From Thermoanaerobaculia bacterium (GTDB lineage Bacteria > Acidobacteriota > Thermoanaerobaculia > Multivoradales > UBA5704): DNA of 64,000 nucleotides. Location of the stretch: contig JBGAGQ010000002.1 of the NCBI GenBank assembly GCA_044226625.1, positions 160,001 to 224,000 on the forward strand. The letters are read 5' to 3'. Position 1 is the stretch's first letter, and each line of letters begins with the position of its first letter. Below are positions 1 through 64,000 of the stretch, piece after piece. The position numbers and the translations under genes were made by a program. Below the pieces are notes generated by a model. It was not told where the DNA came from, made no database searches, and worked only from the letters and a program-made list of their open reading frames with translations.

Positions 1-1088
1 AGAAAAATGCCGACGGCGGTCAGGATCAGGTTCGGGCTCCACATGGCGACCCAGCCCGGGATCCGGCCGTAACGTGCGGCCTCCTCGCCGTTGAACAGCA
101 GGATGTAATAGAAGGCGAGGACGGCGATCGACATCGCGAAGCCGGAGCCCTTCCCGCCGCGCCGGTTGTTGATCCCCAGCGGCAACGCGATAAAGGCGAA
201 CGCCAGGCACGCCGCGGGAATCGAGAACTTCTTGTGGGTCTCGACCCGAGCGAGATTCCGCTGTTCGTCCGCGGCGCTCCGATCGCGGGCGAGGCGGGAC
301 AGCTCTTTGAGCGTCAGCTCCCGGACCCCCTTCGAGACCGCCCATTTGGCCCGCTGGTTGGTCATGAACTGGTCTTCCAGGATCAGCTCGAGCTTCTTGT
401 TCCGGCTTACCTCGAAGCGGGTAGGGGAGGACAGGTTTACTTTCTGCCGCGTGGCGTTGGTGAGCTCCAGCACGACCCGCTCGCCCTGCTGGTCGACCTT
501 CACCTCACCCCACTCGGCGGTCGTCACCTGGTTGTCTTCGGAGCCCGAGCCGGCTTCGGCGATGAAGACCCCTTTCCATCTCGATTCGTTCGCCGGAGCC
601 TCGAAGACATAGAGGACCTTGCCTTGCCAGTCCTCGGAGAAGATCCGCGGCTGCACCTGCTGGGACACGCTCCGGGTCAGGATCTCGAGGCGGATCTGTT
701 GGAGCGAGTGGTTGCCCCAAGGCAAGGCGTAGATCATCAGCACGATGTTGATTGCCGTGAGCAGGCCCGCGAGCGTGAGAATCGGTCGGTAAAGTCGGGA
801 CAGGCCGATGCCGCTCGCCCGAATCGCCACGAGCTCGCTGTCCGATGCCAGGCGGCCGACCGCGATCAAGATCCCGAAAAGGAGCGACATCGGGATCGTA
901 AGCACGACGATGTTCGGCAGGGTCACGAGCAACAGCTCGCCAACCGTCGACCAAGGGAGGCCGCGCCGGATGATCATGTCCGCGGACTGGAACAGGAACC
1001 GGAGCAGAAGGATGAACGTGTAGACTAGAAAACCGAGGACGAGAGGCCCGAGGATTTCCCTCAGAACGTAGCGATCGAGGCGGCGCAC
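1..1088 (-). CDS. lptF: LPS export ABC transporter permease LptF (LptF/LptG family), runs off the left edge
   Basis: Manual translation from GTG 1088 (or ATG 1097): MRRLDRYVLREILGPLVLGFLVYTFILL...IPMSLLFGILIAVGRLASDSELVAIRASGIG, the typical LptF/G N-terminus. No stop before position 1. Confidence 0.85.
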   Translation of the reverse strand, partial: MRRLDRYVLREILGPLVLGFLVYTFILLLRFLFQSADMIIRRGLPWSTVGELLLVTLPNIVVLTIPMSLLFGILIAVGRLASDSELVAIRASGIGLSRLYRPILTLAGLLTAINIVLMIYALPWGNHSLQQIRLEILTRSVSQQVQPRIFSEDWQGKVLYVFEAPANESRWKGVFIAEAGSGSEDNQVTTAEWGEVKVDQQGERVVLELTNATRQKVNLSSPTRFEVSRNKKLELILEDQFMTNQRAKWAVSKGVRELTLKELSRLARDRSAADEQRNLARVETHKKFSIPAACLAFAFIALPLGINNRRGGKGSGFAMSIAVLAFYYILLFNGEEAARYGRIPGWVAMWSPNLILTAVGIF

Positions 1089-1234
1089 GCCGGGCATTAT
1101 ACGGGCTCGATGGGACCGAAGGTGGCCTCGCGCCGTCTCGCTGTGATGCTCCCGAGACGACCGGGCTCACAGAATCGTTCCCAGCGCGCGCCCTACCGAT
1201 CTCGCCAGCAACCAACAAGGAGGTTCCTCCCGCG

Positions 1235-1654
1235 ATGGCCATCCGTCTCGAACGACGCTTCCGTTTCAGCGCGAGCCACCTTTATCGCCGCCCCGATTGG
1301 TCCGAGGAGGAAAACCGCGAGCGTTTCGGTAAGTGCGCGAACCTCCCGGGACACGGCCACAACTACAAGCTCTACGTCACGGTTGAGGGGCCGGTCGACC
1401 CGCGGTCCGGTTTCGTGCTTGATCTCGGCGCGCTCGACCGGGTCGTCCAGAAGACGGTGGTGGACGTCCTGGACCACCAACACCTGAACTTCGCGCTGCC
1501 GGAGTTCGGCGAAGGAGGGGAGATTCCTTCCAGTGAGAACTTGCTCTTGTGGATCTCACGGAGACTCGAGGTCGAGATTCCGTCGGGAGCGATTCTCGCG
1601 AGACTACGTCTGGAGGAAGACGAGGATCTCGCCGCGGAATGGGAACCCTCCTGA
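1235..1654 (+). CDS. queD: 6-carboxytetrahydropterin / 6-pyruvoyl-tetrahydropterin synthase
   Basis: FSASH, CANLPGHGHNY, LDHQHLN and PSSENL motifs; AGGAGG RBS upstream. Confidence 0.85.
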   Translation: MAIRLERRFRFSASHLYRRPDWSEEENRERFGKCANLPGHGHNYKLYVTVEGPVDPRSGFVLDLGALDRVVQKTVVDVLDHQHLNFALPEFGEGGEIPSSENLLLWISRRLEVEIPSGAILARLRLEEDEDLAAEWEPS

Positions 1655-1720
1655 GCCAACCAACGCGCAGAGACAATCATCCGGATCCGATTCGGGCCAG
1701 CGATCACTTACCGCGATGCA

Positions 1721-1748
1721 GGTTCACATAATCGATCTTATCGGGATA
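1721..1748 (-). other. candidate dif (XerC/XerD) recombination site
   Basis: Minus strand TATCCCGATAA-GATCGA-TTATGTGAACC: 11-6-11 layout with inner ATAA/TTAT and a XerD-like TTATGTnAAn arm, in an AT-rich intergenic patch between convergent genes. Confidence 0.7.
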
Positions 1749-1990
1749 AATACTGCGGGTGATTGCCGGCCGCTAGGCGACGCGTCTTCGGGTCTAGCCG
1801 AAGGTCGCCCAACGTTCAGTCCACTGAGTCCACGCGCTGCCGTTCTAGGATTCGGAACTCGGCGAATACCGTCCTGCCCACTTCGCCTCTGCCGGCCGGC
1901 CATCTGACAGCCGATCGGGGCCGGCCCTTAGCTGGGTACCTTGCCGGGCCCCGGAGTGGACAAACCGCCGACGCTCCTTGCGGAGCGCCG

Positions 1991-2869
1991 CTAACTTTTC
2001 TTCTGGGTGTTTCGAAGATCGACCAGGATCTGTTCCAGAGCCCGAATCAGATCCCCGCGTTCGACTTCGGACTGGCGGAACGTCAAGGCGAGACTGAACG
2101 TCTTGTCCGGCGCGCGGAACTTGAAGATGTATGGCTTTCTCCGAGATGGCCGCCCTTTTTCCTTCCGCAGGCGCCGACGCAGGTCGTCACGGCTGAGACC
2201 CTGCCGAGAGACCTGCTCGAGCATCTGGATCATCTCGGCCTCATCGCCGGCCTTCAGCACTTCGAGCAGGAGCGACTTTGACTGAATCCCAAGGGCTTGG
2301 ACGGTATCGCGGACGCTCGCCGGCATTTGGAGGAGCGAGAGACTCTCTGTGATTACCGTTCGAGACTTCCCGACCGCCTCCGAGATCTCTTCGTGGGTGT
2401 AGTCGTGCAGCTCGGCCAAGGCCCGATAGCCTTCGGCTTCTTCAAACGGCGTGAGGTCCTTCCGCTGGAGATTCTCGATGAGGGCGATCTCGAGAGCCTC
2501 ATCCTCGGAGACGTCCATCTCGATAATCGGGACCTCGTAGAGGCCGGCCTGTTGGGCCGCGCGGTAGCGCCGTTCCCCCGAAATGATCCGGTACAGCGGA
2601 CCGTTCGGTGCATCGAGTGCCGCGCTCCGGCGAGGACGGACGAGGATCGGCTCGAGGACCCCTTTTTCCCGGATCGAAGCCGCCAAGTCATCGAGATCGC
2701 CCATGACCGAGCGGGGCTGTTTCGGATCCGTCTCGATCGCAGACAAGGGGGCCATCTTCCCCACCGGCGTTTCGTGACGAACCGCGAGCTCCTCCACGAA
2801 GTGGGTGTCGTGGCGCATCTTCACCCGCAGAGGTAGGCCGCGTTTCCGATCGGTTACAGGCTCAGACAC
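1991..2869 (-). CDS. parB: ParB/Spo0J family partition protein
   Basis: GVLEPILVR, ISGERRYRAA (GxRR box), ENLQRKDLTPFEEA, then an HTH. Confidence 0.9.
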   Translation of the reverse strand: MSEPVTDRKRGLPLRVKMRHDTHFVEELAVRHETPVGKMAPLSAIETDPKQPRSVMGDLDDLAASIREKGVLEPILVRPRRSAALDAPNGPLYRIISGERRYRAAQQAGLYEVPIIEMDVSEDEALEIALIENLQRKDLTPFEEAEGYRALAELHDYTHEEISEAVGKSRTVITESLSLLQMPASVRDTVQALGIQSKSLLLEVLKAGDEAEMIQMLEQVSRQGLSRDDLRRRLRKEKGRPSRRKPYIFKFRAPDKTFSLALTFRQSEVERGDLIRALEQILVDLRNTQKKS

Positions 2870-3620
2870 GACTCAAGACCTCCTCGGAAAGGCGGTAGTA
2901 CTCGTAGGCCCCCGTCGACTTGGGAGCGAACGTGAAGATCGATTCGCGGTAGGCGGGACTCTCCTCCAGCCTTACGCTTTTGGTGATGACGGTCTCGAAC
3001 ACCTTGAGACCGAACACTCGCTGGATCTGCTCGTGGATGTCCTTTGCGAGCAGGGTTCGCTTGTCGTAGAGCGTGATGAGCGCTCCTAGGATCTGCAGCT
3101 CCGGGTTCGCCCGTTGCTTGATCTTGTCGATCGTTTCGAGCAAGTCATCCGTTCCCTCGAGGGCGAAGTAGCTCGCTTGGATCGGCACCAGTACGTGCGT
3201 TGCGGCCACCAACGCGTTGACAGTGATGATGCCTAGGGTGGGCGGCGTGTCGATGATCATGTACTCGTATTGGTCCTGCACCTTCTGCAGCTTGTCTTTC
3301 AGCCGGTAGTGCCCGTCAATCTCGCCGATCAGCTTCGCTTCGATCTTCGCGAGAGAGATCGCCGATGGAGCCAGCATCAGGTTCGGAATTCGGTCCGCCG
3401 GGCGGACGATGTCCTGAATTTCCCGGTTCGGCTCGGTGAGGACGTCGTAGATCGTTCCCTCGAGGCCATGGACATCGAGGAAGGACATCGAGCTGTTCGC
3501 TTGGGGATCGAGGTCGACGAGCAGGGTGCGCAAGCCCTTGGATGCCAAGGCCGCGGCGAGATTGATGGCGGTGGTCGTCTTTCCGACGCCACCCTTCTGA
3601 TTGGTTATAGCTAGGATCAT
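2862..3620 (-). CDS. parA: ParA/Soj family ATPase
   Basis: Deviant Walker A NQKGGVGKTTT, DLDPQAN, IIDTPP; overlaps the parB start. Confidence 0.93.
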   Translation of the reverse strand: MILAITNQKGGVGKTTTAINLAAALASKGLRTLLVDLDPQANSSMSFLDVHGLEGTIYDVLTEPNREIQDIVRPADRIPNLMLAPSAISLAKIEAKLIGEIDGHYRLKDKLQKVQDQYEYMIIDTPPTLGIITVNALVAATHVLVPIQASYFALEGTDDLLETIDKIKQRANPELQILGALITLYDKRTLLAKDIHEQIQRVFGLKVFETVITKSVRLEESPAYRESIFTFAPKSTGAYEYYRLSEEVLSRV

Positions 3621-3628
3621 CGCGGCGC

Positions 3629-3657
3629 AGTGTATGGGCTGGGATAGACAGGGTCAA
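3629..3657 (-). promoter_or_regulatory. sigma70 promoter of parAB (leaderless or near-leaderless)
   Basis: TTGACC-17-TACACT, then 8 nt to the ATG; no SD. Confidence 0.65.
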
Positions 3658-3742
3658 GCTCTCCTCCCGTCTCCCCCACTGCTCCATGTCGGCGCGCCGA
3701 CAATCCATCTAAACGATTGAAAATCAGTGGGTTGGCCGCAGT

Positions 3743-4258
3743 TTACATGGTGTAGCGACCGGGCTCGTTCGGGTTCATCTCCTCAAGGATTCGTCGTATC
3801 CGTTCGGCGTCCTCTTCGGGGTTCTGACTGGCTGCCACCACCTGGGCTTGGTCGAGGACGGATTGCCGCACGAAGATGGGTGCCTCAGCCCGAAGTGCCA
3901 GGGCGATGGCATCGCTCGGACGGGCGTCGACGATTCGGGGGGACTCCGCCGAGCCGATGTGAATCTCCGCGATGAACGTCCCTTCGCGTAGGTCGCTCAC
4001 GACGATGCGGTTCACTTTCGCTCCGAGCTGCTCGCAAACCCTTAGGAGGAGATCGTGCGTCAGAGGACGCGGCGTTTCCATTCCCTCCAACCGCAAAGCG
4101 ATCGCTTGCGCTTCCGCGGCACCGATCCAGATCGGCAGGAAGAGCGTGCGATCGAGATCGCGAAGGATGACGATGGGCACGTTCGAGGAAGCATCGAGCA
4201 TCAGCCCCGTGACGATCATCGGAACGGGATCGGGCCGGGCGTCGTCGTTCTCGCTCAT
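3743..4258 (-). CDS. bifunctional nuclease family protein (DUF151)
   Basis: LPIWIGAAEAQAI, PRPLTHDLL, DARPSDAIALA motifs. Confidence 0.9.
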   Translation of the reverse strand: MSENDDARPDPVPMIVTGLMLDASSNVPIVILRDLDRTLFLPIWIGAAEAQAIALRLEGMETPRPLTHDLLLRVCEQLGAKVNRIVVSDLREGTFIAEIHIGSAESPRIVDARPSDAIALALRAEAPIFVRQSVLDQAQVVAASQNPEEDAERIRRILEEMNPNEPGRYTM

Positions 4259-4264
4259 GATTCG

Positions 4265-4293
4265 ATTGTGGGCGCGTCGAAAGAGCAGGTCAA
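4265..4293 (-). promoter_or_regulatory. sigma70 promoter of the DUF151 gene (leaderless)
   Basis: TTGACC-17-CACAAT, then 6 nt to the ATG. Confidence 0.55.
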
Positions 4294-4360
4294 GCCCGGG
4301 CCTGGGAAGGCCCGGTGCTCTTTATCCACGGAAGAATGAAGGAATGGGAAGCGCGGAAAA

Positions 4361-5701
4361 CTACGCGGCGGCGTCGACGAGGCGGCGCGCGGTCAGGCTG
4401 TGGGGAAAGGCGGTTTCGATCTCGACCCAGGTCGTCTGGCCGAGCGGTACCGGAGAGCTCGCGGTCGGAAAGTGGACGATCCGATGGCACGAGGTTCGGC
4501 CCGTCTGCGTGCCCGGCGTCTTTCCCCAGCCGGTCACCAGGATTTCGAATCGGCGGCCGACGAGCTCCTGGTTGAGCTCCCGCTGGATGCGATCCTGTAC
4601 TGCGAAGAGGCGCTGCAAGCGCTCGTTCGCGACGGCGGGATCGACCTTGCCGTCGAGGCGCGGCGCCGCCGTTCCGGGACGCTCCGAGTAGCAGAACGCG
4701 AACACCACGGCAAAGCGGACCTCCTCGACGAGCCGGACGGTCTCAGCGAAGTCTTCCTCGGTCTCTCCGGGAAACCCGACGATGATGTCGGTGGAAAGCG
4801 CGAGATCCTCGCGTGCCGCGCGGAGCTGGCGAACCAGGCCCATGTAGTCCGCGCGGGTATAGCCCCTTCCCATGCGCTTGAGCAGGCGGTCGCTCCCCGA
4901 TTGCACGGGCAGGTGGAGATAGGGACAGATGTTCGGATGGCGCCCGATCTGCTCGACCATCCGCGGTGAGAAATCGCGCGGGTACGAGGTCACGAACCGC
5001 AAGCGCTCCACGCCTGGTTCGGTTGCCACGGCGCCAAGTAGATCCGCGAAATCCTGGCCGCTCTCCGGATCGCGCCAGTGATTTACCGTCTGGCCGAGCA
5101 ACTCGATCTCCCGAAAGCCGAAGTCGATCAGATGGCGAACCTCGGCGAGGATCTCCGGTATGCGCCGGCTGCGTTCGGGCCCTCGCGTTTTCGGGACGAC
5201 GCAGAAAGTGCAGGTCTTGTTACATCCCTCGATGATCGTCACCATCCCTTTGTACTCACCCTGGCGAGAGATGGCATCGAACTCATACGGACGGTCCGCC
5301 GGGAATCCCGTGGCGACCGTCCGCTCCCCCGACCGCGCGGCGGAGACGAGCGCGTTGATCTCGGAGACGCGAGCGGGGCCCATGACGAAATCGAGATCCG
5401 CAACCCGCTTGAGCGCCCGCTCGCCCTCCTGCTGAGCGACGCAGCCACACAAACCGATCACCAGCTCGGATCGCTCCTTCTTGAGCAGCCGATACTCGCC
5501 AAGCCGGGAGTACACCTTCTGCTCCGCCTTCTCACGTACGCTGCACGAGTTGAGAAGGATGACGTCGGCGTCTTCCGGCCGGCGCGTCGGGAGCACACCT
5601 TGTTGCATCAATTGTCCGACCATGCGTTGGCTGTCCAGCTCGTTCATCTGACAACCCCAGGTCTCAACGAAGACCCGTCGCGGCGATCCTTCACTCATCA
5701 C
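4361..5701 (-). CDS. miaB: tRNA-2-methylthio-N6-dimethylallyladenosine synthase MiaB
   Basis: TWGCQMN, NSCSVREKAE, radical SAM CNKTCTFC, DIIVGFPGETEEDF, C-terminal TRAM domain. Confidence 0.95.
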   Translation of the reverse strand: MMSEGSPRRVFVETWGCQMNELDSQRMVGQLMQQGVLPTRRPEDADVILLNSCSVREKAEQKVYSRLGEYRLLKKERSELVIGLCGCVAQQEGERALKRVADLDFVMGPARVSEINALVSAARSGERTVATGFPADRPYEFDAISRQGEYKGMVTIIEGCNKTCTFCVVPKTRGPERSRRIPEILAEVRHLIDFGFREIELLGQTVNHWRDPESGQDFADLLGAVATEPGVERLRFVTSYPRDFSPRMVEQIGRHPNICPYLHLPVQSGSDRLLKRMGRGYTRADYMGLVRQLRAAREDLALSTDIIVGFPGETEEDFAETVRLVEEVRFAVVFAFCYSERPGTAAPRLDGKVDPAVANERLQRLFAVQDRIQRELNQELVGRRFEILVTGWGKTPGTQTGRTSCHRIVHFPTASSPVPLGQTTWVEIETAFPHSLTARRLVDAAA

Positions 5702-6549
5702 ATCTCATCCTTTGGTTTAAGTTCCGGCGGTTCGATCGCCTCGGCGGTGGTCTTCGGCGGAGCGGGCGGTTCTGGCTCAAGCTCTGCGCCCTCGCGCAAC
5801 CAACCGGGCAAGGCCCCTGCACGGCGCCCTTCTTCGAGGAGGTCGTCGAGCTCTTTCTTCGCCGCGTCCGCCCGTTCTTTTGTGAGCCGCAACCGGTCGA
5901 GCGTCCGGTCCCAGCTCGGCTTGATCTCGCCATCCCGGCGGAAGGGATCGGCCTCGGCGTAGAATTTCCTCCGTAGGTCGGCCGCCTGCCGCTCCAAGGT
6001 CACACCTTCGTCGAGCGCATCACGCCACCGCTGGCGAATCGTGCGGGCTCGCCCGCGCCAGTAGCGCTCCTGTTCGAGGGTGGTTGCGTCCGGCGTTTCG
6101 GTCTTCTCCGCCGTTTTCAACTTCGACAAGTCGGCAAAAGTGATCTGCCCCTTCTTCGCAAGGCGGGGCAGATTCTCGTCGGTGATGACCGCCACCGGTT
6201 TGCCGGCTTGGGCTTTCCTCTCTTTCTCCCGCTTCGAGGCTTCGACCAGAGAGGGAGGTCGGTCGGAGTCCGGCTCCCCGGGGTCGATGACGATCAGGGT
6301 CCCATTCCCCGCGGGAGTCGGCGGTTGTGCCGCTTCAGGCGCCTGAGTTTGGTTTGCCGAACCGGGGGGCGCCGGTTCGGCGGTCGATGTCTCCGGGCTG
6401 TTCGGCTTCTTTGCAGCAGTTTGTGGCGGGGGGAGCTTCGGGGTACAAGCGGCGGTCCCTACGAGGGCGAGACCGACCCAACCGAGGACGAGCGAGGCGC
6501 GGGGCGTCGTGCCGAATCGACGTCGTAGGGAGCGGTCAAGTGCGGCCAT
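5698..6549 (-). CDS. hypothetical lipoprotein (Pro-rich linker, helical/coiled-coil C-terminus)
   Basis: Hydrophobic stretch ending in TAAC lipobox; overlaps both neighbours in the operon; start placed at MAALDR. Confidence 0.6.
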   Translation of the reverse strand: MAALDRSLRRRFGTTPRASLVLGWVGLALVGTAACTPKLPPPQTAAKKPNSPETSTAEPAPPGSANQTQAPEAAQPPTPAGNGTLIVIDPGEPDSDRPPSLVEASKREKERKAQAGKPVAVITDENLPRLAKKGQITFADLSKLKTAEKTETPDATTLEQERYWRGRARTIRQRWRDALDEGVTLERQAADLRRKFYAEADPFRRDGEIKPSWDRTLDRLRLTKERADAAKKELDDLLEEGRRAGALPGWLREGAELEPEPPAPPKTTAEAIEPPELKPKDEM

Positions 6550-6889
6550 AGCGATCTTCGAGGCGGATGACATCGTCGAGCTCCGGCGAGGAGACCTCGA
6601 TGATGTCGCACCCGGAAGCACCCGCCACCATCCGATGCTTGGTAAAGGGCGTGATCCGGTACGAGTCACCGGCGCGCAGGATCACCGAGACCATCTCGCC
6701 GTTTTCTTCAACCTGGAGCTCCACCTCACCGTCGCGGAGGAATAGCGTCTCGTCCTTCTTCTCGTGGTACTGGAGCGAGAGGGCATGCCCGGCGTCGACG
6801 TGCAGGATCTTGCCCACGTAGCGGTCGGTATGCGCGAAGATCAACTCGTAACCCCAGGGTTTATCGACACGGCGAATGGACTGTTGCAT
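6536..6889 (-). CDS. cupin domain protein (mannose-6-phosphate isomerase-like)
   Basis: VDKPWGYE, LSLQYHEKKDE, HRM, DDVIRLEDRYGR motifs. Confidence 0.85.
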   Translation of the reverse strand: MQQSIRRVDKPWGYELIFAHTDRYVGKILHVDAGHALSLQYHEKKDETLFLRDGEVELQVEENGEMVSVILRAGDSYRITPFTKHRMVAGASGCDIIEVSSPELDDVIRLEDRYGRT

Positions 6890-6915
6890 GAGAACTCCAG
6901 TTTCAGTTTCGGAAG

Positions 6916-8694
6916 TTAGCCGTTCCGTTCCACGGCAGCGGCGATTTCGACGAGGGAGCGGTCGACCCGTTCATCGATCTCCCTCGCGGTGCGTAGGTCG
7001 AGGCAACCCAAAGCTACCTCGCTGAGCTGGCGGGAGTCGAGCGCTCGGATCCAGGTTTTGATCTTGGGGACCAGCCGCGGGCTCACCGAGAGCCGTCTCA
7101 GGCCAAGACCCACGAGGACCGAGGCGAACCGAGGATCGGCGCCCATCTCACCGCAAAGGCTGACCTCGATCCCCGCCTTGGCGGCGTTCGCGATGACGAA
7201 GCGTAGCATGCGCAAGATCGCGGGATGGAGGGGCTGGTAGAGAGGCGCCACGTGCTCGTTGTTGCGATCGACGGCGAGCGAGTACTGGATCAGGTCGTTC
7301 GTGCCGATCGAGAAGAAATCCACCTCGGTGGCGAGAGCGTCCGAAATCATGGCGGCGGCGGGAACCTCGATCATCGAGCCCAGCTTGACGTCACGTCGGA
7401 AAGGCACGCCGTCGCGCTCGAGCTCCGCCATCACCTCGGCGGAGTACGCGCGGAACTCGCGAATCTCCTCTAGGGTCGAAACCATCGGAAGCATGATCCA
7501 GAGCTCGCCGTGAAGTGCCGCGCGGAACAAGCCGCGAAGCTGGGGCCGGAACACCTCGCGCCGGGCGAGCGTCAAGCGAATACCTCGCAGGCCGAGCACC
7601 GGATTCTCTTCGCGAGTGTCCATCATTTCCCGCGCCAGCTTCCGGCCTCCCAGGTCGTACGTCCGGATGATCGCCGGATGAGGCGCCGCGGTCTCGACGA
7701 TCCTCCGATAGAGCTCGAAGTGCTCTTCCTCGGTCGGCTGTTCCGGACTCTTCTCGATGTAGAGGAACTCACTGCGATACAGGCCCACCCCTTCGGCACC
7801 GAAACGAACCGCTTCGTCGACCTCTTCGGGGAGGTCGATGTTCGCCATCAGATGGACGCGCACGTTGTCCCGCGTGACCGTCGCGAGGTCGCGCGTCTTG
7901 AGGAGCGACTCCTCTTTCCGTTCGAGCTCGCCCCGGCGGCGGCGGTACTCCACCAGCACTTCGGGAGTCGGATGAGCGATCAGGACGCCGGCGTCGCCGT
8001 CGAGGATGACCTGCGCGGCGTCGGTGATCCGTTCGCCGAGTCCTTCGAGGCCGACGATCGCCGGCAGGTGCAGCGAGCGGGCGATGATCGTCGTATGCGA
8101 AGTCCGCCCACCGGTCTCGATGGCGAACCCCATCACGCGTTTGCGCCCAAGTCGGACGGCGTCGGAGGGAGTGAGGTCGTCGGCGATGATGATCAGATCG
8201 TCCTCGATCTCGGACAGCTCGTGATGCGAGATTCCTTGAAGCGCCCGCAGCACGTGCCGGGAAACGTCGGTGACGTCCTCGCTCCGTTCCCGCAGATAGC
8301 TGTCGTCCAGATGAGCGAATTGTTCGTCGATCTCCTCGGCGATCTTCGAAACCGCCCATTCGGCGTTGACGTGCCGGTCGCGGATCCGGTCGACCACTCG
8401 GCCCAAGAAGCCGGAATCGTTGAGCAGGAGGACGTGGGCGTCAAAGATCGCCGCCAGCTCATCCCCGACCTTCTCGCTCGCCCGAGCGCGAGTCTTCTCG
8501 AGGTCCGCCTGAGCTTGCCGCACCGCGGCGTGAAAGCGTTCGACTTCCGCCTCGATTTCGTCCGGCGGGATCGGCAACCGAAATACTTCACCCACGCGAG
8601 TCGAGATCGACACCGCGCGACCGATCGCGATCCCAGCCGAAACGCCCATCCCGCGGACCTCGATCATCTCCATCTTTTCAACGACTTCTTCCAC
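6916..8694 (-). CDS. ptsI: PTS enzyme I (PEP-protein phosphotransferase)
   Basis: GGRTSH phospho-His, GVGLYRSEF, ENPVLGLRGIR, DFFSIGTNDL, CGEMG. Confidence 0.95.
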   Translation of the reverse strand: MEEVVEKMEMIEVRGMGVSAGIAIGRAVSISTRVGEVFRLPIPPDEIEAEVERFHAAVRQAQADLEKTRARASEKVGDELAAIFDAHVLLLNDSGFLGRVVDRIRDRHVNAEWAVSKIAEEIDEQFAHLDDSYLRERSEDVTDVSRHVLRALQGISHHELSEIEDDLIIIADDLTPSDAVRLGRKRVMGFAIETGGRTSHTTIIARSLHLPAIVGLEGLGERITDAAQVILDGDAGVLIAHPTPEVLVEYRRRRGELERKEESLLKTRDLATVTRDNVRVHLMANIDLPEEVDEAVRFGAEGVGLYRSEFLYIEKSPEQPTEEEHFELYRRIVETAAPHPAIIRTYDLGGRKLAREMMDTREENPVLGLRGIRLTLARREVFRPQLRGLFRAALHGELWIMLPMVSTLEEIREFRAYSAEVMAELERDGVPFRRDVKLGSMIEVPAAAMISDALATEVDFFSIGTNDLIQYSLAVDRNNEHVAPLYQPLHPAILRMLRFVIANAAKAGIEVSLCGEMGADPRFASVLVGLGLRRLSVSPRLVPKIKTWIRALDSRQLSEVALGCLDLRTAREIDERVDRSLVEIAAAVERNG

Positions 8695-8963
8695 TAAGAC
8701 TCCTCGCCGAAACGGGCCGCGAACAGATGCGCGACCGCCTTCAGGGCTTCAATTTCGTCTTCTCCTTCCGTCCGCACGGTCAAGGTCGACCCCTGTGCGG
8801 CCGCGAGCAGGAGGATTCCCAAGATGCTCTTGCCGTCGATCTCCTCACCCTCACGGATCAGGGTCACCCGGCTCTTGTAGCCGCTCGTGGTCTGCACCAG
8901 CTTGGCGGCAGCCCGGGCATGTAGCCCCAGGCGGTTTATGATCTCAAGGGTTTGCTCAATCAT
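8694..8963 (-). CDS. ptsH: phosphocarrier protein HPr
   Basis: GLHARAA (His15) and DGKSILGILLL (Ser46). Confidence 0.93.
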   Translation of the reverse strand: MIEQTLEIINRLGLHARAAAKLVQTTSGYKSRVTLIREGEEIDGKSILGILLLAAAQGSTLTVRTEGEDEIEALKAVAHLFAARFGEES

Positions 8964-9423
8964 CCGAACAGATGCTCCCCCGCCCACGGTTCCCTCCCGC
9001 CATTCCACACTCTCCGCCGGACGACTTGGGGACGCAATCGCTTCCCAGCCGAACGCTCTCTACCACCTTGCTCTTGAGCCAACGCGCGAGATCGCCGAGC
9101 GTCATCGCTTCCGTACCCGGACAACCGAGCCGGACGATCATCGGGAGGTTGAGCCCGCTCAGGACCTCGACCCGGTCGGGCGCTAGCTGGGACATGGCGA
9201 TCCGCGCGGGCGTGCCACCGAAGAGGTCGGTGAGGACGAGAACGCCGTCGCCTCGATCGGCTCCCGCGATCGCGGAACGCAACCGGTCGGAAGAGCGAAC
9301 GGGATCCTCGTCCCATCCGAGCGCGACTTCCTCGACGTCCGCCGGGTGGCCCAGGATTTTCTCGGCGGCAACCAGGAGCGCGCGCGCCCACTCCCCTTGC
9401 GTGACGATCAATCTTCCTACCAT
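8956..9423 (-). CDS. PTS mannose/fructose-type IIA component
   Basis: DGVLVLTDLFGGTP and GLNLPM motifs. The N-terminal motif reads VTQG instead of the usual xHG, so the phospho-His appears absent. Confidence 0.8.
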   Translation of the reverse strand: MVGRLIVTQGEWARALLVAAEKILGHPADVEEVALGWDEDPVRSSDRLRSAIAGADRGDGVLVLTDLFGGTPARIAMSQLAPDRVEVLSGLNLPMIVRLGCPGTEAMTLGDLARWLKSKVVESVRLGSDCVPKSSGGECGMAGGNRGRGSICSDD

Positions 9424-9538
9424 GGGAAGGCCTCTATCTGCCAGCGTCTCGCCTCCGGTCCGCCGGTTCTTTCACTGAGGTCCGGCGCCGCGGCCGACTG
9501 GGAACGCTTCGATCGGGCCGGCGATTCGCCGGCTCGCG

Positions 9539-10444
9539 TCACTTCGCGATGTCGCGATGAATCACGCGGGCCGGAAATCCGACCTCGTCGAGCTTTCCGC
9601 GAAGCTTCTCACAGACCGCGACCGAACGGTGTCTGCCGCCCGTACATCCGACGGCTATCGAGAGGTAACTGCGGTTCTCCCCGCGAAATTTCGGCAGGAG
9701 GAAGCCGAGCAAGTCGGCCAGCCGGTCGACCAGCTCGCCGTAGTCGGGAAGCGCTTCAAGGTAGGTGACGACCTCCTCGTCCTGTCCGGTCTTTTCCCGT
9801 AGGCCCGGGACGAAATGAGGGTTGGGCAGGTAACGGACGTCGAACAGCAGGTCCGTTCCGTAAGGGATGCCCCGTTTGAAGCCGAAGCTGGTCAGGCTCA
9901 CCGCCATGCCCGGTTCGACGCCGTGGGAAAACTCGCGAAAGACCTGGCTTCGAATCTCGTGGATCGTCAGCTCGCTCGAGTCGAGCACCCGATCGGCGAG
10001 GGCACGCAATTCGGTGAGCAGGTCCCTTTCATGACGGATCCCCTCGATCGCGGAGCCGTCGCCGGCGAGAGGGTGCGGCCGGCGTGTCTCGGAGAACCGC
10101 CGGATCAAGACCTCGTTCGAGGCTTCGAGGAACAGGAGCGTCGGCTCGATCCGCGCGCGGTCGATCTCGCGAAAGAGCCGCGGCAGCTCGTCGGCGAACC
10201 CCGGCGCGCGCACGTCGGTGACCACCGCGATGCGGTCGTGCCCGGGAACGTGCCGCGCTGGATCTTCGAGGAACTGCCGCAACAGGGGAAGTGGCAGGTT
10301 GTCGACCGTGTAGTAATCGAGATCTTCGAATCCTCGTGCGACCACGCTCTTGCCGGAACCGGACATTCCGGTGATTAGGACCAGCTTCACCCGCCCGGCG
10401 CGATCGCCGGGTTCTTGAGTGGGCTCTTCAGGTGCGGCGCACAC
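9539..10444 (-). CDS. rapZ: RNase adapter RapZ (P-loop)
   Basis: ITGMSGSGKS, VDNLP, RRFSETRRPHPL, SFGFKRG, GCTGGRHRSV. Start may be GTG 10390. Confidence 0.92.
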   Translation of the reverse strand: MCAAPEEPTQEPGDRAGRVKLVLITGMSGSGKSVVARGFEDLDYYTVDNLPLPLLRQFLEDPARHVPGHDRIAVVTDVRAPGFADELPRLFREIDRARIEPTLLFLEASNEVLIRRFSETRRPHPLAGDGSAIEGIRHERDLLTELRALADRVLDSSELTIHEIRSQVFREFSHGVEPGMAVSLTSFGFKRGIPYGTDLLFDVRYLPNPHFVPGLREKTGQDEEVVTYLEALPDYGELVDRLADLLGFLLPKFRGENRSYLSIAVGCTGGRHRSVAVCEKLRGKLDEVGFPARVIHRDIAK

Positions 10445-11399
10445 GATTCCGTTCGATCTCCGCTTCCAACTTGCGCACGAATTCCCGGGCGGAATGATGT
10501 CCCTGCAGCTTGAGCACGTGATTGCGGGCGGCGATTTCCACCAGGACGCTCACGTTGCGGCCGAGCGCGACCGGCATCCGGATGTAAGGACAGGGGGTGT
10601 CGAGGATGTGGTAGACGGTCTCGTCCAGACCCAGGCGATCGTATGCGCGCCCGTCGACCCAAGGCTCCAACTCGATCACGAGATCGATGTTCGCCCGCTC
10701 CCGCACCGAGGAGAGCCCGAACATGTCATGGACGTTGATGATCCCCAGCCCGCGCAGCTCCATGTGGTGGCGCACGGGGCCGGTCGAGAACCCGGCGAGG
10801 TCGCCGTTGGGAAACCGCTTGACGGTTACCCGGTCGTCGGCCACCAGGCTGTGGCCGCGGGTGATCAGGTCGAGGGCCGACTCGCTCTTGCCCACGCCGC
10901 TCTCGCCGATCAGGAGCACACCGAGTCCGTAAATCGACAGGAGGACTCCGTGAAGGGTGGTCGAGGGGACGAGGTGCTCTTCGAGGAAGTAGCTGATCCC
11001 CTTGATCACCGTCGAGGACAACGCCGTCGACGAGAGGACCGGAACCTCGCGCGCCTGGCAGTAGGAGAGGAAGCCGGGAAGAGGCGAGATGCCCTTGGTG
11101 AGCACGAAGACCGGCACCGGAAGCGCCGTGATGTTCTCGAACCGCTCGCGGCGCTCGTCCTCGGAAAGGGTCGACAGGTATTCGGTTTCGCTCTCCCCTA
11201 CGATCTGCACCCGCCCCGGCTTGATGTAGGCGTAGTAGCCGGCGAACGCGAGTCCGGGCTTCTGTACGCGCGGATGGGTGATCTTGTTGTCCAAATGGGA
11301 CTGGCCTGACAGGACGCGCAGGTGGAGGTCGAGCAGCTCTTCGCCGAGAAGCTCGCGAACCTCGACCGTGCCCGACGTGGCGATCGAACCGGTTTCCAT
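10428..11399 (-). CDS. hprK: HPr kinase/phosphorylase
   Basis: GVLLIGESGVGKSE, LVADD, MELRGLGII, GRNVSVLVEIAARN. Confidence 0.93.
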   Translation of the reverse strand: METGSIATSGTVEVRELLGEELLDLHLRVLSGQSHLDNKITHPRVQKPGLAFAGYYAYIKPGRVQIVGESETEYLSTLSEDERRERFENITALPVPVFVLTKGISPLPGFLSYCQAREVPVLSSTALSSTVIKGISYFLEEHLVPSTTLHGVLLSIYGLGVLLIGESGVGKSESALDLITRGHSLVADDRVTVKRFPNGDLAGFSTGPVRHHMELRGLGIINVHDMFGLSSVRERANIDLVIELEPWVDGRAYDRLGLDETVYHILDTPCPYIRMPVALGRNVSVLVEIAARNHVLKLQGHHSAREFVRKLEAEIERNRVRRT

Positions 11400-11848
11400 C
11401 AGCTCTCGGTCTCCAGGAGGGCGTAGATGGCGGCGGGCGACTCCGCCTCGAGCACCGCGGCGATCCGGCCCGGCGCGCGCACCCACCGCGAGATCGCCGC
11501 GAGTACCTGGAGATGCTCGGCCGGGGACTGGACCGGCGACATGACCAGGAAAAACAGCTTGACGGGAAGGCCGTCGACGGCGCGGAACTCGATTCCGTCC
11601 GGGGCGATCCCGATTGCGAGGACCGCGCGATCGATCCCTCGGAGCTTACAGTGCGGAATCGCGACCCCACCGCCGACACCAGTCGAACCGAGCGCCTCCC
11701 GCTCGGCGAGCCGGGTCTCGAGCTCGCGCGCGTCGGGTACGCCGCCCGCGACGGCGATCCGGTTCGAGAGCTCTTCGAGCACGTCCTTCCCGGACGATCC
11801 CAGGTCCGGGAAGATCAGCTCCGGGCGGGTCAGGGCGGCGAGGCGCAT
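11399..11848 (-). CDS. ptsN: PTS IIA (Ntr/fructose-type)
   Basis: REALGSTGVGGGVAIPH; lies downstream of hpf in the rpoN operon. Confidence 0.88.
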   Translation of the reverse strand: MRLAALTRPELIFPDLGSSGKDVLEELSNRIAVAGGVPDARELETRLAEREALGSTGVGGGVAIPHCKLRGIDRAVLAIGIAPDGIEFRAVDGLPVKLFFLVMSPVQSPAEHLQVLAAISRWVRAPGRIAAVLEAESPAAIYALLETES

Positions 11849-11861
11849 TCCCCTCCCGCCT

Positions 11862-12404
11862 CTAGAACTCGGGGGCGATCAGGCCGAAGTTCTGGTCCTT
11901 GCGCTTGTAGAGGACCGAAACGCGCTCGTTCGCCGCGTCGAGGAAGACGACGAACTCGCTTCGTCCTGCGCCGAGCTTCTGGACGGCTTCCTCGATTGTC
12001 ATCGGTTTGATCTCGAGCCGGCTCGACTTGATAACCCGCGGGCCGCCGTCGTTCGCCAGGCTCTCGCCATCGAGCACGTCCACCGGCCAGTGGTTCGCGG
12101 TCGACTCGCGCCGACGCCGCGCGACACGCCGGGTCTTTTCGCGATCCGCCTGTCGTTCGGCCTTGCTCGCCGCGGCGCCGATCGCCTCGAACATGTTCTC
12201 GTCGCTGCTTTCCTCGGCCTGGATGGTTCCGTGGCGGTGATGGATATGGAGGTCCGCGACGTATTTTCTCTTCTCGGCCGAGAGCGTGACCCGTACGTCG
12301 ATCGGATCGTCGAGCAGCTTTTCGAGCTTTTTGAGCTTCTCGGAGACCTGATCGCGGACGCGGTCGTCGATCGTGTAGTTGCGCCCGTTGTACTCGATGT
12401 TCAT
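11862..12404 (-). CDS. hpf: ribosome hibernation promoting factor (long HPF)
   Basis: MNIEYNGRN N-terminus; C-terminal KPMTIEEAV...VSVLYKRKDQNFGLI. Confidence 0.9.
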   Translation of the reverse strand: MNIEYNGRNYTIDDRVRDQVSEKLKKLEKLLDDPIDVRVTLSAEKRKYVADLHIHHRHGTIQAEESSDENMFEAIGAAASKAERQADREKTRRVARRRRESTANHWPVDVLDGESLANDGGPRVIKSSRLEIKPMTIEEAVQKLGAGRSEFVVFLDAANERVSVLYKRKDQNFGLIAPEF

Positions 12405-12437
12405 CGCATTCCCCTTGCCGTCCCTGGCGTACCTTGG

Positions 12438-13937
12438 CTAGAAAATCTGTTTGCGGTCGTTCGAGGATGGAATGTGCAGCTCGTCGCGATATTTGGCCAC
12501 CGTCCGGCGCGCGATCTGGATCCCCTCGCGGTTCAGGATGCGCATCAGCTCGCTATCCGAAAGCGGCTGACGAGGATCCTCGGCGCTGATCATCTGCTCG
12601 ATCTTCCGTTTCACCGTGAGCGACGAGATGTTTTCACCGTAGTCGCGGTCGATGCCGCTATGGAAGAAGAACTTGAGCGGAAACAGGCCCCGCGGCGTAT
12701 GGATGTACTTGTTCGACACGACGCGAGACACCGTCGACTCGTGCATCGAGATGTCCTCGGCCACGTCGCGCAGGACCATCGGCCGCAGGTAGTCGATTCC
12801 CTGGTCGAGGAAGTCCTGCTGCTGGCGCACGATCGAAGCGGCCACCTTGTAGATGGTCCGCTGGCGCTGGTCGAGGCTCTTGATCAGCCAGACCGCCGAC
12901 CGCATCTTGTCCTTGATGAAGCTCTGCGCCTCGGCCTGCTGCCCCTCGCTGCGCATCTTCGCGAGCATGCGCCGGTAGGCGCGCGAAACGCGCAAGCGCG
13001 GCAAGCCGTCGTCGTTCAATTGGATCACGTACTCGCTGCCGACACGGCGCACGAAAACGTCGGGCTCGATGTAGTGGACGCGTTCGTTCGAGAACTGGCG
13101 CCCCGGACAGGTCTCGAGGGTCCGAATCAGCTCGATCGCCGGCTCGAGCTCGGCAAGCTCGATGCCGAGCTTCTTGGCCACCAGGGGAAACTGGCGCCGT
13201 AGGAAGAGGTCCCAGGCCTCGGCGATCACCCGCCGGGCGAGCGCCTCGTCGGCTTCCGTCTCGGCGTCCGGGTCGTCCCCGGCGCGCCGACGGTGAAGAT
13301 GGTCGAGCTGTAGCTCCAGGCTCTCACGCAGGTTCGCGCAGGCGATGCCGGGCGGATCGAAGCTGCGCACCAGCGCGAGCGCTTTCTCGACATCTTCCAA
13401 AGTGTATCGATTCTCGTCCTCGAGATCCCCCATCGCGCGGATCTCTTCCGCGGTCGCGACCAGGAAGCCGTCGGCGTCCAAGTTTCCGATGATCAGCTCG
13501 CCGATCTCGCGCTCGATCGGTGTGCATTCCCCCATGTGGAGCTGCCACAGCAGATGGTCGTAGAGGTCCCCTTCGCGCGAGAGGCTGTTTTCGAGCGGTG
13601 AAGCTTCGCGCGTCTCGATCATCGAAGGCTCGTAGGACGAGTCCCACTCATCGCCGAAATAGGCGTCGAGATCGATGTTGTCCATCGACTCCCGATGGTC
13701 GATGACGTCGCCGTTGGGAAGCGGGGGCTCCTCCTTCGGGGAGACGCTCTCGTCGTCCTCTTCGATCTCGGCGTTCTCGCTCGCCTCTTCGAGCACCGGA
13801 TTCTCGACCAGCTCTTGAGCCAGGACGGACTCGAGCTCCATTCGGGTCATTTGCAGAAGCTTGATCGCCTGCTGCAGCGAAGGCGTCATCACCAGCTTCT
13901 GGGACAGCTTGAGCGAAAGTCGTTGCTCGAGGGCCAT
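12438..13937 (-). CDS. rpoN: RNA polymerase sigma-54 factor
   Basis: MALEQRL...MTPSLQQAIKLLQM, HESTVSR, RpoN box ARRTVAKYR. Confidence 0.97.
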   Translation of the reverse strand: MALEQRLSLKLSQKLVMTPSLQQAIKLLQMTRMELESVLAQELVENPVLEEASENAEIEEDDESVSPKEEPPLPNGDVIDHRESMDNIDLDAYFGDEWDSSYEPSMIETREASPLENSLSREGDLYDHLLWQLHMGECTPIEREIGELIIGNLDADGFLVATAEEIRAMGDLEDENRYTLEDVEKALALVRSFDPPGIACANLRESLELQLDHLHRRRAGDDPDAETEADEALARRVIAEAWDLFLRRQFPLVAKKLGIELAELEPAIELIRTLETCPGRQFSNERVHYIEPDVFVRRVGSEYVIQLNDDGLPRLRVSRAYRRMLAKMRSEGQQAEAQSFIKDKMRSAVWLIKSLDQRQRTIYKVAASIVRQQQDFLDQGIDYLRPMVLRDVAEDISMHESTVSRVVSNKYIHTPRGLFPLKFFFHSGIDRDYGENISSLTVKRKIEQMISAEDPRQPLSDSELMRILNREGIQIARRTVAKYRDELHIPSSNDRKQIF

Positions 13938-13954
13938 GAAGTGTCTCCCCCCGC

Positions 13955-14725
13955 TTAGAGAGAAAAGTCCTCTCCCAGATAGATCTTGCGCACCTGGGGG
14001 TCGGAGGCGAGCTCCTTGGGTGTACCCGATTTCAGGATAGAGCCGTTGTTGATGATGTACGCCCGGTCGGTGATCTTCAGGGTCTCCCGAACGTTGTGGT
14101 CGGTGATCAGCACGCCGATGCCCATCTTCTTCAAATGCCGGACGATCCTCTGGATGTCGATGACCGCGATCGGATCGATGCCGGCGAACGGTTCGTCGAG
14201 CAGGATATACCAGGGGCTGATGACCAAAGCCCGCGCGATTTCGACTCGCCGCCGCTCGCCGCCGGACAGGGTGTAGCCTCGGCTCTTGCGCACCTTGCCG
14301 AGGCCGAAGTCGGCGATCAACTGGTCGATCCTCCGCTCCTGCTCGGCATGGGAGAGGTCGAGCGTCTCGAACACCGAGCGCAGATTGTTCTCGACCGTCA
14401 TCTTGCGGAAGATCGATGGTTCCTGCGGCAGGTAGCTGATGCCGCGTTGCGCGCGCAGGTACATCGGCAGCTCCGTGATGTCGTCCTCGCCGAGGAATAC
14501 CGACCCCTCGTCGGGTGGAGTCAAGCCGACCACCATGTAGAAGGTGGTGGTCTTGCCCGCGCCGTTCGGCCCGAGCAGCCCGACGATCTCGCCCGGGCCC
14601 ACTTCGATCGAGACCCCTCCGACGACCGCGCGCCCGCGATAGACCTTCCGCAGATTGGCCGTCGAGAGCGTCTGCGGCGCCTCGCCGTTCGGCTCCCGCT
14701 GGAGATCCCGACCGTTTTCGTTCAC
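13955..14725 (-). CDS. lptB: LPS export ABC transporter ATPase LptB
   Basis: [50 protein letters not shown]. Confidence 0.95.
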
Positions 14726-16770
14726 CGATGTCCCTCCTGTCCGATCGGATTGGCCGGCTTGGCGGCGGGGCTTTGGACGCCCGCCTTGCCTTTGATCTCG
14801 ACCTTGCCGCCGTCCACGAAATAGACCACCTGCCCACCCTGGATCTGGTTGCCGTCTTTGTCGCGCATCTTGACCGGCGCGCCAGAGGTGCCCGAAAAGT
14901 CGATCTGTCGAGCATCGACCGAGTAGATCGCGCGCTCGCCCGTGATCGTCTTGCCGCTCTGGGGATCGTTGAGACGGGCGTCGCCCGTGCAGGTCATCTT
15001 CTCCGCTTTCTTGTCTTCCTTGAGATCGACGTCAAGCGCCTTGCAGGACAGGGTTCGGGCGGTCTGGGTCACCCGCACCCCTCCGCTGTAGGAGACCTTG
15101 CGCCCGCTCTGGCTGTAGACCATCTCCGGGGCGATCACCTCGATCGGCTCCTGCGGCTTACCCGTCGATCGGTCCTCATCCTCCGGAACCCAGAGCGATT
15201 TGACGCTCCCCTTGGCGTAGAGACGATCCTCCGCCTTGTCGCCTCGAAGCTCCTCGGCGAGCAGCAGATCTTTGCCGCGCCAGGCTCGGACCGCGCCACG
15301 GAAGAGGAACGATTGCGGGTTCGATCGGTAGTACGCCTCTCGGGCGTCGACCCAGACCGGCCCCTTACCCGAGCCGAGCGCCGAGCCTGCGAGCCCCGCC
15401 TCGTCCGCTCGCGTGAGCAGGGCGCGCACGCCGCCGTCGGCTCGGAGCAGACCGGTCTTCTTCTCCCACACGACGTGAGGCCCGGTCATACGGCCACGAT
15501 CGCTCTCCGCCTCGACCGGGGCGCCGAAGAACTCTCCCTGCCCCGAATCGAGCTGTAAGACGGCCCGGTCGCCGCGTGCCTTGGTCCGACCGTCCGTGAA
15601 GCGGACGTCCTGGCGCAGGATCGCCTCGGCGAGCTGGCCGCTCGGTCCGAAGTTGGCGAGCGCGCCGAGCGCGTGGGCGGTGCGAGGTAGAACCGGGGGC
15701 TGCCCCTTCTTGGGCGCGACGGTTTCGATCAAGTCGACGCCGGTGACGCCGCGAGCGGTCTTCATTACGCCGTCGATCATCCGACCCTCGAGGCGGCGTG
15801 AGGTCAGCTTTCGAGTCAACCCCGAGCCGGTCGCCACGAGGGTCGCCGGATCGATAGGCGTTCCTTCGAGCTCGATCTCGCGCGCGGACGCCTCCTGCGG
15901 CGGCGTCAACATGCCGAACGTTTTGCCAGAGAAGGTGACGCGCGCGGCGCCCGGCTGATCGCTGTGGCCCGCGAGCGATCCCGAGACGTTCAGGACGGCG
16001 CGAACGAACACGGCGCTCCGTTCATCGGGGCCGAGGAACGTATTGATGATCTGCGCCGTCATGCGGTCCCCGCCGCGCTGGAGCTGGACCTGGCCTTCCG
16101 ATCGGAGCCGGCGGCTCTTCCGCTCGTAGACGACGCGGTCGGCGCGGAGCGCCACCGCGGGGACGACCCCGGGAAGGCTGTGCAACTCGACGTTTCCGAC
16201 CAGGATGTACATCTCGCGGTCGAGGTGAATGCGCAGCAGGTCGGAGCGCACGCGGTATTGCGCCCCACCGGCCTCGCCGTAGCCGATGTCGACCGGCTGG
16301 ACGCTCGCGAGGATCTTGCCCTGATCCTGCAGGAGGAGTACGGGCGTCTGAAGCGTGAGACCTTCCGGCCCGCGGAGGCGAACCTGGCCTTCGAGGCGAC
16401 CTTCGTTCTGGAGACGGTTGAAGCTCGCGGTGCGGCTTTCGACCTCGTAGGACCTACCCTGCGCGTCGTACAGCGTGAGGCCGACCTTGTCGAGGTAGAT
16501 CGTTTCCTGCCGGTCGGCTTTGACGCTCTCCCCGCGAATCCGGAAGAGCGGCTTTTCGCCTTCCGTGAAGGTGTAGTCGAAATCCTGGCCGATCAGTGCG
16601 AGGTTCTCGGTCTTGTCCGGTAGGTCCGTACCGGTTCGCGGGCGTGGCTTCGCCGTCTCCCGACCCGATCGGCCGAACCAGAACAAACCTCCGAGCGCGG
16701 CCAGGCCGAGGACGAAAGCGACCAACAGGACCCGGCGGATCCAGGCGACAGGGGAACGAAGCTTCGCCAT
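14722..16770 (-). CDS. long LptC/LptA-like (OstA beta-jellyroll) periplasmic bridge protein
   Basis: One N-terminal TM helix, then repeated OstA-like beta segments (G-x-V-x-L/V); directly upstream of lptB. Confidence 0.75.
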
Positions 16771-16865
16771 GCAAGAGGCATTCTACGTGTTGGCACAACG
16801 ATTGAAAGGGCTTGACAAGGACACCGACATCTGGCCGCGCCGGCCGAGCCGCCGCTCGGGCTCGA

Positions 16866-18584
16866 TCACGAGGCGACCGCACGCGCGTCGATCAGGCGAA
16901 GGGACGGCTCGCCGAGATAGCGGTCGTACTCCAGGATGGCGAGGACCTCGAAACGGCCGTCCAGCTGCTCGGCGCGCGATTGCCAGCCCCATCCGACCAA
17001 ATTCACGCCCCGACCGTCGTCTCCTCTCGCGCGCGCGGACAGGTGGTCCGCGCCGAACCGCCTCGGCGTTCGGTCGAGCGTTAGGGGTCCGACCCGGATC
17101 ACCGGCTCGGGGTTGCCCTGACCGAACGGGGCAAGGGCCGCCAGCTTCTCGTAGAACCGGAGGTCGATCTCGGACGGTGAGGCCTCGATCTCATAGGAAT
17201 ACCGGCGCTCGAGCAGGTCGGGCGAAAACCCCGCGGCGGCCGCTTCCTCCCATTCTTCTCGGAGGATCGGCAGCGACTCGAGCGACGCCGAGAGGCCGAG
17301 CGCCTGGGCGTGGCCGCCGAACCGATGCAGTCTCTCTTTCCAGGGCGAGAGGAAACCGTGCAGGGCGATCCCAGGGATGCTGCGGCCCGAACCGGTGGCC
17401 GACTCCCCTTCCACCGCCAGCAACAAAGTGGGCCGATTCCACGCCCGAGCGAGCCGGCCGGCGGCGATCCCCACCACGCCGCGATGCCAGTCCAGGCTCC
17501 AGAAAACGAGGATCGCCGGCGTTTGGCCGAGTTGCTCCGCCCGCTGGTCGGCCAGCGCAAGCGCCTGCTCGACCACCGCCGCTTCCTCGGACTGGCGGTC
17601 CCGGTTCCACTCGTCGAGCTGCGCGGCGAGCGCGGCGGCCCGCTCCGCGTCGCGCGAGAGGAGGATTTCGAGCGCCGGATCCGCCTCGGCCAATCGCCCG
17701 GCAGCGTTCAACCGAGGCCCGATCCGGAAGCCGATGTCGGAGGCCGAGTAGGGGGGCTTCATCCCCGCCTGGCGAATTAGAGCCTTCAACCCGACCGACC
17801 GCGAGCCTTCCAGTGCTTTCAAGCCGAGCGCTGCGATGACGCGGTTCTCCCCGCGCAAGGGAACGAGGTCCGCGATGGTCCCGAGGCAAGCGATCCGGAG
17901 CAGCGCCTCCTCGGAGATCGGCTTGCCGATCCGCCGGGCGAGGGCGAGCGAAAGCTTGAACGCGATCCCCGCCGCCGCGAGGTCCGGAAAGGGATAGGTG
18001 CAGCCGGGCTGGTGAGGATTGATCTGGATCGCGCCGTCGGGCAAGGTCTCGCCGGCGATATGGTGGTCGGTGACCACGACGTCCACGCCCGATTCCCCCG
18101 CGGCTTCGATCGCCGCGCGCGACGAGCTGCCGCAGTCGGCGGTGACGATCAAGCGACAGCCCGCCGCGATCGCCCGTTCGACGTGGCATGCCTGAAACCC
18201 GTATCCGTCGCGCATCCGGTGGGGCAGGATCGCCTGGGCCTCGAGCCCGAGAGAAGAGAACACCGCAAGCAGCTGCGCCGTCGCGCTGATGCCGTCGACG
18301 TCGTAGTCGCCGACGATCGCGATCTTCTGCTTGGCTTCCCTCGCGGCGACCAGTCTCTCCACAGCGGGCGCCATCCCGGCCAACAGCGACGGATCGTGGA
18401 GATGCTCGAGACGGGGAGCGAGGAACCGCTCGGCGGATTCCGGATCGACCGCTCCCCGCCGGGCGAGCAGCGCCGCGAATCGCGGCGAATGCCCGGCCGC
18501 GATCAGCGCGTCGAGGTCGATGGGTGCGGGCTCGGCGATCCAGCTCGCCGCCCGCTCCCTACGACTCGTAGACCCCCATGGCAC
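16866..18584 (-). CDS. recJ: ssDNA-specific exonuclease RecJ
   Basis: GDYDVDG, TADCG, TDHH, GTIADLVPL, GPRLNAAGR, GGHAQA, PFGQGNPEP. Start approximate. Confidence 0.93.
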   Translation of the reverse strand: MPWGSTSRRERAASWIAEPAPIDLDALIAAGHSPRFAALLARRGAVDPESAERFLAPRLEHLHDPSLLAGMAPAVERLVAAREAKQKIAIVGDYDVDGISATAQLLAVFSSLGLEAQAILPHRMRDGYGFQACHVERAIAAGCRLIVTADCGSSSRAAIEAAGESGVDVVVTDHHIAGETLPDGAIQINPHQPGCTYPFPDLAAAGIAFKLSLALARRIGKPISEEALLRIACLGTIADLVPLRGENRVIAALGLKALEGSRSVGLKALIRQAGMKPPYSASDIGFRIGPRLNAAGRLAEADPALEILLSRDAERAAALAAQLDEWNRDRQSEEAAVVEQALALADQRAEQLGQTPAILVFWSLDWHRGVVGIAAGRLARAWNRPTLLLAVEGESATGSGRSIPGIALHGFLSPWKERLHRFGGHAQALGLSASLESLPILREEWEEAAAAGFSPDLLERRYSYEIEASPSEIDLRFYEKLAALAPFGQGNPEPVIRVGPLTLDRTPRRFGADHLSARARGDDGRGVNLVGWGWQSRAEQLDGRFEVLAILEYDRYLGEPSLRLIDARAVAS

Positions 18585-19509
18585 GGAACTTCGCGTACCG
18601 CCGCGAAAGAAGCTTGTCGATCGGCTCCTTCGCGAGCTCGGCGACCGCGCGTTCGATGGCGTCGCCGACCCGTCGGGCGGTCTCGCCTGGATCGGTATGG
18701 GCGCCACCGATCGGCTCCGGAACGATCGCGTCGACCACCTTGAGCTCGATCAGGTCCGGAGCGGTGAGGCGGAGCGCTTCGGCCGCTTCGGCCTTCTTGT
18801 TCTGGTCTTTCCAGAGGATCGCGGCGCACCCCTCGGGGGAGATCACCGAGTAGGTGCCGTATTCGAGGATCAGGATTCGGTCGCCCACCCCGAGCGCAAG
18901 AGCTCCCCCGCTCCCCCCCTCGCCGGTCACCGTGACGACGATCGGCGTGCGCAGCACCGCCATCTCGAGGAGATTTCTCGCGATCGCCTCGGCCTGACCG
19001 CGCTCCTCGGCGTCGAGGCCTGGAAAAGCCCCCGCGGTGTCGATGAAAGTGAGCACCGGGAGACCGAACCGCTCGGCGAGCTTCATGATCCGCAGCGCCT
19101 TGCGATATCCCTCGGGGCGCGCCTGGCCGAAGTTGCGGCGAATGCGCTCCTTGGTGTCGCGCCCCTTCTGGTGGCCGATCACCGCGACGCTCCGGCCGCG
19201 GAACGAAGCGAGGCCCGACACGATCGCCGCGTCGTCGCCGAACGCTCGGTCGCCGTGAAGCTCCACCCAGTCGTCCATCAGCATCTCGACGTAGTCGAGC
19301 GTGTATGGGCGATCGGGATGGCGCGCGACGAGCGTGCGCTGCCAACGGTTGAGGTTACCGTAGACCTCCTGCGCGGCCTTGCGCAGGGCGACCTTCAATC
19401 GCTCGGCTTCTTTCGCCTGACTGCTGCCGGCGGGAAAGCCCGAAAGCTCGGAAATCCGCTCGCGCAGGTCGGCCAGCGGTTCGTCGAAGGAGGATTCGTT
19501 GGCCTGCAT
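18559..19509 (-). CDS. accA: acetyl-CoA carboxylase carboxyltransferase alpha subunit
   Basis: ARHPDRP, ELHGDR, PEGYRKALR, GEGGSGGAL, YSVISPEGCAAILW. Confidence 0.96.
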   Translation of the reverse strand: MQANESSFDEPLADLRERISELSGFPAGSSQAKEAERLKVALRKAAQEVYGNLNRWQRTLVARHPDRPYTLDYVEMLMDDWVELHGDRAFGDDAAIVSGLASFRGRSVAVIGHQKGRDTKERIRRNFGQARPEGYRKALRIMKLAERFGLPVLTFIDTAGAFPGLDAEERGQAEAIARNLLEMAVLRTPIVVTVTGEGGSGGALALGVGDRILILEYGTYSVISPEGCAAILWKDQNKKAEAAEALRLTAPDLIELKVVDAIVPEPIGGAHTDPGETARRVGDAIERAVAELAKEPIDKLLSRRYAKFRAMGVYES

Positions 19510-19588
19510 AGGGGGCGCAAGCTAACAGACCGGTCCGAAGGGGGTCAAACCGATCTGGCATCTCGTCGCAAACCAGAGTTTTCAGTTC

Positions 19589-19616
19589 TTGACACTTGCG
19601 GCATAGCGCATACGAT
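19589..19616 (+). promoter_or_regulatory. sigma70 promoter for the 19766 gene
   Basis: TTGACA-16-TACGAT. Confidence 0.55.
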
Positions 19617-19765
19617 CAACCAGGAGATCCGCTCGATCGAGCCCTCGCGTTCCCTGGTCCGTCGCCCTGGCTGGCGACCGCGGAGCGAGATGGCGCGACC
19701 GAGGCGAAAGGAAGGAGATTCGAAAAACGGCGGCCCGTTCGCCAAGACACGAGAGGAGACTCACC

Positions 19766-22642
19766 ATGGGTCCGCACCCGTCCCGCCGCGGCTTCCTGCG
19801 GTTGCTCGCCGCCCTCGGCGCGTTCGCAATCACCACGGCGTTCGCGATGGCTCCCGATCGCTCGTCCCCGTCGCTCCGGCCCCCTTCTCGCTCGGCTTCG
19901 CCCCCCTCCTATACCCTGTTCGAAAGCGGCCAGGTCCGTCCGCTCGCGATCTCCCCGGACCGGCGACACCTCTTCGCCACGAACACCCCCGACAATCGCC
20001 TCGAGATTTTCCGCATCCGAGCCGGCGGATTGCTCCACGTCGCCTCGATTCCCGTCGGCCTCGAACCGGTCGCCGTCGCTGTCCGCTCGAACCGCGAGGT
20101 GTGGGTGGTGAACCATCTCTCTGACAGTGTGAGTGTCGTCGAGCTCGAAGAGCAAGGCGGCGAGATTTCCGGCGAGGTCGAGCGCACGCTGCTGGTTGGC
20201 GACGAGCCGCGCGATCTCGTTTTCGCCGGACCCGGGCGGAAGCGAGCTTTCATCACCGCCGCTCACCGCGGGCAGAACCTGCCGTTCGATCCTCAACTGA
20301 CAACGCCGGGCGTCGGACGGGCCGACGTCTGGGTATTCGACGCCGAGAACCTTGGCTCCTCGGTCGGCGGAAGCCCGCTCACCATCGTGACCCTCTTTAC
20401 CGATACCCCGCGCGCCCTGGCTGTGACCCCCGACGGGTCGCGCGTCTACGCCGCGGGATTCCACAGCGGCAATCGAACCACCATCGTTGCCGAGGCGACG
20501 CTGCCCGACGGGTTCGGTCCCGACGGCGCCGCCGGACCGACGACCAACTTCGAAGGGCGCCCCGCGCCCGAGATTGGAGCCATCGTCCGTTGGAACGGCT
20601 CCCATTGGGTGGACACCTTGGGGCGTCCGCGCGATGCCTACGTTCGGTTCTCGCTACCGGACAAGGACGTTTTCGCGATCGACGCCATGAGCCATCCGCC
20701 GCGGCAGCTCTCCGGTCCGGCCGGTTCTTTCCAGGGCGTCGGCACGATCCTGTACACGATGGCCGTCAACCCCGCGAGCGGCAAGATCTACGTGGCCAAC
20801 ACCGAGGCGAACAACCTCGACCGGTTCGAGGGGCCCGGAACCTTCGCCGGCCATAGCCTTCGCGGCCACCTCCACGAGAGCCGGATCACCGTGCTCACCC
20901 CCGGGGCGGGCGGCGCAGCCGTCGCTCCCCGGCACCTCAACAAACACCTCGACTTCAGCCATTGCTGCGCGCCGAGCCCGAACGCCGAAAGCGCGAAGTC
21001 TCTCGCCTTCCCGCAAGGCATGGCGGTGACCGCGAACGGTAAGACCCTCTACGTCGCCGCACTCGGCTCCGACGAGGTCGGCGTCTTCTCGACCGCGGAG
21101 CTCGAGAACGACACCTTCGTTCCCAGCGCGGCCAGTCACATCGCGGTGAGCGGCGGCGGACCGACCGGCCTGGTTCTCGACGAGGAGCGCGGCCAGCTCT
21201 ATGTCCTCACCCGGTTCGACGACGGCATCTCCGTCCTCGACACTCGGTCGCGCGTCGAGACCGCGCACGTTCTGATGCACAACCCCGAGCCCTCGACGGT
21301 CGTCGCGGGCCGGAGATTCCTCTACGACGCGCGGCTCTCATCCAGCCACGGCGACTCGGCCTGCGCGAGCTGCCACGTTTTCGGCGACTTCGACAGCTTG
21401 GCGTGGGATCTCGGCAATCCGGACGAGCGGGTGACCGACAACCCGGGGCCTTTCATCAGCGAGTTGCTCAACCTCGTCACCGGCCAGCCGATGGAACCGA
21501 TTTTCCATCCGATGAAGGGACCCATGGCCACCCAGAGCCTGCGCGGCATGGCGAACCACGGTTCGATGCATTGGCGCGGCGACCGCACCGGGGGCAACGA
21601 CGCCCCGAGCACGCAGCCGGACGGTGGCACGTTCGACGAGCGCGCGGCGTTCGCACGGTTCAACGGCGCGTTCCCCGATCTGCTCGGGCGAAGCTCGGTC
21701 CTCACCCAGGCGGAGATCAAGGCGTTCACCGACTTCGTCCTCCAGATCAGCTACCCACCGAATCCCAACCGGCGCATCGACAACGTGCTGACGCCGGACC
21801 AGGATGTCGGACGGCAGCTTTTCGACACCGTCAATTGCGGCATTCCCTCGGCTCCCGAGCTCAACGGCGCCGTCCTCACCTGCGCGAGCTGTCACACGAT
21901 CGACCCGAACGCAAATCCCAGCTCTTCGGCGCCCGGGCTGTTCGGGAGCTCCGGTCTCACGAGCTTCGATTTCAGCCCACAGCTGTTCAAAGCGCCCCAC
22001 CTGCGGAATCTCTACCAAAAGGTCGGAATGTTCGGGAACCCGGAGAATCCCGGCTTTTTAGGCGGCGACAACGGTTTCAAGGGAGATCAGGTGCGCGGCT
22101 TCGGATTCTTGAACGACGGCAACGTCGACACAGTCTTCCGTTTCGTCCACGGGATCAGCTTCTCCGAGGTCGCGAACGGACCGGGCAGCAACAGCATCCC
22201 GGAGGGTCCCGCGGGCGAGATCCAAAGACGACAGCTCGAGGCGTTCATCCTCGCGTTCCCAACCAACCTCGCGCCCGCCGTCGGTCAGCAGGTGACGCTC
22301 CGTGGCTCGGGCTCCCAGGCGTCTGCGCTCGCCCGGATCGAGACTCTCCGCCAGCGGGCGGAGGCGGGAGAATGCGAGCTGATCGCCAAGGCGACGCTCG
22401 ACGACGAGCTCGGCTTCCTCTACGTAGGATCGGGCCGGTACGCCACCGACCGGCGCGCCTTGCCGCCGCTTCCCGGTTCCGCCCTGAGAGCGTTGGCGGA
22501 GACCGGCCGGGCGGTGACCTACACCTGCGTGCCGCCCGGCTCCGGTACGCGCCTTGGGGTCGACCGTGACGGCGACGGCGCCTGGGACGGCGACGAGCGC
22601 CGCGCCCATTCCGATCCCGAAGATCCGAGCAGCCGTCCGTAA
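19766..22642 (+). CDS. secreted YVTN/YncE beta-propeller fused to a di-haem cytochrome c (peroxidase-like) domain
   Basis: Propeller repeats (VGLEPVAV, WVVNHLSDSVS), two CASCH haem motifs, PHLRN, C-terminal DRDGDG Ca-type loop, signal peptide. Confidence 0.8.
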   Translation: MGPHPSRRGFLRLLAALGAFAITTAFAMAPDRSSPSLRPPSRSASPPSYTLFESGQVRPLAISPDRRHLFATNTPDNRLEIFRIRAGGLLHVASIPVGLEPVAVAVRSNREVWVVNHLSDSVSVVELEEQGGEISGEVERTLLVGDEPRDLVFAGPGRKRAFITAAHRGQNLPFDPQLTTPGVGRADVWVFDAENLGSSVGGSPLTIVTLFTDTPRALAVTPDGSRVYAAGFHSGNRTTIVAEATLPDGFGPDGAAGPTTNFEGRPAPEIGAIVRWNGSHWVDTLGRPRDAYVRFSLPDKDVFAIDAMSHPPRQLSGPAGSFQGVGTILYTMAVNPASGKIYVANTEANNLDRFEGPGTFAGHSLRGHLHESRITVLTPGAGGAAVAPRHLNKHLDFSHCCAPSPNAESAKSLAFPQGMAVTANGKTLYVAALGSDEVGVFSTAELENDTFVPSAASHIAVSGGGPTGLVLDEERGQLYVLTRFDDGISVLDTRSRVETAHVLMHNPEPSTVVAGRRFLYDARLSSSHGDSACASCHVFGDFDSLAWDLGNPDERVTDNPGPFISELLNLVTGQPMEPIFHPMKGPMATQSLRGMANHGSMHWRGDRTGGNDAPSTQPDGGTFDERAAFARFNGAFPDLLGRSSVLTQAEIKAFTDFVLQISYPPNPNRRIDNVLTPDQDVGRQLFDTVNCGIPSAPELNGAVLTCASCHTIDPNANPSSSAPGLFGSSGLTSFDFSPQLFKAPHLRNLYQKVGMFGNPENPGFLGGDNGFKGDQVRGFGFLNDGNVDTVFRFVHGISFSEVANGPGSNSIPEGPAGEIQRRQLEAFILAFPTNLAPAVGQQVTLRGSGSQASALARIETLRQRAEAGECELIAKATLDDELGFLYVGSGRYATDRRALPPLPGSALRALAETGRAVTYTCVPPGSGTRLGVDRDGDGAWDGDERRAHSDPEDPSSRP

Positions 22643-22716
22643 GAGAGCGTCCCGACGAGGAGATCCCGGCTCACACCTGCCGGGTTCTCCTCGCCTTCCT
22701 GTCTAGCTCGAATCCC

Positions 22717-24417
22717 CTACTTCAACGCCTGCGAAAGCACCCGGCCTTCGCAGCCGCTCGGCTGCAGGATGCCGAGCAGATCCGAAAGCGTCGGCGCGAT
22801 GTCGAGCGTCGAGACGCGCTCGGTGTAGCGACCCGCCTTGATCCCCGCGCCCGCGAGCAGGAGCGGCACCGAGGTGTCGTAGGCATACGGCGTGCCGTGC
22901 GTCGCGCCGGTCGATCGACCGGGGACCCAATAGGGATCGGAGACCATCACCAGCTCGCCGCTCACCTTCGGGTGGAAGCTTCGCGCGATGCGACGCGAGA
23001 TGTCGTTGTCGAGCATCTGGCCGTCGAGTAGCTGACTGCGGGTGAAGACGGCGTAGATACCGGGCTGCTGGCGCAGGTAATCCGCCGCGACGTCTTCTGC
23101 GCGGGTGTAGCTCACCTTCTTGCCAGTGATGGTCTGCAGGTTGAGATAGACGTTGTCGTCGACGATCGCTTGGACCCAATCGCCAGGGCCGAGCTCCGTC
23201 GTCATCGCCTTCTCCAATCCGTCCTCGGCGATCTGCGTCGTACCGGCACCAAACCCGGCTTTCTGGAGCTCGGCGACGATCGGCGCGACGCCGTGATCGG
23301 CGGTGACCACGATCGTCACGTTCGCGAGCCCCCCCGGGACCATCTTGCCGAGAGCGTTGAAGAAGCGGCTGAGCGCCGCGTCGGTTTGCACCGTGATGTC
23401 CAGCACCTCGGCGCTGTCAGGGCCGAAGCTATGGCCGACGTAATCGTTGCTGGACAGGTTGATCGCCAGGAGGTCGGATGCCCCGTCCTGCCCGAGCTTC
23501 TCTTGCCGCACGATTTCCGTCGCCGTGTCGAGGGTGTAGCCATTGGCGAACGGCGTGCTCGTAAAGGCGCTGTAAAAGGCCGGACCCGGTTGTTCCAGCC
23601 CTCCCGTCACGGGATGAGGGAACGTCGCGCCGAGGCCGGGGCGCGGTCCCACCGAGCCGTTGGCCGGCGTCCAGAGCCGCTTCAGCTTCTCCGGAGCGAC
23701 CGACAGCTCCCAGTTCTTGCCAAAGAAGGCGTCGACCTTCTTCGCCTCGTTCCAGGTGGTGACCCAGGCGGGCAGGGTGCCGTCCGGCCGGTAGTAACGG
23801 CTGGAGATCCAGGCCCCCGTCTTGTCGTCGAACCAGAGGACGCCGTCGGCGAGATGTCCCGCCATCAACACGGCGGCGCGGTCCTTGAGGGCGACCGCCC
23901 AGACCTTCGACGCCGCGACGGGATCTCGGCCGTTCGCCATCTTAAGCTCGTCCCCGACCGTGCTCACCCGCAAGGTTGCCGGCGAGACGCCGTTGGTTCC
24001 GTTCGGATCGTCGGCCCCGACGAGAGGGCTCGTCGTGTCCCGTACGCAATACCGCTCGCCAGGGGTCTTGAGGCCGCGATCGAACCAATCGTTCGCAATG
24101 ATCCCCGACTTATAGGGCGGGGCGCCGGTCAAATGCACCGAATGCCCCACGCCGGTCACGAGCGGGAAATGATCGTGGTGGGCGTCGGTGTGGTACGCGC
24201 CCTTTTCCATCAGATAGCGGAAGCCCCCTACCGTTCCGCCCTTCGCGGCGACCGCCGGCAGGAAGAGATCGTCGAACCGCATCAGGTAGTCGGCCCGGAA
24301 CTGGTCGATCGAGAGGACCACCACCAGCTTCGGACGAACCGGCGCGGCCGAAGCGGCCGTGACGAAGACGAGGAAACTAAAGACCGCGAGCGCGATCGGG
24401 CGAAGCGTGCGAGTCAT
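22717..24417 (-). CDS. alkaline phosphatase family protein (PafA-like)
   Basis: SIDQFRADY, TGVGH (Thr nucleophile), KDRAA, DYVGH, TADHG, HGTPYAYD; signal peptide. Confidence 0.87.
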   Translation of the reverse strand: MTRTLRPIALAVFSFLVFVTAASAAPVRPKLVVVLSIDQFRADYLMRFDDLFLPAVAAKGGTVGGFRYLMEKGAYHTDAHHDHFPLVTGVGHSVHLTGAPPYKSGIIANDWFDRGLKTPGERYCVRDTTSPLVGADDPNGTNGVSPATLRVSTVGDELKMANGRDPVAASKVWAVALKDRAAVLMAGHLADGVLWFDDKTGAWISSRYYRPDGTLPAWVTTWNEAKKVDAFFGKNWELSVAPEKLKRLWTPANGSVGPRPGLGATFPHPVTGGLEQPGPAFYSAFTSTPFANGYTLDTATEIVRQEKLGQDGASDLLAINLSSNDYVGHSFGPDSAEVLDITVQTDAALSRFFNALGKMVPGGLANVTIVVTADHGVAPIVAELQKAGFGAGTTQIAEDGLEKAMTTELGPGDWVQAIVDDNVYLNLQTITGKKVSYTRAEDVAADYLRQQPGIYAVFTRSQLLDGQMLDNDISRRIARSFHPKVSGELVMVSDPYWVPGRSTGATHGTPYAYDTSVPLLLAGAGIKAGRYTERVSTLDIAPTLSDLLGILQPSGCEGRVLSQALK

Positions 24418-24544
24418 GGAACCCTCCAGAGGTAGGAAACGACCCCGAAAGGCTAGCATGCGAGACGGCACCCTTCGAGAGCCGGACCCGCGTAAGGTAG
24501 CCGGTCCGGCACCCTCCAAACGGGAGAGGTGCCGGACTCCTTTT

Positions 24545-25765
24545 TCAGAGCGAGCTCAGGAACGCCATCAACTGGTTCTTCTGCAGAATCGGCAGCGTCC
24601 GATACCGCGCAGCTGCGGCCGAAGCTTGGCCGGCGTGGCGGAGGATCGCGTCGTTCCGGGTAAAGGAGAGGCCGTCGTGCATCAGGCGGTCGCGCGTCCG
24701 CAAGCCCCAGAGCGGCGCGGTCCGGACCATGTTGCGCGTCTGCGGCCCTCCGTTCTGAACGATCCCGTCGCCGGTGCCGACATCGTGGAGAAGGAAATCG
24801 CCGAAGGGATGAAAGACCTTGTCGCCCAAGGCGGGCGGAATCACGAAGGTTCCGCCATTGATCGGCGTTCCCGCTGGGGCCGTGGTGAGGTCCGGACGAT
24901 GGCAGCCGGCGCAGCCGATCGCCGCGAAGACCCCCCGGCCGGCGATCGCATCCGGTCGGGAGGCGAGCGCCGCGTCGCGCGGCGGCACCTTCGTCGCCCG
25001 CATGAAGCGGGTGAAGATCTCGACGTCCTCCCCGAACGGCTCGTCGGGCGTCGCCGCCTCTTCCGGATCGGGAACGCTGTCGAATTCCGCGAGCGAGCGG
25101 CCGCCGGAGGTGTTCTCGGTGGGTTGGAGCGGACTGGTGATCCCCATCTCGTTCAAGTAGGCGTCGGAAGAGAACGACAGCAGGCTCGCGTGCTGGTTCT
25201 TCCAACCGAAGCGACCGACTCGGACGACACCGGGCGCTTCGAGCACCGGCACGCGGAGGACGGTGCCGCGCTGCTGCGGCGGCTGGCTCGCCCGGATCGC
25301 CTCGAAGGTCGAGTCCGCCACCGCTTCGACGAATCCGTCACCGAGCGTCGAGAGCGAGGTGCGGAACGTCCGAACGTTGTCCTCCCCCGCCGCCCGTTCC
25401 TGGATGCTCGCGTCGATCGCCCGATCGTTGATCAACGAGCCACCCGGAGGATCGCTGTAAACCGAGCCGTTGTAGCGGCCGACTCGAAGCTCGGTGATCT
25501 GGCTTCCCGAACCGGACACCGGGCTCTGATGGCACTCCGAACAGGCCTGGGCGTTGTAGACCGGCCCGAGGCCGTCGGCGATGACCTCGCGCGCTTCGAA
25601 CACCTGCCGGTCGAGGTCGAACTGCGTCTGCGAGACCAGACCGTTGGTCTGATCGTCAAAGCCCGCCGGGGCCTCGACGAAGACCCGCGTGGCGGCGAAC
25701 AGGATCGGCGACGAGAGCACCAGCGACCATAGAGCACCTCGGACGACGCGGCTCTTTCTCGGCAT
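24545..25765 (-). CDS. di-haem oxidoreductase family protein (DUF1111)
   Basis: GLGPVYNAQACSECH, GRFGWK, CAGCH, DFLLHD, RTAPLWGL, MHDG. Confidence 0.85.
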   Translation of the reverse strand: MPRKSRVVRGALWSLVLSSPILFAATRVFVEAPAGFDDQTNGLVSQTQFDLDRQVFEAREVIADGLGPVYNAQACSECHQSPVSGSGSQITELRVGRYNGSVYSDPPGGSLINDRAIDASIQERAAGEDNVRTFRTSLSTLGDGFVEAVADSTFEAIRASQPPQQRGTVLRVPVLEAPGVVRVGRFGWKNQHASLLSFSSDAYLNEMGITSPLQPTENTSGGRSLAEFDSVPDPEEAATPDEPFGEDVEIFTRFMRATKVPPRDAALASRPDAIAGRGVFAAIGCAGCHRPDLTTAPAGTPINGGTFVIPPALGDKVFHPFGDFLLHDVGTGDGIVQNGGPQTRNMVRTAPLWGLRTRDRLMHDGLSFTRNDAILRHAGQASAAAARYRTLPILQKNQLMAFLSSL

Positions 25766-25905
25766 CGAGATCTCCTCAAAATACGAAGGGCGAGCGACGA
25801 AGCTCGCGGATTTTGAGGAGGAACACCCGACGAGAGGAGTTCCTGCGGAGGAATTCTTGAATTTGGTCAGGGAAGAATGGAGCCCTTCCAAGCCCAGCCT
25901 TGCCC

Positions 25906-28368
25906 TCACAAGAGCTGCTGGGGATCGACGTCGACGATCAGATCCCCGGCGAACGCGATCTGGCCGAGGACGTCCGCAAGCACCGTATGCAGATCGCGCA
26001 GCGACGCAGAGCGCAGGAGGAGCTGGAAGCGCCACTCCCCGCGTAGGCGTTCGAACGGCGCGGGAGCCGGGCCGGTGCGGCGGATCGAAGCCGCCTTCGC
26101 GTGGTTGCTCACCCGGTTGGAGAGCTCGGCGAGGCGGTCGTGGGCGCGCTCCCGGTTGCGGTCCTCGGCAAGGATCTGTACCAGTCGCGAATACGGCGGA
26201 TAGCGAAAGGCGCGACGAAAGCGGAGCTCCTCGCGCACGAACCCTTCGTCATCCCCACGAAGAGCGGCCTGGATCGCGTAGTGCTCGGGATGGTACGTCT
26301 GGTAGATCACCTTGCCCGGGCGGTCGCCCCGTCCTGCGCGTCCAGCGAGCTGGACCAGCAGGTTGTAGGTCCGCTCCACCGCGCGAAAATCGGGGAAACC
26401 GAGATAGCTGTCGGCGGCGAGCACCGCGGTTAAAGAGACGTTCGGGAAATGGTGCCCTTTGGAGACCATTTGCGTCCCGATCAGAACCTGTGATTCGCCG
26501 CGCGAGAACCGCTCGAGCAGCGCGGCCGGTCCTCCCGGACGGCGCGCGGTATCGCGGTCGAGCACGGCGACCTCGACGCCGGGGAAGAGATCGGAAAACA
26601 TCTCTTCGACCCTCTCGGTGCCGGCACCGATCGGTTCGAGCGCGGCCTCGGAGCAGATCGGACAGGTCGCGGGCACCGGCCGCATCGAACCGCAGTAGTG
26701 GCAGATCAGCTCGCGGTCGCGCAGGTGGAGCGTCCGCGGCAGACCGCAGTCGTCGCAACGGAAGTCCTCGCCGCAGGCCCGACAGAGGAGCATCGGCGAG
26801 TAGCCGCGACGGTTGCGCAGGAGGATCGCCTGCTCGCCGCGCCCGAGCGCCTCGGCGATCTCGGTTTTCAGGCGCTCCGAGAAATGGATCTCGCCCGGCA
26901 CGCGTCGCGGCGCCTCCGTGCGGAGGTCGACCAGGATTCCCTCCGGCAGGCTCCCCTGCCCCGCGCGCGCCGAGAGCCGGAGCGGCGTGAGCTTGCCCTG
27001 CTCGGCGTTCCACCGGCTCTCGAGGCTCGGCGTCGCCGAGACCAGGAGCGCCGTCGCGCCCGCCGCGCGCGCCCGGACCAGCGCGAGATCGCGCCCCTGA
27101 TAGCGCGGCGCGAGCTCCTGCTTGTAGGCGGGATCCTGCTCTTCGTCGACGACGATCAGCCCCAGGCGCGCAACCGGCGCGAACAGCGCCGACCGGGGTC
27201 CGAGCACTACCCGCGCTTCGCCGCGCCGCACGCGCTCCCATTCCTGATGGCGCTCGCCCGGGCCGAGCCCCGAATGCAGGATCGCGAGATCCGCGCCGAA
27301 TCGGCGTTCGACCTCGCGCGCGAGCGCAGGAACCAACGCGATCTCCGGGACGAGAAGGATCGCCGACCTGCCGGCGGCGAGCGCCGCCTCGGCCGCCCGC
27401 AGATAAACCTCGGTCTTCCCCGCGCCGGTCATACCGACCAGGAGAAAGGGCGCGTATCCGCCGGCCGAGATCGCTCCTTCGAGTGCCGCCACCGCCGTGG
27501 CTTGGTCCGTACGCAGCTCGAAGGGAGCCGTTTCCCGCTCGCCCAGCATGTGCCGGTCGAGCGCCAGCCGCTCGACCTGTGTGAACTTGCGCACCAGCCC
27601 TAGATCGGCCAGCCGCTTCAGGACCGCCGGGCTCGCCTCGGCGAGCGCCGCCAGCTCGGCCGTGGTCGCCGGCCGGCCGATCGCCGCGAGATACTCGATC
27701 GCCGCCTTGCCCGGCGCCGACCGCCCGCATGCCTTGAGCTGGTCTTCTTTCGAGCCAGGGGCGAGCTCGTAGGCCGTCACGTAGCGGGCTCCACGGGCCG
27801 CACGCTCCTCCGTGGCGATCCAGCCGCGCTCTTCAAGGTCGAGAAGCACGCGGCCGATCGGACGCGCCGGCTCGGGGGGCATCGATCCCGGCGGCCTCAA
27901 CGCCTCCGGATCCGCGAGGCTCGCCGCGAGCTCGCCGGCGTTCGCCCGGCCGAGATCGCGCAGCGCGTCGAGGAGCCGGCGCTCGTCGGGATCCCGAGGT
28001 GTCGCCAGGGCTCCGGCATCGGTCAGCCAGACCTTCCGGTTGCCCTGCGGGGGAAGGTCACCCGGCACCATTGCGCGGACCACTTCGCCGATCGGCGCGA
28101 AGTAATAGTCGGCAGCGAAGCGAGCGAGGTCGAGCAGATCGGCGGGGACTACCGGCTCGAGATCGACGATCTCTTCGAGGGGCCGGACCTCGAACCCTTC
28201 GGGCCGCCGGTCGTGGACGCCGAGCACCAAGCCGGTCAAACGGCGCTTGCCGACCCGGACCTTGGCGCGGACGCCGGGCTGCGCGACCGGCGCGATCCCG
28301 GAAGGAACTTCGTAGGTGAGGGGGGCCGGCAGCGGGAGCGGAACCGCGATCTCGGCGTACGTCGGCAT
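25906..28368 (-). CDS. priA: primosomal protein N' (PriA)
   Basis: GMTGAGKTEVY, VDEEQD, SATP, NRRGY, four CxxC pairs, GTQMVSKG, GRAGR. Confidence 0.96.
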   Translation of the reverse strand: MPTYAEIAVPLPLPAPLTYEVPSGIAPVAQPGVRAKVRVGKRRLTGLVLGVHDRRPEGFEVRPLEEIVDLEPVVPADLLDLARFAADYYFAPIGEVVRAMVPGDLPPQGNRKVWLTDAGALATPRDPDERRLLDALRDLGRANAGELAASLADPEALRPPGSMPPEPARPIGRVLLDLEERGWIATEERAARGARYVTAYELAPGSKEDQLKACGRSAPGKAAIEYLAAIGRPATTAELAALAEASPAVLKRLADLGLVRKFTQVERLALDRHMLGERETAPFELRTDQATAVAALEGAISAGGYAPFLLVGMTGAGKTEVYLRAAEAALAAGRSAILLVPEIALVPALAREVERRFGADLAILHSGLGPGERHQEWERVRRGEARVVLGPRSALFAPVARLGLIVVDEEQDPAYKQELAPRYQGRDLALVRARAAGATALLVSATPSLESRWNAEQGKLTPLRLSARAGQGSLPEGILVDLRTEAPRRVPGEIHFSERLKTEIAEALGRGEQAILLRNRRGYSPMLLCRACGEDFRCDDCGLPRTLHLRDRELICHYCGSMRPVPATCPICSEAALEPIGAGTERVEEMFSDLFPGVEVAVLDRDTARRPGGPAALLERFSRGESQVLIGTQMVSKGHHFPNVSLTAVLAADSYLGFPDFRAVERTYNLLVQLAGRAGRGDRPGKVIYQTYHPEHYAIQAALRGDDEGFVREELRFRRAFRYPPYSRLVQILAEDRNRERAHDRLAELSNRVSNHAKAASIRRTGPAPAPFERLRGEWRFQLLLRSASLRDLHTVLADVLGQIAFAGDLIVDVDPQQLL

Positions 28369-28374
28369 CCGGCC

Positions 28375-28635
28375 CTAGCTCTCTCCTCCCGGCCGCGGGC
28401 GGCAGACCTCGGAGCAATACGCCCGACCCTCCACGTCGATCACCGCGGCGCGACCGATCGGCACGTGGGTGCCGCACGTGGCGCACCGGATCAAGGTCAT
28501 CGCGGTTGGAGGTCCCGGAGTGCCGGTGGGTTGGCGCGGGGAAGAACGCGGGCTAGGCACCGGCGCGAGCGCGCGCTGGATCCAGGTCCAGACGATCCAA
28601 CCGAGGATCGCAAGCTCGAGCAGCCGCCAGATCAA
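28375..28635 (-). CDS. small membrane-anchored Zn-ribbon protein (PP0621-like)
   Basis: TTG start overlapping the upstream stop; TM helix; CATCGTHVP...YCSEVC. Confidence 0.7.
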   Translation of the reverse strand: MIWRLLELAILGWIVWTWIQRALAPVPSPRSSPRQPTGTPGPPTAMTLIRCATCGTHVPIGRAAVIDVEGRAYCSEVCRPRPGGES

Positions 28636-29306
28636 GCCGCGGCCTTTCGGCGTTTCTCGATCTCGCCGCGCAGCCGGTCGATCTCGGGATTCTGCGGCTG
28701 GGCCGCCTTGAGCTGGTCGAGGACCCGCACCGCCTCGTCGTAACGGCCGAGGTCGAGCCCGAGGACGATCGCCTGGTTGAAACGCGACTGCCAATGGTCG
28801 GGCGCCATCTTCTCCGCTTCGCGGAATCGGGTGAGAGCCTGCTCCGATTCGCCGAGCTCGCGGTGGGTGATGCCGAGATCGGTGAGGAGGTCCGCGTCGG
28901 GTTTGGCGAGCTTGGCGAATTGGAGGTAGAGATCCCGCGCCCGGGTCCAGTTGCCGATGTCGAAATTCAGATTCGCGAGCTTGCGCACCGCGTCGGCGTC
29001 GTCGGGATGCTGATCGACGTACTCCTTGAGCTTCCGGATCTCCTCCATCCCGGGGCCGCCGCTACCGGGCGCGCCCGGAGGCATGCCACCGGCCGTGGGC
29101 GCCGCGGCCGCCGTCTCGGCCGATCCACCGGCGCCGGCTGGGGCAGACAGCGGGGCGGTGGAATCGCCCGAGCCGGTGCTTTCGACCGGCATGCCGGCGA
29201 TTCGGCGCGGCGGCTGCTTGGCGGCGATCGCCTCGAATGCGAGGTAGGCACCGACGAATCCGAGGAGGAAGCCGAACAGCAGAAAGAGCAGATTGTCGCG
29301 ATTCAC
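28632..29306 (-). CDS. membrane-anchored TPR protein
   Basis: N-terminal TM, Ala/Pro/Gly linker, TPR helices (LANLNFD, TDLGITHRELG). Confidence 0.75.
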   Translation of the reverse strand: MNRDNLLFLLFGFLLGFVGAYLAFEAIAAKQPPRRIAGMPVESTGSGDSTAPLSAPAGAGGSAETAAAAPTAGGMPPGAPGSGGPGMEEIRKLKEYVDQHPDDADAVRKLANLNFDIGNWTRARDLYLQFAKLAKPDADLLTDLGITHRELGESEQALTRFREAEKMAPDHWQSRFNQAIVLGLDLGRYDEAVRVLDQLKAAQPQNPEIDRLRGEIEKRRKAAA

Positions 29307-30103
29307 TCGATGTCCTCTTGTTGGATCGTTTCGGTCTCGTCGGCCGGAACCCGCGTACCGGTCCAAGTTCCCGCACCTGTACCTCGCCCGGTCGCGGGGT
29401 CGATCGCCTGCCAGCTGCCTTGCAGTTGACCGCTCGCCCGATCGAAGCCGCCGGACAGCGAGCGCGTCGGCGAGCCGACGATCGCGACCGGCTCGAGCTG
29501 GAGATCGTTGCCCTGGTGGCTGCCGCGGATCGCGACTCTCGTGCCGTCCGGCAAGGTCAGCGTTCCGAACACCACCGCGTCGGCGATCTCAAGCTCGGCC
29601 GTGCCCAGAGGTCCGACGGAGTCGAGCACCAGCCGCCAACGGCCGGCGAGCCCCTCTTCGGTCTTGACCGCCTCGGGGACCCCGAAGGCCGCGGGCGCCA
29701 TGCGCGCCAGCCCCGCGATGCGCCGCAGCCGGTCCAAGACCGCGTCGAGCGCGCGCGTGGTCCGCGCCGCCGCGCGGTCGAGATCCTCCCTCGCCTCGGC
29801 CGCTTCGCGCGCCGCGCGGACGGGTGGTGTCGCTCCCCCCTGTGCGAGCTGGTCGTCGAGACGGGCGGAGAGCTCGTCGACCCGGAGCCGCGCGCCGACC
29901 TCTTGCGTGCGTGCCTCGCGATATGCCGTGAGATCGCCCTCGAGCAGCCGCCTTTCCAGGACGAGTTCGACCTCGATCCTCGCGCGGTCGAAAGTGGGCT
30001 CTGCTCCCTCTTCGGCCCGCGCCACCGAAGGCGCGAAGGCGGGCACGGCGAGGGCGACGATCAGGGCGCTGACCGCGGATCGGACGAGGCGTCGAGTGGG
30101 CAT
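29303..30103 (-). CDS. secreted hypothetical protein (coiled coil plus beta domain)
   Basis: Signal peptide ending ARA; overlaps the downstream gene start. Confidence 0.6.
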   Translation of the reverse strand: MPTRRLVRSAVSALIVALAVPAFAPSVARAEEGAEPTFDRARIEVELVLERRLLEGDLTAYREARTQEVGARLRVDELSARLDDQLAQGGATPPVRAAREAAEAREDLDRAAARTTRALDAVLDRLRRIAGLARMAPAAFGVPEAVKTEEGLAGRWRLVLDSVGPLGTAELEIADAVVFGTLTLPDGTRVAIRGSHQGNDLQLEPVAIVGSPTRSLSGGFDRASGQLQGSWQAIDPATGRGTGAGTWTGTRVPADETETIQQEDIE

Positions 30104-30140
30104 GCCGGATGGATTCTAACGGCAGAACCGGCCGAAACGT

Positions 30141-30171
30141 CGAAGGCCGCTCGAAACTCGAGCGGCCTTCG
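30141..30171 (-). terminator. hairpin downstream of carD
   Basis: CGAAGGCCGCTCGA-AAC-TCGAGCGGCCTTCG, perfect 14-bp stem; only a short U-tract. Confidence 0.55.
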
Positions 30172-30202
30172 GGTGAGACGGAGACGATGCGATCTCGGAA
30201 GG

Positions 30203-30727
30203 TCAGCTCGCCGCCTTGGCGGAGGTCCCTTGCCGCTTCATCAGGCTCGAGGTGAGCGAGCGCTCGACGAGCTCTTCCGCATCCCGCTCGCCGATGTTCT
30301 TGACATGGGCGACCTCGCTGACGATGAAGTACTTCGCCCGCTCGTACATCTTCTTCTCGCGGAACGAGAGGCTCTTGCGCTGCGACACGAGGCGAAGGTT
30401 CTTGAGCACCTCGGCCACCTCGGTGAGGCGCCCCGTCTTCATCTTGTCGAGGTTCTGCTTGTAGCGGCCCTTCCAGTCTTTGTAGGTATCGATGTTGCCG
30501 TCTTCCAAGATCTCGAACAGGGCGCGGATGTCGCGCGTGGCACAGAGGGGCCGCAAGCCGACGAGCTCGAGATTCGACTTCGGCACCATGACCTTCGAGT
30601 TGTTCGACAGCAGCTTCAGGTGATAGAAGGTCTGGTCCATCCCGGCGATCTGGCTCGCTTCGATTTTCTCGACGAGGCTGACCCCGTGGTTGGGGTAAAC
30701 CACCTTCTGACCGACTTTGAATGTCAC
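30203..30727 (-). CDS. carD: CarD family transcriptional regulator
   Basis: FKVGQKVVYPNHGV, VGLRPL, WKGRY, LSFREKKMY. Confidence 0.93.
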   Translation of the reverse strand: MTFKVGQKVVYPNHGVSLVEKIEASQIAGMDQTFYHLKLLSNNSKVMVPKSNLELVGLRPLCATRDIRALFEILEDGNIDTYKDWKGRYKQNLDKMKTGRLTEVAEVLKNLRLVSQRKSLSFREKKMYERAKYFIVSEVAHVKNIGERDAEELVERSLTSSLMKRQGTSAKAAS

Positions 30728-30805
30728 GATCCGGGCTCCCGTGGAGGTTGGAGAAAACGAGGAGTGAAGAGTAAGTCTCTGGGAGACTTACGCTTACGCC
30801 GATAT

Positions 30806-30834
30806 CTTATACACCAGGCGCGCCGTTTCGTCAA
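30806..30834 (-). promoter_or_regulatory. carD promoter
   Basis: TTGACG-17-TATAAG. Confidence 0.55.
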
Positions 30835-30916
30835 GCGCCTCGGCACCGAAACGACCCGTTTCGCCCCGGAATTCCCGCCCAAGTTACGCCCGTTTCGCAC
30901 AAGGCGATGTTCCGAT

Positions 30917-30945
30917 TTGACACCCCGCCGGCCAGGTCCTACGAT
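30917..30945 (+). promoter_or_regulatory. sigma70 promoter of tRNA-Leu
   Basis: TTGACA-17-TACGAT, followed by a GC-rich discriminator. Confidence 0.75.
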
Positions 30946-30955
30946 CCCCCTCCCG

Positions 30956-31041
30956 GCCGAAGTGGCGGAATGGCAGACGCAGTGGACTCAAAATCCACCG
31001 ACCGCAAGGTCGTAGGGGTTCGACTCCCCTCTTCGGCACCA
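30956..31041 (+). tRNA. tRNA-Leu(CAA)
   Basis: GCCGAAG/CTTCGGC acceptor stem with ACCA end; anticodon stem GTGGA/TCCAC with loop CTCAAAA; long variable arm; GTTCGA T-loop. Confidence 0.96.
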
Positions 31042-31076
31042 AGAAACCTTCTCAGGACGACCTCGACGACCGCTCG

Positions 31077-31697
31077 ATGCTCGCGGCCCACGACGCCCTC
31101 GCCCGCCTCCGTGAAGGAAATCTCCGTTTCGTCTCCGACGTTCGGAGCAATCTGACCTCGCCCACCCGGTCGCGCCGCCAGGAGCTGGCCGCCGGGCAGG
31201 AACCGTTCGCCATCATCCTCGGCTGCTCGGATTCCCGGGTACCTGCCGAAATCGTCTTCGACCAGGGGCTCGGCGACCTGTTCGTGATCCGCGTGGCGGG
31301 CAACATCGTCTCCCCGTCCCAGATCGGCAGCGTCGAGTTTGCCGCCGCGCGGTTCGGAACACCCCTGGTGGTGGTTCTAGGGCACTCGAGCTGCGGCGCC
31401 ATCCTGGCGACCCTGGAAGAGATCGGCCGGCCGTCCGAAGCCCAGTCGCGCGGTCTCCAGTCGATCGTGAGCCGCGTCCGCCCGGCGGTCGAGCCCCTGC
31501 TCGGCACCGAGCTGGCCAAAGACCCGGAGCGGCTGGTCGAAGAAGCCGTGCGGGCGAACATCCGCGCCTCGGCCGATACGCTACGCAACGGCTCTGAGAT
31601 CCTGGTCCAGCTGATCCAGAACGACGGTCTGCTGGTCGTGGGCGCCGAGTACTCTCTGAAGACGGGAGTCGTCGACTTCTTCGACGGCGTCCCCTAG
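31077..31697 (+). CDS. beta-class carbonic anhydrase
   Basis: GCSDSRV, RVAGN, GHSSCGA zinc motifs. Confidence 0.93.
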   Translation: MLAAHDALARLREGNLRFVSDVRSNLTSPTRSRRQELAAGQEPFAIILGCSDSRVPAEIVFDQGLGDLFVIRVAGNIVSPSQIGSVEFAAARFGTPLVVVLGHSSCGAILATLEEIGRPSEAQSRGLQSIVSRVRPAVEPLLGTELAKDPERLVEEAVRANIRASADTLRNGSEILVQLIQNDGLLVVGAEYSLKTGVVDFFDGVP

Positions 31698-31719
31698 CGC
31701 CCCGGTCCCTTCCCCACGA

Positions 31720-32403
31720 TCAACCCGCGCAGCACCCTCCGACCTCGAGCGCCGGTAGGAGCGTCGCCGGGGGCACCGCGCCCACGATCGTCGGGATCCC
31801 CTCGTCGTCGCCGGCGCCGGAGTCGAGCACCAGCTGCTTGAACCGGGTCCAAGGAAACCGGGGCCCCGGGTCGGAGCGGCGAGTCGGATCGAGCTTGGCG
31901 TGCGATACCACGTGCTTCAGGTTCGGATATTTCGACCAGCAGCGGCGGACGATCCGAGCGGTCGCCTCGACCTGCCAATCGGAGAATGCGTCCGACGACG
32001 TCTGGGCGTTGACGACTTCGATGCCCAGCGACCAATGGTTGACCTTCTTCGCGCCACCGTTGACGTCCGGGTGGCTCCGCGAGTTCTGGACGTGCCAGGC
32101 GGCCCGCGCCTCCGGCGCGCAGGCCCACACCAGCTGCCCGTGCTCGGGCTCGTCCTCGTCGGGGACCAGCCAGTGGAACGACGCCTTTCCGGCGACCATG
32201 ACGGACGCCGCACCTGCCGAGCTTCCCCCCGCCGTCGCGTGGATCACCACGGCCCGGACGCCGAGGATCGGGTCGAAGATCCGGCTCGACGTGCAACGCT
32301 CCCAGGTGTCTTTGATGCCCGGATACCAGGGTTCCACCAGGGTGACGTCGGCGGGCCGCCCGTCGGCGGGCAGGTCGAATTGGTACATCGCGGGATCGCC
32401 CAT
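31720..32403 (-). CDS. N-acetylmuramoyl-L-alanine amidase (Amidase_2/AmpD-like)
   Basis: VIHAT, SFHW, AWH, SLGIE, H...RRSDPG. Confidence 0.85.
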   Translation of the reverse strand: MGDPAMYQFDLPADGRPADVTLVEPWYPGIKDTWERCTSSRIFDPILGVRAVVIHATAGGSSAGAASVMVAGKASFHWLVPDEDEPEHGQLVWACAPEARAAWHVQNSRSHPDVNGGAKKVNHWSLGIEVVNAQTSSDAFSDWQVEATARIVRRCWSKYPNLKHVVSHAKLDPTRRSDPGPRFPWTRFKQLVLDSGAGDDEGIPTIVGAVPPATLLPALEVGGCCAG

Positions 32404-32555
32404 AGGACCCTCCTTCCGGATGGGATGCTGATTGAAGGATTCTCTTGCATTTTGTGTCCCGAGGGAAGCGAGCGGCCGGAAACGAATCCGGCGCCGCGCG
32501 GGGAGCGCGACGCCGGAGAAAACGACTCGAAGAGCCGGGAGTTACGCCGGGCGAA

Positions 32556-34802
32556 CTACTGGAAGTACCCGGTCACGTCCACGGTCAGCTGGAGGGTCCC
32601 CGTCGGCTGGATCGCCACCACCTTGAACGTCCCGTCCGCTTCGAGCGCGATGATGGCGTTGTTGGCCCTCGTCTGGCCGGCGACGTAGTTGACCGTCGCG
32701 GTGCTCGGGAACGTCCCGGAGTAGGCCACCACGTGGCCGTCCGACGCCCCGTCGATCGCCGTTACGTTGAGCGCCAAGGCCTTGGCGCCCGCCGGGATGC
32801 CGCACAGGCCGCTCGAGTTGAACGTGCGCTCCTGGCCCGGCACGAGGGCAGGTCCATTGCCCGAGCGGGTGTCGATCAACCGGCACGGCGACACGGTAAA
32901 GAACGAGCCCTGCGGCGGCGCGTCGGGATTCGCCGGCGCGAGGGTTTGGAGGGTGAGCTCCGTCGTCGGGCCGGATTCAAGGATCCCCAGGGTCGAGCTG
33001 ACCGGCACCGCCGTCCGGTCGATATCGAACCGGAACGCCACGAGCGACGCGTAGTCGATCGGAGCCGGCGGGGTCGTCCCGGTCGGCGCGGTCCAGGTGA
33101 TGCCGGTCGCGTCGGTCGTCGCGGTCCAGTTGTTGGCCGCGAAGCCGTCGCCGTCGACGTAGGTTATGTTGTCGATCGTGGCCCCGGTCGGATCGAACGG
33201 AACGTGGAAGCTCTTGATCTGCCGATCGAAGTCGTGGTTCTGGAACGCGTAGGCGAAGCGCTTCCGGCCCGGGCTACCGGCGACATCGGTCACTTTGACG
33301 GCGAGCTGGACATGCCCCTCGCCGGTGTCGAGCGACTGGTTGTCGGCGTCCGCCCCCGGCGTCGTCGGATTGACCCACGCGTTGATCGCCGGTCCGAGGG
33401 TATAGGCACCCACGGTGGGGAACGTCCAGGAGGACCCGATCTTCGCCGGAGCCACCTGGCGGTAGCCCATGCTGTTGAAGATGTTCACGTCGTTGCGGAT
33501 GATGTAGAACGCCTCGACGTAGTAGCTCGCACCCGCCACCGTCAGGTCCGTTTCCGCCGCCTTGAGGCCGTGGGTGGTGAAGTTCTCTCCGGAGCCGCTG
33601 AAGTCCTGCGTGCAATCTCCGTTGGTGTCGAAGTGGCTCGCGATGCCCCCGCAGTGTGCCCAAAGCCCGGTGGACGCCGTCACCTCGTTGCGTGGGGCAA
33701 GCGAGGTGTTGCTGTTGTTGGTGCCGGTGCTGTAGACGTCGGAGCAGCCCAGACCCAGGACCCGCCCGCTGTCGGTACAGGCGCCGACGTCGCAGCCGTT
33801 GTTCAGGGTGAGGAACGCGTGCTTGAGGTCGTTGCGGCCCAGCGGCTCCAACACGCCCCCGACCGAGCGAGTCATCTGCCAGACCAGGAAAGGATGCTGG
33901 TCGTTCCAGGGAGCCACGCCGAGGTTGGTGAACTTCGCGTACCAGGGAACGTTGGCCGTGCCGACGTTCTTGAGGTCGGCCGAAGGCAGGACCACGACCA
34001 CGGAGCGGCCGTTCACCGTCGCGATACCGGCCGAGGCGACGTTGGACATGTTGGTCAGCGAGACGTCCAGCGTGCCGCTCCAGTCGCCGCACGGCGGCGG
34101 CGCGTTGATCCCGACCGGGAGCGCGGGAGCCGGCGGCAGATTGCGGCCCGAGAGCGTCACGTCCAGGTCGAACACGCCGATGGGAACCCCTGAAAATCGA
34201 TCGTCCCCCATCAGTCGGGCAAGGTCCGGCGCGATGCGCAGGTCGGCGTTCAGGTAGCGCAGCTTGCCGGTCGGCGCATCGAACAACCACTGCGCCTCGG
34301 CGGCCGAGAGCACCGCCATGCCCGCCTTGTCGTAGAAGTCGAGCACGCCCGCTTTGTCTCCGGGCCGCATCTCGAGGTTCGAGAGGTCGAAGGTGCCGGC
34401 CCTACCGACCAAGCGGAAGCCGCCGCGGGTGTGCATGGCCGTCCCTTCGAAGCTTCGGAACCCGTCCCAGGCTACGCGAGCGCGGAGGTCGATCCGGCCG
34501 TCCAACGCGAAGGACGCCGCGTCGCGCGGCATCACCGACAGGAAGTGGGAGGTGTGCCCGGAGACCGAGGGCGCGAGATCGGTAACCTGGAAGCCGAGGC
34601 TCGCGATCCTCGAGCGCTCGAGGCCCACGGTCGCGACCCCATCCAGGATGTCCCACGAGGCGGTGATCGCCGGGGGTTGCTTCGGCGGAGCGTCGGCGGT
34701 CGCCGGGCCTGCAGCCAGAAAGGCGCCTCCGAGCAGCGCGAGCAGACGAGGAGCGATCCGAGAACGCCCGGATCGGCGAACGGAGTTTGGAGCGTAATTC
34801 AC
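32556..34802 (-). CDS. large secreted/surface hypothetical protein
   Basis: Signal peptide; Cys-containing central domain; C-terminal FTVSPCRLIDTR...ALNVT...RANNAI...VDVTGYF module of surface proteins. Confidence 0.7.
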   Translation of the reverse strand: MNYAPNSVRRSGRSRIAPRLLALLGGAFLAAGPATADAPPKQPPAITASWDILDGVATVGLERSRIASLGFQVTDLAPSVSGHTSHFLSVMPRDAASFALDGRIDLRARVAWDGFRSFEGTAMHTRGGFRLVGRAGTFDLSNLEMRPGDKAGVLDFYDKAGMAVLSAAEAQWLFDAPTGKLRYLNADLRIAPDLARLMGDDRFSGVPIGVFDLDVTLSGRNLPPAPALPVGINAPPPCGDWSGTLDVSLTNMSNVASAGIATVNGRSVVVVLPSADLKNVGTANVPWYAKFTNLGVAPWNDQHPFLVWQMTRSVGGVLEPLGRNDLKHAFLTLNNGCDVGACTDSGRVLGLGCSDVYSTGTNNSNTSLAPRNEVTASTGLWAHCGGIASHFDTNGDCTQDFSGSGENFTTHGLKAAETDLTVAGASYYVEAFYIIRNDVNIFNSMGYRQVAPAKIGSSWTFPTVGAYTLGPAINAWVNPTTPGADADNQSLDTGEGHVQLAVKVTDVAGSPGRKRFAYAFQNHDFDRQIKSFHVPFDPTGATIDNITYVDGDGFAANNWTATTDATGITWTAPTGTTPPAPIDYASLVAFRFDIDRTAVPVSSTLGILESGPTTELTLQTLAPANPDAPPQGSFFTVSPCRLIDTRSGNGPALVPGQERTFNSSGLCGIPAGAKALALNVTAIDGASDGHVVAYSGTFPSTATVNYVAGQTRANNAIIALEADGTFKVVAIQPTGTLQLTVDVTGYFQ

Positions 34803-34921
34803 GCGACGACCCTCCAGAGGTTTTTTCGGCGGAACCGACGGCTGGACACGGGCACTCTACCCGCCTGGATCGAGTCGTTGCAAGCGAGGCCCTCGGTTCT
34901 CCGCCCGCCTCCCGGCTGGAG

Positions 34922-34942
34922 CAAAACGTCGCTACAATGCTG
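34922..34942 (+). promoter_or_regulatory. conserved promoter element, copy 1 (contains -10 TACAAT)
   Basis: CAAAACGTCGCTACAATGCTG; 20/21 identical to 40659-40679. Confidence 0.65.
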
Positions 34943-34949
34943 CTCGTCC

Positions 34950-36536
34950 ATGGAGATCACCGGCGGTAACGGCTCGACGATCGGCCTGGCCGGAGTTCGC
35001 CGCGAGGCCTCGCCGCGGCCGGGGCGCGCCGTTCCCGCTCTGACGATCCTGCATCACCCCGACCTGTCACGAGTAGGCGACATCGCCTTGCTCGACGAGC
35101 TCGCCCATGGCGCGGTGGCTCGGGTGTCGCGCCTCACCCCGGAGCTCGCGTCGCCGGGAAGCGCCTCGGGTCGGCCGCTCTCCGACCGACATCTCTCCCG
35201 CGATCCCGTGGAGCTGTCGGCGGCCGCGGACGGCGGCGTACGCCTGGCCTGCGGCACCAGCCCGATCCGCATCGAAGCCGACGGCAAGGTCGTGCCGAAA
35301 GAGGCTCTCTTCTCCCGCGAACGGCTGGCGCGCGGCGTGGTTCTGGAGCTCGCCGAGCGGATCGTGCTGCTCCTGCATCACCGCACCTCGGCGCCGACGC
35401 TCGAAACCGAGACCTTCGGCCTGGTCGGCGCGAGCGAGGGGATCTCCCGCGTTCGCACCGACATCCGCCAGGTGGCCGATCTCGACGTTCCGGTCCTGAT
35501 CCGCGGCGACACGGGGACGGGCAAGGAGCTCGTCGCCCACGCCGTCCACACCGCCAGCCGGCGGCGCGGCGGCCCGTTCCTCGGCGTCAACATCGGCTCG
35601 ATCCCTTCTTCGCTCGCCGCCTCCGAGCTGTTCGGCGCGGTGCGGGGCGCCTTCACCGGAGCCGTCGAGCCGCGGGCCGGCTTTTTCCGCCGCGCCCATG
35701 GCGGCACGCTCTTTCTGGACGAGATCGGCGAGGTGAGCGGCGAGGTGCAGGCGATGCTCCTGCGCGTCCTGGAAACCGGCGAGCTCTACGCGGTGGGAAG
35801 CCAGGCGGCGCAGCAGGTGGACGTACGGGTGCTCGCCGCGACCGATTCGAACCTCGAAGCCCGCGCCCGGAGCGGCGACTTCCGCGCGCCGCTCCTCCAC
35901 AGGCTCGGCGGTTATGTCATCTGGCTCCCCCCTCTCCCCGAGCGACGTGAGGACTTCGGCCGGCTGTTCCACCATTTCTTGTCCGACGAGATCGCGCGGG
36001 TCGACGCCGAGAGCCGCCCTCCGGCCGAACGCATCCCCGCCTCGCTGGTGGCGCGCCTCGCCCGGCACGACTGGCCGGGTAACGTGCGTCAGCTCCGCAA
36101 CGTCGCCCGACAGCTGGTCATCGCCAATCGCGGCCGCGATCGCATCGAGATCACCCCGGCGGTCGATCGCCTGCTCGCCGAGTCGCCGACTACCGGCTCC
36201 CGAGTAGCCGCCCGTCCGGTGGCGGTTCCCCGGAGACGGCGCAGCTCCGAGATCCCCGACGCCGAGGTCGAGGCGGCGGTACGAGCCCATCGGTTCGATC
36301 TCCAGGCGGCGGCCGTGTCGCTCGGCATCTCGCGTCCTTCCCTGTACGAACGGATCGCCGCCCATCCGACCCTGCGAACGGCGAGCGACCTTTCGACCAC
36401 CGAGATTTCCGCCGCCTTCGAGGCCTGCGCCGGGGACTTGGAACGCCTGGTCGATCGTCTCGAGGTCTCCCCTCGGGCGCTCGGCCGCCGCTTGCGGGAG
36501 ATGGGACTCCTCCCCCGCGGCGAAGGCGAGGCATGA
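34950..36536 (+). CDS. sigma54-dependent enhancer-binding protein with FHA-like N-terminal domain
   Basis: GDTGTGKE, GAFTGA, LFLDEIG, WPGNVRQL, two C-terminal Fis-like HTHs; N-terminal beta domain with DRHLSR (FHA-like); no receiver domain. Confidence 0.9.
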   Translation: MEITGGNGSTIGLAGVRREASPRPGRAVPALTILHHPDLSRVGDIALLDELAHGAVARVSRLTPELASPGSASGRPLSDRHLSRDPVELSAAADGGVRLACGTSPIRIEADGKVVPKEALFSRERLARGVVLELAERIVLLLHHRTSAPTLETETFGLVGASEGISRVRTDIRQVADLDVPVLIRGDTGTGKELVAHAVHTASRRRGGPFLGVNIGSIPSSLAASELFGAVRGAFTGAVEPRAGFFRRAHGGTLFLDEIGEVSGEVQAMLLRVLETGELYAVGSQAAQQVDVRVLAATDSNLEARARSGDFRAPLLHRLGGYVIWLPPLPERREDFGRLFHHFLSDEIARVDAESRPPAERIPASLVARLARHDWPGNVRQLRNVARQLVIANRGRDRIEITPAVDRLLAESPTTGSRVAARPVAVPRRRRSSEIPDAEVEAAVRAHRFDLQAAAVSLGISRPSLYERIAAHPTLRTASDLSTTEISAAFEACAGDLERLVDRLEVSPRALGRRLREMGLLPRGEGEA

Positions 36537-39166
36537 CCGACGAAGGGCGCGAGGAGTCCGGCGGGTCCGAGGGTTCCCGGCCCGTCCCCGAAAGGATCGG
36601 TCCCTATCGGATCCTCTCGCGACTGGGCGCCGGCGGCATGGGCGAGGTCTTCCTCGCGCTCGACGAGCGGCTCGACCGGCGCGTGGCGCTCAAGAGGATC
36701 CGGACCGCCTCCGACGTCACGACCGAGCGGCGAGAGCGCTTCCGGCGCGAGGCGCGGCTCGCTGCCCGCTTGAACCATCCTTCGATCGTCCAGATCTACG
36801 ACGTGCTGTCCGACGGGGACGCCGAGGTGCTCGTCTTCGAATACGTCGAGGGAGCGACCCTTCGGCAGATCGTCGACCGCAGCCCCCTCGCCCCGGGCCG
36901 GGCCGCAGCGATCGGCCGCGACGTCGCCCTCGGGCTCGCCGAGGCGCACCGCCTGGGGATCGTCCACCGCGATCTGAAGACCGAAAACGTCCTGGTGACG
37001 CCGGCGGGCCGGGCGAAGGTCGCCGACTTCGGGGTCGCCAAAGGCGGGCTCGAGGGGGACGACCTGACCGCCACCGGCATGGTGGTCGGCACCACCCGCT
37101 CGATGTCTCCCGAGCAGGCGCGTGGCGAACCGGCCGATTTCCGCTCGGACCTGTTTTCGTTCGGCATCCTCCTCTATGAAGCGCTCGGCGGACGCTCGCC
37201 GTTCACCGGGGCGAACCCGCTTTCGACACTCCAGCGCGTCTTGCACGACGATCCTCCGCCGCTTCATCTGGCGGTCGCGGGGGTCCCCAAAGAGTTTTCG
37301 GAGCTCGTCCATCGGCTACTCGCCAAAGAGCCGCACCTGCGGCCCCGGAGCGCCTCGGAGGTTGCGTCCGCGCTCGGCGCCTGGGCCGACGAGTCGCTTC
37401 ACCGCCTCGACGACGAGGAGACCGCGTTCGAAACACCGTCGTTGCGCGCCGCGGCGCTCCCTCCGCTCCCCTCCACAGGGACCAAGGAGCCGACCACGCC
37501 GCGGCGGTTTCGCGCCGCCCGCGGAGCGGTCGCCGTCGGCGCGGCCTTGCTGGGCCTCGGCGCCGCCGCGGCGATTTATTTCGCCGTGCGCTCCCCCACC
37601 CCTCCGCTCGAGATCGCCGTGCTGCTGCCGGAGATCGGCCCGGCCGGCCGAGGTCGGCCGGAGGTCGAGCTGATTGCCGCGGCCGTGCGCGACGCCGCGT
37701 TGCGCCAGCTGGGCGATCTCCGAGGGGTGGCCCCCAAAGCGCCCGAGGAGGTCGACGCCGTGCAGGGACCCGCGAGTGGGGTCGCCCGCGCGGTCGCCGC
37801 GCAGGAGCTGATCGCCTCTCGCCTCGACTGTCGGGCCGCTAGCTGCCGTCTGACCTTGCGGCGCATCCGCGGCGCCGACGGCGCGCTGCTCGACGCCGAG
37901 AGTCAGGATCTGCCGATCGAGGATCTCGCGCTCGCGAGCCACGCGGTCGAGAGTCTGGTGCTGCGCGCCTTCCCGGAGCGGCGGTCGCGCCGGGGCGGGA
38001 GCGAGCTCGGAGCGGGCAGCGAGGAGATCGCCGAGCTCCTCCACCTGCGCCAGGCGCTCGACGCGCCGACCGGCCCCGATCTTTCGGGCATCCTCGAGCG
38101 GATCGCCGCGCTGCGCGGCCGCGCTCCGCGATTTTTCGACGTGTATCTCCTGGAGACCGACGCCGAACGGCTCGCGTTCGTCCGCTCCCGCGAGCGCCGT
38201 CATCTGGAGGCCGCCTTCGCCCGGTTGGAGGAAGCCAAAACCCTCTCCCCCGACAGTCCGGAGCCGTTTCGGAGCGAGGTCTACGTGGCCCTGGCCGGGG
38301 GCGAGACCGATCGGGCGGCGCGCGCCCTGCGCGAATTCGCGGCGAGGAACCCCGGCGACCCGCGAGCCCTGGAGCTCGGCGCCTTGGTCGACAATGCGTC
38401 GGGGCGACCGCGGGAGGCGCTCGCGAAGTTGCGCGCCGCCGTGCGCGACTACCCGTCCCAACGCCGGCTGCGCAACCTGGCGAACCTCGAGGCCCAGCAG
38501 GGCGAGATCGCCGCTGCCCGCGAGCATCTCGACCAGCTCCTCCGCGACGCGCCGGACGACGAACAGGGCCTGTCGGCCCTCGCGGGGCTCGAGCTGGGAA
38601 GCGGCGATCCGGCCCGCGCCGAGGCGCTCTACGCGCGGATCGTGCGGAGGTCCCCCCGCCTGGTGCCGCTCACCAATCTGGGGCTCGCCCGCATGCTCCT
38701 GGGTCGTCACGCCCAAGCGGCGGAGAGCTTCGAACGGGCCGCCCAGCTCGCCCCGTCCGATCCTCTCGTCGCCCTGAACCTCGCCGACGCGTGGGAGTTG
38801 CTCGGCCGCAAGCGCGAGGCCGCGGCGAAGTACTCCCAGGTGGTGGCCGCGATCACGGCAGATCCCGCCGCGACCGAGGCCCAATATCGCTCGACCCTCG
38901 CCCAAGCGCTCGCCCATCTCGGTCGGGGGCCGGAGGCGGTCGAGGCGATCCAGGACGCGCTGCGCACCGCCCCGAAGAACGCCCAGGTCGCCTACGAGGC
39001 GGCTCTCGTCTATAGCCTTCTGGGGGAGCGCTCCTCCGCGCTCACCAACGCCCGCCGCGCCATGGAGCTCGGTTGCGAGCCGCGCTGGTTCGGCTTTCCG
39101 TGGTTTGCCGACCTCCGAGCGCGCCCCGAGTTCGGCGCCCTGCTCGCCAAGGCGCCGAACGGCTGA
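36533..39166 (+). CDS. Hanks-type Ser/Thr kinase - TM - alpha/beta domain - TPR repeats (paralog 1)
   Basis: GAGGMGEV, VALK, HRDLKTEN, DFG, SPEQ; TM GAVAVGAALLGLGAAAAIYFAV; TPRs; ATGA-coupled to the activator. Confidence 0.92.
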   Translation: MTDEGREESGGSEGSRPVPERIGPYRILSRLGAGGMGEVFLALDERLDRRVALKRIRTASDVTTERRERFRREARLAARLNHPSIVQIYDVLSDGDAEVLVFEYVEGATLRQIVDRSPLAPGRAAAIGRDVALGLAEAHRLGIVHRDLKTENVLVTPAGRAKVADFGVAKGGLEGDDLTATGMVVGTTRSMSPEQARGEPADFRSDLFSFGILLYEALGGRSPFTGANPLSTLQRVLHDDPPPLHLAVAGVPKEFSELVHRLLAKEPHLRPRSASEVASALGAWADESLHRLDDEETAFETPSLRAAALPPLPSTGTKEPTTPRRFRAARGAVAVGAALLGLGAAAAIYFAVRSPTPPLEIAVLLPEIGPAGRGRPEVELIAAAVRDAALRQLGDLRGVAPKAPEEVDAVQGPASGVARAVAAQELIASRLDCRAASCRLTLRRIRGADGALLDAESQDLPIEDLALASHAVESLVLRAFPERRSRRGGSELGAGSEEIAELLHLRQALDAPTGPDLSGILERIAALRGRAPRFFDVYLLETDAERLAFVRSRERRHLEAAFARLEEAKTLSPDSPEPFRSEVYVALAGGETDRAARALREFAARNPGDPRALELGALVDNASGRPREALAKLRAAVRDYPSQRRLRNLANLEAQQGEIAAAREHLDQLLRDAPDDEQGLSALAGLELGSGDPARAEALYARIVRRSPRLVPLTNLGLARMLLGRHAQAAESFERAAQLAPSDPLVALNLADAWELLGRKREAAAKYSQVVAAITADPAATEAQYRSTLAQALAHLGRGPEAVEAIQDALRTAPKNAQVAYEAALVYSLLGERSSALTNARRAMELGCEPRWFGFPWFADLRARPEFGALLAKAPNG

Positions 39167-39180
39167 GAGAGGCGCCCCGG

Positions 39181-39966
39181 CTACTCGCCCTCCACTCCGG
39201 GCGGCTCGACCAGGATCGTCGGATCGTTCGGCGCTTTCAGCTTCTCGTCGACGGGGACGATCTTCAGCGGCACCGTGGCGGGCTTCATCCCGGCATCGAC
39301 CGAAACCGTGAGCGTCACCGTGTTGCCGACCTGTGTTCTGGTGATGTAACTCGGCTGGCCTTGAGGAAACTCGATACCGGGCACCGCCAGCTCGAACTGG
39401 GCATCGAAGACCACCTGGTAGATGCCGAAGTCACCGATCAGCGCGTAGTAATCCGAAGAGAGCCCGCTGAGCTTCTGGTTGCCGTGGGAGTAGATGTAGT
39501 CGGTGGCGACCAGGCTGATGCCCACCTGCAGCGTGTTGGGATCGCTCGGAGCGTCGGAGGCGGTCAGGCCTGGTGGCTCGACCAAGATCGTGGGGTCGAG
39601 GATTTCGGTGCCACCTCCGGATGTCGTTGCCACCAGCGAGAACGAGGCGCGCTCCCCCACGGTCGCGTCGGTGGCGATCAGGAGCGTCACCTGGCTCGGG
39701 CTCTCGTTGCTGCCGTCCAGATAGATGCTGATCCCTTTGTGTTCCGAGTTGAAAACCACCGCCGGGCTCGCAAAGTTGAAGCCCTGGGCGTTGAACGTCA
39801 GGAAATAACGTCCGGGCTTGGCGATGTCGAGCCGTCGATGGTCCGTATTCCAGCTCAGGTTCGTGGCGGAGGTCGGTTGCGGCGTGAAGATCCTTTGGCC
39901 GTCCTTGGCGATCGAGACATCGACGGTGAGGCTGTTGGTTTGGTTCGGTCCGCCTAGATTCAGCAT
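39181..39966 (-). CDS. two-domain DP-motif protein (DP-EP/DUF1888-like)
   Basis: Two ~130-aa beta-rich repeats, each ending DPTILVEPPG; GGAGG RBS; no signal peptide. Confidence 0.7.
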   Translation of the reverse strand: MLNLGGPNQTNSLTVDVSIAKDGQRIFTPQPTSATNLSWNTDHRRLDIAKPGRYFLTFNAQGFNFASPAVVFNSEHKGISIYLDGSNESPSQVTLLIATDATVGERASFSLVATTSGGGTEILDPTILVEPPGLTASDAPSDPNTLQVGISLVATDYIYSHGNQKLSGLSSDYYALIGDFGIYQVVFDAQFELAVPGIEFPQGQPSYITRTQVGNTVTLTVSVDAGMKPATVPLKIVPVDEKLKAPNDPTILVEPPGVEGE

Positions 39967-40023
39967 GGTCCCTCCCTCGAGGCGTCGTCCGGCGCCCCGG
40001 CGTCAAGGCATTGAATGGTTGGT

Positions 40024-40410
40024 TCAGAAACGGGGCGGCTCGACCAGGATCGTCGGATCGGAGGTCGCGCCGTCGTCCCGATGCACGAGGAATTCGACGA
40101 CCTGCGGAAAGGCGACACCCTCGTACGGCGCGTCGATGGTGACGGTGAAAGATGCGTCGCGCTGCTCCCAGGTGACGTTTTTCGGCTGGCCGTGCGGAAA
40201 ACCGATCGCGGGAACGGCGAGCTTGAAATCGGTCATGAAATTCAGGTCGAACGTGCCGTAGTCGGTGATGCGGCCGAAGCGGAGGCCGTCGCTGAAGGAG
40301 ATGCCCGGAGACTCGTACTGGGTGGTGTAGACGAATCGGCCGGCGGGCGAGGTGTCGATCTGGACGTCCAGGATTCCACCGGTCGTTTCCACGATCAGAG
40401 GCATGGCCAT
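40024..40410 (-). CDS. single-domain DP-motif protein (DP-EP/DUF1888-like)
   Basis: AAGGAGG RBS; 128 aa ending DPTILVEPPRF; shares FxLAVPxIxFPxGQP with domain 2 of the neighbouring gene. Confidence 0.72.
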   Translation of the reverse strand: MAMPLIVETTGGILDVQIDTSPAGRFVYTTQYESPGISFSDGLRFGRITDYGTFDLNFMTDFKLAVPAIGFPHGQPKNVTWEQRDASFTVTIDAPYEGVAFPQVVEFLVHRDDGATSDPTILVEPPRF

Positions 40411-40509
40411 GGTGGTCCTCCTTGCGCTGGGCGCAGAAATCCGGTTCGCCGCGGAAGCCGCCCCGCTCGGTTGCCGTCGTACCGCTGAACCGTGATGCCC
40501 ACCTCCCAC

Positions 40510-40525
40510 TACAAGGGGCGTGCCA
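40510..40525 (-). promoter_or_regulatory. sigma54 -24/-12 promoter of the DP-protein operon
   Basis: TGGCACGCCCCTTGTA vs consensus TGGCACGNNNNTTGCW; correct spacing, one mismatch at -12. Confidence 0.7.
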
Positions 40526-40577
40526 GGCATTCGACCCCGGCGGAACGCCCGACCCCGCCCCTCCCACCGCGCATCGT

Positions 40578-40609
40578 CGACGTGTCGGCGACGCGTCGTC
40601 GACGTGTCG
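40578..40609. promoter_or_regulatory. putative enhancer: three CGAC-NN-GTCG units at an 11-bp period
   Basis: CGACGTGTCG-g-CGACGCGTCG-t-CGACGTGTCG, about 55-85 bp upstream of the -24 box. Confidence 0.55.
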
Positions 40610-40658
40610 CGAGGCCCCGGAGGTCAAAAAACGGCAATCCGAACGCTCTGGAACCCGA

Positions 40659-40679
40659 CAAAATGTCGCTACAATGCTG
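40659..40679 (+). promoter_or_regulatory. conserved promoter element, copy 2
   Basis: CAAAATGTCGCTACAATGCTG, 11 nt before the kinase-2 ATG. Confidence 0.65.
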
Positions 40680-40690
40680 ACCGACCCTGC

Positions 40691-43270
40691 ATGAATTTTC
40701 TCGGCGGAGAGCGGCTGGGACCCTACCTACTGGTCGAACGACTCGGTTCGGGCGGCATGGGAGAGGTCTTCCTGGCGATCGACGAACGCCTCGATCGACG
40801 GGTTGCCTTGAAGCGCATCCACGCCGGACCGGGTGCCACGGCCGAGAGACGGGATCGGTTTCGGCGCGAAGCTCGGCTCGCCGCCCGGTTGAACCACCCG
40901 TCGATCGTCCAAATCTACGACGTCCTCTCCGACGGCGAGGACGAGATCCTGGTCCTCGAGTACGTCGAGGGGACCACGCTGCATCGCATGCTCCAAGGCG
41001 CGCCGCTTTCCCCCACCCGGGCGGCGGCGATCGGACGTGACGTCGCCCACGGCCTCGCCGAAGCGCATCGGCAAGGCATCGTCCATCGCGATCTGAAAAG
41101 CGAGAACGTCCTGGTGACGCCCCTCGGGCGCGGGAAGATCTCCGACTTTGGAGTCGCCAAGCGGCAGATCGAGGACGACGGCCTCACCGCGAGCGGAATC
41201 GTCATGGGCACGACCCGATCGATGTCGCCGGAACAGGCACGAGGTGAGCCGGTCGATTTCCGCTCGGACCTCTTCTCCCTGGGCATTCTGCTCTACGAGG
41301 CGCTCGGAGGTCGTTCGCCGTTCGTCGGCGCAAACCCGCTGTCGACCGTTCAGCGCATCCTGAACTCTGAGCCGGAACCGCTCGCACACCTCGAACCGGA
41401 GGTGCCCCGAGATCTGGCCGATCTCGTCCACCGCCTTCTCGCCAAGGAACCGCATCTGCGCCCGCGCAGCGCCGCGGAGGTCGCGGGCGTGCTCTCCGCC
41501 TGGGCCGACGGGCCGGACACCGGCGAGGAGTCGACGGTGGCCGAGCCCGCCGTTTCCCGGCTCAAGCGAACCCCGAAGACCGCGCCGTCCGAACCCGATC
41601 GACCCCGTCGCGGCGCGCGGCGCCTTCTGCTCCTCGGACCGCCGGCGCTCGTTCTCGCGATCGGCGCCGTGCTCTTCCTTCTCCTGCGGCCTCCCGCTCC
41701 GCCGCTCGAAGTCGCGATCCTCGCGCCGACGATTTCCGGCTCCGCGTCGGGGGAGGCGGTCGGCGCGGGATCGCTCCTCTCCGCCGGAGTCCGCGTGGCC
41801 GAGCTGCAGGTGATCTCCGGACTGTCGGGCGTCGCGGCCAAAGTCCCCGACGAGATCGACAAGGCGAAAGGAACCTTGCGGCAGATCGCCCTGGCGCTCA
41901 ATGCCGACGAGCTGATCGCGACCAAGCTGGTCTGCCGCGACCCTTCGTGCGTGGTCACCCTCGACCGAATTCGGGGCGAAGACGCGACGCTCATCGAGTC
42001 GGCGGCTCTCTCGGTTCCGTTCGACGATCCCCTCCTCGCGGCGCGCGCGGTCGCTTCGCGCATCCGCGCTTTCTATCCCGAGCGCCGAGCGCGAGACGGT
42101 GCCGGCGACCTTTCGATCTCGAGCCGCGATTTCGCGGAGTTCCTGCGCCTCTCCTCCCGGTTCCGCGCACGGCGTACGGCGGATCTCGGCACGTTGCTCG
42201 ACCAGGCCGTCTTGCTCTCCTCCCGCTCGCCCCGGTTCGTCGAGGGGTGGCTGCTCGAATCGGAGATCGCTCGCCACCGCTTCCTGCAATCGCGCGACCC
42301 GGCCGATTTGGAGCGCTCGCTCGAAAGCAGCCGCCAAGCGCGAAACATCGCCCCGGGCGACCCGCGGCCGCTCGTGTTTCTGGTATCCGCCGCCGCAGCG
42401 GGCGGCCGGCTCGAGATCGCGAGAGAGGCGCTGAGGGAGCTGGAACGGCTTTCGCCCGGAGATCCGATGGTGCTCGACCGTCGCGCGATCGTCGCCCAGG
42501 CGAGCGGCCGGCCCGACGAGGCGCTTCGGTTCGCCCGCGCCGAGGCGGCGATCCACCGCTCTGTCGCGACGTTGAGCAACCTCGCCTGGTACGAGGTGCA
42601 GCAGGGAGAGACCGCCGCGGCCCGGGCGACCCTCGAAGAGCTGCTCCGGCGTTCGCCCGACGACGCGGACGGGCTTTCGCAGCTCGCCTACCTGGAGCTC
42701 TCGACCGGCGATCCCGCCCGGGCCGAAAAGCTCTATGCCCGGCTCGTGCGGCAGGCGCCGCGCTTCGCCCCGATCACCAACCTCGGCCTGTCGCGGATGG
42801 TCCTCGGTCGCTACGGCGAAGCGGTCGAGGCACTCACCCGCGCCGCGGCGCTCGAACCGGCCAATCCCGTCGCGCGCTTGAACCTCGCCGACGCGCGGCT
42901 CCTGCTCGGAAAGACCGCCGAAGCCGAGGCGGACTATCGCGCCGTGCTCACCCAGTTGGCGAAAGATCCCGCGACCGCGACGACGCCGCAATGGCTCACC
43001 ATCCGCGGCCAGGCGTTAGCCCACCTCCATCGCGGCGCCGAGGCGGTCGCCTCGGTCCAGGAGGCTCTCCGGCTCGCGCCGAAGAGCCCCCAGGTCGCCT
43101 TCGAGGCCGCTCTCGTCTACACCCTCTCGGGCGAGCGCCTTTCCGCTCTCGCCGCCGCCTCGCGCGCCCGCGAGCTCGGCCTCGAACCCGGCTGGTTCCG
43201 CTTCCCCTGGTTCGATCCGATCCGCGCGGAGCCCGTGTTCCAAAAGCTCTCGAGAGCGGGCAGGCCCTAG
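40691..43270 (+). CDS. Hanks-type Ser/Thr kinase - TM - alpha/beta domain - TPR repeats (paralog 2)
   Basis: GSGGMGEV, HRDLKSEN, DFG, GTTRSMSPEQ; TM LLLLGPPALVLAIGAVLFLLL; TPRs; kinase domain closely similar to paralog 1. Confidence 0.92.
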   Translation: MNFLGGERLGPYLLVERLGSGGMGEVFLAIDERLDRRVALKRIHAGPGATAERRDRFRREARLAARLNHPSIVQIYDVLSDGEDEILVLEYVEGTTLHRMLQGAPLSPTRAAAIGRDVAHGLAEAHRQGIVHRDLKSENVLVTPLGRGKISDFGVAKRQIEDDGLTASGIVMGTTRSMSPEQARGEPVDFRSDLFSLGILLYEALGGRSPFVGANPLSTVQRILNSEPEPLAHLEPEVPRDLADLVHRLLAKEPHLRPRSAAEVAGVLSAWADGPDTGEESTVAEPAVSRLKRTPKTAPSEPDRPRRGARRLLLLGPPALVLAIGAVLFLLLRPPAPPLEVAILAPTISGSASGEAVGAGSLLSAGVRVAELQVISGLSGVAAKVPDEIDKAKGTLRQIALALNADELIATKLVCRDPSCVVTLDRIRGEDATLIESAALSVPFDDPLLAARAVASRIRAFYPERRARDGAGDLSISSRDFAEFLRLSSRFRARRTADLGTLLDQAVLLSSRSPRFVEGWLLESEIARHRFLQSRDPADLERSLESSRQARNIAPGDPRPLVFLVSAAAAGGRLEIAREALRELERLSPGDPMVLDRRAIVAQASGRPDEALRFARAEAAIHRSVATLSNLAWYEVQQGETAAARATLEELLRRSPDDADGLSQLAYLELSTGDPARAEKLYARLVRQAPRFAPITNLGLSRMVLGRYGEAVEALTRAAALEPANPVARLNLADARLLLGKTAEAEADYRAVLTQLAKDPATATTPQWLTIRGQALAHLHRGAEAVASVQEALRLAPKSPQVAFEAALVYTLSGERLSALAAASRARELGLEPGWFRFPWFDPIRAEPVFQKLSRAGRP

Positions 43271-43705
43271 CTATCGGGGATTCTTTGGGTCGAAGTTGCC
43301 CCCGGTGCCGCCCGGCGGATCGATCGCGATCGAGGGATCGTGCGATCCGAGGCTGGTTTGGATCGTCGTTGAGATCGACGCCGGGAGCTGAGCCAACGCC
43401 TTGTTGACCGTGACCGTCAATTCGAAACTCGGTGCTCCTTCTTCAATATCCGGGGGAAGGGACAACGTGATGCCGTCGAACGCGCCCGGAGTGAACGTGA
43501 TCGGGGGATTGTTGAAGGTCATCAATGCCAACGAGCTCTCGAAGGTCAATAGGAACGTGTCGATTTCGTTGTCCGGGAGCTGAGGCGCGGTCTTCAGGGT
43601 GATCGTCGCGCTGCCAGGCACGATCAGGCCTACGTTCGGGTTGGGCACGACCGCGGTGACCACGGGTACAGGAGAAACGGTCAAGGTGGCTGAGAATTCG
43701 GACAT
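43271..43705 (-). CDS. DP-motif protein (DP-EP/DUF1888-like)
   Basis: GGAGG RBS; 144 aa, beta-rich, with HDPSIAIDPPGG near the C-terminus; its stop abuts the kinase-2 stop. Confidence 0.68.
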   Translation of the reverse strand: MSEFSATLTVSPVPVVTAVVPNPNVGLIVPGSATITLKTAPQLPDNEIDTFLLTFESSLALMTFNNPPITFTPGAFDGITLSLPPDIEEGAPSFELTVTVNKALAQLPASISTTIQTSLGSHDPSIAIDPPGGTGGNFDPKNPR

Positions 43706-43783
43706 GGAAGTCCCTCCGATCGGCACGGTCGATACCAGCCGAAATTTGAGCCTCGGTCATTTCCGTGGGCTGCATCGACTGAT

Positions 43784-43799
43784 GGCAACCGACATGCCA
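43784..43799 (-). promoter_or_regulatory. sigma54 -24/-12 promoter
   Basis: TGGCATGTCGGTTGCC; GG-N10-GC intact. Confidence 0.75.
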
Positions 43800-43880
43800 T
43801 AGCCAGCTTGCGAATTGAATGGAACTTCGCTCTCCGGCTTTCTTCGGAAAACCTGGGATCGGCCTTGCCAAGGGGCAAGC

Positions 43881-43906
43881 CGACGCGTTTTCCCGACGTG
43901 TCGGCG
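43881..43906. promoter_or_regulatory. putative enhancer
   Basis: CGACGCGT...CGACGTGTCGGCG; the 13-mer at 43894-43906 is identical to 40578-40590. Confidence 0.5.
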
Positions 43907-43983
43907 TGAAACTCCTCGAGGGCCAAGGCGCCGGGCGCCCGGTCGAGTTGCGGTCGGGCGCCTGGCGACTTCGCCGAAAGGGC

Positions 43984-44475
43984 TCAGTTGATCGTGAGCG
44001 AGGAGGAAGCGGTGCAGATCAGCGCGTTGGTCGTCGTGTTGCGCGATTCGACGGTCACCGTCGTGGTGCCTTTGATCGCGCCGGCGAGAGGCACCAGCGT
44101 GCTGTCGAAAGAGCCCGCGATGCAGCCGCCGGAGGAGGTCCAGATCTTCTGGCGCGTGGTGTTCTCGACGAATCCCGCCAGGTTGGTCGGCCAGGCGAAC
44201 GAGAAAGTCTCCTTGTGCGGCTGGCTGTCACAGGGGCTGTAAGAGATCGAGAAGCTGAGCGTCGCACCGTTGGTCGCCGGGTTCGGCGAGAGCGTCAAGG
44301 TGCAGCTCGTCGCCGCCGCCGCGGCCGCGCCCTTTGGAGCGACGCCGAGCACGACGCCGCTCTTCGTGTCCTTCCTCCCCGCATCCTGGGCCTTTTCGCC
44401 CTCCTGGGCCAGCAGGGATCCCGCGGAACCAACGATTACACCGATGACGAGGACGATTGGACGGATCTGCCTCAT
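43984..44475 (-). CDS. small secreted Cys-containing beta-sandwich protein
   Basis: Signal peptide, four Cys, Ser/Thr-rich beta strands, AGGAG RBS. Confidence 0.65.
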   Translation of the reverse strand: MRQIRPIVLVIGVIVGSAGSLLAQEGEKAQDAGRKDTKSGVVLGVAPKGAAAAAATSCTLTLSPNPATNGATLSFSISYSPCDSQPHKETFSFAWPTNLAGFVENTTRQKIWTSSGGCIAGSFDSTLVPLAGAIKGTTTVTVESRNTTTNALICTASSSLTIN

Positions 44476-44689
44476 GATGCGCTCCTCCCTGGCTCTCTGG
44501 AGCCCGGATTGGCCAGGCGGCCCATGGCGCGCCCGGCGAAAGGGGGAGCTCGAGCCGAGCTCCCCCTCGGTTGCCCTGACTTAGGCGGGAGTCGGATGCA
44601 TCATGTTACAGTGTCGTTGAATAAAAGAATAGCTGCAACTCAAAGGGGCCACTCAGATCGACCGGGCCGCCGCGGACTTTGCCGACGGT

Positions 44690-46156
44690 TCAGAACTTCG
44701 GTACCGACCCCAACAGGTACTTCAAGTTGTCGTCGCGCCACTTGACGCCCGCGCCCAGGAATAGGGATTTGTTTTCGAGCGGGTCGTCGAGGCCGCCGAC
44801 GAGGTAGAGGTTCGGGTGGAGCTGCCAGCGGCCGGTGAGGCGCAGGTGGGGGTTCTCGTCGTTTTCGCGGTTGAAATCGAAGGCGTCGAAGGAGAGGAGG
44901 AACTTGTCCTTGTCGAACGGCAGCTCGACGGAGGCGCCGCCGGTGTTTTCGATCAGGCCGGCCCAGAGGCGTAGGTTGCTCGGCGCCTTGTAGCCGAAGA
45001 GGGCCGAGGCGACGCGGGTGTCTTCGCGGGTGAGCGTCTCGATGACTTTCGTCTCGCTCGAGCCGTCGGGGTTGGTCGTGGTGATCGTCTGCGTCTTGGT
45101 CTTGAGCTTGCCGCCAGGGGTGTTCGAAAGCGCCGCCCGATAGATCTTGTTGCCTTCGCCCGGCTGAATGTCGATCCGGAACGTCGACTGCGATTCCTTG
45201 GGATCGGAGAGGTAGTAGCCCTGCAAGTCGAGGTCGAGCTGGAACTTCTGGATCGCGCCGAGGGTACCGGATAGGGACTTGACGCCCCCTTCGATCGAGT
45301 CGAGCGTCGAAACCAGCTTGTCGTGCGCCGTCTCGTCGTTGACCAGCTTGCCGATCGTCCCCTGGCCGGAGGCGATCTTGTCGGTGATCTTGTTCAGGTT
45401 GTCGACCGAGGTCTGGATGTCCGACGTCACCTTACGGACGTTCTCCATGCTCCCTTTTAGGTTGCCCCGGTTCTCGGCCAGGATCTCGGAGATCTGCTTC
45501 GCCGTCTCTTCGAGCTGTCCGGAGAGGCGCGGCAGCTCGGCCGCGAGGTTCGCGCCGACCTGCTCGAAGTTGCCGATCGTCCGGCCGATCTGGGCTCGGT
45601 TCTCCGCCACCAGGAGCCGAATCTCGTCGCTCGTCTTCGCGAGGTTCGCCATTAGTTGGCCGAGGCTCACCCCCCCGTCGCCCCCCGACAGCGCGCCGCT
45701 CAGGCCGCCCGTCATCCCCTGGATCGAATCGCCGATCGAGTTGAGTTTCGCCATCGCCTGATCGAAACTGATCGGCGTCTCCCCGGGGAGGACGGCGTTC
45801 TCCGGCAGCTTCGGCGCATCCGCGGGACCGGGGACGAGCTCCACGTATTTCTCGCCGAGCAAGCCGAGGTTCGCGATCGTCGCGGTCGTCCCCTCGGTGA
45901 GATCGATCGGCTTTTCGAGCACGATCCGCACCTTCGCCCGCCGCCCTTCGAGCCCGATGCCGTCGACCCGGCCGACGCGCACGCCCGCCACGCGCACCGC
46001 CGCCTTGTCGTCGAGCCCGGCGACGGAATCGAAGACCGCGGAGACCGCCTTGCCCTTGGCGCCCCAAGGGTTCCAGTCCTCGATCTTCCAAACCAGCACG
46101 CCGAGGATCGCGAGACAGATCGCGGTGAACAGTCCGACGCGGATGACGTTGCCCAT
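44690..46156 (-). CDS. mlaD: MCE/MlaD protein with long helical region and beta-rich C-terminus
   Basis: FDSVAGL...VRVAGVRVGRV, GLLGEKYVEL; heptad region; amphipathic C-terminal strands. Confidence 0.85.
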   Translation of the reverse strand: MGNVIRVGLFTAICLAILGVLVWKIEDWNPWGAKGKAVSAVFDSVAGLDDKAAVRVAGVRVGRVDGIGLEGRRAKVRIVLEKPIDLTEGTTATIANLGLLGEKYVELVPGPADAPKLPENAVLPGETPISFDQAMAKLNSIGDSIQGMTGGLSGALSGGDGGVSLGQLMANLAKTSDEIRLLVAENRAQIGRTIGNFEQVGANLAAELPRLSGQLEETAKQISEILAENRGNLKGSMENVRKVTSDIQTSVDNLNKITDKIASGQGTIGKLVNDETAHDKLVSTLDSIEGGVKSLSGTLGAIQKFQLDLDLQGYYLSDPKESQSTFRIDIQPGEGNKIYRAALSNTPGGKLKTKTQTITTTNPDGSSETKVIETLTREDTRVASALFGYKAPSNLRLWAGLIENTGGASVELPFDKDKFLLSFDAFDFNRENDENPHLRLTGRWQLHPNLYLVGGLDDPLENKSLFLGAGVKWRDDNLKYLLGSVPKF

Positions 46157-46190
46157 CGTTCAGCTCCTGGTTCTTCGAGCGGCGCCGCAA

Positions 46191-46985
46191 TCAAGCGGTG
46201 AGCGGGCCGTCGGCGAGGCCGTGGATGAATTGTTGCACGCGCGGGTCCTCCAGCTCACGGAACTCGGCGGGCGCCGCTTCCGCGACGATCTTCCCCTGGT
46301 GGATCATGGCGATCCGGTCGCCGATTCGGAACGCGCTCTGCATGTCGTGGGTGATCGTGATCGTGGTCGTATGGAGCCGGTCGTTCAGGTCGATGATCAC
46401 CTCGTCGATCAGCGCCGTGGTCACCGGGTCGAGGCCCGTCGTCGGCTCGTCGAAGAGGAGGATCTCCGGCTCTACGGCGATCGCGCGCGCGAAACCGACG
46501 CGGCGGCGCATGCCGCCCGAAAGCTGCGACGGAACCTTGTCGGCCACCCCTTCGAGGCGGACCAGCGCCAGGCACTCCTCCACCCGCTCCCGCCGCTCGG
46601 CGGCGCTCATCGAGGTCTGCCGGGTGAGCGGAAAACCGACGTTCTCCCCCACCGTCATCGAATCGAACAGCGCCCCTTCCTGGAACGACATGCCGAAGCG
46701 GCGGCGGAACTCGGTGAGCTGCCGGTTGGGTAGGGTTTCGATTGCGACCCCGTCGACCTCGACGGTGCCGGCATCCGGACGGAGAAGGCCGATCACGTGC
46801 TTGAGGAGCACGCTCTTGCCGGTCCCCGAGCCACCGATGATCACCAGCGACTCCGCCCGGCGGATGTCGAGGTCGACGCCGTCGAGCACCTTCTTCGGGC
46901 CGAACGATTTCTTGAGGCCCCGAATGCGCACCTTCGCCGCATCGGTGGCGCCCTGGGATGGGGTCTTGCCGGTCGGATCGGTCAC
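46191..46985 (-). CDS. mlaF: MlaF-type ABC ATPase
   Basis: GGSGTGKS, FQEGALFDSMTV, LSGGMRRRV, DEPTTGLDP. Confidence 0.88.
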   Translation of the reverse strand: MTDPTGKTPSQGATDAAKVRIRGLKKSFGPKKVLDGVDLDIRRAESLVIIGGSGTGKSVLLKHVIGLLRPDAGTVEVDGVAIETLPNRQLTEFRRRFGMSFQEGALFDSMTVGENVGFPLTRQTSMSAAERRERVEECLALVRLEGVADKVPSQLSGGMRRRVGFARAIAVEPEILLFDEPTTGLDPVTTALIDEVIIDLNDRLHTTTITITHDMQSAFRIGDRIAMIHQGKIVAEAAPAEFRELEDPRVQQFIHGLADGPLTA

Positions 46986-46996
46986 GGGCGCGCTCT

Positions 46997-47758
46997 CTAA
47001 AAGAGGATCCGGGTGAGGAAGAAGTCGGAGATCAGAATCGCGATGCTCGCGAGCACGACCGCTTTGGTCGTCGAACGGCCGACCCCTTCGGCGCCGCCGG
47101 TGGTGTAGAACCCCTGCTGACACCCGATCAAAGCGATCAGATAGCCGAACACCGCCGCCTTGATCAGCCCCGAGAAGAGGTCGTTCAGGTCCATGAACTG
47201 GAAGCTCGCGTGCAGGTAGCTCACCGGGTTCGCACCCATCAGCGGCACCGAGACGACGTAGCCGCCGAGGATGCCGAGCGCGTCGGCGAGGACGACCAAG
47301 AGCGGCAGCGTGAGCACGGTCGCCCAGACGCGCGGCACGACGAGGTAGTGCACCGGATCGGTCGCCATGACCTCGAGCGCGTCGATCTGCTCGGTCACCC
47401 GCATGGTGCCGAGCTCCGCCCCCATCGCCGAGCCGGAGCGGCCGGCGACGATCAGGCTCGAAAGGACGGCCGCGAGCTCGCGCACCATCGAGAGGCCGAC
47501 GAGCGTGCCGACGTACGACTCGGCGTTGAAGCGCCGGAGCACCGTGAAGGTCTGGAGCGCCATCACGCCACCGGTGAACAGGGCGGTCAAGAGAACGACC
47601 GGAATCGAGCCGAGCCCCACGCGCACCATCTGACGAAACAGCTCGCGGAGGTCGTACGGTGGCCGCGGCGTCCAGGCGAATACGCGACCCGACATCTCGG
47701 TGAAGCGGCCGAGCTCGAGGAGGAAGCGCTCGATCGGCTGCGGCAGGGCTCTCGCCAA
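46997..47758 (-). CDS. mlaE: MlaE-type ABC permease
   Basis: RELAAV, GRSGSAMGAELGTMRVTEQIDAL, GAEGVGRSTT; TTG start with GGAGG RBS. Confidence 0.9.
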   Translation of the reverse strand: MARALPQPIERFLLELGRFTEMSGRVFAWTPRPPYDLRELFRQMVRVGLGSIPVVLLTALFTGGVMALQTFTVLRRFNAESYVGTLVGLSMVRELAAVLSSLIVAGRSGSAMGAELGTMRVTEQIDALEVMATDPVHYLVVPRVWATVLTLPLLVVLADALGILGGYVVSVPLMGANPVSYLHASFQFMDLNDLFSGLIKAAVFGYLIALIGCQQGFYTTGGAEGVGRSTTKAVVLASIAILISDFFLTRILF

Positions 47759-47760
47759 GG

Positions 47761-49032
47761 TCAGTCCTCCCTCGAGAATCGGGACACGATCTGGTCGAGG
47801 CGCCCGGCGCGGAAATAGCGGCGCGGCAGCCGAAGGCCCAGATGACAAAGGATCTCCCACGAGATCGTTCCCGCCTGCCGCGCGAGGTCGACCGCGGTGA
47901 TCCGCTCTTTCCCCTGCCGGCCGAGCAGCACCGCCTCGTCGCCCAGCGAGGCGTCGACGTCGGTCACGTCGAGCAGCGTCATATCCATCGTCACCGATCC
48001 CGCGACGGGAACGCGCCGTCCCGCGACCAGCGCGTGCGCCTGGCCGGTGAGGCGCCAGGCGTAACCATCGGCGTAGCCCACGGGGACGACGGCGATCCGG
48101 CTCGGCCGCGTGGTCACGGTCCGGCCGCCGTAGGAGAGCTGCGTTCCCGCCGGGACCTCGCGGACCTGGACGATCTTCGCCACCACCGACATCACCGGCT
48201 CGAGCCCCGTCGGATCCACCGGATCGGTCACCGGGTCGATGCCGTAGAGGCCGATCCCCATGCGCACCAGGGTGTTTCGCGACGAGGGACGATGGAGCGC
48301 CGCCGCCGAGTTCGCCATGTGGATCTCGATCGACTCCCGCTCCGCGGCGGAAAGCTGACCGAGCACGTCGAGGAAACGGTTCTCCTGGCGGTCGTTCTTG
48401 GCGTTCTCGAGGTCGTCGGCGCTGGCGAAATGGGACAGGAGCCCAGCCATTCGCAGCTGGGGCGACGAGCGCACGATCTCCAGCGCCCGCGGCACCTCGG
48501 AGAGCGGTACGCCCAGGCGCCCCATCCCCGTGTCGACCTTCAGATGGAAATGCTGCGACGAGCCCGAGGTATTGCCCGTCGCCCACTCCCGCCAGAGCGC
48601 GAGCTCTTCGAGGCTCGAGATCGCCGGGGTGAGGTCGTAGCGGCGGTAGAGCGCGAGCCACTCCGGCCGCGCGGTACCGAGGACGAGGATCGGCAGGTCG
48701 ACTCCCGAGCGGCGGATTTCCGCTCCCTCTTCGAGCAGGGCCACGCCGAGCCAGTCGACTCCCGCCGCCTCGAGCGCGCGAGAGACCCCGATCGCCCCGT
48801 GGCCGTACGCGTCGGCCTTCACCACGGCGAGGATGCGCGACGAGCCCATCCGTCCGCGCAAGGCGCGCAGGTTCGAATCGAGCACGTCGAGGTCGACGTC
48901 CACCCAGGCCGGGCGCAGCGCCGAGGCGAGCAGCTCCGCCTCGCTCGGCCGCCGGGCCGTGGCGGACGCGGCCTCCGGCTCGGGCGCCTCGGGCTCGCGG
49001 GCCTCAGAAGGGTGAAGAGTGATCGAGGCCAT
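47761..49032 (-). CDS. alr: alanine racemase
   Basis: VVKADAYGHG (PLP Lys), KVDTGMGRLG, SHFA, ANS, GYADG. Confidence 0.95.
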   Translation of the reverse strand: MASITLHPSEAREPEAPEPEAASATARRPSEAELLASALRPAWVDVDLDVLDSNLRALRGRMGSSRILAVVKADAYGHGAIGVSRALEAAGVDWLGVALLEEGAEIRRSGVDLPILVLGTARPEWLALYRRYDLTPAISSLEELALWREWATGNTSGSSQHFHLKVDTGMGRLGVPLSEVPRALEIVRSSPQLRMAGLLSHFASADDLENAKNDRQENRFLDVLGQLSAAERESIEIHMANSAAALHRPSSRNTLVRMGIGLYGIDPVTDPVDPTGLEPVMSVVAKIVQVREVPAGTQLSYGGRTVTTRPSRIAVVPVGYADGYAWRLTGQAHALVAGRRVPVAGSVTMDMTLLDVTDVDASLGDEAVLLGRQGKERITAVDLARQAGTISWEILCHLGLRLPRRYFRAGRLDQIVSRFSRED

Positions 49033-51643
49033 GGCGGTCCAGGTTGCGGAAACTGGTGGTCTCTCCCAAGAAGACCAGATCGACCGTACCGGTCTCGCCG
49101 TTCCGGTGCTTGGCGATGATCAGCTCGGCGAGCCCTTTCTTGTCCGGATCGTCCTGGTTGTAGACCTCGTCGCGGTAGACGAACGCGACCATGTCGGCGT
49201 CTTGCTCGATGGAGTTGTGAACGATTAGGTCCCCTGCCACGAACGACTCGACGCCCGGAACCGTCAGGTCGAAGACCTCACCTTCCCCGTCCCGCTCGAT
49301 GGTCGCCACTCGGTCCCAGTAAATGTCGCTCTCCGCCAGCGCGCGTAGCGCCTCCGAACCCACGGCGGCTGCGACTCGCAAGGCTCTCTCTCGACTTACA
49401 TTCTGACGATAGATCGTCATACCGGAATATGCGGTCTCGATCCGAGCGTGCATCTCACGATGGGTTATCCCAGCCTCCTTCATGCACGGAAGGACGAGCT
49501 TTTTCCAGATCGCCGAAGGGATCACATCGCGGTTCGTGTTCTCACGTTTTGAGCTGATCAGGTCGACCGTTTCGCGTAGCGATTCGGATTTGTAGCGACC
49601 GACGGCGCCCACGGCCTCCGCAAAGCGAAGCGTCATCGTTCGGCCCGAGATCTTGACGTGCCATTGATCGCGCCCTTTTCCCTTTTGGGAGAGACGATGG
49701 GTTTGGCTCTGGATGCCGAGTCGAAGGAGGAGCGCTTGGACGCCACGCGCGAGGTTCTCGCTCGAAGACGCGTAGTAGATCGCCGGGTAGGGCCGCCCGG
49801 CGACCCGAATGCATCCATCGGTCGCCCACAGGTGGCGCAAGAATTTTCCGATCGACTCCTTCGGCTGCTCGAACAGGCGCTCGGGAATCCTTTTCTGATG
49901 AGATCGCAAACCCCAGACGCCGAGGTGGTCGAGCCACTCCGAGACCGGGCTTCGTGTCCCGTGTGTGTGATGCCGTGTCGATGAGAGATCGACCTGGTAC
50001 CACGTCCGTTCCGATCGAATCCTCGGCTCGACCTCGGCGCCGAACAGCGCCCGACTGGCTTCAACGACGACCTCCGCGAGGTCGAGCTCACGGGTGGTGT
50101 ATTGAATCGCGTGCCTCGGCAGCGTACAGCCGTCGCCGATCAGATGCCCGAGGAGTGTGAGCTCCGGATCGGTCATTGACTTCTGGCCCCCGGAGGCAAC
50201 CGAACGAGGGGTCGCGACGTGCTCTCCGGTCTGCAATTCGTCCAGCCGTTTCCATCCTTCGATGGTCAGAAAACGGTGGTTCGCCGTGGCCCGTATCGAG
50301 CGCCCGTTGCCGGTTGTGAGGCGAAAGAGCGGCTTAAACCCCGTCGAGAAAGCTCGCGTCGTGAGTCCTTTAGAGAGCTTGCACGTCTCCTCGTCGATTC
50401 CCCAGACCGTGAAACCCTCCCGGCCGGCAAGCTCGGAGATCGGGACACGCTTTCCGGTATCGGCGACCGTCACGAGCGTCTCTCCCGAGAGACAGCCGGA
50501 TTCGCGAAGATCCGATAGTTGTGGCCGATGGTCGCTGCCGCGACGTTCCGGCTGGCGGGAGAGCTGAGAAAGCGCGATCACGGGGAGCTCGAGCTCTTTG
50601 GCGAGCTGCTTCATGCCCCGGCTGATCGCGGCGATCTCGAGGTTCCGGTTCTCGTACTTGCCGCCCGCTTGCATCAGCTGGAGGTAGTCGAGGATCACCA
50701 GGGCGAGGCCTTTTTCGGCTTTCAGGCGGCGCGACTTGGAGGCGATCTCCAGCAGGGTCGGGTTCGGCGAGTCGTCGATGTAGAGCGGCACGTCCGAGGT
50801 CGCGCGGACGACTTGATGGACGCGCGTCCACTGCTGGTGCGAGAGAGTGCCCGAACGGAGGCGCGAGAACGACACGTCCGCCTCCGAGCAGAGGATGCGG
50901 AGCGCGAGCTCCTGCTGGCTCATTTCGAGCGAGAAGATCCCGACCGTCCGGCGCTCCCGAATCGCCACGTGCTGCGCCATGTTGAGCGCGATACTGGTCT
51001 TGCCCATGCCGGGGCGCCCGGCGATGATGATCAGGTTCCCCTTGTTGAGGCCGTGGGTGATCCGGTCGAGGTCGGTGAACCCGGTCGGCACGCCGATCAG
51101 GGTCGATCCGGGGCGCTCCTCCAGGTCTTCGAGCGTGGCGTGGAAGACGTTCGAGAGCGCGACGAACCCGCGCTGGACCGCCTCCTCGCCCAGCCCCAGG
51201 ATCGCCTGCTCCGCCCGACCGAGCGCTTCGGCCGCCTCGACCCCGCCGTCCAGGCAGTCGCGGATGATCTTGCCCGACGCCTCGATCAGTCGACGGCGGA
51301 CCGAGCGCTCCTTGACGATCTCGACGTAGGCGTCGAGCCGCCCCAGGTCGGGCAGGTCGAGGTCGAGGTTCGCGAGATAGGCGATCCCGCCGGCCTTCTC
51401 GAACAGCGCCTGCTGCTCGAGCTTCGCCTGCACCGTCCGCAGGTCGATGCCGACGTGCGCCTCCTGGAGCTCGAGCATCGTCCGGTAGAGGATCTGATGC
51501 CGCTCGCCGTAGAAGTCCTCCGCGACGAGGCGCCCGGAGATCGTCGGCAGGAGCGCCGGGTCGAGCATCACCCCGGCGAGCACCGCCCGCTCGGACTCCT
51601 CGCTGTGCGGGAGCGACTTCTGAGGGCTTAAGGTTTCGAGCAT
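49004..51643 (-). CDS. dnaB: replicative DNA helicase DnaB containing an intein
   Basis: PHSEESE, GRPGMGKT, FSLEM, DYLQLM, LSQLSR, LRESG|intein|SIEQDAD, KHRNG. Confidence 0.96.
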   Translation of the reverse strand: MLETLSPQKSLPHSEESERAVLAGVMLDPALLPTISGRLVAEDFYGERHQILYRTMLELQEAHVGIDLRTVQAKLEQQALFEKAGGIAYLANLDLDLPDLGRLDAYVEIVKERSVRRRLIEASGKIIRDCLDGGVEAAEALGRAEQAILGLGEEAVQRGFVALSNVFHATLEDLEERPGSTLIGVPTGFTDLDRITHGLNKGNLIIIAGRPGMGKTSIALNMAQHVAIRERRTVGIFSLEMSQQELALRILCSEADVSFSRLRSGTLSHQQWTRVHQVVRATSDVPLYIDDSPNPTLLEIASKSRRLKAEKGLALVILDYLQLMQAGGKYENRNLEIAAISRGMKQLAKELELPVIALSQLSRQPERRGSDHRPQLSDLRESGCLSGETLVTVADTGKRVPISELAGREGFTVWGIDEETCKLSKGLTTRAFSTGFKPLFRLTTGNGRSIRATANHRFLTIEGWKRLDELQTGEHVATPRSVASGGQKSMTDPELTLLGHLIGDGCTLPRHAIQYTTRELDLAEVVVEASRALFGAEVEPRIRSERTWYQVDLSSTRHHTHGTRSPVSEWLDHLGVWGLRSHQKRIPERLFEQPKESIGKFLRHLWATDGCIRVAGRPYPAIYYASSSENLARGVQALLLRLGIQSQTHRLSQKGKGRDQWHVKISGRTMTLRFAEAVGAVGRYKSESLRETVDLISSKRENTNRDVIPSAIWKKLVLPCMKEAGITHREMHARIETAYSGMTIYRQNVSRERALRVAAAVGSEALRALAESDIYWDRVATIERDGEGEVFDLTVPGVESFVAGDLIVHNSIEQDADMVAFVYRDEVYNQDDPDKKGLAELIIAKHRNGETGTVDLVFLGETTSFRNLDRHGLDHSSPF
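49214..50494 (-). mobile_element. intein with LAGLIDADG homing endonuclease (427 aa)
   Basis: Starts CLSGET, block B ATANHRF, LLGHLIGDG and LRHLWATDG motifs, ends IVHN before Ser; codon usage differs from the extein. Confidence 0.95.
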
Positions 51644-51768
51644 CGAGGAGGGGGTCGGACCGGGAGAGGCGTGGCGGTCATTCTCCCGCAACGCACGGGG
51701 GAGCGGCAAGCGGCGATATCCTCCCGGGACCGGCTTCGCTCGCCGGGAACCTCCTCGACGACCGTTCG

Positions 51769-53379
51769 ATGACGCCGTCCCCCAAATCGCCCTGGCGCCC
51801 TCTGCGTTATCCGCTGCTGCGCTCGCTCTGGATCGCGAGCGTCGCCTCGAACGTGGGCACGTGGCTCCAGAGCGTCGGCGCGTCGTGGCTGATGACGACG
51901 CTCACGCCGTCGACCACCCAGGTCGCCCTGGTCCAGGTCGCGACCAGCTTGCCGATGTTCCTCCTGGCGCTCCCGGCGGGGGCGCTCGCCGACGTAATGG
52001 ACCGGCGTCGGCTCCTGGTCGCCACCCAGAGCTGGATGCTCGCTGCGGCGGCGGGGCTCGCGCTCACCACGGGGCTCGGCCTCGCCTCCCCCGGCTCGCT
52101 CCTCCTGTTCACCTTCCTGCTCGGGCTCGGCACGGCGTTCAACGGCCCCGCCTGGCAGGCGATCCTCCCCGAGCTGGTACCCCGCGAGGACCTACCGGAG
52201 GCGATCGTCCTGAACAGCGTCGGCTTCAACATCGCGCGAGCTGCCGGCCCGGCGCTCGGCGGCCTGATCGTCGCGGCCGCCGGACCGGAAGCCACATTCG
52301 CTTTGAACGCCGTCTCGTTCCTCGGCGTGCTCGTGGTGCTGGTTCGCTGGAAGCGACCGATCGAGCCGTCGATCCTGCCGACCGAACGCTTCTTCGGCGC
52401 CATGCAGACCGGGGCGCGCTACGTCCGGCACGCGCCCGAGCTGATCGCGGTCCTCTGGCGCGGCACCTCGTTCGTGTTCTGCGGCAGCGCGCTCTGGGCG
52501 CTCCTGCCGGTGGTCGCCCGGGTCGAGCTTCAACGCGGACCGGGCTCGTACGGATTACTCCTCGGGATGCTCGGCGTGGGGGCGGTCACCGCGGCGTTCG
52601 CCCTCCCCCATCTCAAGCGGAACAACTCGACCGACCTGGTGGTCATCGTCGCGACCCTGGTCTTCGCGGCCGGCATGGCGGCGCTCGCGTTCCTGAAGAG
52701 CTTCCCGCTCGTCCTCCTCGCGATGCTCCTCGCCGGCGGCGCCTGGCTCTCGGCGCTTTCGAGCCTGAACGTGGCGTTCCAAACCTCGTTGCCCGCCTGG
52801 GTCCGAGCGCGGGCGCTCTCGGTCTATCTCCTCACGTTCTATCTCGGCCTTTCGACAGGAAGCGCGCTCTGGGGCCTGCTCGCCGACCACTTCAGCCTCC
52901 GCGTCTCCCTGCTCGCAGCGTCCGGTGCGACCGTCGTGGCGCTCCTCTTCACCGCCCGGTTCCATCTCCGGTCCGGCGAGGGGTTGAACCTCTCCCCCTC
53001 CCGCCAATGGCCGGCGCCCATCGTCGCCCATGAGCCCGAGCCGGAGCGCGGGCCGGTGCTCGTCCACGTCGAATACGAGGTCGCCCTCGACCGGGCCGAG
53101 GAGTTCCGGGAGGCGATGCAGGAACTCCGCCGATCGCGCCTGCGCGACGGAGCCTATGAATGGGGGCTGTTCACCGACGCGGGAGACGCCACCCACCACG
53201 TCGAGCAATATGTCGTCGCCACCTGGATCGAGCACTTACGCCAGCACCAGCGCGAGACCGTCTCCGACCGCGAGCTCAAACGGAAGATCCGCACGTTCCA
53301 GCGGAACCCTGGCCCGCCCAAGGTGCGCTATCTGATCGCCGAGCGGCCGGGCGGAGAGCCGTTCCGGGAGGTGGGTTGA
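51769..53379 (+). CDS. MFS transporter (MFS_3/DUF894 type) with a soluble C-terminal domain
   Basis: About 12 TM segments, GALADVMDRRR motif, NIARAAGPALGG. Confidence 0.9.
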   Translation: MTPSPKSPWRPLRYPLLRSLWIASVASNVGTWLQSVGASWLMTTLTPSTTQVALVQVATSLPMFLLALPAGALADVMDRRRLLVATQSWMLAAAAGLALTTGLGLASPGSLLLFTFLLGLGTAFNGPAWQAILPELVPREDLPEAIVLNSVGFNIARAAGPALGGLIVAAAGPEATFALNAVSFLGVLVVLVRWKRPIEPSILPTERFFGAMQTGARYVRHAPELIAVLWRGTSFVFCGSALWALLPVVARVELQRGPGSYGLLLGMLGVGAVTAAFALPHLKRNNSTDLVVIVATLVFAAGMAALAFLKSFPLVLLAMLLAGGAWLSALSSLNVAFQTSLPAWVRARALSVYLLTFYLGLSTGSALWGLLADHFSLRVSLLAASGATVVALLFTARFHLRSGEGLNLSPSRQWPAPIVAHEPEPERGPVLVHVEYEVALDRAEEFREAMQELRRSRLRDGAYEWGLFTDAGDATHHVEQYVVATWIEHLRQHQRETVSDRELKRKIRTFQRNPGPPKVRYLIAERPGGEPFREVG

Positions 53380-53380
53380 G

Positions 53381-53632
53381 GCATTCGATTTCACGGCCGA
53401 GGAAATCGATTTCCTGTCCCCCGAATTCGTTCATCCGGTCCAGAAATTCGATTTTCTACGTCCCGAATTCGAGTTTCTCTCTCGCGAATTCGAATTTCTG
53501 TCTCCCGAATTCGAATTCCTAGGTCCCGAATTCGATTTCGCCGCCGAGGAATTCGATTTTCTGGCCTACGAATTCGATTTCGGCGATGGCGAATTCGAAT
53601 TTCTCCGCCGAAAAGTCGGATTCCGCCAAGCG
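53381..53632. repeat. 12 x 21-bp tandem array (core GAATTCGAWTTY plus 9 variable nt)
   Basis: Units start at 53381, 53402, 53423 ... 53612 with no indels. Confidence 0.9.
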
Positions 53633-53700
53633 ATCCCGCTGGAGAGTCGGCCACTGCACGAAACCCGTGCTACCCTCTGGGTTGAACCTGAGGAGCGAAC

Positions 53701-53937
53701 ATGAGGCGACTCAACGTGACCTTGGTCGTCGACGAAGACCTGCTGCGGGAAGCCAGGGCCGTCGCCGCGCGCCAGCACACCTCCATAAACGAAATGGTCC
53801 GTCAATACTTGAGGGAGGTCGTGAGCCAGGAAAACCAGCGCCGTGTCGCCTTCGAGCGCATCGAACATTTGATGGCGAATCCCAAGGTGCATCTCGGCGG
53901 TGCCCGCCCGTCGAGAGACGAGCTCCATGAACGCTAA
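53701..53937 (+). CDS. VapB-like antitoxin (ribbon-helix-helix)
   Basis: MRRLNVTLVVDEDLL...TSINEMVRQYL; overlaps the PIN gene; GAGGAG RBS. Confidence 0.8.
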   Translation: MRRLNVTLVVDEDLLREARAVAARQHTSINEMVRQYLREVVSQENQRRVAFERIEHLMANPKVHLGGARPSRDELHER

Positions 53938-54355
53938 CCTCACGGCATTCGTCGACACCAACGTGCTGGTCTATGCCGTAAGCGACGACGAACCCGAAAA
54001 GCAGCGCAGAGCCCGAGAGATCGTCTCTCGTGGATTTGCCGAGGGTTGTTACGCGATCAGCACTCAGGTGATGCTCGAGTTGTACGTCAACGTGACGAAG
54101 AAGGCCCGAATTGGACTCCCACCCGCGGAGGCGTTCGAATATGTCCGCGCGCTTTCTCAATGGCCGGTGATCGAGATGACCCCCGAGCTCGTCCTGGCGG
54201 CCCTCAGCCTCTCTGAGCGATCGATGATCTCGCCTTGGGATGCGGCGATTCTAGAAGCCGCGAGACAGGCCGGTTGTCCTCGGGTGCTCACCGAGGATCT
54301 CGCCGAAGGCCAGAGCTACGTCGGGGTCACGGTCGAAAATCCGTTCGCTGGATAG
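53927..54355 (+). CDS. vapC: PIN-domain VapC toxin
   Basis: FVDTNVLVYA, STQVMLE, WDAAI, TEDL, NPF. Confidence 0.88.
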   Translation: MNANLTAFVDTNVLVYAVSDDEPEKQRRAREIVSRGFAEGCYAISTQVMLELYVNVTKKARIGLPPAEAFEYVRALSQWPVIEMTPELVLAALSLSERSMISPWDAAILEAARQAGCPRVLTEDLAEGQSYVGVTVENPFAG

Positions 54356-54517
54356 GCAGAGGCCACGAGCTACAGTGCTCGGGGAGCCGAGCCGACCGTT
54401 CCCTTTCTCTGCCGGTCCAGGCCACCAAGAGCACCGTTAAAAGCAGGTCGCCCCCGGGATCCAGCACCTCCGGCAGCATGCGTTCCTCGGAGCGAGTCCC
54501 CATAGAATCGCTCGCCG

Positions 54518-55792
54518 ATGGAACCGACCCTCGCCAAATCCGCGCCCCCGACCGTCGGCATCGGTTGGCTGATCCGGCTTCGTTGGCTCGCCGCCGCGGC
54601 TCAGGTCCTCGGACTCGTACTGCTCGGCGCGAGCCCGAGCGATGCTTTATCCCCTCTCGCCTACGGCGTGCCCCTGGCCGTCGCGCTGACCAATCTACCC
54701 GCCCGCGGGGCCGCGGATCGGTTCGGTTTCGACCGCGTGGCGGCGTCGCTCCTCGCCCTCGACACGCTCTTGCTGACCGGTTTGCTCGCCGCGACGGGCG
54801 GGGCGCTGAACCCGTTTACGATCTTCTACCTCGTCGAGATCACCCTCTCCGCCCTCGTGCTCTCCCCTGCCGCCACCTGGTGGATCGCGCTCCTTTCGGC
54901 CGCCGGGTTCGGATCGCTCTTCTTCGCCGGCTCCGACTCGCCGCTCGCCCACATGCGCCTGACGATGGCCGATCACCTGAAAGGCATGTGGATCGCCTAC
55001 CTCTCGGCCGCGACTGCGACGACGGCGTTCGTCACGGCCCTGCGGGCGAACCTCGAGCGCCGCGAGCGCGAGCTCGCCGAGGTGCGCGCCCAGCGCGACC
55101 GGAACGAGCGTCTCGCCGCCCTCTCGACGCTTGTCGGCGGCGCCGCGCACGAGCTCGCGACGCCGCTCGCGACGATCGGGGTGATCGTGGGCGAGCTGCG
55201 GAGAGAGGGCGGCTCGGGCGTTCCCCCGCAGATCGCGGAGGACCTCGATACCGTCGCCGAGGAGCTGGTGCGATGCCGCGCGATCCTCGACGAGATGGCG
55301 GCCGGAGCGGGAGAAAGCCCGGGCGAGCGATCGTCGGAGGTCTCGGCCGCGGCTTTACTTACCTCGGCGATCGATCGGCTCGAGCCGGAACGGCGGCCCC
55401 GGGTGAGCGCGGACCTCCACGGTGGCGAAGAGCTTCTCCACGTGCCGCCGCGCGCCGTCGCCCGCGCCCTCGAGGGCCTGCTGCGCAACGCGTTCGAGGC
55501 CTCTCCGCCGAACGCCGGGGTGGTGGCCCGAATCGAGGTCGAGCCACCGGTCGTGCGCTTCGTCGTCGAAGATCGCGGCGGAGGCCTCGACGAGCGATCG
55601 CTTCGCCACGCCGGGGAGCCGTTTTTCACCACCAAAGGAGCCGGCAAGGGGCTGGGCCTCGGCCTGTTCGTGGCGCGTTCGCTCGCCGGTCAGCTCGGAG
55701 GCGACCTGACCCTCGCTCCGGCCACGGCCGTCGGTACGGGGGGCACGGTCGCCACGCTCACCCTGCCGCTCGCGAAAACCCAGGACCGATGA
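54518..55792 (+). CDS. regB: RegB/PrrB-like redox sensor histidine kinase
   Basis: TM region with GGALNPF (RegB quinone motif), AAHELATPL H-box, RCRAIL redox Cys, GLGLGLF. Confidence 0.8.
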   Translation: MEPTLAKSAPPTVGIGWLIRLRWLAAAAQVLGLVLLGASPSDALSPLAYGVPLAVALTNLPARGAADRFGFDRVAASLLALDTLLLTGLLAATGGALNPFTIFYLVEITLSALVLSPAATWWIALLSAAGFGSLFFAGSDSPLAHMRLTMADHLKGMWIAYLSAATATTAFVTALRANLERRERELAEVRAQRDRNERLAALSTLVGGAAHELATPLATIGVIVGELRREGGSGVPPQIAEDLDTVAEELVRCRAILDEMAAGAGESPGERSSEVSAAALLTSAIDRLEPERRPRVSADLHGGEELLHVPPRAVARALEGLLRNAFEASPPNAGVVARIEVEPPVVRFVVEDRGGGLDERSLRHAGEPFFTTKGAGKGLGLGLFVARSLAGQLGGDLTLAPATAVGTGGTVATLTLPLAKTQDR

Positions 55793-56355
55793 CCGAGATC
55801 CTCCCCGGCGACCTGCTGCTCGTCGAAGACGACGCCAACCTGCGCAAAGCGCTCGCCCGGGCGCTCGGCGGACGCGGCTTCACGGTCGCCGCGTTCGGGA
55901 CCGTTGCCGAAGCGACCGATCATCTCGCGGCGGTCGGCGCGAACGGCGAGGACGGCGCCGCGCCCCGGTTTGCCGTCCTCGATCTACGGCTGCCGGACGG
56001 CTCGGGGCTTGATCTCGTGCCTCTCCTCCTGGAGCGCTCTCCGGGGGCGCGCGCGGTGATCCTCACGGGTTGGGGCTCGATCGCGACTGCGCTTCGTGCG
56101 CTGCGCCTCGGCGCGGTCGATTTCCTCGCCAAGCCGGTCGACGTCTCGTCCCTCGTGCGCGCCCTGTTCGACGAGGCCCGCGACGAAGCGGACGAACGGG
56201 AAGACGCCATCCCGACCCTCGACCAGGTCGAATGGGAGCATCTGCAACGGGTGCTCGAGGAATCCGACGGCAATGTCTCGCTCGCGGCCCGCCGGCTCGG
56301 CCTCCACCGGCGCTCGCTGCAACGAAAGCTCTCGAAGCGGCCGACGACCTTCTGA
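55789..56355 (+). CDS. regA: RegA/PrrA-like response regulator
   Basis: LVEDD, LDLRL, LTGWGSIATA, VEWEHLQRVL, NVSLAARRLGLHRRSLQRKL. Confidence 0.88.
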   Translation: MTEILPGDLLLVEDDANLRKALARALGGRGFTVAAFGTVAEATDHLAAVGANGEDGAAPRFAVLDLRLPDGSGLDLVPLLLERSPGARAVILTGWGSIATALRALRLGAVDFLAKPVDVSSLVRALFDEARDEADEREDAIPTLDQVEWEHLQRVLEESDGNVSLAARRLGLHRRSLQRKLSKRPTTF

Positions 56356-56384
56356 ACCTCGCGGCGGCGCTCCCCCTCCCGACG

Positions 56385-56401
56385 TGCGACGATTTGCCGC
56401 A
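56385..56401. promoter_or_regulatory. RegA/RegR-type binding box
   Basis: TGCGAC-GATTT-GCCGCA matches GCGNC-N5-GNCGC; upstream of a -10 TACTCT at 56425-56430. Confidence 0.7.
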
Positions 56402-56439
56402 TCGCGGTATCGAAGCGGTCGAGCTACTCTCACCTCACC

Positions 56440-56997
56440 TTGTTCGCCGATCTCTCCCCAAGCTCACCCACCGCTCCTTCGAAGCCGTCCGATTCTTCTC
56501 ACTTCCTTCGGCTCGCCGGGTTCTATCTGTTCGCGGCCGTCCTCGGGCTCTCGGCCTGCGGTCGCTCCCCCGAGGAGGAGGTCGCCGCGGGGCGTGAGCT
56601 CTATCGAACTCGCGGTTGCGCGAGCTGCCATGGCGAAAACGGCCGCGGCGACGGCCCGGCTCGACCGTCTCTCCGTCGTCCGCCGCGGGACCTTCACCGG
56701 CCGGAATCTTTCACGCAAGGCCGCACGATCGCCGAGATCGCGAAGACCCTCGAAACCGGGATCCCCGAAGGGGGCATGCCCGCCGCTTCGTACCTGCCGG
56801 AAGACGAGCGCCGCGCTATCGCGATCTACATTCGTTCTCTCGGGTTGCGCCCGGGAGAATCTCTAAGGAGTGAGCTTTCATGGACCGTGTCCTCCGTGCT
56901 TTCGCAGCGCTCGCCCTCGCCGCTTTCGCCGCCCCGCTCTTCGCCCACCACACCGCGGAAAAGCCCGTCGTCGGGCAAGCCTGGGTGCGGGAAGTGA
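56440..56997 (+). CDS. mono-haem cytochrome c lipoprotein
   Basis: LSAC lipobox, CASCH, distal GGMP. The C-terminal ~40 codons overlap the next gene. Confidence 0.75.
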   Translation: MFADLSPSSPTAPSKPSDSSHFLRLAGFYLFAAVLGLSACGRSPEEEVAAGRELYRTRGCASCHGENGRGDGPARPSLRRPPRDLHRPESFTQGRTIAEIAKTLETGIPEGGMPAASYLPEDERRAIAIYIRSLGLRPGESLRSELSWTVSSVLSQRSPSPLSPPRSSPTTPRKSPSSGKPGCGK

Positions 56998-57344
56998 TCC
57001 CGGGCCAGGAGGCGACCGCCGCTTACCTGGTGATCGAGAGCCGCGATCATGAAGCCGACGCGCTGATCGGCGCGAGCTGCGACGCCGCCGGAACCGTCGA
57101 GATCCATACGATGAAAAACCAGGCGGGCATGATGGTGATGAAGAAGCTCGACCGCCTTCCCCTCGCGCCGGGAGGCAAGATCGTGCTCGCACCCGGGGGA
57201 AACCACCTCATGCTGTTCGGCCTCAAAAGAGATCTCCGCGCGGGCGATCACGTGCGTCTGAAGCTGACCTTCCAGGCGGCGGGAGAGGTCGAGGTCGACG
57301 CTTCGGTCAAGGCCCAGGAGCTCGAGAATCATGCCCACCGCTAG
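56880..57344 (+). CDS. copper chaperone PCu(A)C
   Basis: EIHTM...MMVM...PGGNHLML; signal peptide. Confidence 0.9.
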   Translation: MDRVLRAFAALALAAFAAPLFAHHTAEKPVVGQAWVREVIPGQEATAAYLVIESRDHEADALIGASCDAAGTVEIHTMKNQAGMMVMKKLDRLPLAPGGKIVLAPGGNHLMLFGLKRDLRAGDHVRLKLTFQAAGEVEVDASVKAQELENHAHR

Positions 57345-57972
57345 GGGCCGGCTGGCCGCCATCCTCATCCTCGCGGCGCTCCTCGGCGCCGGGGCTTCCT
57401 GTCGGCGCTCGCCCGCCGAGGATCCGGACCTAGTGGTCGAAAAATACGGTGGGGATTTCACTCTCACCGGCGACAACGGCCGGCCGCTTTCGCTGCATGA
57501 TTACCGAGGCCGGATCGTCCTCATGTTCTTCGGCTATACCGCCTGCCCGGACGTCTGCCCGACCACCCTCTCCCGGGTCGCGCGGGCCTATGCGCTTTTG
57601 GCGAAGGAGGGGATTCCACGGGACGAGATCCAAACCCTCTTCGTCACCGTCGATCCGGAGCGCGACACGCCCGACAAGATCCGAAAATACCTCACCTATT
57701 TCGGAGTGAACGCGGTTGGGGCGACCGGCTCCCAGGCCGACCTCGAGCGGGTGGCCAAGAGCTTTGGAGCGGCGTTCTGGCGCGAGGAGGCTCCGAGCTC
57801 CGCGGCCGGCTACCTGATGAGCCATACGTCTTCGATCTATCTGATCGACCGCCTCGGCCGGGTCCGCCATGCCTTCGACTTCGAGGACTCACCCGAGCGT
57901 ATCGCCGAGCTCGTCGCACGGCTCGCCAAAGAGGACTGCTGCCCAGCGACGCCCGCCGCCACGAAGCGATGA
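57331..57972 (+). CDS. SCO1/SenC family lipoprotein
   Basis: FFGYTACPDVCP, TVDPERDTP, conserved His in MSHTS. Confidence 0.92.
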   Translation: MPTARGRLAAILILAALLGAGASCRRSPAEDPDLVVEKYGGDFTLTGDNGRPLSLHDYRGRIVLMFFGYTACPDVCPTTLSRVARAYALLAKEGIPRDEIQTLFVTVDPERDTPDKIRKYLTYFGVNAVGATGSQADLERVAKSFGAAFWREEAPSSAAGYLMSHTSSIYLIDRLGRVRHAFDFEDSPERIAELVARLAKEDCCPATPAATKR

Positions 57973-58080
57973 GCGGCGGTTCATCCGACCGCCTCTCCGG
58001 CGCGTAGGAATGCTCGAAACGCGGGGGCCCGGCGTGGTGCCCGCGCGTTCCCTTCACCCGATTCGCCCCGGAGAAGACCG

Positions 58081-60243
58081 ATGTCCCGTTCCCTCGCGAG
58101 ACTCCTGCTCGCCGTCTGTTGTGCCGGCTCCGCCGGCCTCCCGTCCGCGTTCGGCCAGACCGAAGCGCCTTCGGCCGCGAGCGAAACCGCCGGCGAAGCG
58201 AAACCTGTGGCGTCTCAGCCCGCCGATCGAGATTCGGGCGCCGACGAGAATCCCACCCCGGACGACCTGCGCGTCTACGACGAGGTCGAGGTCGTCGGCC
58301 GGGCGAGCGACCTCACCGGGATCGCCGACTCGGCGACCGAGGGGGTGACCGGCCGGGCCGAGCTTTCCCAGCGGCCGATCCTCCGGCCGGCGGAGCTGCT
58401 CGAAACGGTGCCCGGCGTAATCATCACGCAGCACAGTGGGAGCGGTAAGGCGAATCAGTATTTCCTCCGGGGGTTCAACCTCGATCACGGCACCGATTTC
58501 CGGGTAAGCGTCGACGGCATGCCGCTCAACATGCCGAGCCACGGTCACGGTCAGGGATACGCCGATCTCAATTTCCTCATCCCCGAGCTGGTCTCGGCCG
58601 TCGAATACCGCAAAGGTGCCTACGACGCCTCGCTCGGCGACTTCTCCGCGGCGGGCGCGGCGCAGCTCGAGCTGGTCGATCGGCTCGACCGCGGCATCGC
58701 CCAGGTGACCCCGGGGAGCTACGGTTACGGCCGGGCGCTCGTCGCCGACTCGCGCGAGATCGGCGGCGGCGTCCTCCTCGGCGCGCTCGAATACGTCGCG
58801 AACGACGGTCCCTGGAAGCTGCCCGAAGGTCTCGAGAAGAAAAACGGGGTGCTGCGCTACAGCCGGGGGGATGCGGGGACCGGCTTCAGCCTGACGGCGA
58901 TGGGCTATGACTCCTCGTGGGATTCGACCGATCAGATTCCGACCCGCGCCGTTCGCGAAAGGCTCGTCGACCGCTTCGGCGCGATCGATCCGACCGATGG
59001 CGGCCGCTCTTCGCGCTACAGCTTGTCGTTCGAAGAGCGGCGCGCGACGAACGAACGCCTCGACCGGTTCCAGGCCTACCTCGTCGCCTACGACCTCGAT
59101 CTGTTCTCGAACTTCACGTTCTTCCTGGACGATCCGGAAAACGGCGACCAGTTCGAGCAGGTCGATCGCCGGACGATCGCCGGGTTCCAAGCCGACCGCC
59201 GGTGGTTTACGACCCTCGGCGGCCGGAGCGTCGAGACGACCGCAGGGCTCGAGGGACGCGGCGATTCGATCTCCAATGGCCTCTTTTCTTCCCGCGAGCG
59301 GCAGCGCCTCGGCACGACCCGAAAAGACGACATCCGTCAGATCTCGGTCGCTCCTTTCGCCCAGGCCCTCGTCCATTGGACCCCGTGGCTGCGGACGGTG
59401 ACGGGCCTACGCCTCGACGGCTATTCGGCCCGAGTCACGAGCGACCTCGCGGCGAATTCCGGAGGCCGGACCGCGGCGCTTCTGTCGCCGAAGGTGAGTT
59501 TGCTCTTCGGACCGTGGCGGTCGACAGAGATCTACCTGAACTATGGCTACGGCTTCCACAGCAACGACGCGCGCGGCGCAACGATCCGCGTCGACCCGAA
59601 AACGGGCGATCCGCTCCGCCGCGTCGATCCGCTGGTACGGGCGAAAAGCTTCGACCTCGGCGTGCGGACGAACGCCCTCCGCGGTCTCCAGACTACAATC
59701 TCGCTCTTCGCCCTCGACCTCGATTCCGAGCTGCTGTTCGTCGGCGACGCGGGCAACACCGAGGCGAGCCGGCCGAGCCGGCGGATCGGCGTCGAGCTGG
59801 CGAACTTCTGGCGCGTCCGCCCCTGGCTCTCGATCGACGCCGATCTCTCCCTCTCCCGCGGGCGCTTCCGAGACGACGCTCCGGAAGGCGACCGCATCCC
59901 CGGCGCGATCGAGCGAGTCGCGGCGATCGGCGTCACCCTCACCGATACGAAGGGCCTCTCGGCGAGCGTCCGCCTCCGCTGCTTCGGCCCGCGCGACCTG
60001 ATCGAAGACGGCTCCGTCCGCTCCCGCTCCTCGAGCCTCGTGAACGCCCGGGTCGCCTACCTGTTCGGGAGCCGGCTGGAGGTGGGCCTCGAGCTGCTCA
60101 ACGCCCTCGACGCCCAAGCGAGCGACATCGACTACTTCTACGCCTCGCGCCTCCCCGGCGAACCCGCCGAAGGGGTCGAAGACCGGCACTTCCATCCCGC
60201 CGAGAAGCGGTCCGCCCGGCTTACCGCGGAGTGGCGGTTCTAG
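58081..60243 (+). CDS. TonB-dependent receptor
   Basis: Signal peptide, DEVEV TonB box, plug QYFLRGF...VDGMPLN, beta barrel, terminal Phe. Confidence 0.9.
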   Translation: MSRSLARLLLAVCCAGSAGLPSAFGQTEAPSAASETAGEAKPVASQPADRDSGADENPTPDDLRVYDEVEVVGRASDLTGIADSATEGVTGRAELSQRPILRPAELLETVPGVIITQHSGSGKANQYFLRGFNLDHGTDFRVSVDGMPLNMPSHGHGQGYADLNFLIPELVSAVEYRKGAYDASLGDFSAAGAAQLELVDRLDRGIAQVTPGSYGYGRALVADSREIGGGVLLGALEYVANDGPWKLPEGLEKKNGVLRYSRGDAGTGFSLTAMGYDSSWDSTDQIPTRAVRERLVDRFGAIDPTDGGRSSRYSLSFEERRATNERLDRFQAYLVAYDLDLFSNFTFFLDDPENGDQFEQVDRRTIAGFQADRRWFTTLGGRSVETTAGLEGRGDSISNGLFSSRERQRLGTTRKDDIRQISVAPFAQALVHWTPWLRTVTGLRLDGYSARVTSDLAANSGGRTAALLSPKVSLLFGPWRSTEIYLNYGYGFHSNDARGATIRVDPKTGDPLRRVDPLVRAKSFDLGVRTNALRGLQTTISLFALDLDSELLFVGDAGNTEASRPSRRIGVELANFWRVRPWLSIDADLSLSRGRFRDDAPEGDRIPGAIERVAAIGVTLTDTKGLSASVRLRCFGPRDLIEDGSVRSRSSSLVNARVAYLFGSRLEVGLELLNALDAQASDIDYFYASRLPGEPAEGVEDRHFHPAEKRSARLTAEWRF

Positions 60244-60484
60244 CTAGCGGGGGAGGATTCGAGATGGGGGCGGTGCGGTCCGCCGAAAGAGCCCCTCTTT
60301 GAAAGAAACCCACCCCTTCTGGCGCGAGAGAGCCCCCCTCCTGGCCTCCCCCCGCATGCGGGGGGAGGGACCCTGCGCCGAGAGGAAGTAGGAGTCGGGA
60401 GGTGGGCGTCCCTGTGGGGCAGAAAGGGCCGGGCGGGCCTCCTCCCCCGCTAGCGGGGGAGGATTCGAGGTGGGGGCGGTGCGG
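60243..60484. repeat. REP-like palindromic cluster
   Basis: Perfect 24-bp palindromes at 60345-60368 and 60440-60463; 36-bp direct repeat 60243-60278 / 60449-60484 with 1 mismatch. Confidence 0.8.
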
Positions 60485-60536
60485 ACCCGGCGAACGACGG
60501 TGAGAAATTCGGGCTAGGCCGGCACAGCCTGTCGCC

Positions 60537-60827
60537 TCAGCGGAGCCTCCAAAGCCCCGGCTTCCGCCGGTGGTGGAGGACGGCGAGGACGACGACGCGA
60601 TCGGCCTCCGGTTGGATGTAATAGATCGAGTAAGGGAACTTTCGGAGGACACACCGTCGAGCGCCGCCGATATCCGGGTATTGAAGCGGGTACTCGCGAA
60701 TCCGATCGTAGCTCTGGCTCAAATCGAGAACGAATCGGCCGCCGAGGCCCGAACGTTCCGCCTCGTACCAATCTCGAGCTGCTCGGATTTGGGCCTCGGC
60801 CCGGGGCCGTACGATGAGTTGCATCAA
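60537..60827 (-). CDS. RelE/ParE family toxin
   Basis: WYEAERSGLGGRF, FPYSIYY, VLAVLHHRRKP. Confidence 0.88.
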   Translation of the reverse strand: MMQLIVRPRAEAQIRAARDWYEAERSGLGGRFVLDLSQSYDRIREYPLQYPDIGGARRCVLRKFPYSIYYIQPEADRVVVLAVLHHRRKPGLWRLR

Positions 60828-61060
60828 CGAGAGGGATCGGAGCGCCGCAGCTCTTCCTCGATCTCTTCCCAGGGGCGCCCGGCTTCCGGATCCGCTCGAT
60901 ACCCCTCAAGTTCCTCCGCGATGACGTCTCGATGCCAATCCGGAACGGGGATCCGCTCTTCGTGCCGGGAGATCCGATCCCATAGTTCCTGAACGTAATC
61001 GATCTGGTCGCCAATCGGCAGGTCGTCGAACTCCGGAGGAACTCTTAGCGGCTGGCTCAT
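60824..61060 (-). CDS. addiction-module antitoxin
   Basis: LPIGDQIDYVQELWDRI...PDWH...WEEI; overlaps the toxin start. Confidence 0.85.
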   Translation of the reverse strand: MSQPLRVPPEFDDLPIGDQIDYVQELWDRISRHEERIPVPDWHRDVIAEELEGYRADPEAGRPWEEIEEELRRSDPSR

Positions 61061-61116
61061 TAGCGAGAGATGCTACGCCGGGTCCGTGAGGACATCAACC
61101 GATTCGGATCGCTCCG

Positions 61117-61196
61117 ACCCGCCGGGGGTCGACGAACGGCACTTCCATCCCACAGAGAAGCGGTCCGCGGGGCAGACCGCGGAGTGGCGGTTCTAG
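61117..61196 (+). pseudogene. diverged duplicate of the last ~80 bp of the TonB-receptor gene
   Basis: Aligns to 60162-60243 with 8 mismatches and a 2-nt gap; GVDERHFHPTEKRSAGQTAEWRF* vs GVEDRHFHPAEKRSARLTAEWRF*. Confidence 0.85.
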
Positions 61197-61297
61197 TAGC
61201 CGGCTCTGCCGGGTAGCGCACTCTCCCGGGATCATGCCGATCTGCGGGGAGTCGACCAACGGCGAACGGCTCGCGCCCGAGACTCGCCGGTCCGACG

Positions 61298-61660
61298 CCG
61301 AATCTCCTGCCCGGAGCCGAAATCCCTCGGCCGCGTACTCCGGTTCGCAGGTCGAGCTCCGAATCTCCGGGTCTCACTCCAAAAATGCTGGTGGAGCTGG
61401 AAATCGGCTGGCTGGAGTCCAAATCGCCTGGCGTTCCTGCAGCCAGGAGATTGCAGAGTCCCGCCAGCCATTCTCGGAGTGCCGCCGGGCTATTTCGAGC
61501 CCGAATGGCCGACTTGAAGCACCGCCAGGAAGTTTTCGACCGCCGCCAGCGAATTTCCCAGCGCAGCCGGTAAATCTGGAGTACGGCCAGCCGATATGAC
61601 GTGCGACCAGGAGATTTGACGTGCGGCTGGGAGATTTGACGTGCGGCCGGGAGATTTCTA
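61298..61660. repeat. degenerate 20-21-bp periodic array
   Basis: Recurring CCRAATC-like then GCCRG...ATT-like units; ends in near-perfect 20-mers GATTTGACGTGCGGCYGGGA (61593-61658). Confidence 0.6.
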
Positions 61661-61918
61661 GCTAGTTCTTCCCTAATCGCGAGCCCCAAGATGGCTTCTT
61701 TACTCCGATGAGGTCGGTCATGGAGACTTTTCATCGACGCCGTGCCGGGTTAGCTGTTCACCAGCAGACCGTCGTGGCTTGCGCCCGCCTTGGGGGAGCG
61801 CAGCAAGGAAGCGGCGCCCTTGTTCCCCGCCGTCCCCGCCGCATAACATCCGTCGTCGAATGACGACATTACCCTCGTCTCTCTTCCCACCGGTCCCGGC
61901 GGACGGAGCACCTTTCCC

Positions 61919-62899
61919 TTGAAAACCAAGATCCTCGTCACGGGGTCGCTCGGCCAGGTCGGCTCCGAGCTGGTCCCCGCCCTCCGCCGCCTGTACGGCC
62001 CCGACCAGGTGATCGCGTCCGACGTCCGGATGATGAGCCGGGAACAACTGTTGCGCACGGAGGGGCCGTTCGAGTTCCTCGACTGCACGAACGCCCGCCA
62101 GATCCAAGAGATGGTGCGGCGCTACGACGTGGGCACGATCTTCCACCTCGTGGCGCTTCTCTCGGCGACCGGCGAGAGCCGGCCGCAGGTCGCCTGGGAC
62201 GTGAACATGGGGAGCCTCTACGGCGTGCTCGAGGTGGCGCGGCAGAATCGTTGCGCGGTCTTCTTCCCCAGCTCGATCGGCGCGTTCGGCCCGGGAACTC
62301 CGCGCGACCAGACGCCGCAGGACACGCTGCAGCGACCGAGCACCATGTACGGCGTGACGAAGGTAGCGGGCGAGCTGCTCTGCGACTATTACCACGAGCG
62401 CTTCGGCGTCGACGCGCGCGGGGTCCGCTTTCCCGGCATCATCTCCCACGGTGCCCCGCCGGGAGGCGGCACCACCGACTACGCGGTCGAGATCTTCTAC
62501 GAGGCGATCCGGCACAAGCACTACACCTGCTTCCTGAAACCCGATACGCGGCTCGACATGATGTTCATGCCCGACGCGGTCAAGGCGACGATCGACGTGA
62601 TGGAGGCCGACGCGGCGAGCCTGGTCCACCGCAATGCGTTCAACGTCACGGCGATGAACTTCACCCCCGAGGAGCTCGCGGCGGAGATCCGCAAGCACAT
62701 CCCCGATTTCGTCCTCGACTATCGGATCGATCCGGTCAAGCAGGCGATCGCCGACACCTGGCCGCGCTCGCTCGACGACAGCGCCGCGCGCGCGGAATGG
62801 GGCTGGCAGCCGCAGTTCGACCTGGCCGCGATGGTCACCGAAATGCTCGAAGCCCTGGAAAAGAAACTGTCGCAGGAGATCGACGAACATGCCCGTTGA
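61919..62899 (+). CDS. L-threonine 3-dehydrogenase (SDR/epimerase type)
   Basis: GSLGQVG, LLSATGE, PSSIGAFG, YGVTK, GGGTTDYAV; adjacent to kbl. Confidence 0.87.
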   Translation: MKTKILVTGSLGQVGSELVPALRRLYGPDQVIASDVRMMSREQLLRTEGPFEFLDCTNARQIQEMVRRYDVGTIFHLVALLSATGESRPQVAWDVNMGSLYGVLEVARQNRCAVFFPSSIGAFGPGTPRDQTPQDTLQRPSTMYGVTKVAGELLCDYYHERFGVDARGVRFPGIISHGAPPGGGTTDYAVEIFYEAIRHKHYTCFLKPDTRLDMMFMPDAVKATIDVMEADAASLVHRNAFNVTAMNFTPEELAAEIRKHIPDFVLDYRIDPVKQAIADTWPRSLDDSAARAEWGWQPQFDLAAMVTEMLEALEKKLSQEIDEHAR

Positions 62900-64000
62900 C
62901 CGCTTCCTACCCGCGCTCGACGCCGAGCTGTCCGCCCTCGAACAGCGCGGTACAAAGAAGGGCGCCGAGTCCGTCATCGTGGGCGTCGTCCCCGCGGCAG
63001 GCGAGCTCGGGCCGCGCTACCTGCTCGCGGGCGAGGGGGACCGGCCGTTCCTCAAGATGAACTCGAACAACTACCTCGGCATGGCGCTCCGGGCCGAATT
63101 GATCGAAGCCGAGGAGCACGCGAGCCAGGCCTACGGCGTCGGCCCCGGCGCGGTCCGGTTCATCAGCGGTACGTATTCGGCGCACACCGATCTAGAGGCC
63201 CGCCTCGCGAAATTCCACGGCCGCGAATCCGCGATGCTCTGGAGCAGCGCCTATGCCGCGATGCTGGGCGTCCTCGTGCCCCTGATCACGCCCGAGACCG
63301 CGGTGGTCAGCGACGAGCTCAACCACAACTGCATCATCAACGCGATGCGCCTCGCGCGGCCGAAGGACAAGAAGATCTACCGTCACCTCGACCTCGCCGA
63401 TCTCGACGCGAAGCTCACCGAGCTCGCCGGGGTCTGCCGGCGGGTGATTTTGGTGACCGACGGCATCTTCAGCATGCGCGGCGCGAACGCCCCGCTGCCG
63501 AAGATCGTCGAGATCGCCCGGCGGCACGACGCGAATTTCCCGGAGAACGTCGTCCTTCTCGTCGACGACTCGCACGGCGTCGGCGCCTTCGGGCGCACCG
63601 GCCGCGGCACCGAAGAGGCGACCGGCTCCGAACCGGCGGACATCCTGGTCGCCACGCTCGGCAAAGCTCTGGGCGTGAACGGCGGTTACGTCGTCGGGAG
63701 CAAGATCCTCACCGACTTCCTGCGCGAGACCTCCCCCACCTACATCTATTCGAACCCGATCACCGTCGGCGAGTGCGCCGCGGCCCATCGCGCCGTCGAT
63801 TTGCTCGACAGCCCGGAAGGGCTCGAACGTCTGGCCCATCTCCGCGCCATGACCGAGCGCTTCCAGCAGGGGCTCCTCCGCCTCGGCTACGAGACGATCC
63901 CGGGGCAGCACCCGGTCGTCCCGCTGATGGTGCGCGACACCGCGAAGACGACGGCGCTCGTCGCCCATCTGCGGTCGCAGGGCATCCTCGCGACGGGCTT
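62889..64000 (+). CDS. kbl: 2-amino-3-ketobutyrate CoA ligase (glycine C-acetyltransferase), runs off the right edge
   Basis: Manual translation: MPVDRFL...NSNNYLG...AVRFISGT, SDELNHNCII, DDSHGVG, TLGKALG. Confidence 0.85.
   Translation, partial: MPVDRFLPALDAELSALEQRGTKKGAESVIVGVVPAAGELGPRYLLAGEGDRPFLKMNSNNYLGMALRAELIEAEEHASQAYGVGPGAVRFISGTYSAHTDLEARLAKFHGRESAMLWSSAYAAMLGVLVPLITPETAVVSDELNHNCIINAMRLARPKDKKIYRHLDLADLDAKLTELAGVCRRVILVTDGIFSMRGANAPLPKIVEIARRHDANFPENVVLLVDDSHGVGAFGRTGRGTEEATGSEPADILVATLGKALGVNGGYVVGSKILTDFLRETSPTYIYSNPITVGECAAAHRAVDLLDSPEGLERLAHLRAMTERFQQGLLRLGYETIPGQHPVVPLMVRDTAKTTALVAHLRSQGILATG

Follow-up and report, generated by a model that had tools for sequence, protein, structure and literature searches.

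A candidate signaling module of TPR kinases, an FHA-type sigma-54 activator and DP-EP-like proteins in Thermoanaerobaculia

Do two TPR kinase genes, one sigma-54 activator gene and three small beta-rich genes, clustered on a contig of a Thermoanaerobaculia bacterium, encode one signaling circuit, and are its parts of a new kind? The original prediction for this DNA proposed an undescribed system in which the kinases signal to the activator and the activator switches on the small proteins. We analyzed the window, by which we mean the whole 64,000-nucleotide stretch, together with its 6.6 Mb source genome, related genomes and metagenomic data. We judge it fairly probable, the estimate covering the locus and its best explanation jointly, that this is a lineage-specific signaling module of Thermoanaerobaculia (Acidobacteriota). 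The module is conserved in relatives, and its parts fall into known families.

Results

Layout of the locus

Every element named in the original prediction was found in place, and the promoter elements are also conserved in relatives. The features, in window coordinates, are as follows.

12447..12923, minus strand: rpoN, Sigma54_DBD stretch (PF04552, E 6.7e-66, at G000:C76:172447-172923)
34922..34942, plus strand: promoter element AAAACGTCGCTACAATGCTG with a TACAAT -10-like hexamer (exact 15-mer twice in window and genome)
34950..36536, plus strand: sigma-54 enhancer-binding protein, 528 aa (ATG at 34950; Pfam domains)
36533..39166, plus strand: kinase 1 (K1), 877 aa (Pkinase E 5.2e-46, TPR families)
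39181..39966, minus strand: DP-A, 261 aa, a tandem pair of DP-EP-like domains (DP profile E 8e-37 and 1e-36 for the two halves)
40024..40410, minus strand: DP-B, 128 aa, one DP-EP-like domain, ending in SDPTILVEPPRF (structural model and Foldseek)
40510..40525, minus strand: sigma-54 -24/-12 box TGGCACGCCCCTTGTA, 100 nt ahead of the DP-B start codon
40578..40609, minus strand: three adjacent 10-bp palindrome-like sites CGAC(A/G)(C/T)GTCG, 55-85 bp upstream of the DP-B -24 box
40660..40679, plus strand: repeat of the TACAAT element, 15 nt ahead of the K2 start codon
40691..43270, plus strand: kinase 2 (K2), 859 aa, K1 paralog (Pkinase PF00069 E 2e-47, TPR)
43271..43705, minus strand: DP-C, 144 aa, DP-EP-like domain, ending in HDPSIAIDPPGGTGGNFDPKNPR (DP profile match E 6e-23)
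43784..43799, minus strand: sigma-54 box TGGCATGTCGGTTGCC of the DP-C upstream region (the genome has just 17 strict matches, this one included)
43894..43903, minus strand: CGACACGTCG site upstream of the DP-C promoter (two such sites there in relatives G002 and G007)
43984..44475, minus strand: small secreted protein, 163 aa, with a signal-peptide-like N-terminus and without a family match

The proposed ATGA coupling is present, the activator stop overlapping the K1 start at 36533. Each kinase gene meets a DP gene tail to tail across the expected gaps of 14 and 0 bp (K1 ends at 39166 and DP-A at 39181; K2 ends at 43270 and DP-C at 43271), and a search for a terminator-like hairpin between the convergent genes found none. 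The 163-aa gene accompanies the K2/DP-C unit in G002 and G007.

Near-identical RNA contigs from three metatranscriptome runs of one study, retrieved using the DP-A/DP-B stretch and in themselves no proof of transcription, lie on DP-A, the DP-B/DP-A junction, DP-C and the 163-aa gene. The same runs cover the activator and K1 just by short pieces from other organisms, from which we conclude nothing.

The activator carries a predicted FHA fold

The activator comprises an N-domain (about residues 25-150), an AAA+ domain with GAFTGA, a lid and a Fis-type HTH. Pfam matches are to Sigma54_activat (PF00158, E 2.9e-56), AAA_lid_14 and HTH_8 (E 5e-8), so that the protein has both the Sigma54_activat AAA+ domain with GAFTGA and the HTH expected of an enhancer-binding protein. 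Pfam and the translation bear out that it lacks a receiver domain and keeps GAFTGA intact.

The FHA-like character proposed for the N-terminus escapes Pfam and emerges from structure prediction. A scan of residues 1-160 at E<=10 returned no family, FHA (PF00498) included, and none of 39 activator homologs carries a precomputed FHA assignment. When a model of the N-domain (pLDDT 90.7) was compared with the PDB by Foldseek, all 14 matches at E<=0.001 were FHA domains or FHA-containing entries, with the FHA domains of DgcB, OdhI, ArnA, CT664 and GarA at the top (TM 0.68-0.81 on target). Alignment with the source genome's own FHA domains by hhalign gave a probability of 40% and an E of 3e-4, and placed the invariant Ser59-Arg60 of the activator on the FHA SR-x-H motif. 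In the sequence alignment an invariant Arg17 lies in the loop before, an invariant Pro stands in place of the FHA His, and the Asn-Gly is not conserved. The N-domain is thus predicted, from the model, to be a divergent FHA fold. Because the His and Asn-Gly hallmarks are replaced, phosphothreonine binding by it is putative.

K1 and K2 are paralogous Hanks-type kinases with predicted TPR sensors

In K1 a Hanks-type Ser/Thr kinase is joined by a linker rich in Thr and Pro to a single transmembrane segment (about residues 334-356; hydrophobicity peaks at residue 334). An alpha/beta region follows, then the TPR repeats and finally a TPR end domain (residues 820-871 match NF047558 TPR_END_plus). K2 is built alike, with Pkinase and TPR matches and a single hydrophobic segment C-terminal to the kinase domain. 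The Hanks motifs VALK, HRDLK, DFG and SPE are present in the translations and invariant in 23 sequences. We predict a cytoplasmic kinase domain and an extracytoplasmic TPR sensor for both. Identity between K1 and K2 is 74% in the kinase domain, 28% in the linker, 38% in the first outer domain and 57% in the TPR region. When the cytoplasmic part of K1, the FHA domain and DP-B were submitted to complex prediction as partners, the outcome lent no support to an interaction (score 0.02, mark 0.32); we read it as evidence neither way.

The DP proteins are divergent relatives of DP-EP/DUF1888

The small genes were said to end in DPxIx(V/I)(E/D)PP, and the motif is indeed present in DP-A, DP-B and DP-C. 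In a six-frame scan of the whole genome with DP.[ILV].[VIL][EDQN]PP, four of the seven matches fall here in three ORFs (two in DP-A, one each in DP-B and DP-C), and the remaining three lie inside unrelated long ORFs. Each DP-A domain ends in DPTILVEPPG (motifs at 39571-39597 and 39199-39225). DP-B is preceded by the ribosome-binding site AAGGAGGA.

A fold match to SO1698, a motif alignment with it and links to PF08985 indicate that these are not proteins of an unknown kind. Foldseek comparison of the DP-B model (pLDDT 88.4) with the PDB placed SO1698 entries at ranks 1-11 (best E 4.8e-5). VIA-align gave Z 11.1 and 10.6 across the whole domain; the superposition at Z 11.1 sets model residues 10-125 on residues 5-123 of the SO1698 chain (rmsd 2.3 A over 101 residues). 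The DP-B model therefore has the fold of SO1698. The Asp-Pro also occupies the equivalent C-terminal position: profile alignment paired ylSqDPtiLNa with vLSPDPQIINR of SO1698 (E 0.8 for that match alone), the structural ranges have an offset of 2 that puts DP-B D118 on SO1698 D116, and DPTI aligns with SPDPQIIN, the site of the D116A and P117A mutants.

At the gathering score of PF08985 (25 bits), DP-A, DP-B, DP-C and 14 database relatives all fall below the line, and a search of the source genome and 301 genomes of the phylum with the PF08985 HMM gave no match over the cut-off. Sub-threshold scores of 19.7 and 18.7 bits were obtained for two of six distant kinase-linked DP proteins, and a 67%-identical homolog of one of these carries a precomputed PF08985 assignment. 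PDB sequence searches with the DP profiles A1 and A3 and with P0093 returned nothing significant; SO1698 surfaced by fold search only. We conclude that the DP proteins are divergent beta-sandwich relatives of Pfam DP-EP/DUF1888 (PF08985). A weak DP-profile match inside a 917-aa frame of G030 is doubtful.

PDB titles name SO1698 an aspartic peptidase, and its D116A and P117A mutants are deposited. The original paper on SO1698 is that of Osipiuk et al. (2012, J Biol Chem); the cut is reported to lie between Asp116 and Pro117, the two residues changed in the deposited mutants. Given the likeness to SO1698, self-cleavage of the DP proteins is probable, the expected site being the invariant Asp-Pro of DPTI. 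Among 25 aligned DP-type sequences the Pro is invariant, the Asp near-invariant and DP[TS] present in 24; Glu-Pro replaces Asp-Pro in some members of the family. No conserved copper ligands were found in the DP family.

Promoters, palindromes and a small predicted regulon

The 21-bp element said to be common to the activator and K2 is real. GTCGCTACAATGCTG occurs exactly twice, before these two genes and nowhere else in the 6.6 Mb genome, and none of 100 shuffles reached two copies. It is kept before the activator gene in 7/7 genus genomes and before K2-type genes in G002 (once) and G007 (twice). TACAAT ends 11 nt before the activator ATG, implying a very short leader. A sigma-54-like box before the activator, TGGATCGAGTCGTTGCA, was dropped for its wrong spacing.

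Matches to TGGCAYN5TTGCW with at most one mismatch number three in the 64 kb, two of them upstream of DP units; the mean over 100 shuffles was 0.88, and six of these reached three. The proposal that both DP units have a sigma-54 box stands as to presence, with the amendment that the DP-B -12 element of the source genome reads TTGTA, not TTGC, the relatives having TTGC. At the DP-B position, TGGCAT-N5-TTGC is found in 6/6 other genus genomes with a usable upstream region, a count that leaves out G005; the DP-C box is kept in G002 and G007. The single PF04552 match in the genome is rpoN itself. The GG at -24, the GC at -12, the spacing, the upstream sites and rpoN are thus all present, except that -12 of DP-B in the source reads TG.

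The upstream motif attributed to both DP units, CGACACGTCG, is confined within the window to their upstream regions, where all three matches lie (shuffle mean 0.59; 2 of 100 reached three). Two to four palindrome sites occupy the DP-B upstream place in six other genus genomes, and box and palindromes together are conserved in 7/7 usable genus genomes for DP-B and 3/3 for DP-C. We presume that the CGAC(R)(Y)GTCG palindromes are the binding sites of the activator.

Paired palindromes occur at only two loci in the 6.6 Mb, the DP-B promoter and C76:111911-111960, 88 kb from the module, where they are followed by TGGCACGTCGCTTGCG and then by a gene for a secreted 288-aa protein. Its orthologs in G004 and G007 keep the box and two sites (two of seven homologous places checked). 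If the activator binds these palindromes, as we infer, its regulon would consist of the DP-B/DP-A operon, DP-C and this one distant secreted-protein gene.

Conservation across genomes

Gene neighborhoods were checked for co-occurrence of kinase, activator and DP genes, and the three types are found together well beyond the source genome. Within the genus the activator-K1-DP-A/DP-B arrangement is kept, while K2, DP-C and the 163-aa gene are gained and lost as a unit beside one activator. In other genera, seven loci combine all three, with the DP gene convergent to the kinase gene. Six of these have a K1-like sensor, and at 6/6 the convergent gene is a small ORF whose product ends in DP[TS]I; the seventh such locus is in G059. 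Five of the six have a sigma-54-like box, read by eye. Two short metagenome contigs, the only yield of a profile search with the DPTVVNNP subgroup that found none in genome contigs, carry distant DP genes that run convergently into the same kinase C-terminus; a sigma-54 box is present on one of them.

Elsewhere in the order, 10 of 20 sampled activator-paralog loci adjoin a kinase, across several families. The other ten have no kinase within about 6 kb, so this activator class is not always beside one. A second activator-kinase pair in the source genome has a different sigma-54 target. Gene content, domain and fold assignments, conservation of promoters and sites, and synteny across genera are observations in their own right.

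Proposed mechanism

The most economical reading is a path from kinase to FHA activator to sigma-54 to DP-EP proteins. We favor it with moderate confidence because of the gene co-occurrence, the conserved sigma-54 promoters and palindromes, and the predicted FHA fold. A cue outside the membrane would lead to kinase autophosphorylation at a threonine of either the activation loop or the linker rich in Thr and Pro. The FHA domain of the activator would then dock on the kinase phosphothreonine, or the activator itself would be phosphorylated. Either event might release the AAA+ domain, which would assemble on the CGAC(R)(Y)GTCG palindromes and open the sigma-54 promoters of the DP-B/DP-A operon, DP-C and the distant secreted-protein gene. 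A cut at Asp-Pro would separate the two domains of DP-A, and a short strand at the C-terminus would be released or loosened. Signaling from kinase to activator, binding of the palindromes, self-cleavage and any physiological role are what we infer here.

Alternative readings

The strongest rival, to which we give a minor share of probability, makes the kinase-DP pair the conserved core: in the cytoplasm the DP-EP protein would directly partner its own kinase or serve as its substrate, and the activator would add transcriptional feedback in this lineage. DP-like genes adjoin TPR kinases in two orders of the class in differing orientations, convergent at nine loci outside the genus and co-directional downstream of a TPR kinase at 4/4 loci of another order. 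The 11.5-12 kb examined around each of those four loci contain neither this type of activator nor a strict sigma-54 box, so the activator is not needed for the kinase-DP link, and since these DP genes follow a TPR kinase without an activator in the fetched stretches, kinase-DP looks like the core pair. K2, DP-C and the 163-aa gene move as a unit while the activator stays single, and the DP proteins, which have no signal peptide, would share a compartment with the kinase and FHA domains. Under this rival, phosphorylation at the near-invariant Thr/Ser after Asp-Pro (SO1698 has DPQ) could gate self-cleavage or assembly, or make an FHA ligand. Such phosphorylation is conjectural; in the other order a DP-like protein reads DPD at this place, and the residue in DP-C is Ser, a poor ligand for classical FHA domains. 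Moreover, the kinase domains of K1 and K2 are 74% identical and their DP partners only about 20%, which puts the divergence in the linker and outer domains and not in the catalytic domain.

It is unlikely, in our estimate, that the DP-EP proteins are self-processing partners of the TPR kinases, autocleavage at Asp-Pro yielding a lineage-specific, Pro-Thr-led peptide from the C-terminus as cognate signal, acting either outside on the TPR domain or inside, phosphorylated, as an FHA ligand, and closing an autoinduction or feedback loop. If true, this would give the orphan DUF1888 family a function.

Improbable too is autoinduction by a peptide that leaves the cell, in which the Asp-Pro cut frees a C-terminal peptide of 8-40 residues, specific to the lineage and led by Pro-Thr-Ile, the TPR ectodomain of the paired kinase reads it, and the activator closes the loop. 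In its favor, short peptides are common ligands of TPR domains, and kinase genes have duplicated along with DP genes. The tails after the motif also vary from lineage to lineage and between paralogs (RF, GVEGE, GGTGGNFDPKNPR and one of 35-40 aa with ALRAV at its end), the kinase sensor regions diverging in step with them. Against this, peptide release is a postulate, the module contains no exporter, and in the DP-B model TILV forms one of the sandwich strands, so that the peptide may remain bound after the cut. With no signal peptide on the DP proteins and the TPR region predicted outside the membrane, the topology also argues against simple TPR-DP contact.

That something other than the neighboring kinases controls the activator, its FHA-like domain being a degenerate regulatory or oligomerization domain and the kinases acting elsewhere, adjacent through shared regulation, would suit the partly kept FHA hallmarks, the kinase-less half of the sampled paralog loci and the constitutive-looking TACAAT promoter shared by the activator-K1 operon and K2, but the ATGA overlap with K1 and the kinase adjacency at 10 of 20 paralog loci in several families, including the second pair in the source genome, make it improbable.

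Discussion

To our knowledge no biological role has been assigned to DUF1888/DP-EP. A full-text literature search on DP-EP, PF08985, DUF1888 and SO1698 returned clan listings and biotechnological use, with no genomic or regulatory context. The locus gives this orphan family its first regulatory context: two orders of Thermoanaerobaculia link a divergent DP-EP branch to TPR Hanks kinases, and in one of these orders an FHA-type sigma-54 activator, whose candidate binding site can be read from the sequence, also has this branch as its putative target. The proposed path from kinase to activator to DP-EP proteins makes two matters testable, namely Ser/Thr kinase input to sigma-54 transcription through an FHA domain and the purpose of DP-EP self-cleavage. 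For a phylum poorly studied genetically, it offers a small predicted regulon defined by palindrome plus sigma-54 box.

Comparison with known systems

PspF-PspA of the phage shock response pairs a receiver-less sigma-54 activator with a nearby small-protein target that feeds back on PspF. The module resembles it in having a receiver-less activator whose main target is a small protein gene nearby; the two are unrelated in sequence, and feedback by the DP proteins is a possibility here.

SO1698 of Shewanella oneidensis (DUF1888) is an all-beta sandwich of about 125 aa, a fold common to the DP proteins. Its SPDPQIIN corresponds to their S(Q)DPTILN or SDPTILVEPP. It has been called a self-cleaving endopeptidase, reported to cleave at low pH (PMC11655445). 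The window's DP proteins differ from it in falling below the Pfam cut-off, in having Thr/Ser for Gln and in their tandem and fused copies, and their genes lie beside TPR kinases under predicted sigma-54 control. PixA inclusion-body proteins and MakD have the same cupredoxin-like sandwich (PixA 4lzk, Z 9.2; MakD, Z 7.4-7.8), with lower scores than SO1698 and no motif in common with the DP proteins. According to the methods of PMC9038741, Pfam has DP-EP and PixA together in clan CL0026.

The N-domain model matches the FHA domains of GarA and OdhI, and 6i2p, titled as the PknB kinase domain in complex with its substrate GarA, is among the matches. GarA and OdhI regulate enzymes, not transcription, whereas the FHA domain predicted here is fused to an AAA+ sigma-54 activator.

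FHA-type sigma-54 enhancer-binding proteins are already in print for Myxococcus xanthus (Jelsbak, Givskov, Kaiser 2005, as cited in PMC12288465). Among the papers listed by a literature search, none dealt with such an FHA/sigma-54/threonine-kinase module in Acidobacteria. Like the Myxococcus proteins, as reported, ours is a sigma-54 activator in which FHA replaces the receiver, in a host rich in Hanks kinases. Unlike them, it has an FHA domain too divergent for Pfam and a gene that overlaps the kinase gene, and its candidate targets can be named from the conservation of promoters and binding sites.

Gene organization of the activator-kinase-DP locus

The window (C76:160001-224000) comes from a draft genome (G000; 6.6 Mb, 133 contigs), and near-identical proteins in the databases bear the names Thermoanaerobaculia or Acidobacteriota. 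G000 carries the module between the gene for a large secreted protein and an Mla-type transporter operon, among housekeeping genes that encode PriA, carbonic anhydrase, an amidase, alanine racemase and DnaB.

32556-34802, minus: large secreted protein, 748 aa, divergent from the activator gene
34950-36536, plus: sigma-54 activator
36533-39166, plus: K1, Hanks kinase with one hydrophobic segment and a TPR-ended C-terminal part
40691-43270, plus: K2, Hanks kinase with one hydrophobic segment and a TPR-ended C-terminal part

The activator starts at ATG 34950 and comprises a 160-aa N-terminus, a Sigma54_activat domain, a lid domain and a Fis-type helix-turn-helix; its GAFTGA motif is intact and its stop overlaps the K1 start as ATGA, as the original prediction had it. 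In both kinases, arginines precede the single hydrophobic segment and about 500 residues follow, with the TPR repeats at the end. The claimed tail-to-tail arrangement with small genes whose products end in an Asp-Pro motif was also found: the two-domain DP-A, preceded by DP-B, converges on K1 with a gap of 14 bp, and DP-C converges on K2 with a gap of 0 bp. Apart from the four DP motifs of this locus, a genome-wide scan of G000 found no motif of this kind at a domain end. The positions claimed for the sigma-54 boxes, for the CGACACGTCG sites and for the TACAAT element shared by the activator and K2 also proved correct, and all three were rarer in shuffled sequences. The observation was confirmed as a whole.

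Three further features were observed in this region. The 748-aa protein, which belongs to no Pfam or NCBIfam family, is encoded beside the activator in G001 and G003 as well (78-79% identity). The C-terminus of the activator (36360-36536) contains, after the Fis-type motif, a second helix-turn-helix-like stretch, LEVS.R.L..RL..LGL, conserved in 21 of 21 aligned homologs. An intein carrying a LAGLIDADG endonuclease domain splits the DnaB helicase gene (49004-51709, minus).

Conservation of the module

The genus gene order is secreted protein, activator, K1, DP-A/DP-B and Mla, and the unit of K2, DP-C and a 163-aa gene is found within the genus only in G000, G002 and G007. Identity to the G000 copies varies sharply from gene to gene.

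Identity of proteins in genus genomes to those of G000
Mla protein: 86-89%
Activator: 77-82%
DP-B: 76-81% (most genus genomes)
K1: 67-77%
DP-A: 29-50%

We then examined 20 activator-paralog loci from other genera, sampled by rank. A kinase adjoins the activator paralog in 10 of them. In each of the six loci whose kinase carries a K1-like sensor (39-50% identity), a small ORF converges on the kinase end and has a DP[TS]I terminus, an arrangement seen in none of the remaining 14 and again in a seventh K1-like-sensor locus, in G059. Read by eye, five of the six contain a sigma-54-like box and two contain CGACGTGTCG-type repeats. The same convergent kinase C-terminus accompanies DPTVVNNP-type genes on two metagenome contigs of 1 kb, and one of these contigs bears a sigma-54 box and GTGTCG repeats. 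The predicted co-occurrence of kinase, activator and DP gene therefore holds in the genus and in seven loci of other genera.

G000 encodes a second regulator pair on another contig.

C45 (L020:6360-11685), minus: kinase-TPR protein (800 aa) and FHA-type activator (529 aa)

This pair precedes an avidin-family gene (135 aa) with an upstream sigma-54-like TGGCATCAACGCTGCA box and GACGTT-type repeats, which differ from the palindromes of the DP promoters. From its association with an avidin-family gene, we conclude that the activator-kinase pair is a reusable device.

A broader DP profile matched weakly in another order of the same class. At the four loci analyzed there, a gene for a kinase-TPR protein of 838-952 aa is followed immediately, in the same orientation, by a DP-like gene (motif DPT(V)(E/Q)NDPP, DPD once); three of the four kinases have a clear membrane segment. 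The 11.5-12 kb examined around each DP-like gene contained neither an activator of this type nor a strict sigma-54 box. The kinase-DP link appears to predate the activator link, and in view of these pairs kinase and DP protein are more likely to be tied directly in function than to be connected through regulation alone.

The activator N-domain has an FHA fold

The 160-aa N-terminus had no Pfam match and represents a large paralogous family, present in 43 of 61 related genomes in up to 21 copies per genome. Its model, built from 24 sequences (pLDDT 90.7), bore out the proposed FHA-like character: all 14 PDB matches at E<=0.001 were FHA domains or entries containing one, including DgcB, OdhI, ArnA, CT664, GarA and kinesin. 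Profile comparison with nine canonical G000 FHA domains (probability 40%, E 3e-4, 58 columns) aligned the invariant Ser-Arg of the activator with the FHA SR-x-H motif. We conclude from the model and profile that the domain has an FHA fold. The classical His and Asn-Gly are missing from it, and it has gained a conserved loop of 25 residues; its predicted reading of phosphothreonine is therefore likely, short of proof.

Promoters and predicted regulon

All seven usable genus genomes have TGGCA(C/T)-N5-TTG(C/T) 115-130 nt 5' of the DP-B ATG and, 55-85 bp further up, two to four CGAC(A/G)(C/T)GTCG palindromes, the presumed activator sites. G000 alone among the seven has T for C at -12 (40510-40525; TTGTA vs. 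TTGC in six relatives), which may weaken its DP-B promoter. Box and sites upstream of DP-C are retained in G002 and G007. This conservation indicates that the sigma-54/palindrome promoters are real, and rpoN is itself encoded within the window. Genome-wide, G000 has 17 strict sigma-54 boxes and paired palindromes at two loci only, the DP-B promoter and the following site on the same contig.

C76:111911-112954 (L086:1911-2955), outside the window: third candidate activator target, with three CGAC(R)(Y)GTCG sites and TGGCACGTCGCTTGCG

Here TGGCACGTCGCTTGCG sits 30 bp past the palindromes (111911-111960) and is followed by the gene for a secreted 288-aa protein for which no family was found. The box and two sites are retained in G004 and G007, the two closest orthologous of seven homologous places; this gene is a probable third target.

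The TACAAT element is retained 5' of the activator in 7/7 genus genomes and 5' of K2-type genes in 4/4. The element and the ATG are 11-15 nt apart and no ribosome-binding site is present, which makes very short leaders probable for these messages. Near-identical metatranscriptome contigs (three runs of one study) map to DP-A, the DP-B/DP-A junction, DP-C, the 163-aa gene and the K2 3' end, a hint of module expression, short of proof.

DP proteins are divergent DP-EP/DUF1888 members

Pfam and NCBIfam found nothing for the DP proteins. When 1.84 billion representatives were searched exhaustively by profile, 37 proteins matched at E<=0.001, and about 25 were small with a DPT(I/V) end. An Atlas search led to clusters in which 10-15% of members bear PF08985 (DP-EP/DUF1888). 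Two of six distant kinase-linked relatives matched PF08985 just below the cut-off, and a close homolog of one of these two is annotated with it. The eleven-stranded DP-B model (pLDDT 88.4) had SO1698, the solved Shewanella oneidensis member, at Foldseek ranks 1-11 (VIA-align Z 11.1, rmsd 2.3 A over 101 residues, end to end), ahead of PixA, MakD and laccase cupredoxin domains. The DP profile aligned with SO1698 over its full length, placing SqDPtiLN opposite SPDPQIIN. Profile and model thus identify the DP proteins as divergent members of this family.

Two variants were seen among relatives. One subgroup (L071:2534-2974; P0091-P0098) carries, after DPTILNAEVPPT, a 35-40-aa acidic, Cys-containing tail terminating in a conserved ALRAV. 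At L074:260-295, a short DPTVVNNPDPA remnant with a stop, between a sigma-54 box and a full DP gene, resembles the degraded end of a former DP copy.

Osipiuk et al. reportedly described in 2012 that SO1698 is cut between Asp116 and Pro117. Its PDB entries, which include D116A and P117A mutants, are named aspartic peptidase. A citing paper (PMC11655445) describes SO1698 as a self-cleaving endopeptidase, with cleavage reported at low pH. Judging by their likeness to SO1698, the DP proteins probably cleave themselves at their invariant Asp-Pro; cleavage at the internal site of DP-A would part its two domains.

A circuit in which the kinase acts on the activator, and the activator on the DP genes, is plausible from conservation. 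The kinase TPR region should lie outside the membrane. The DP proteins lack a signal peptide. Divergence between K1 and K2 is concentrated in the linker (28% identity) and outer domains (38%), not in the kinase domain (74%). Together with the residue that follows Asp-Pro (see below), these features fit either a putative role as cytoplasmic substrate or adaptor or a putative exported peptide signal.

The system had been proposed as undescribed; fold and profile matches resolve its seemingly new parts as an FHA domain and a DP-EP family, both divergent. We found no report of the combination of kinase, FHA-type activator and DP-EP proteins in the literature searched. SO1698 itself has Gln after Asp-Pro, whereas nearly all kinase-linked members have Thr or Ser.
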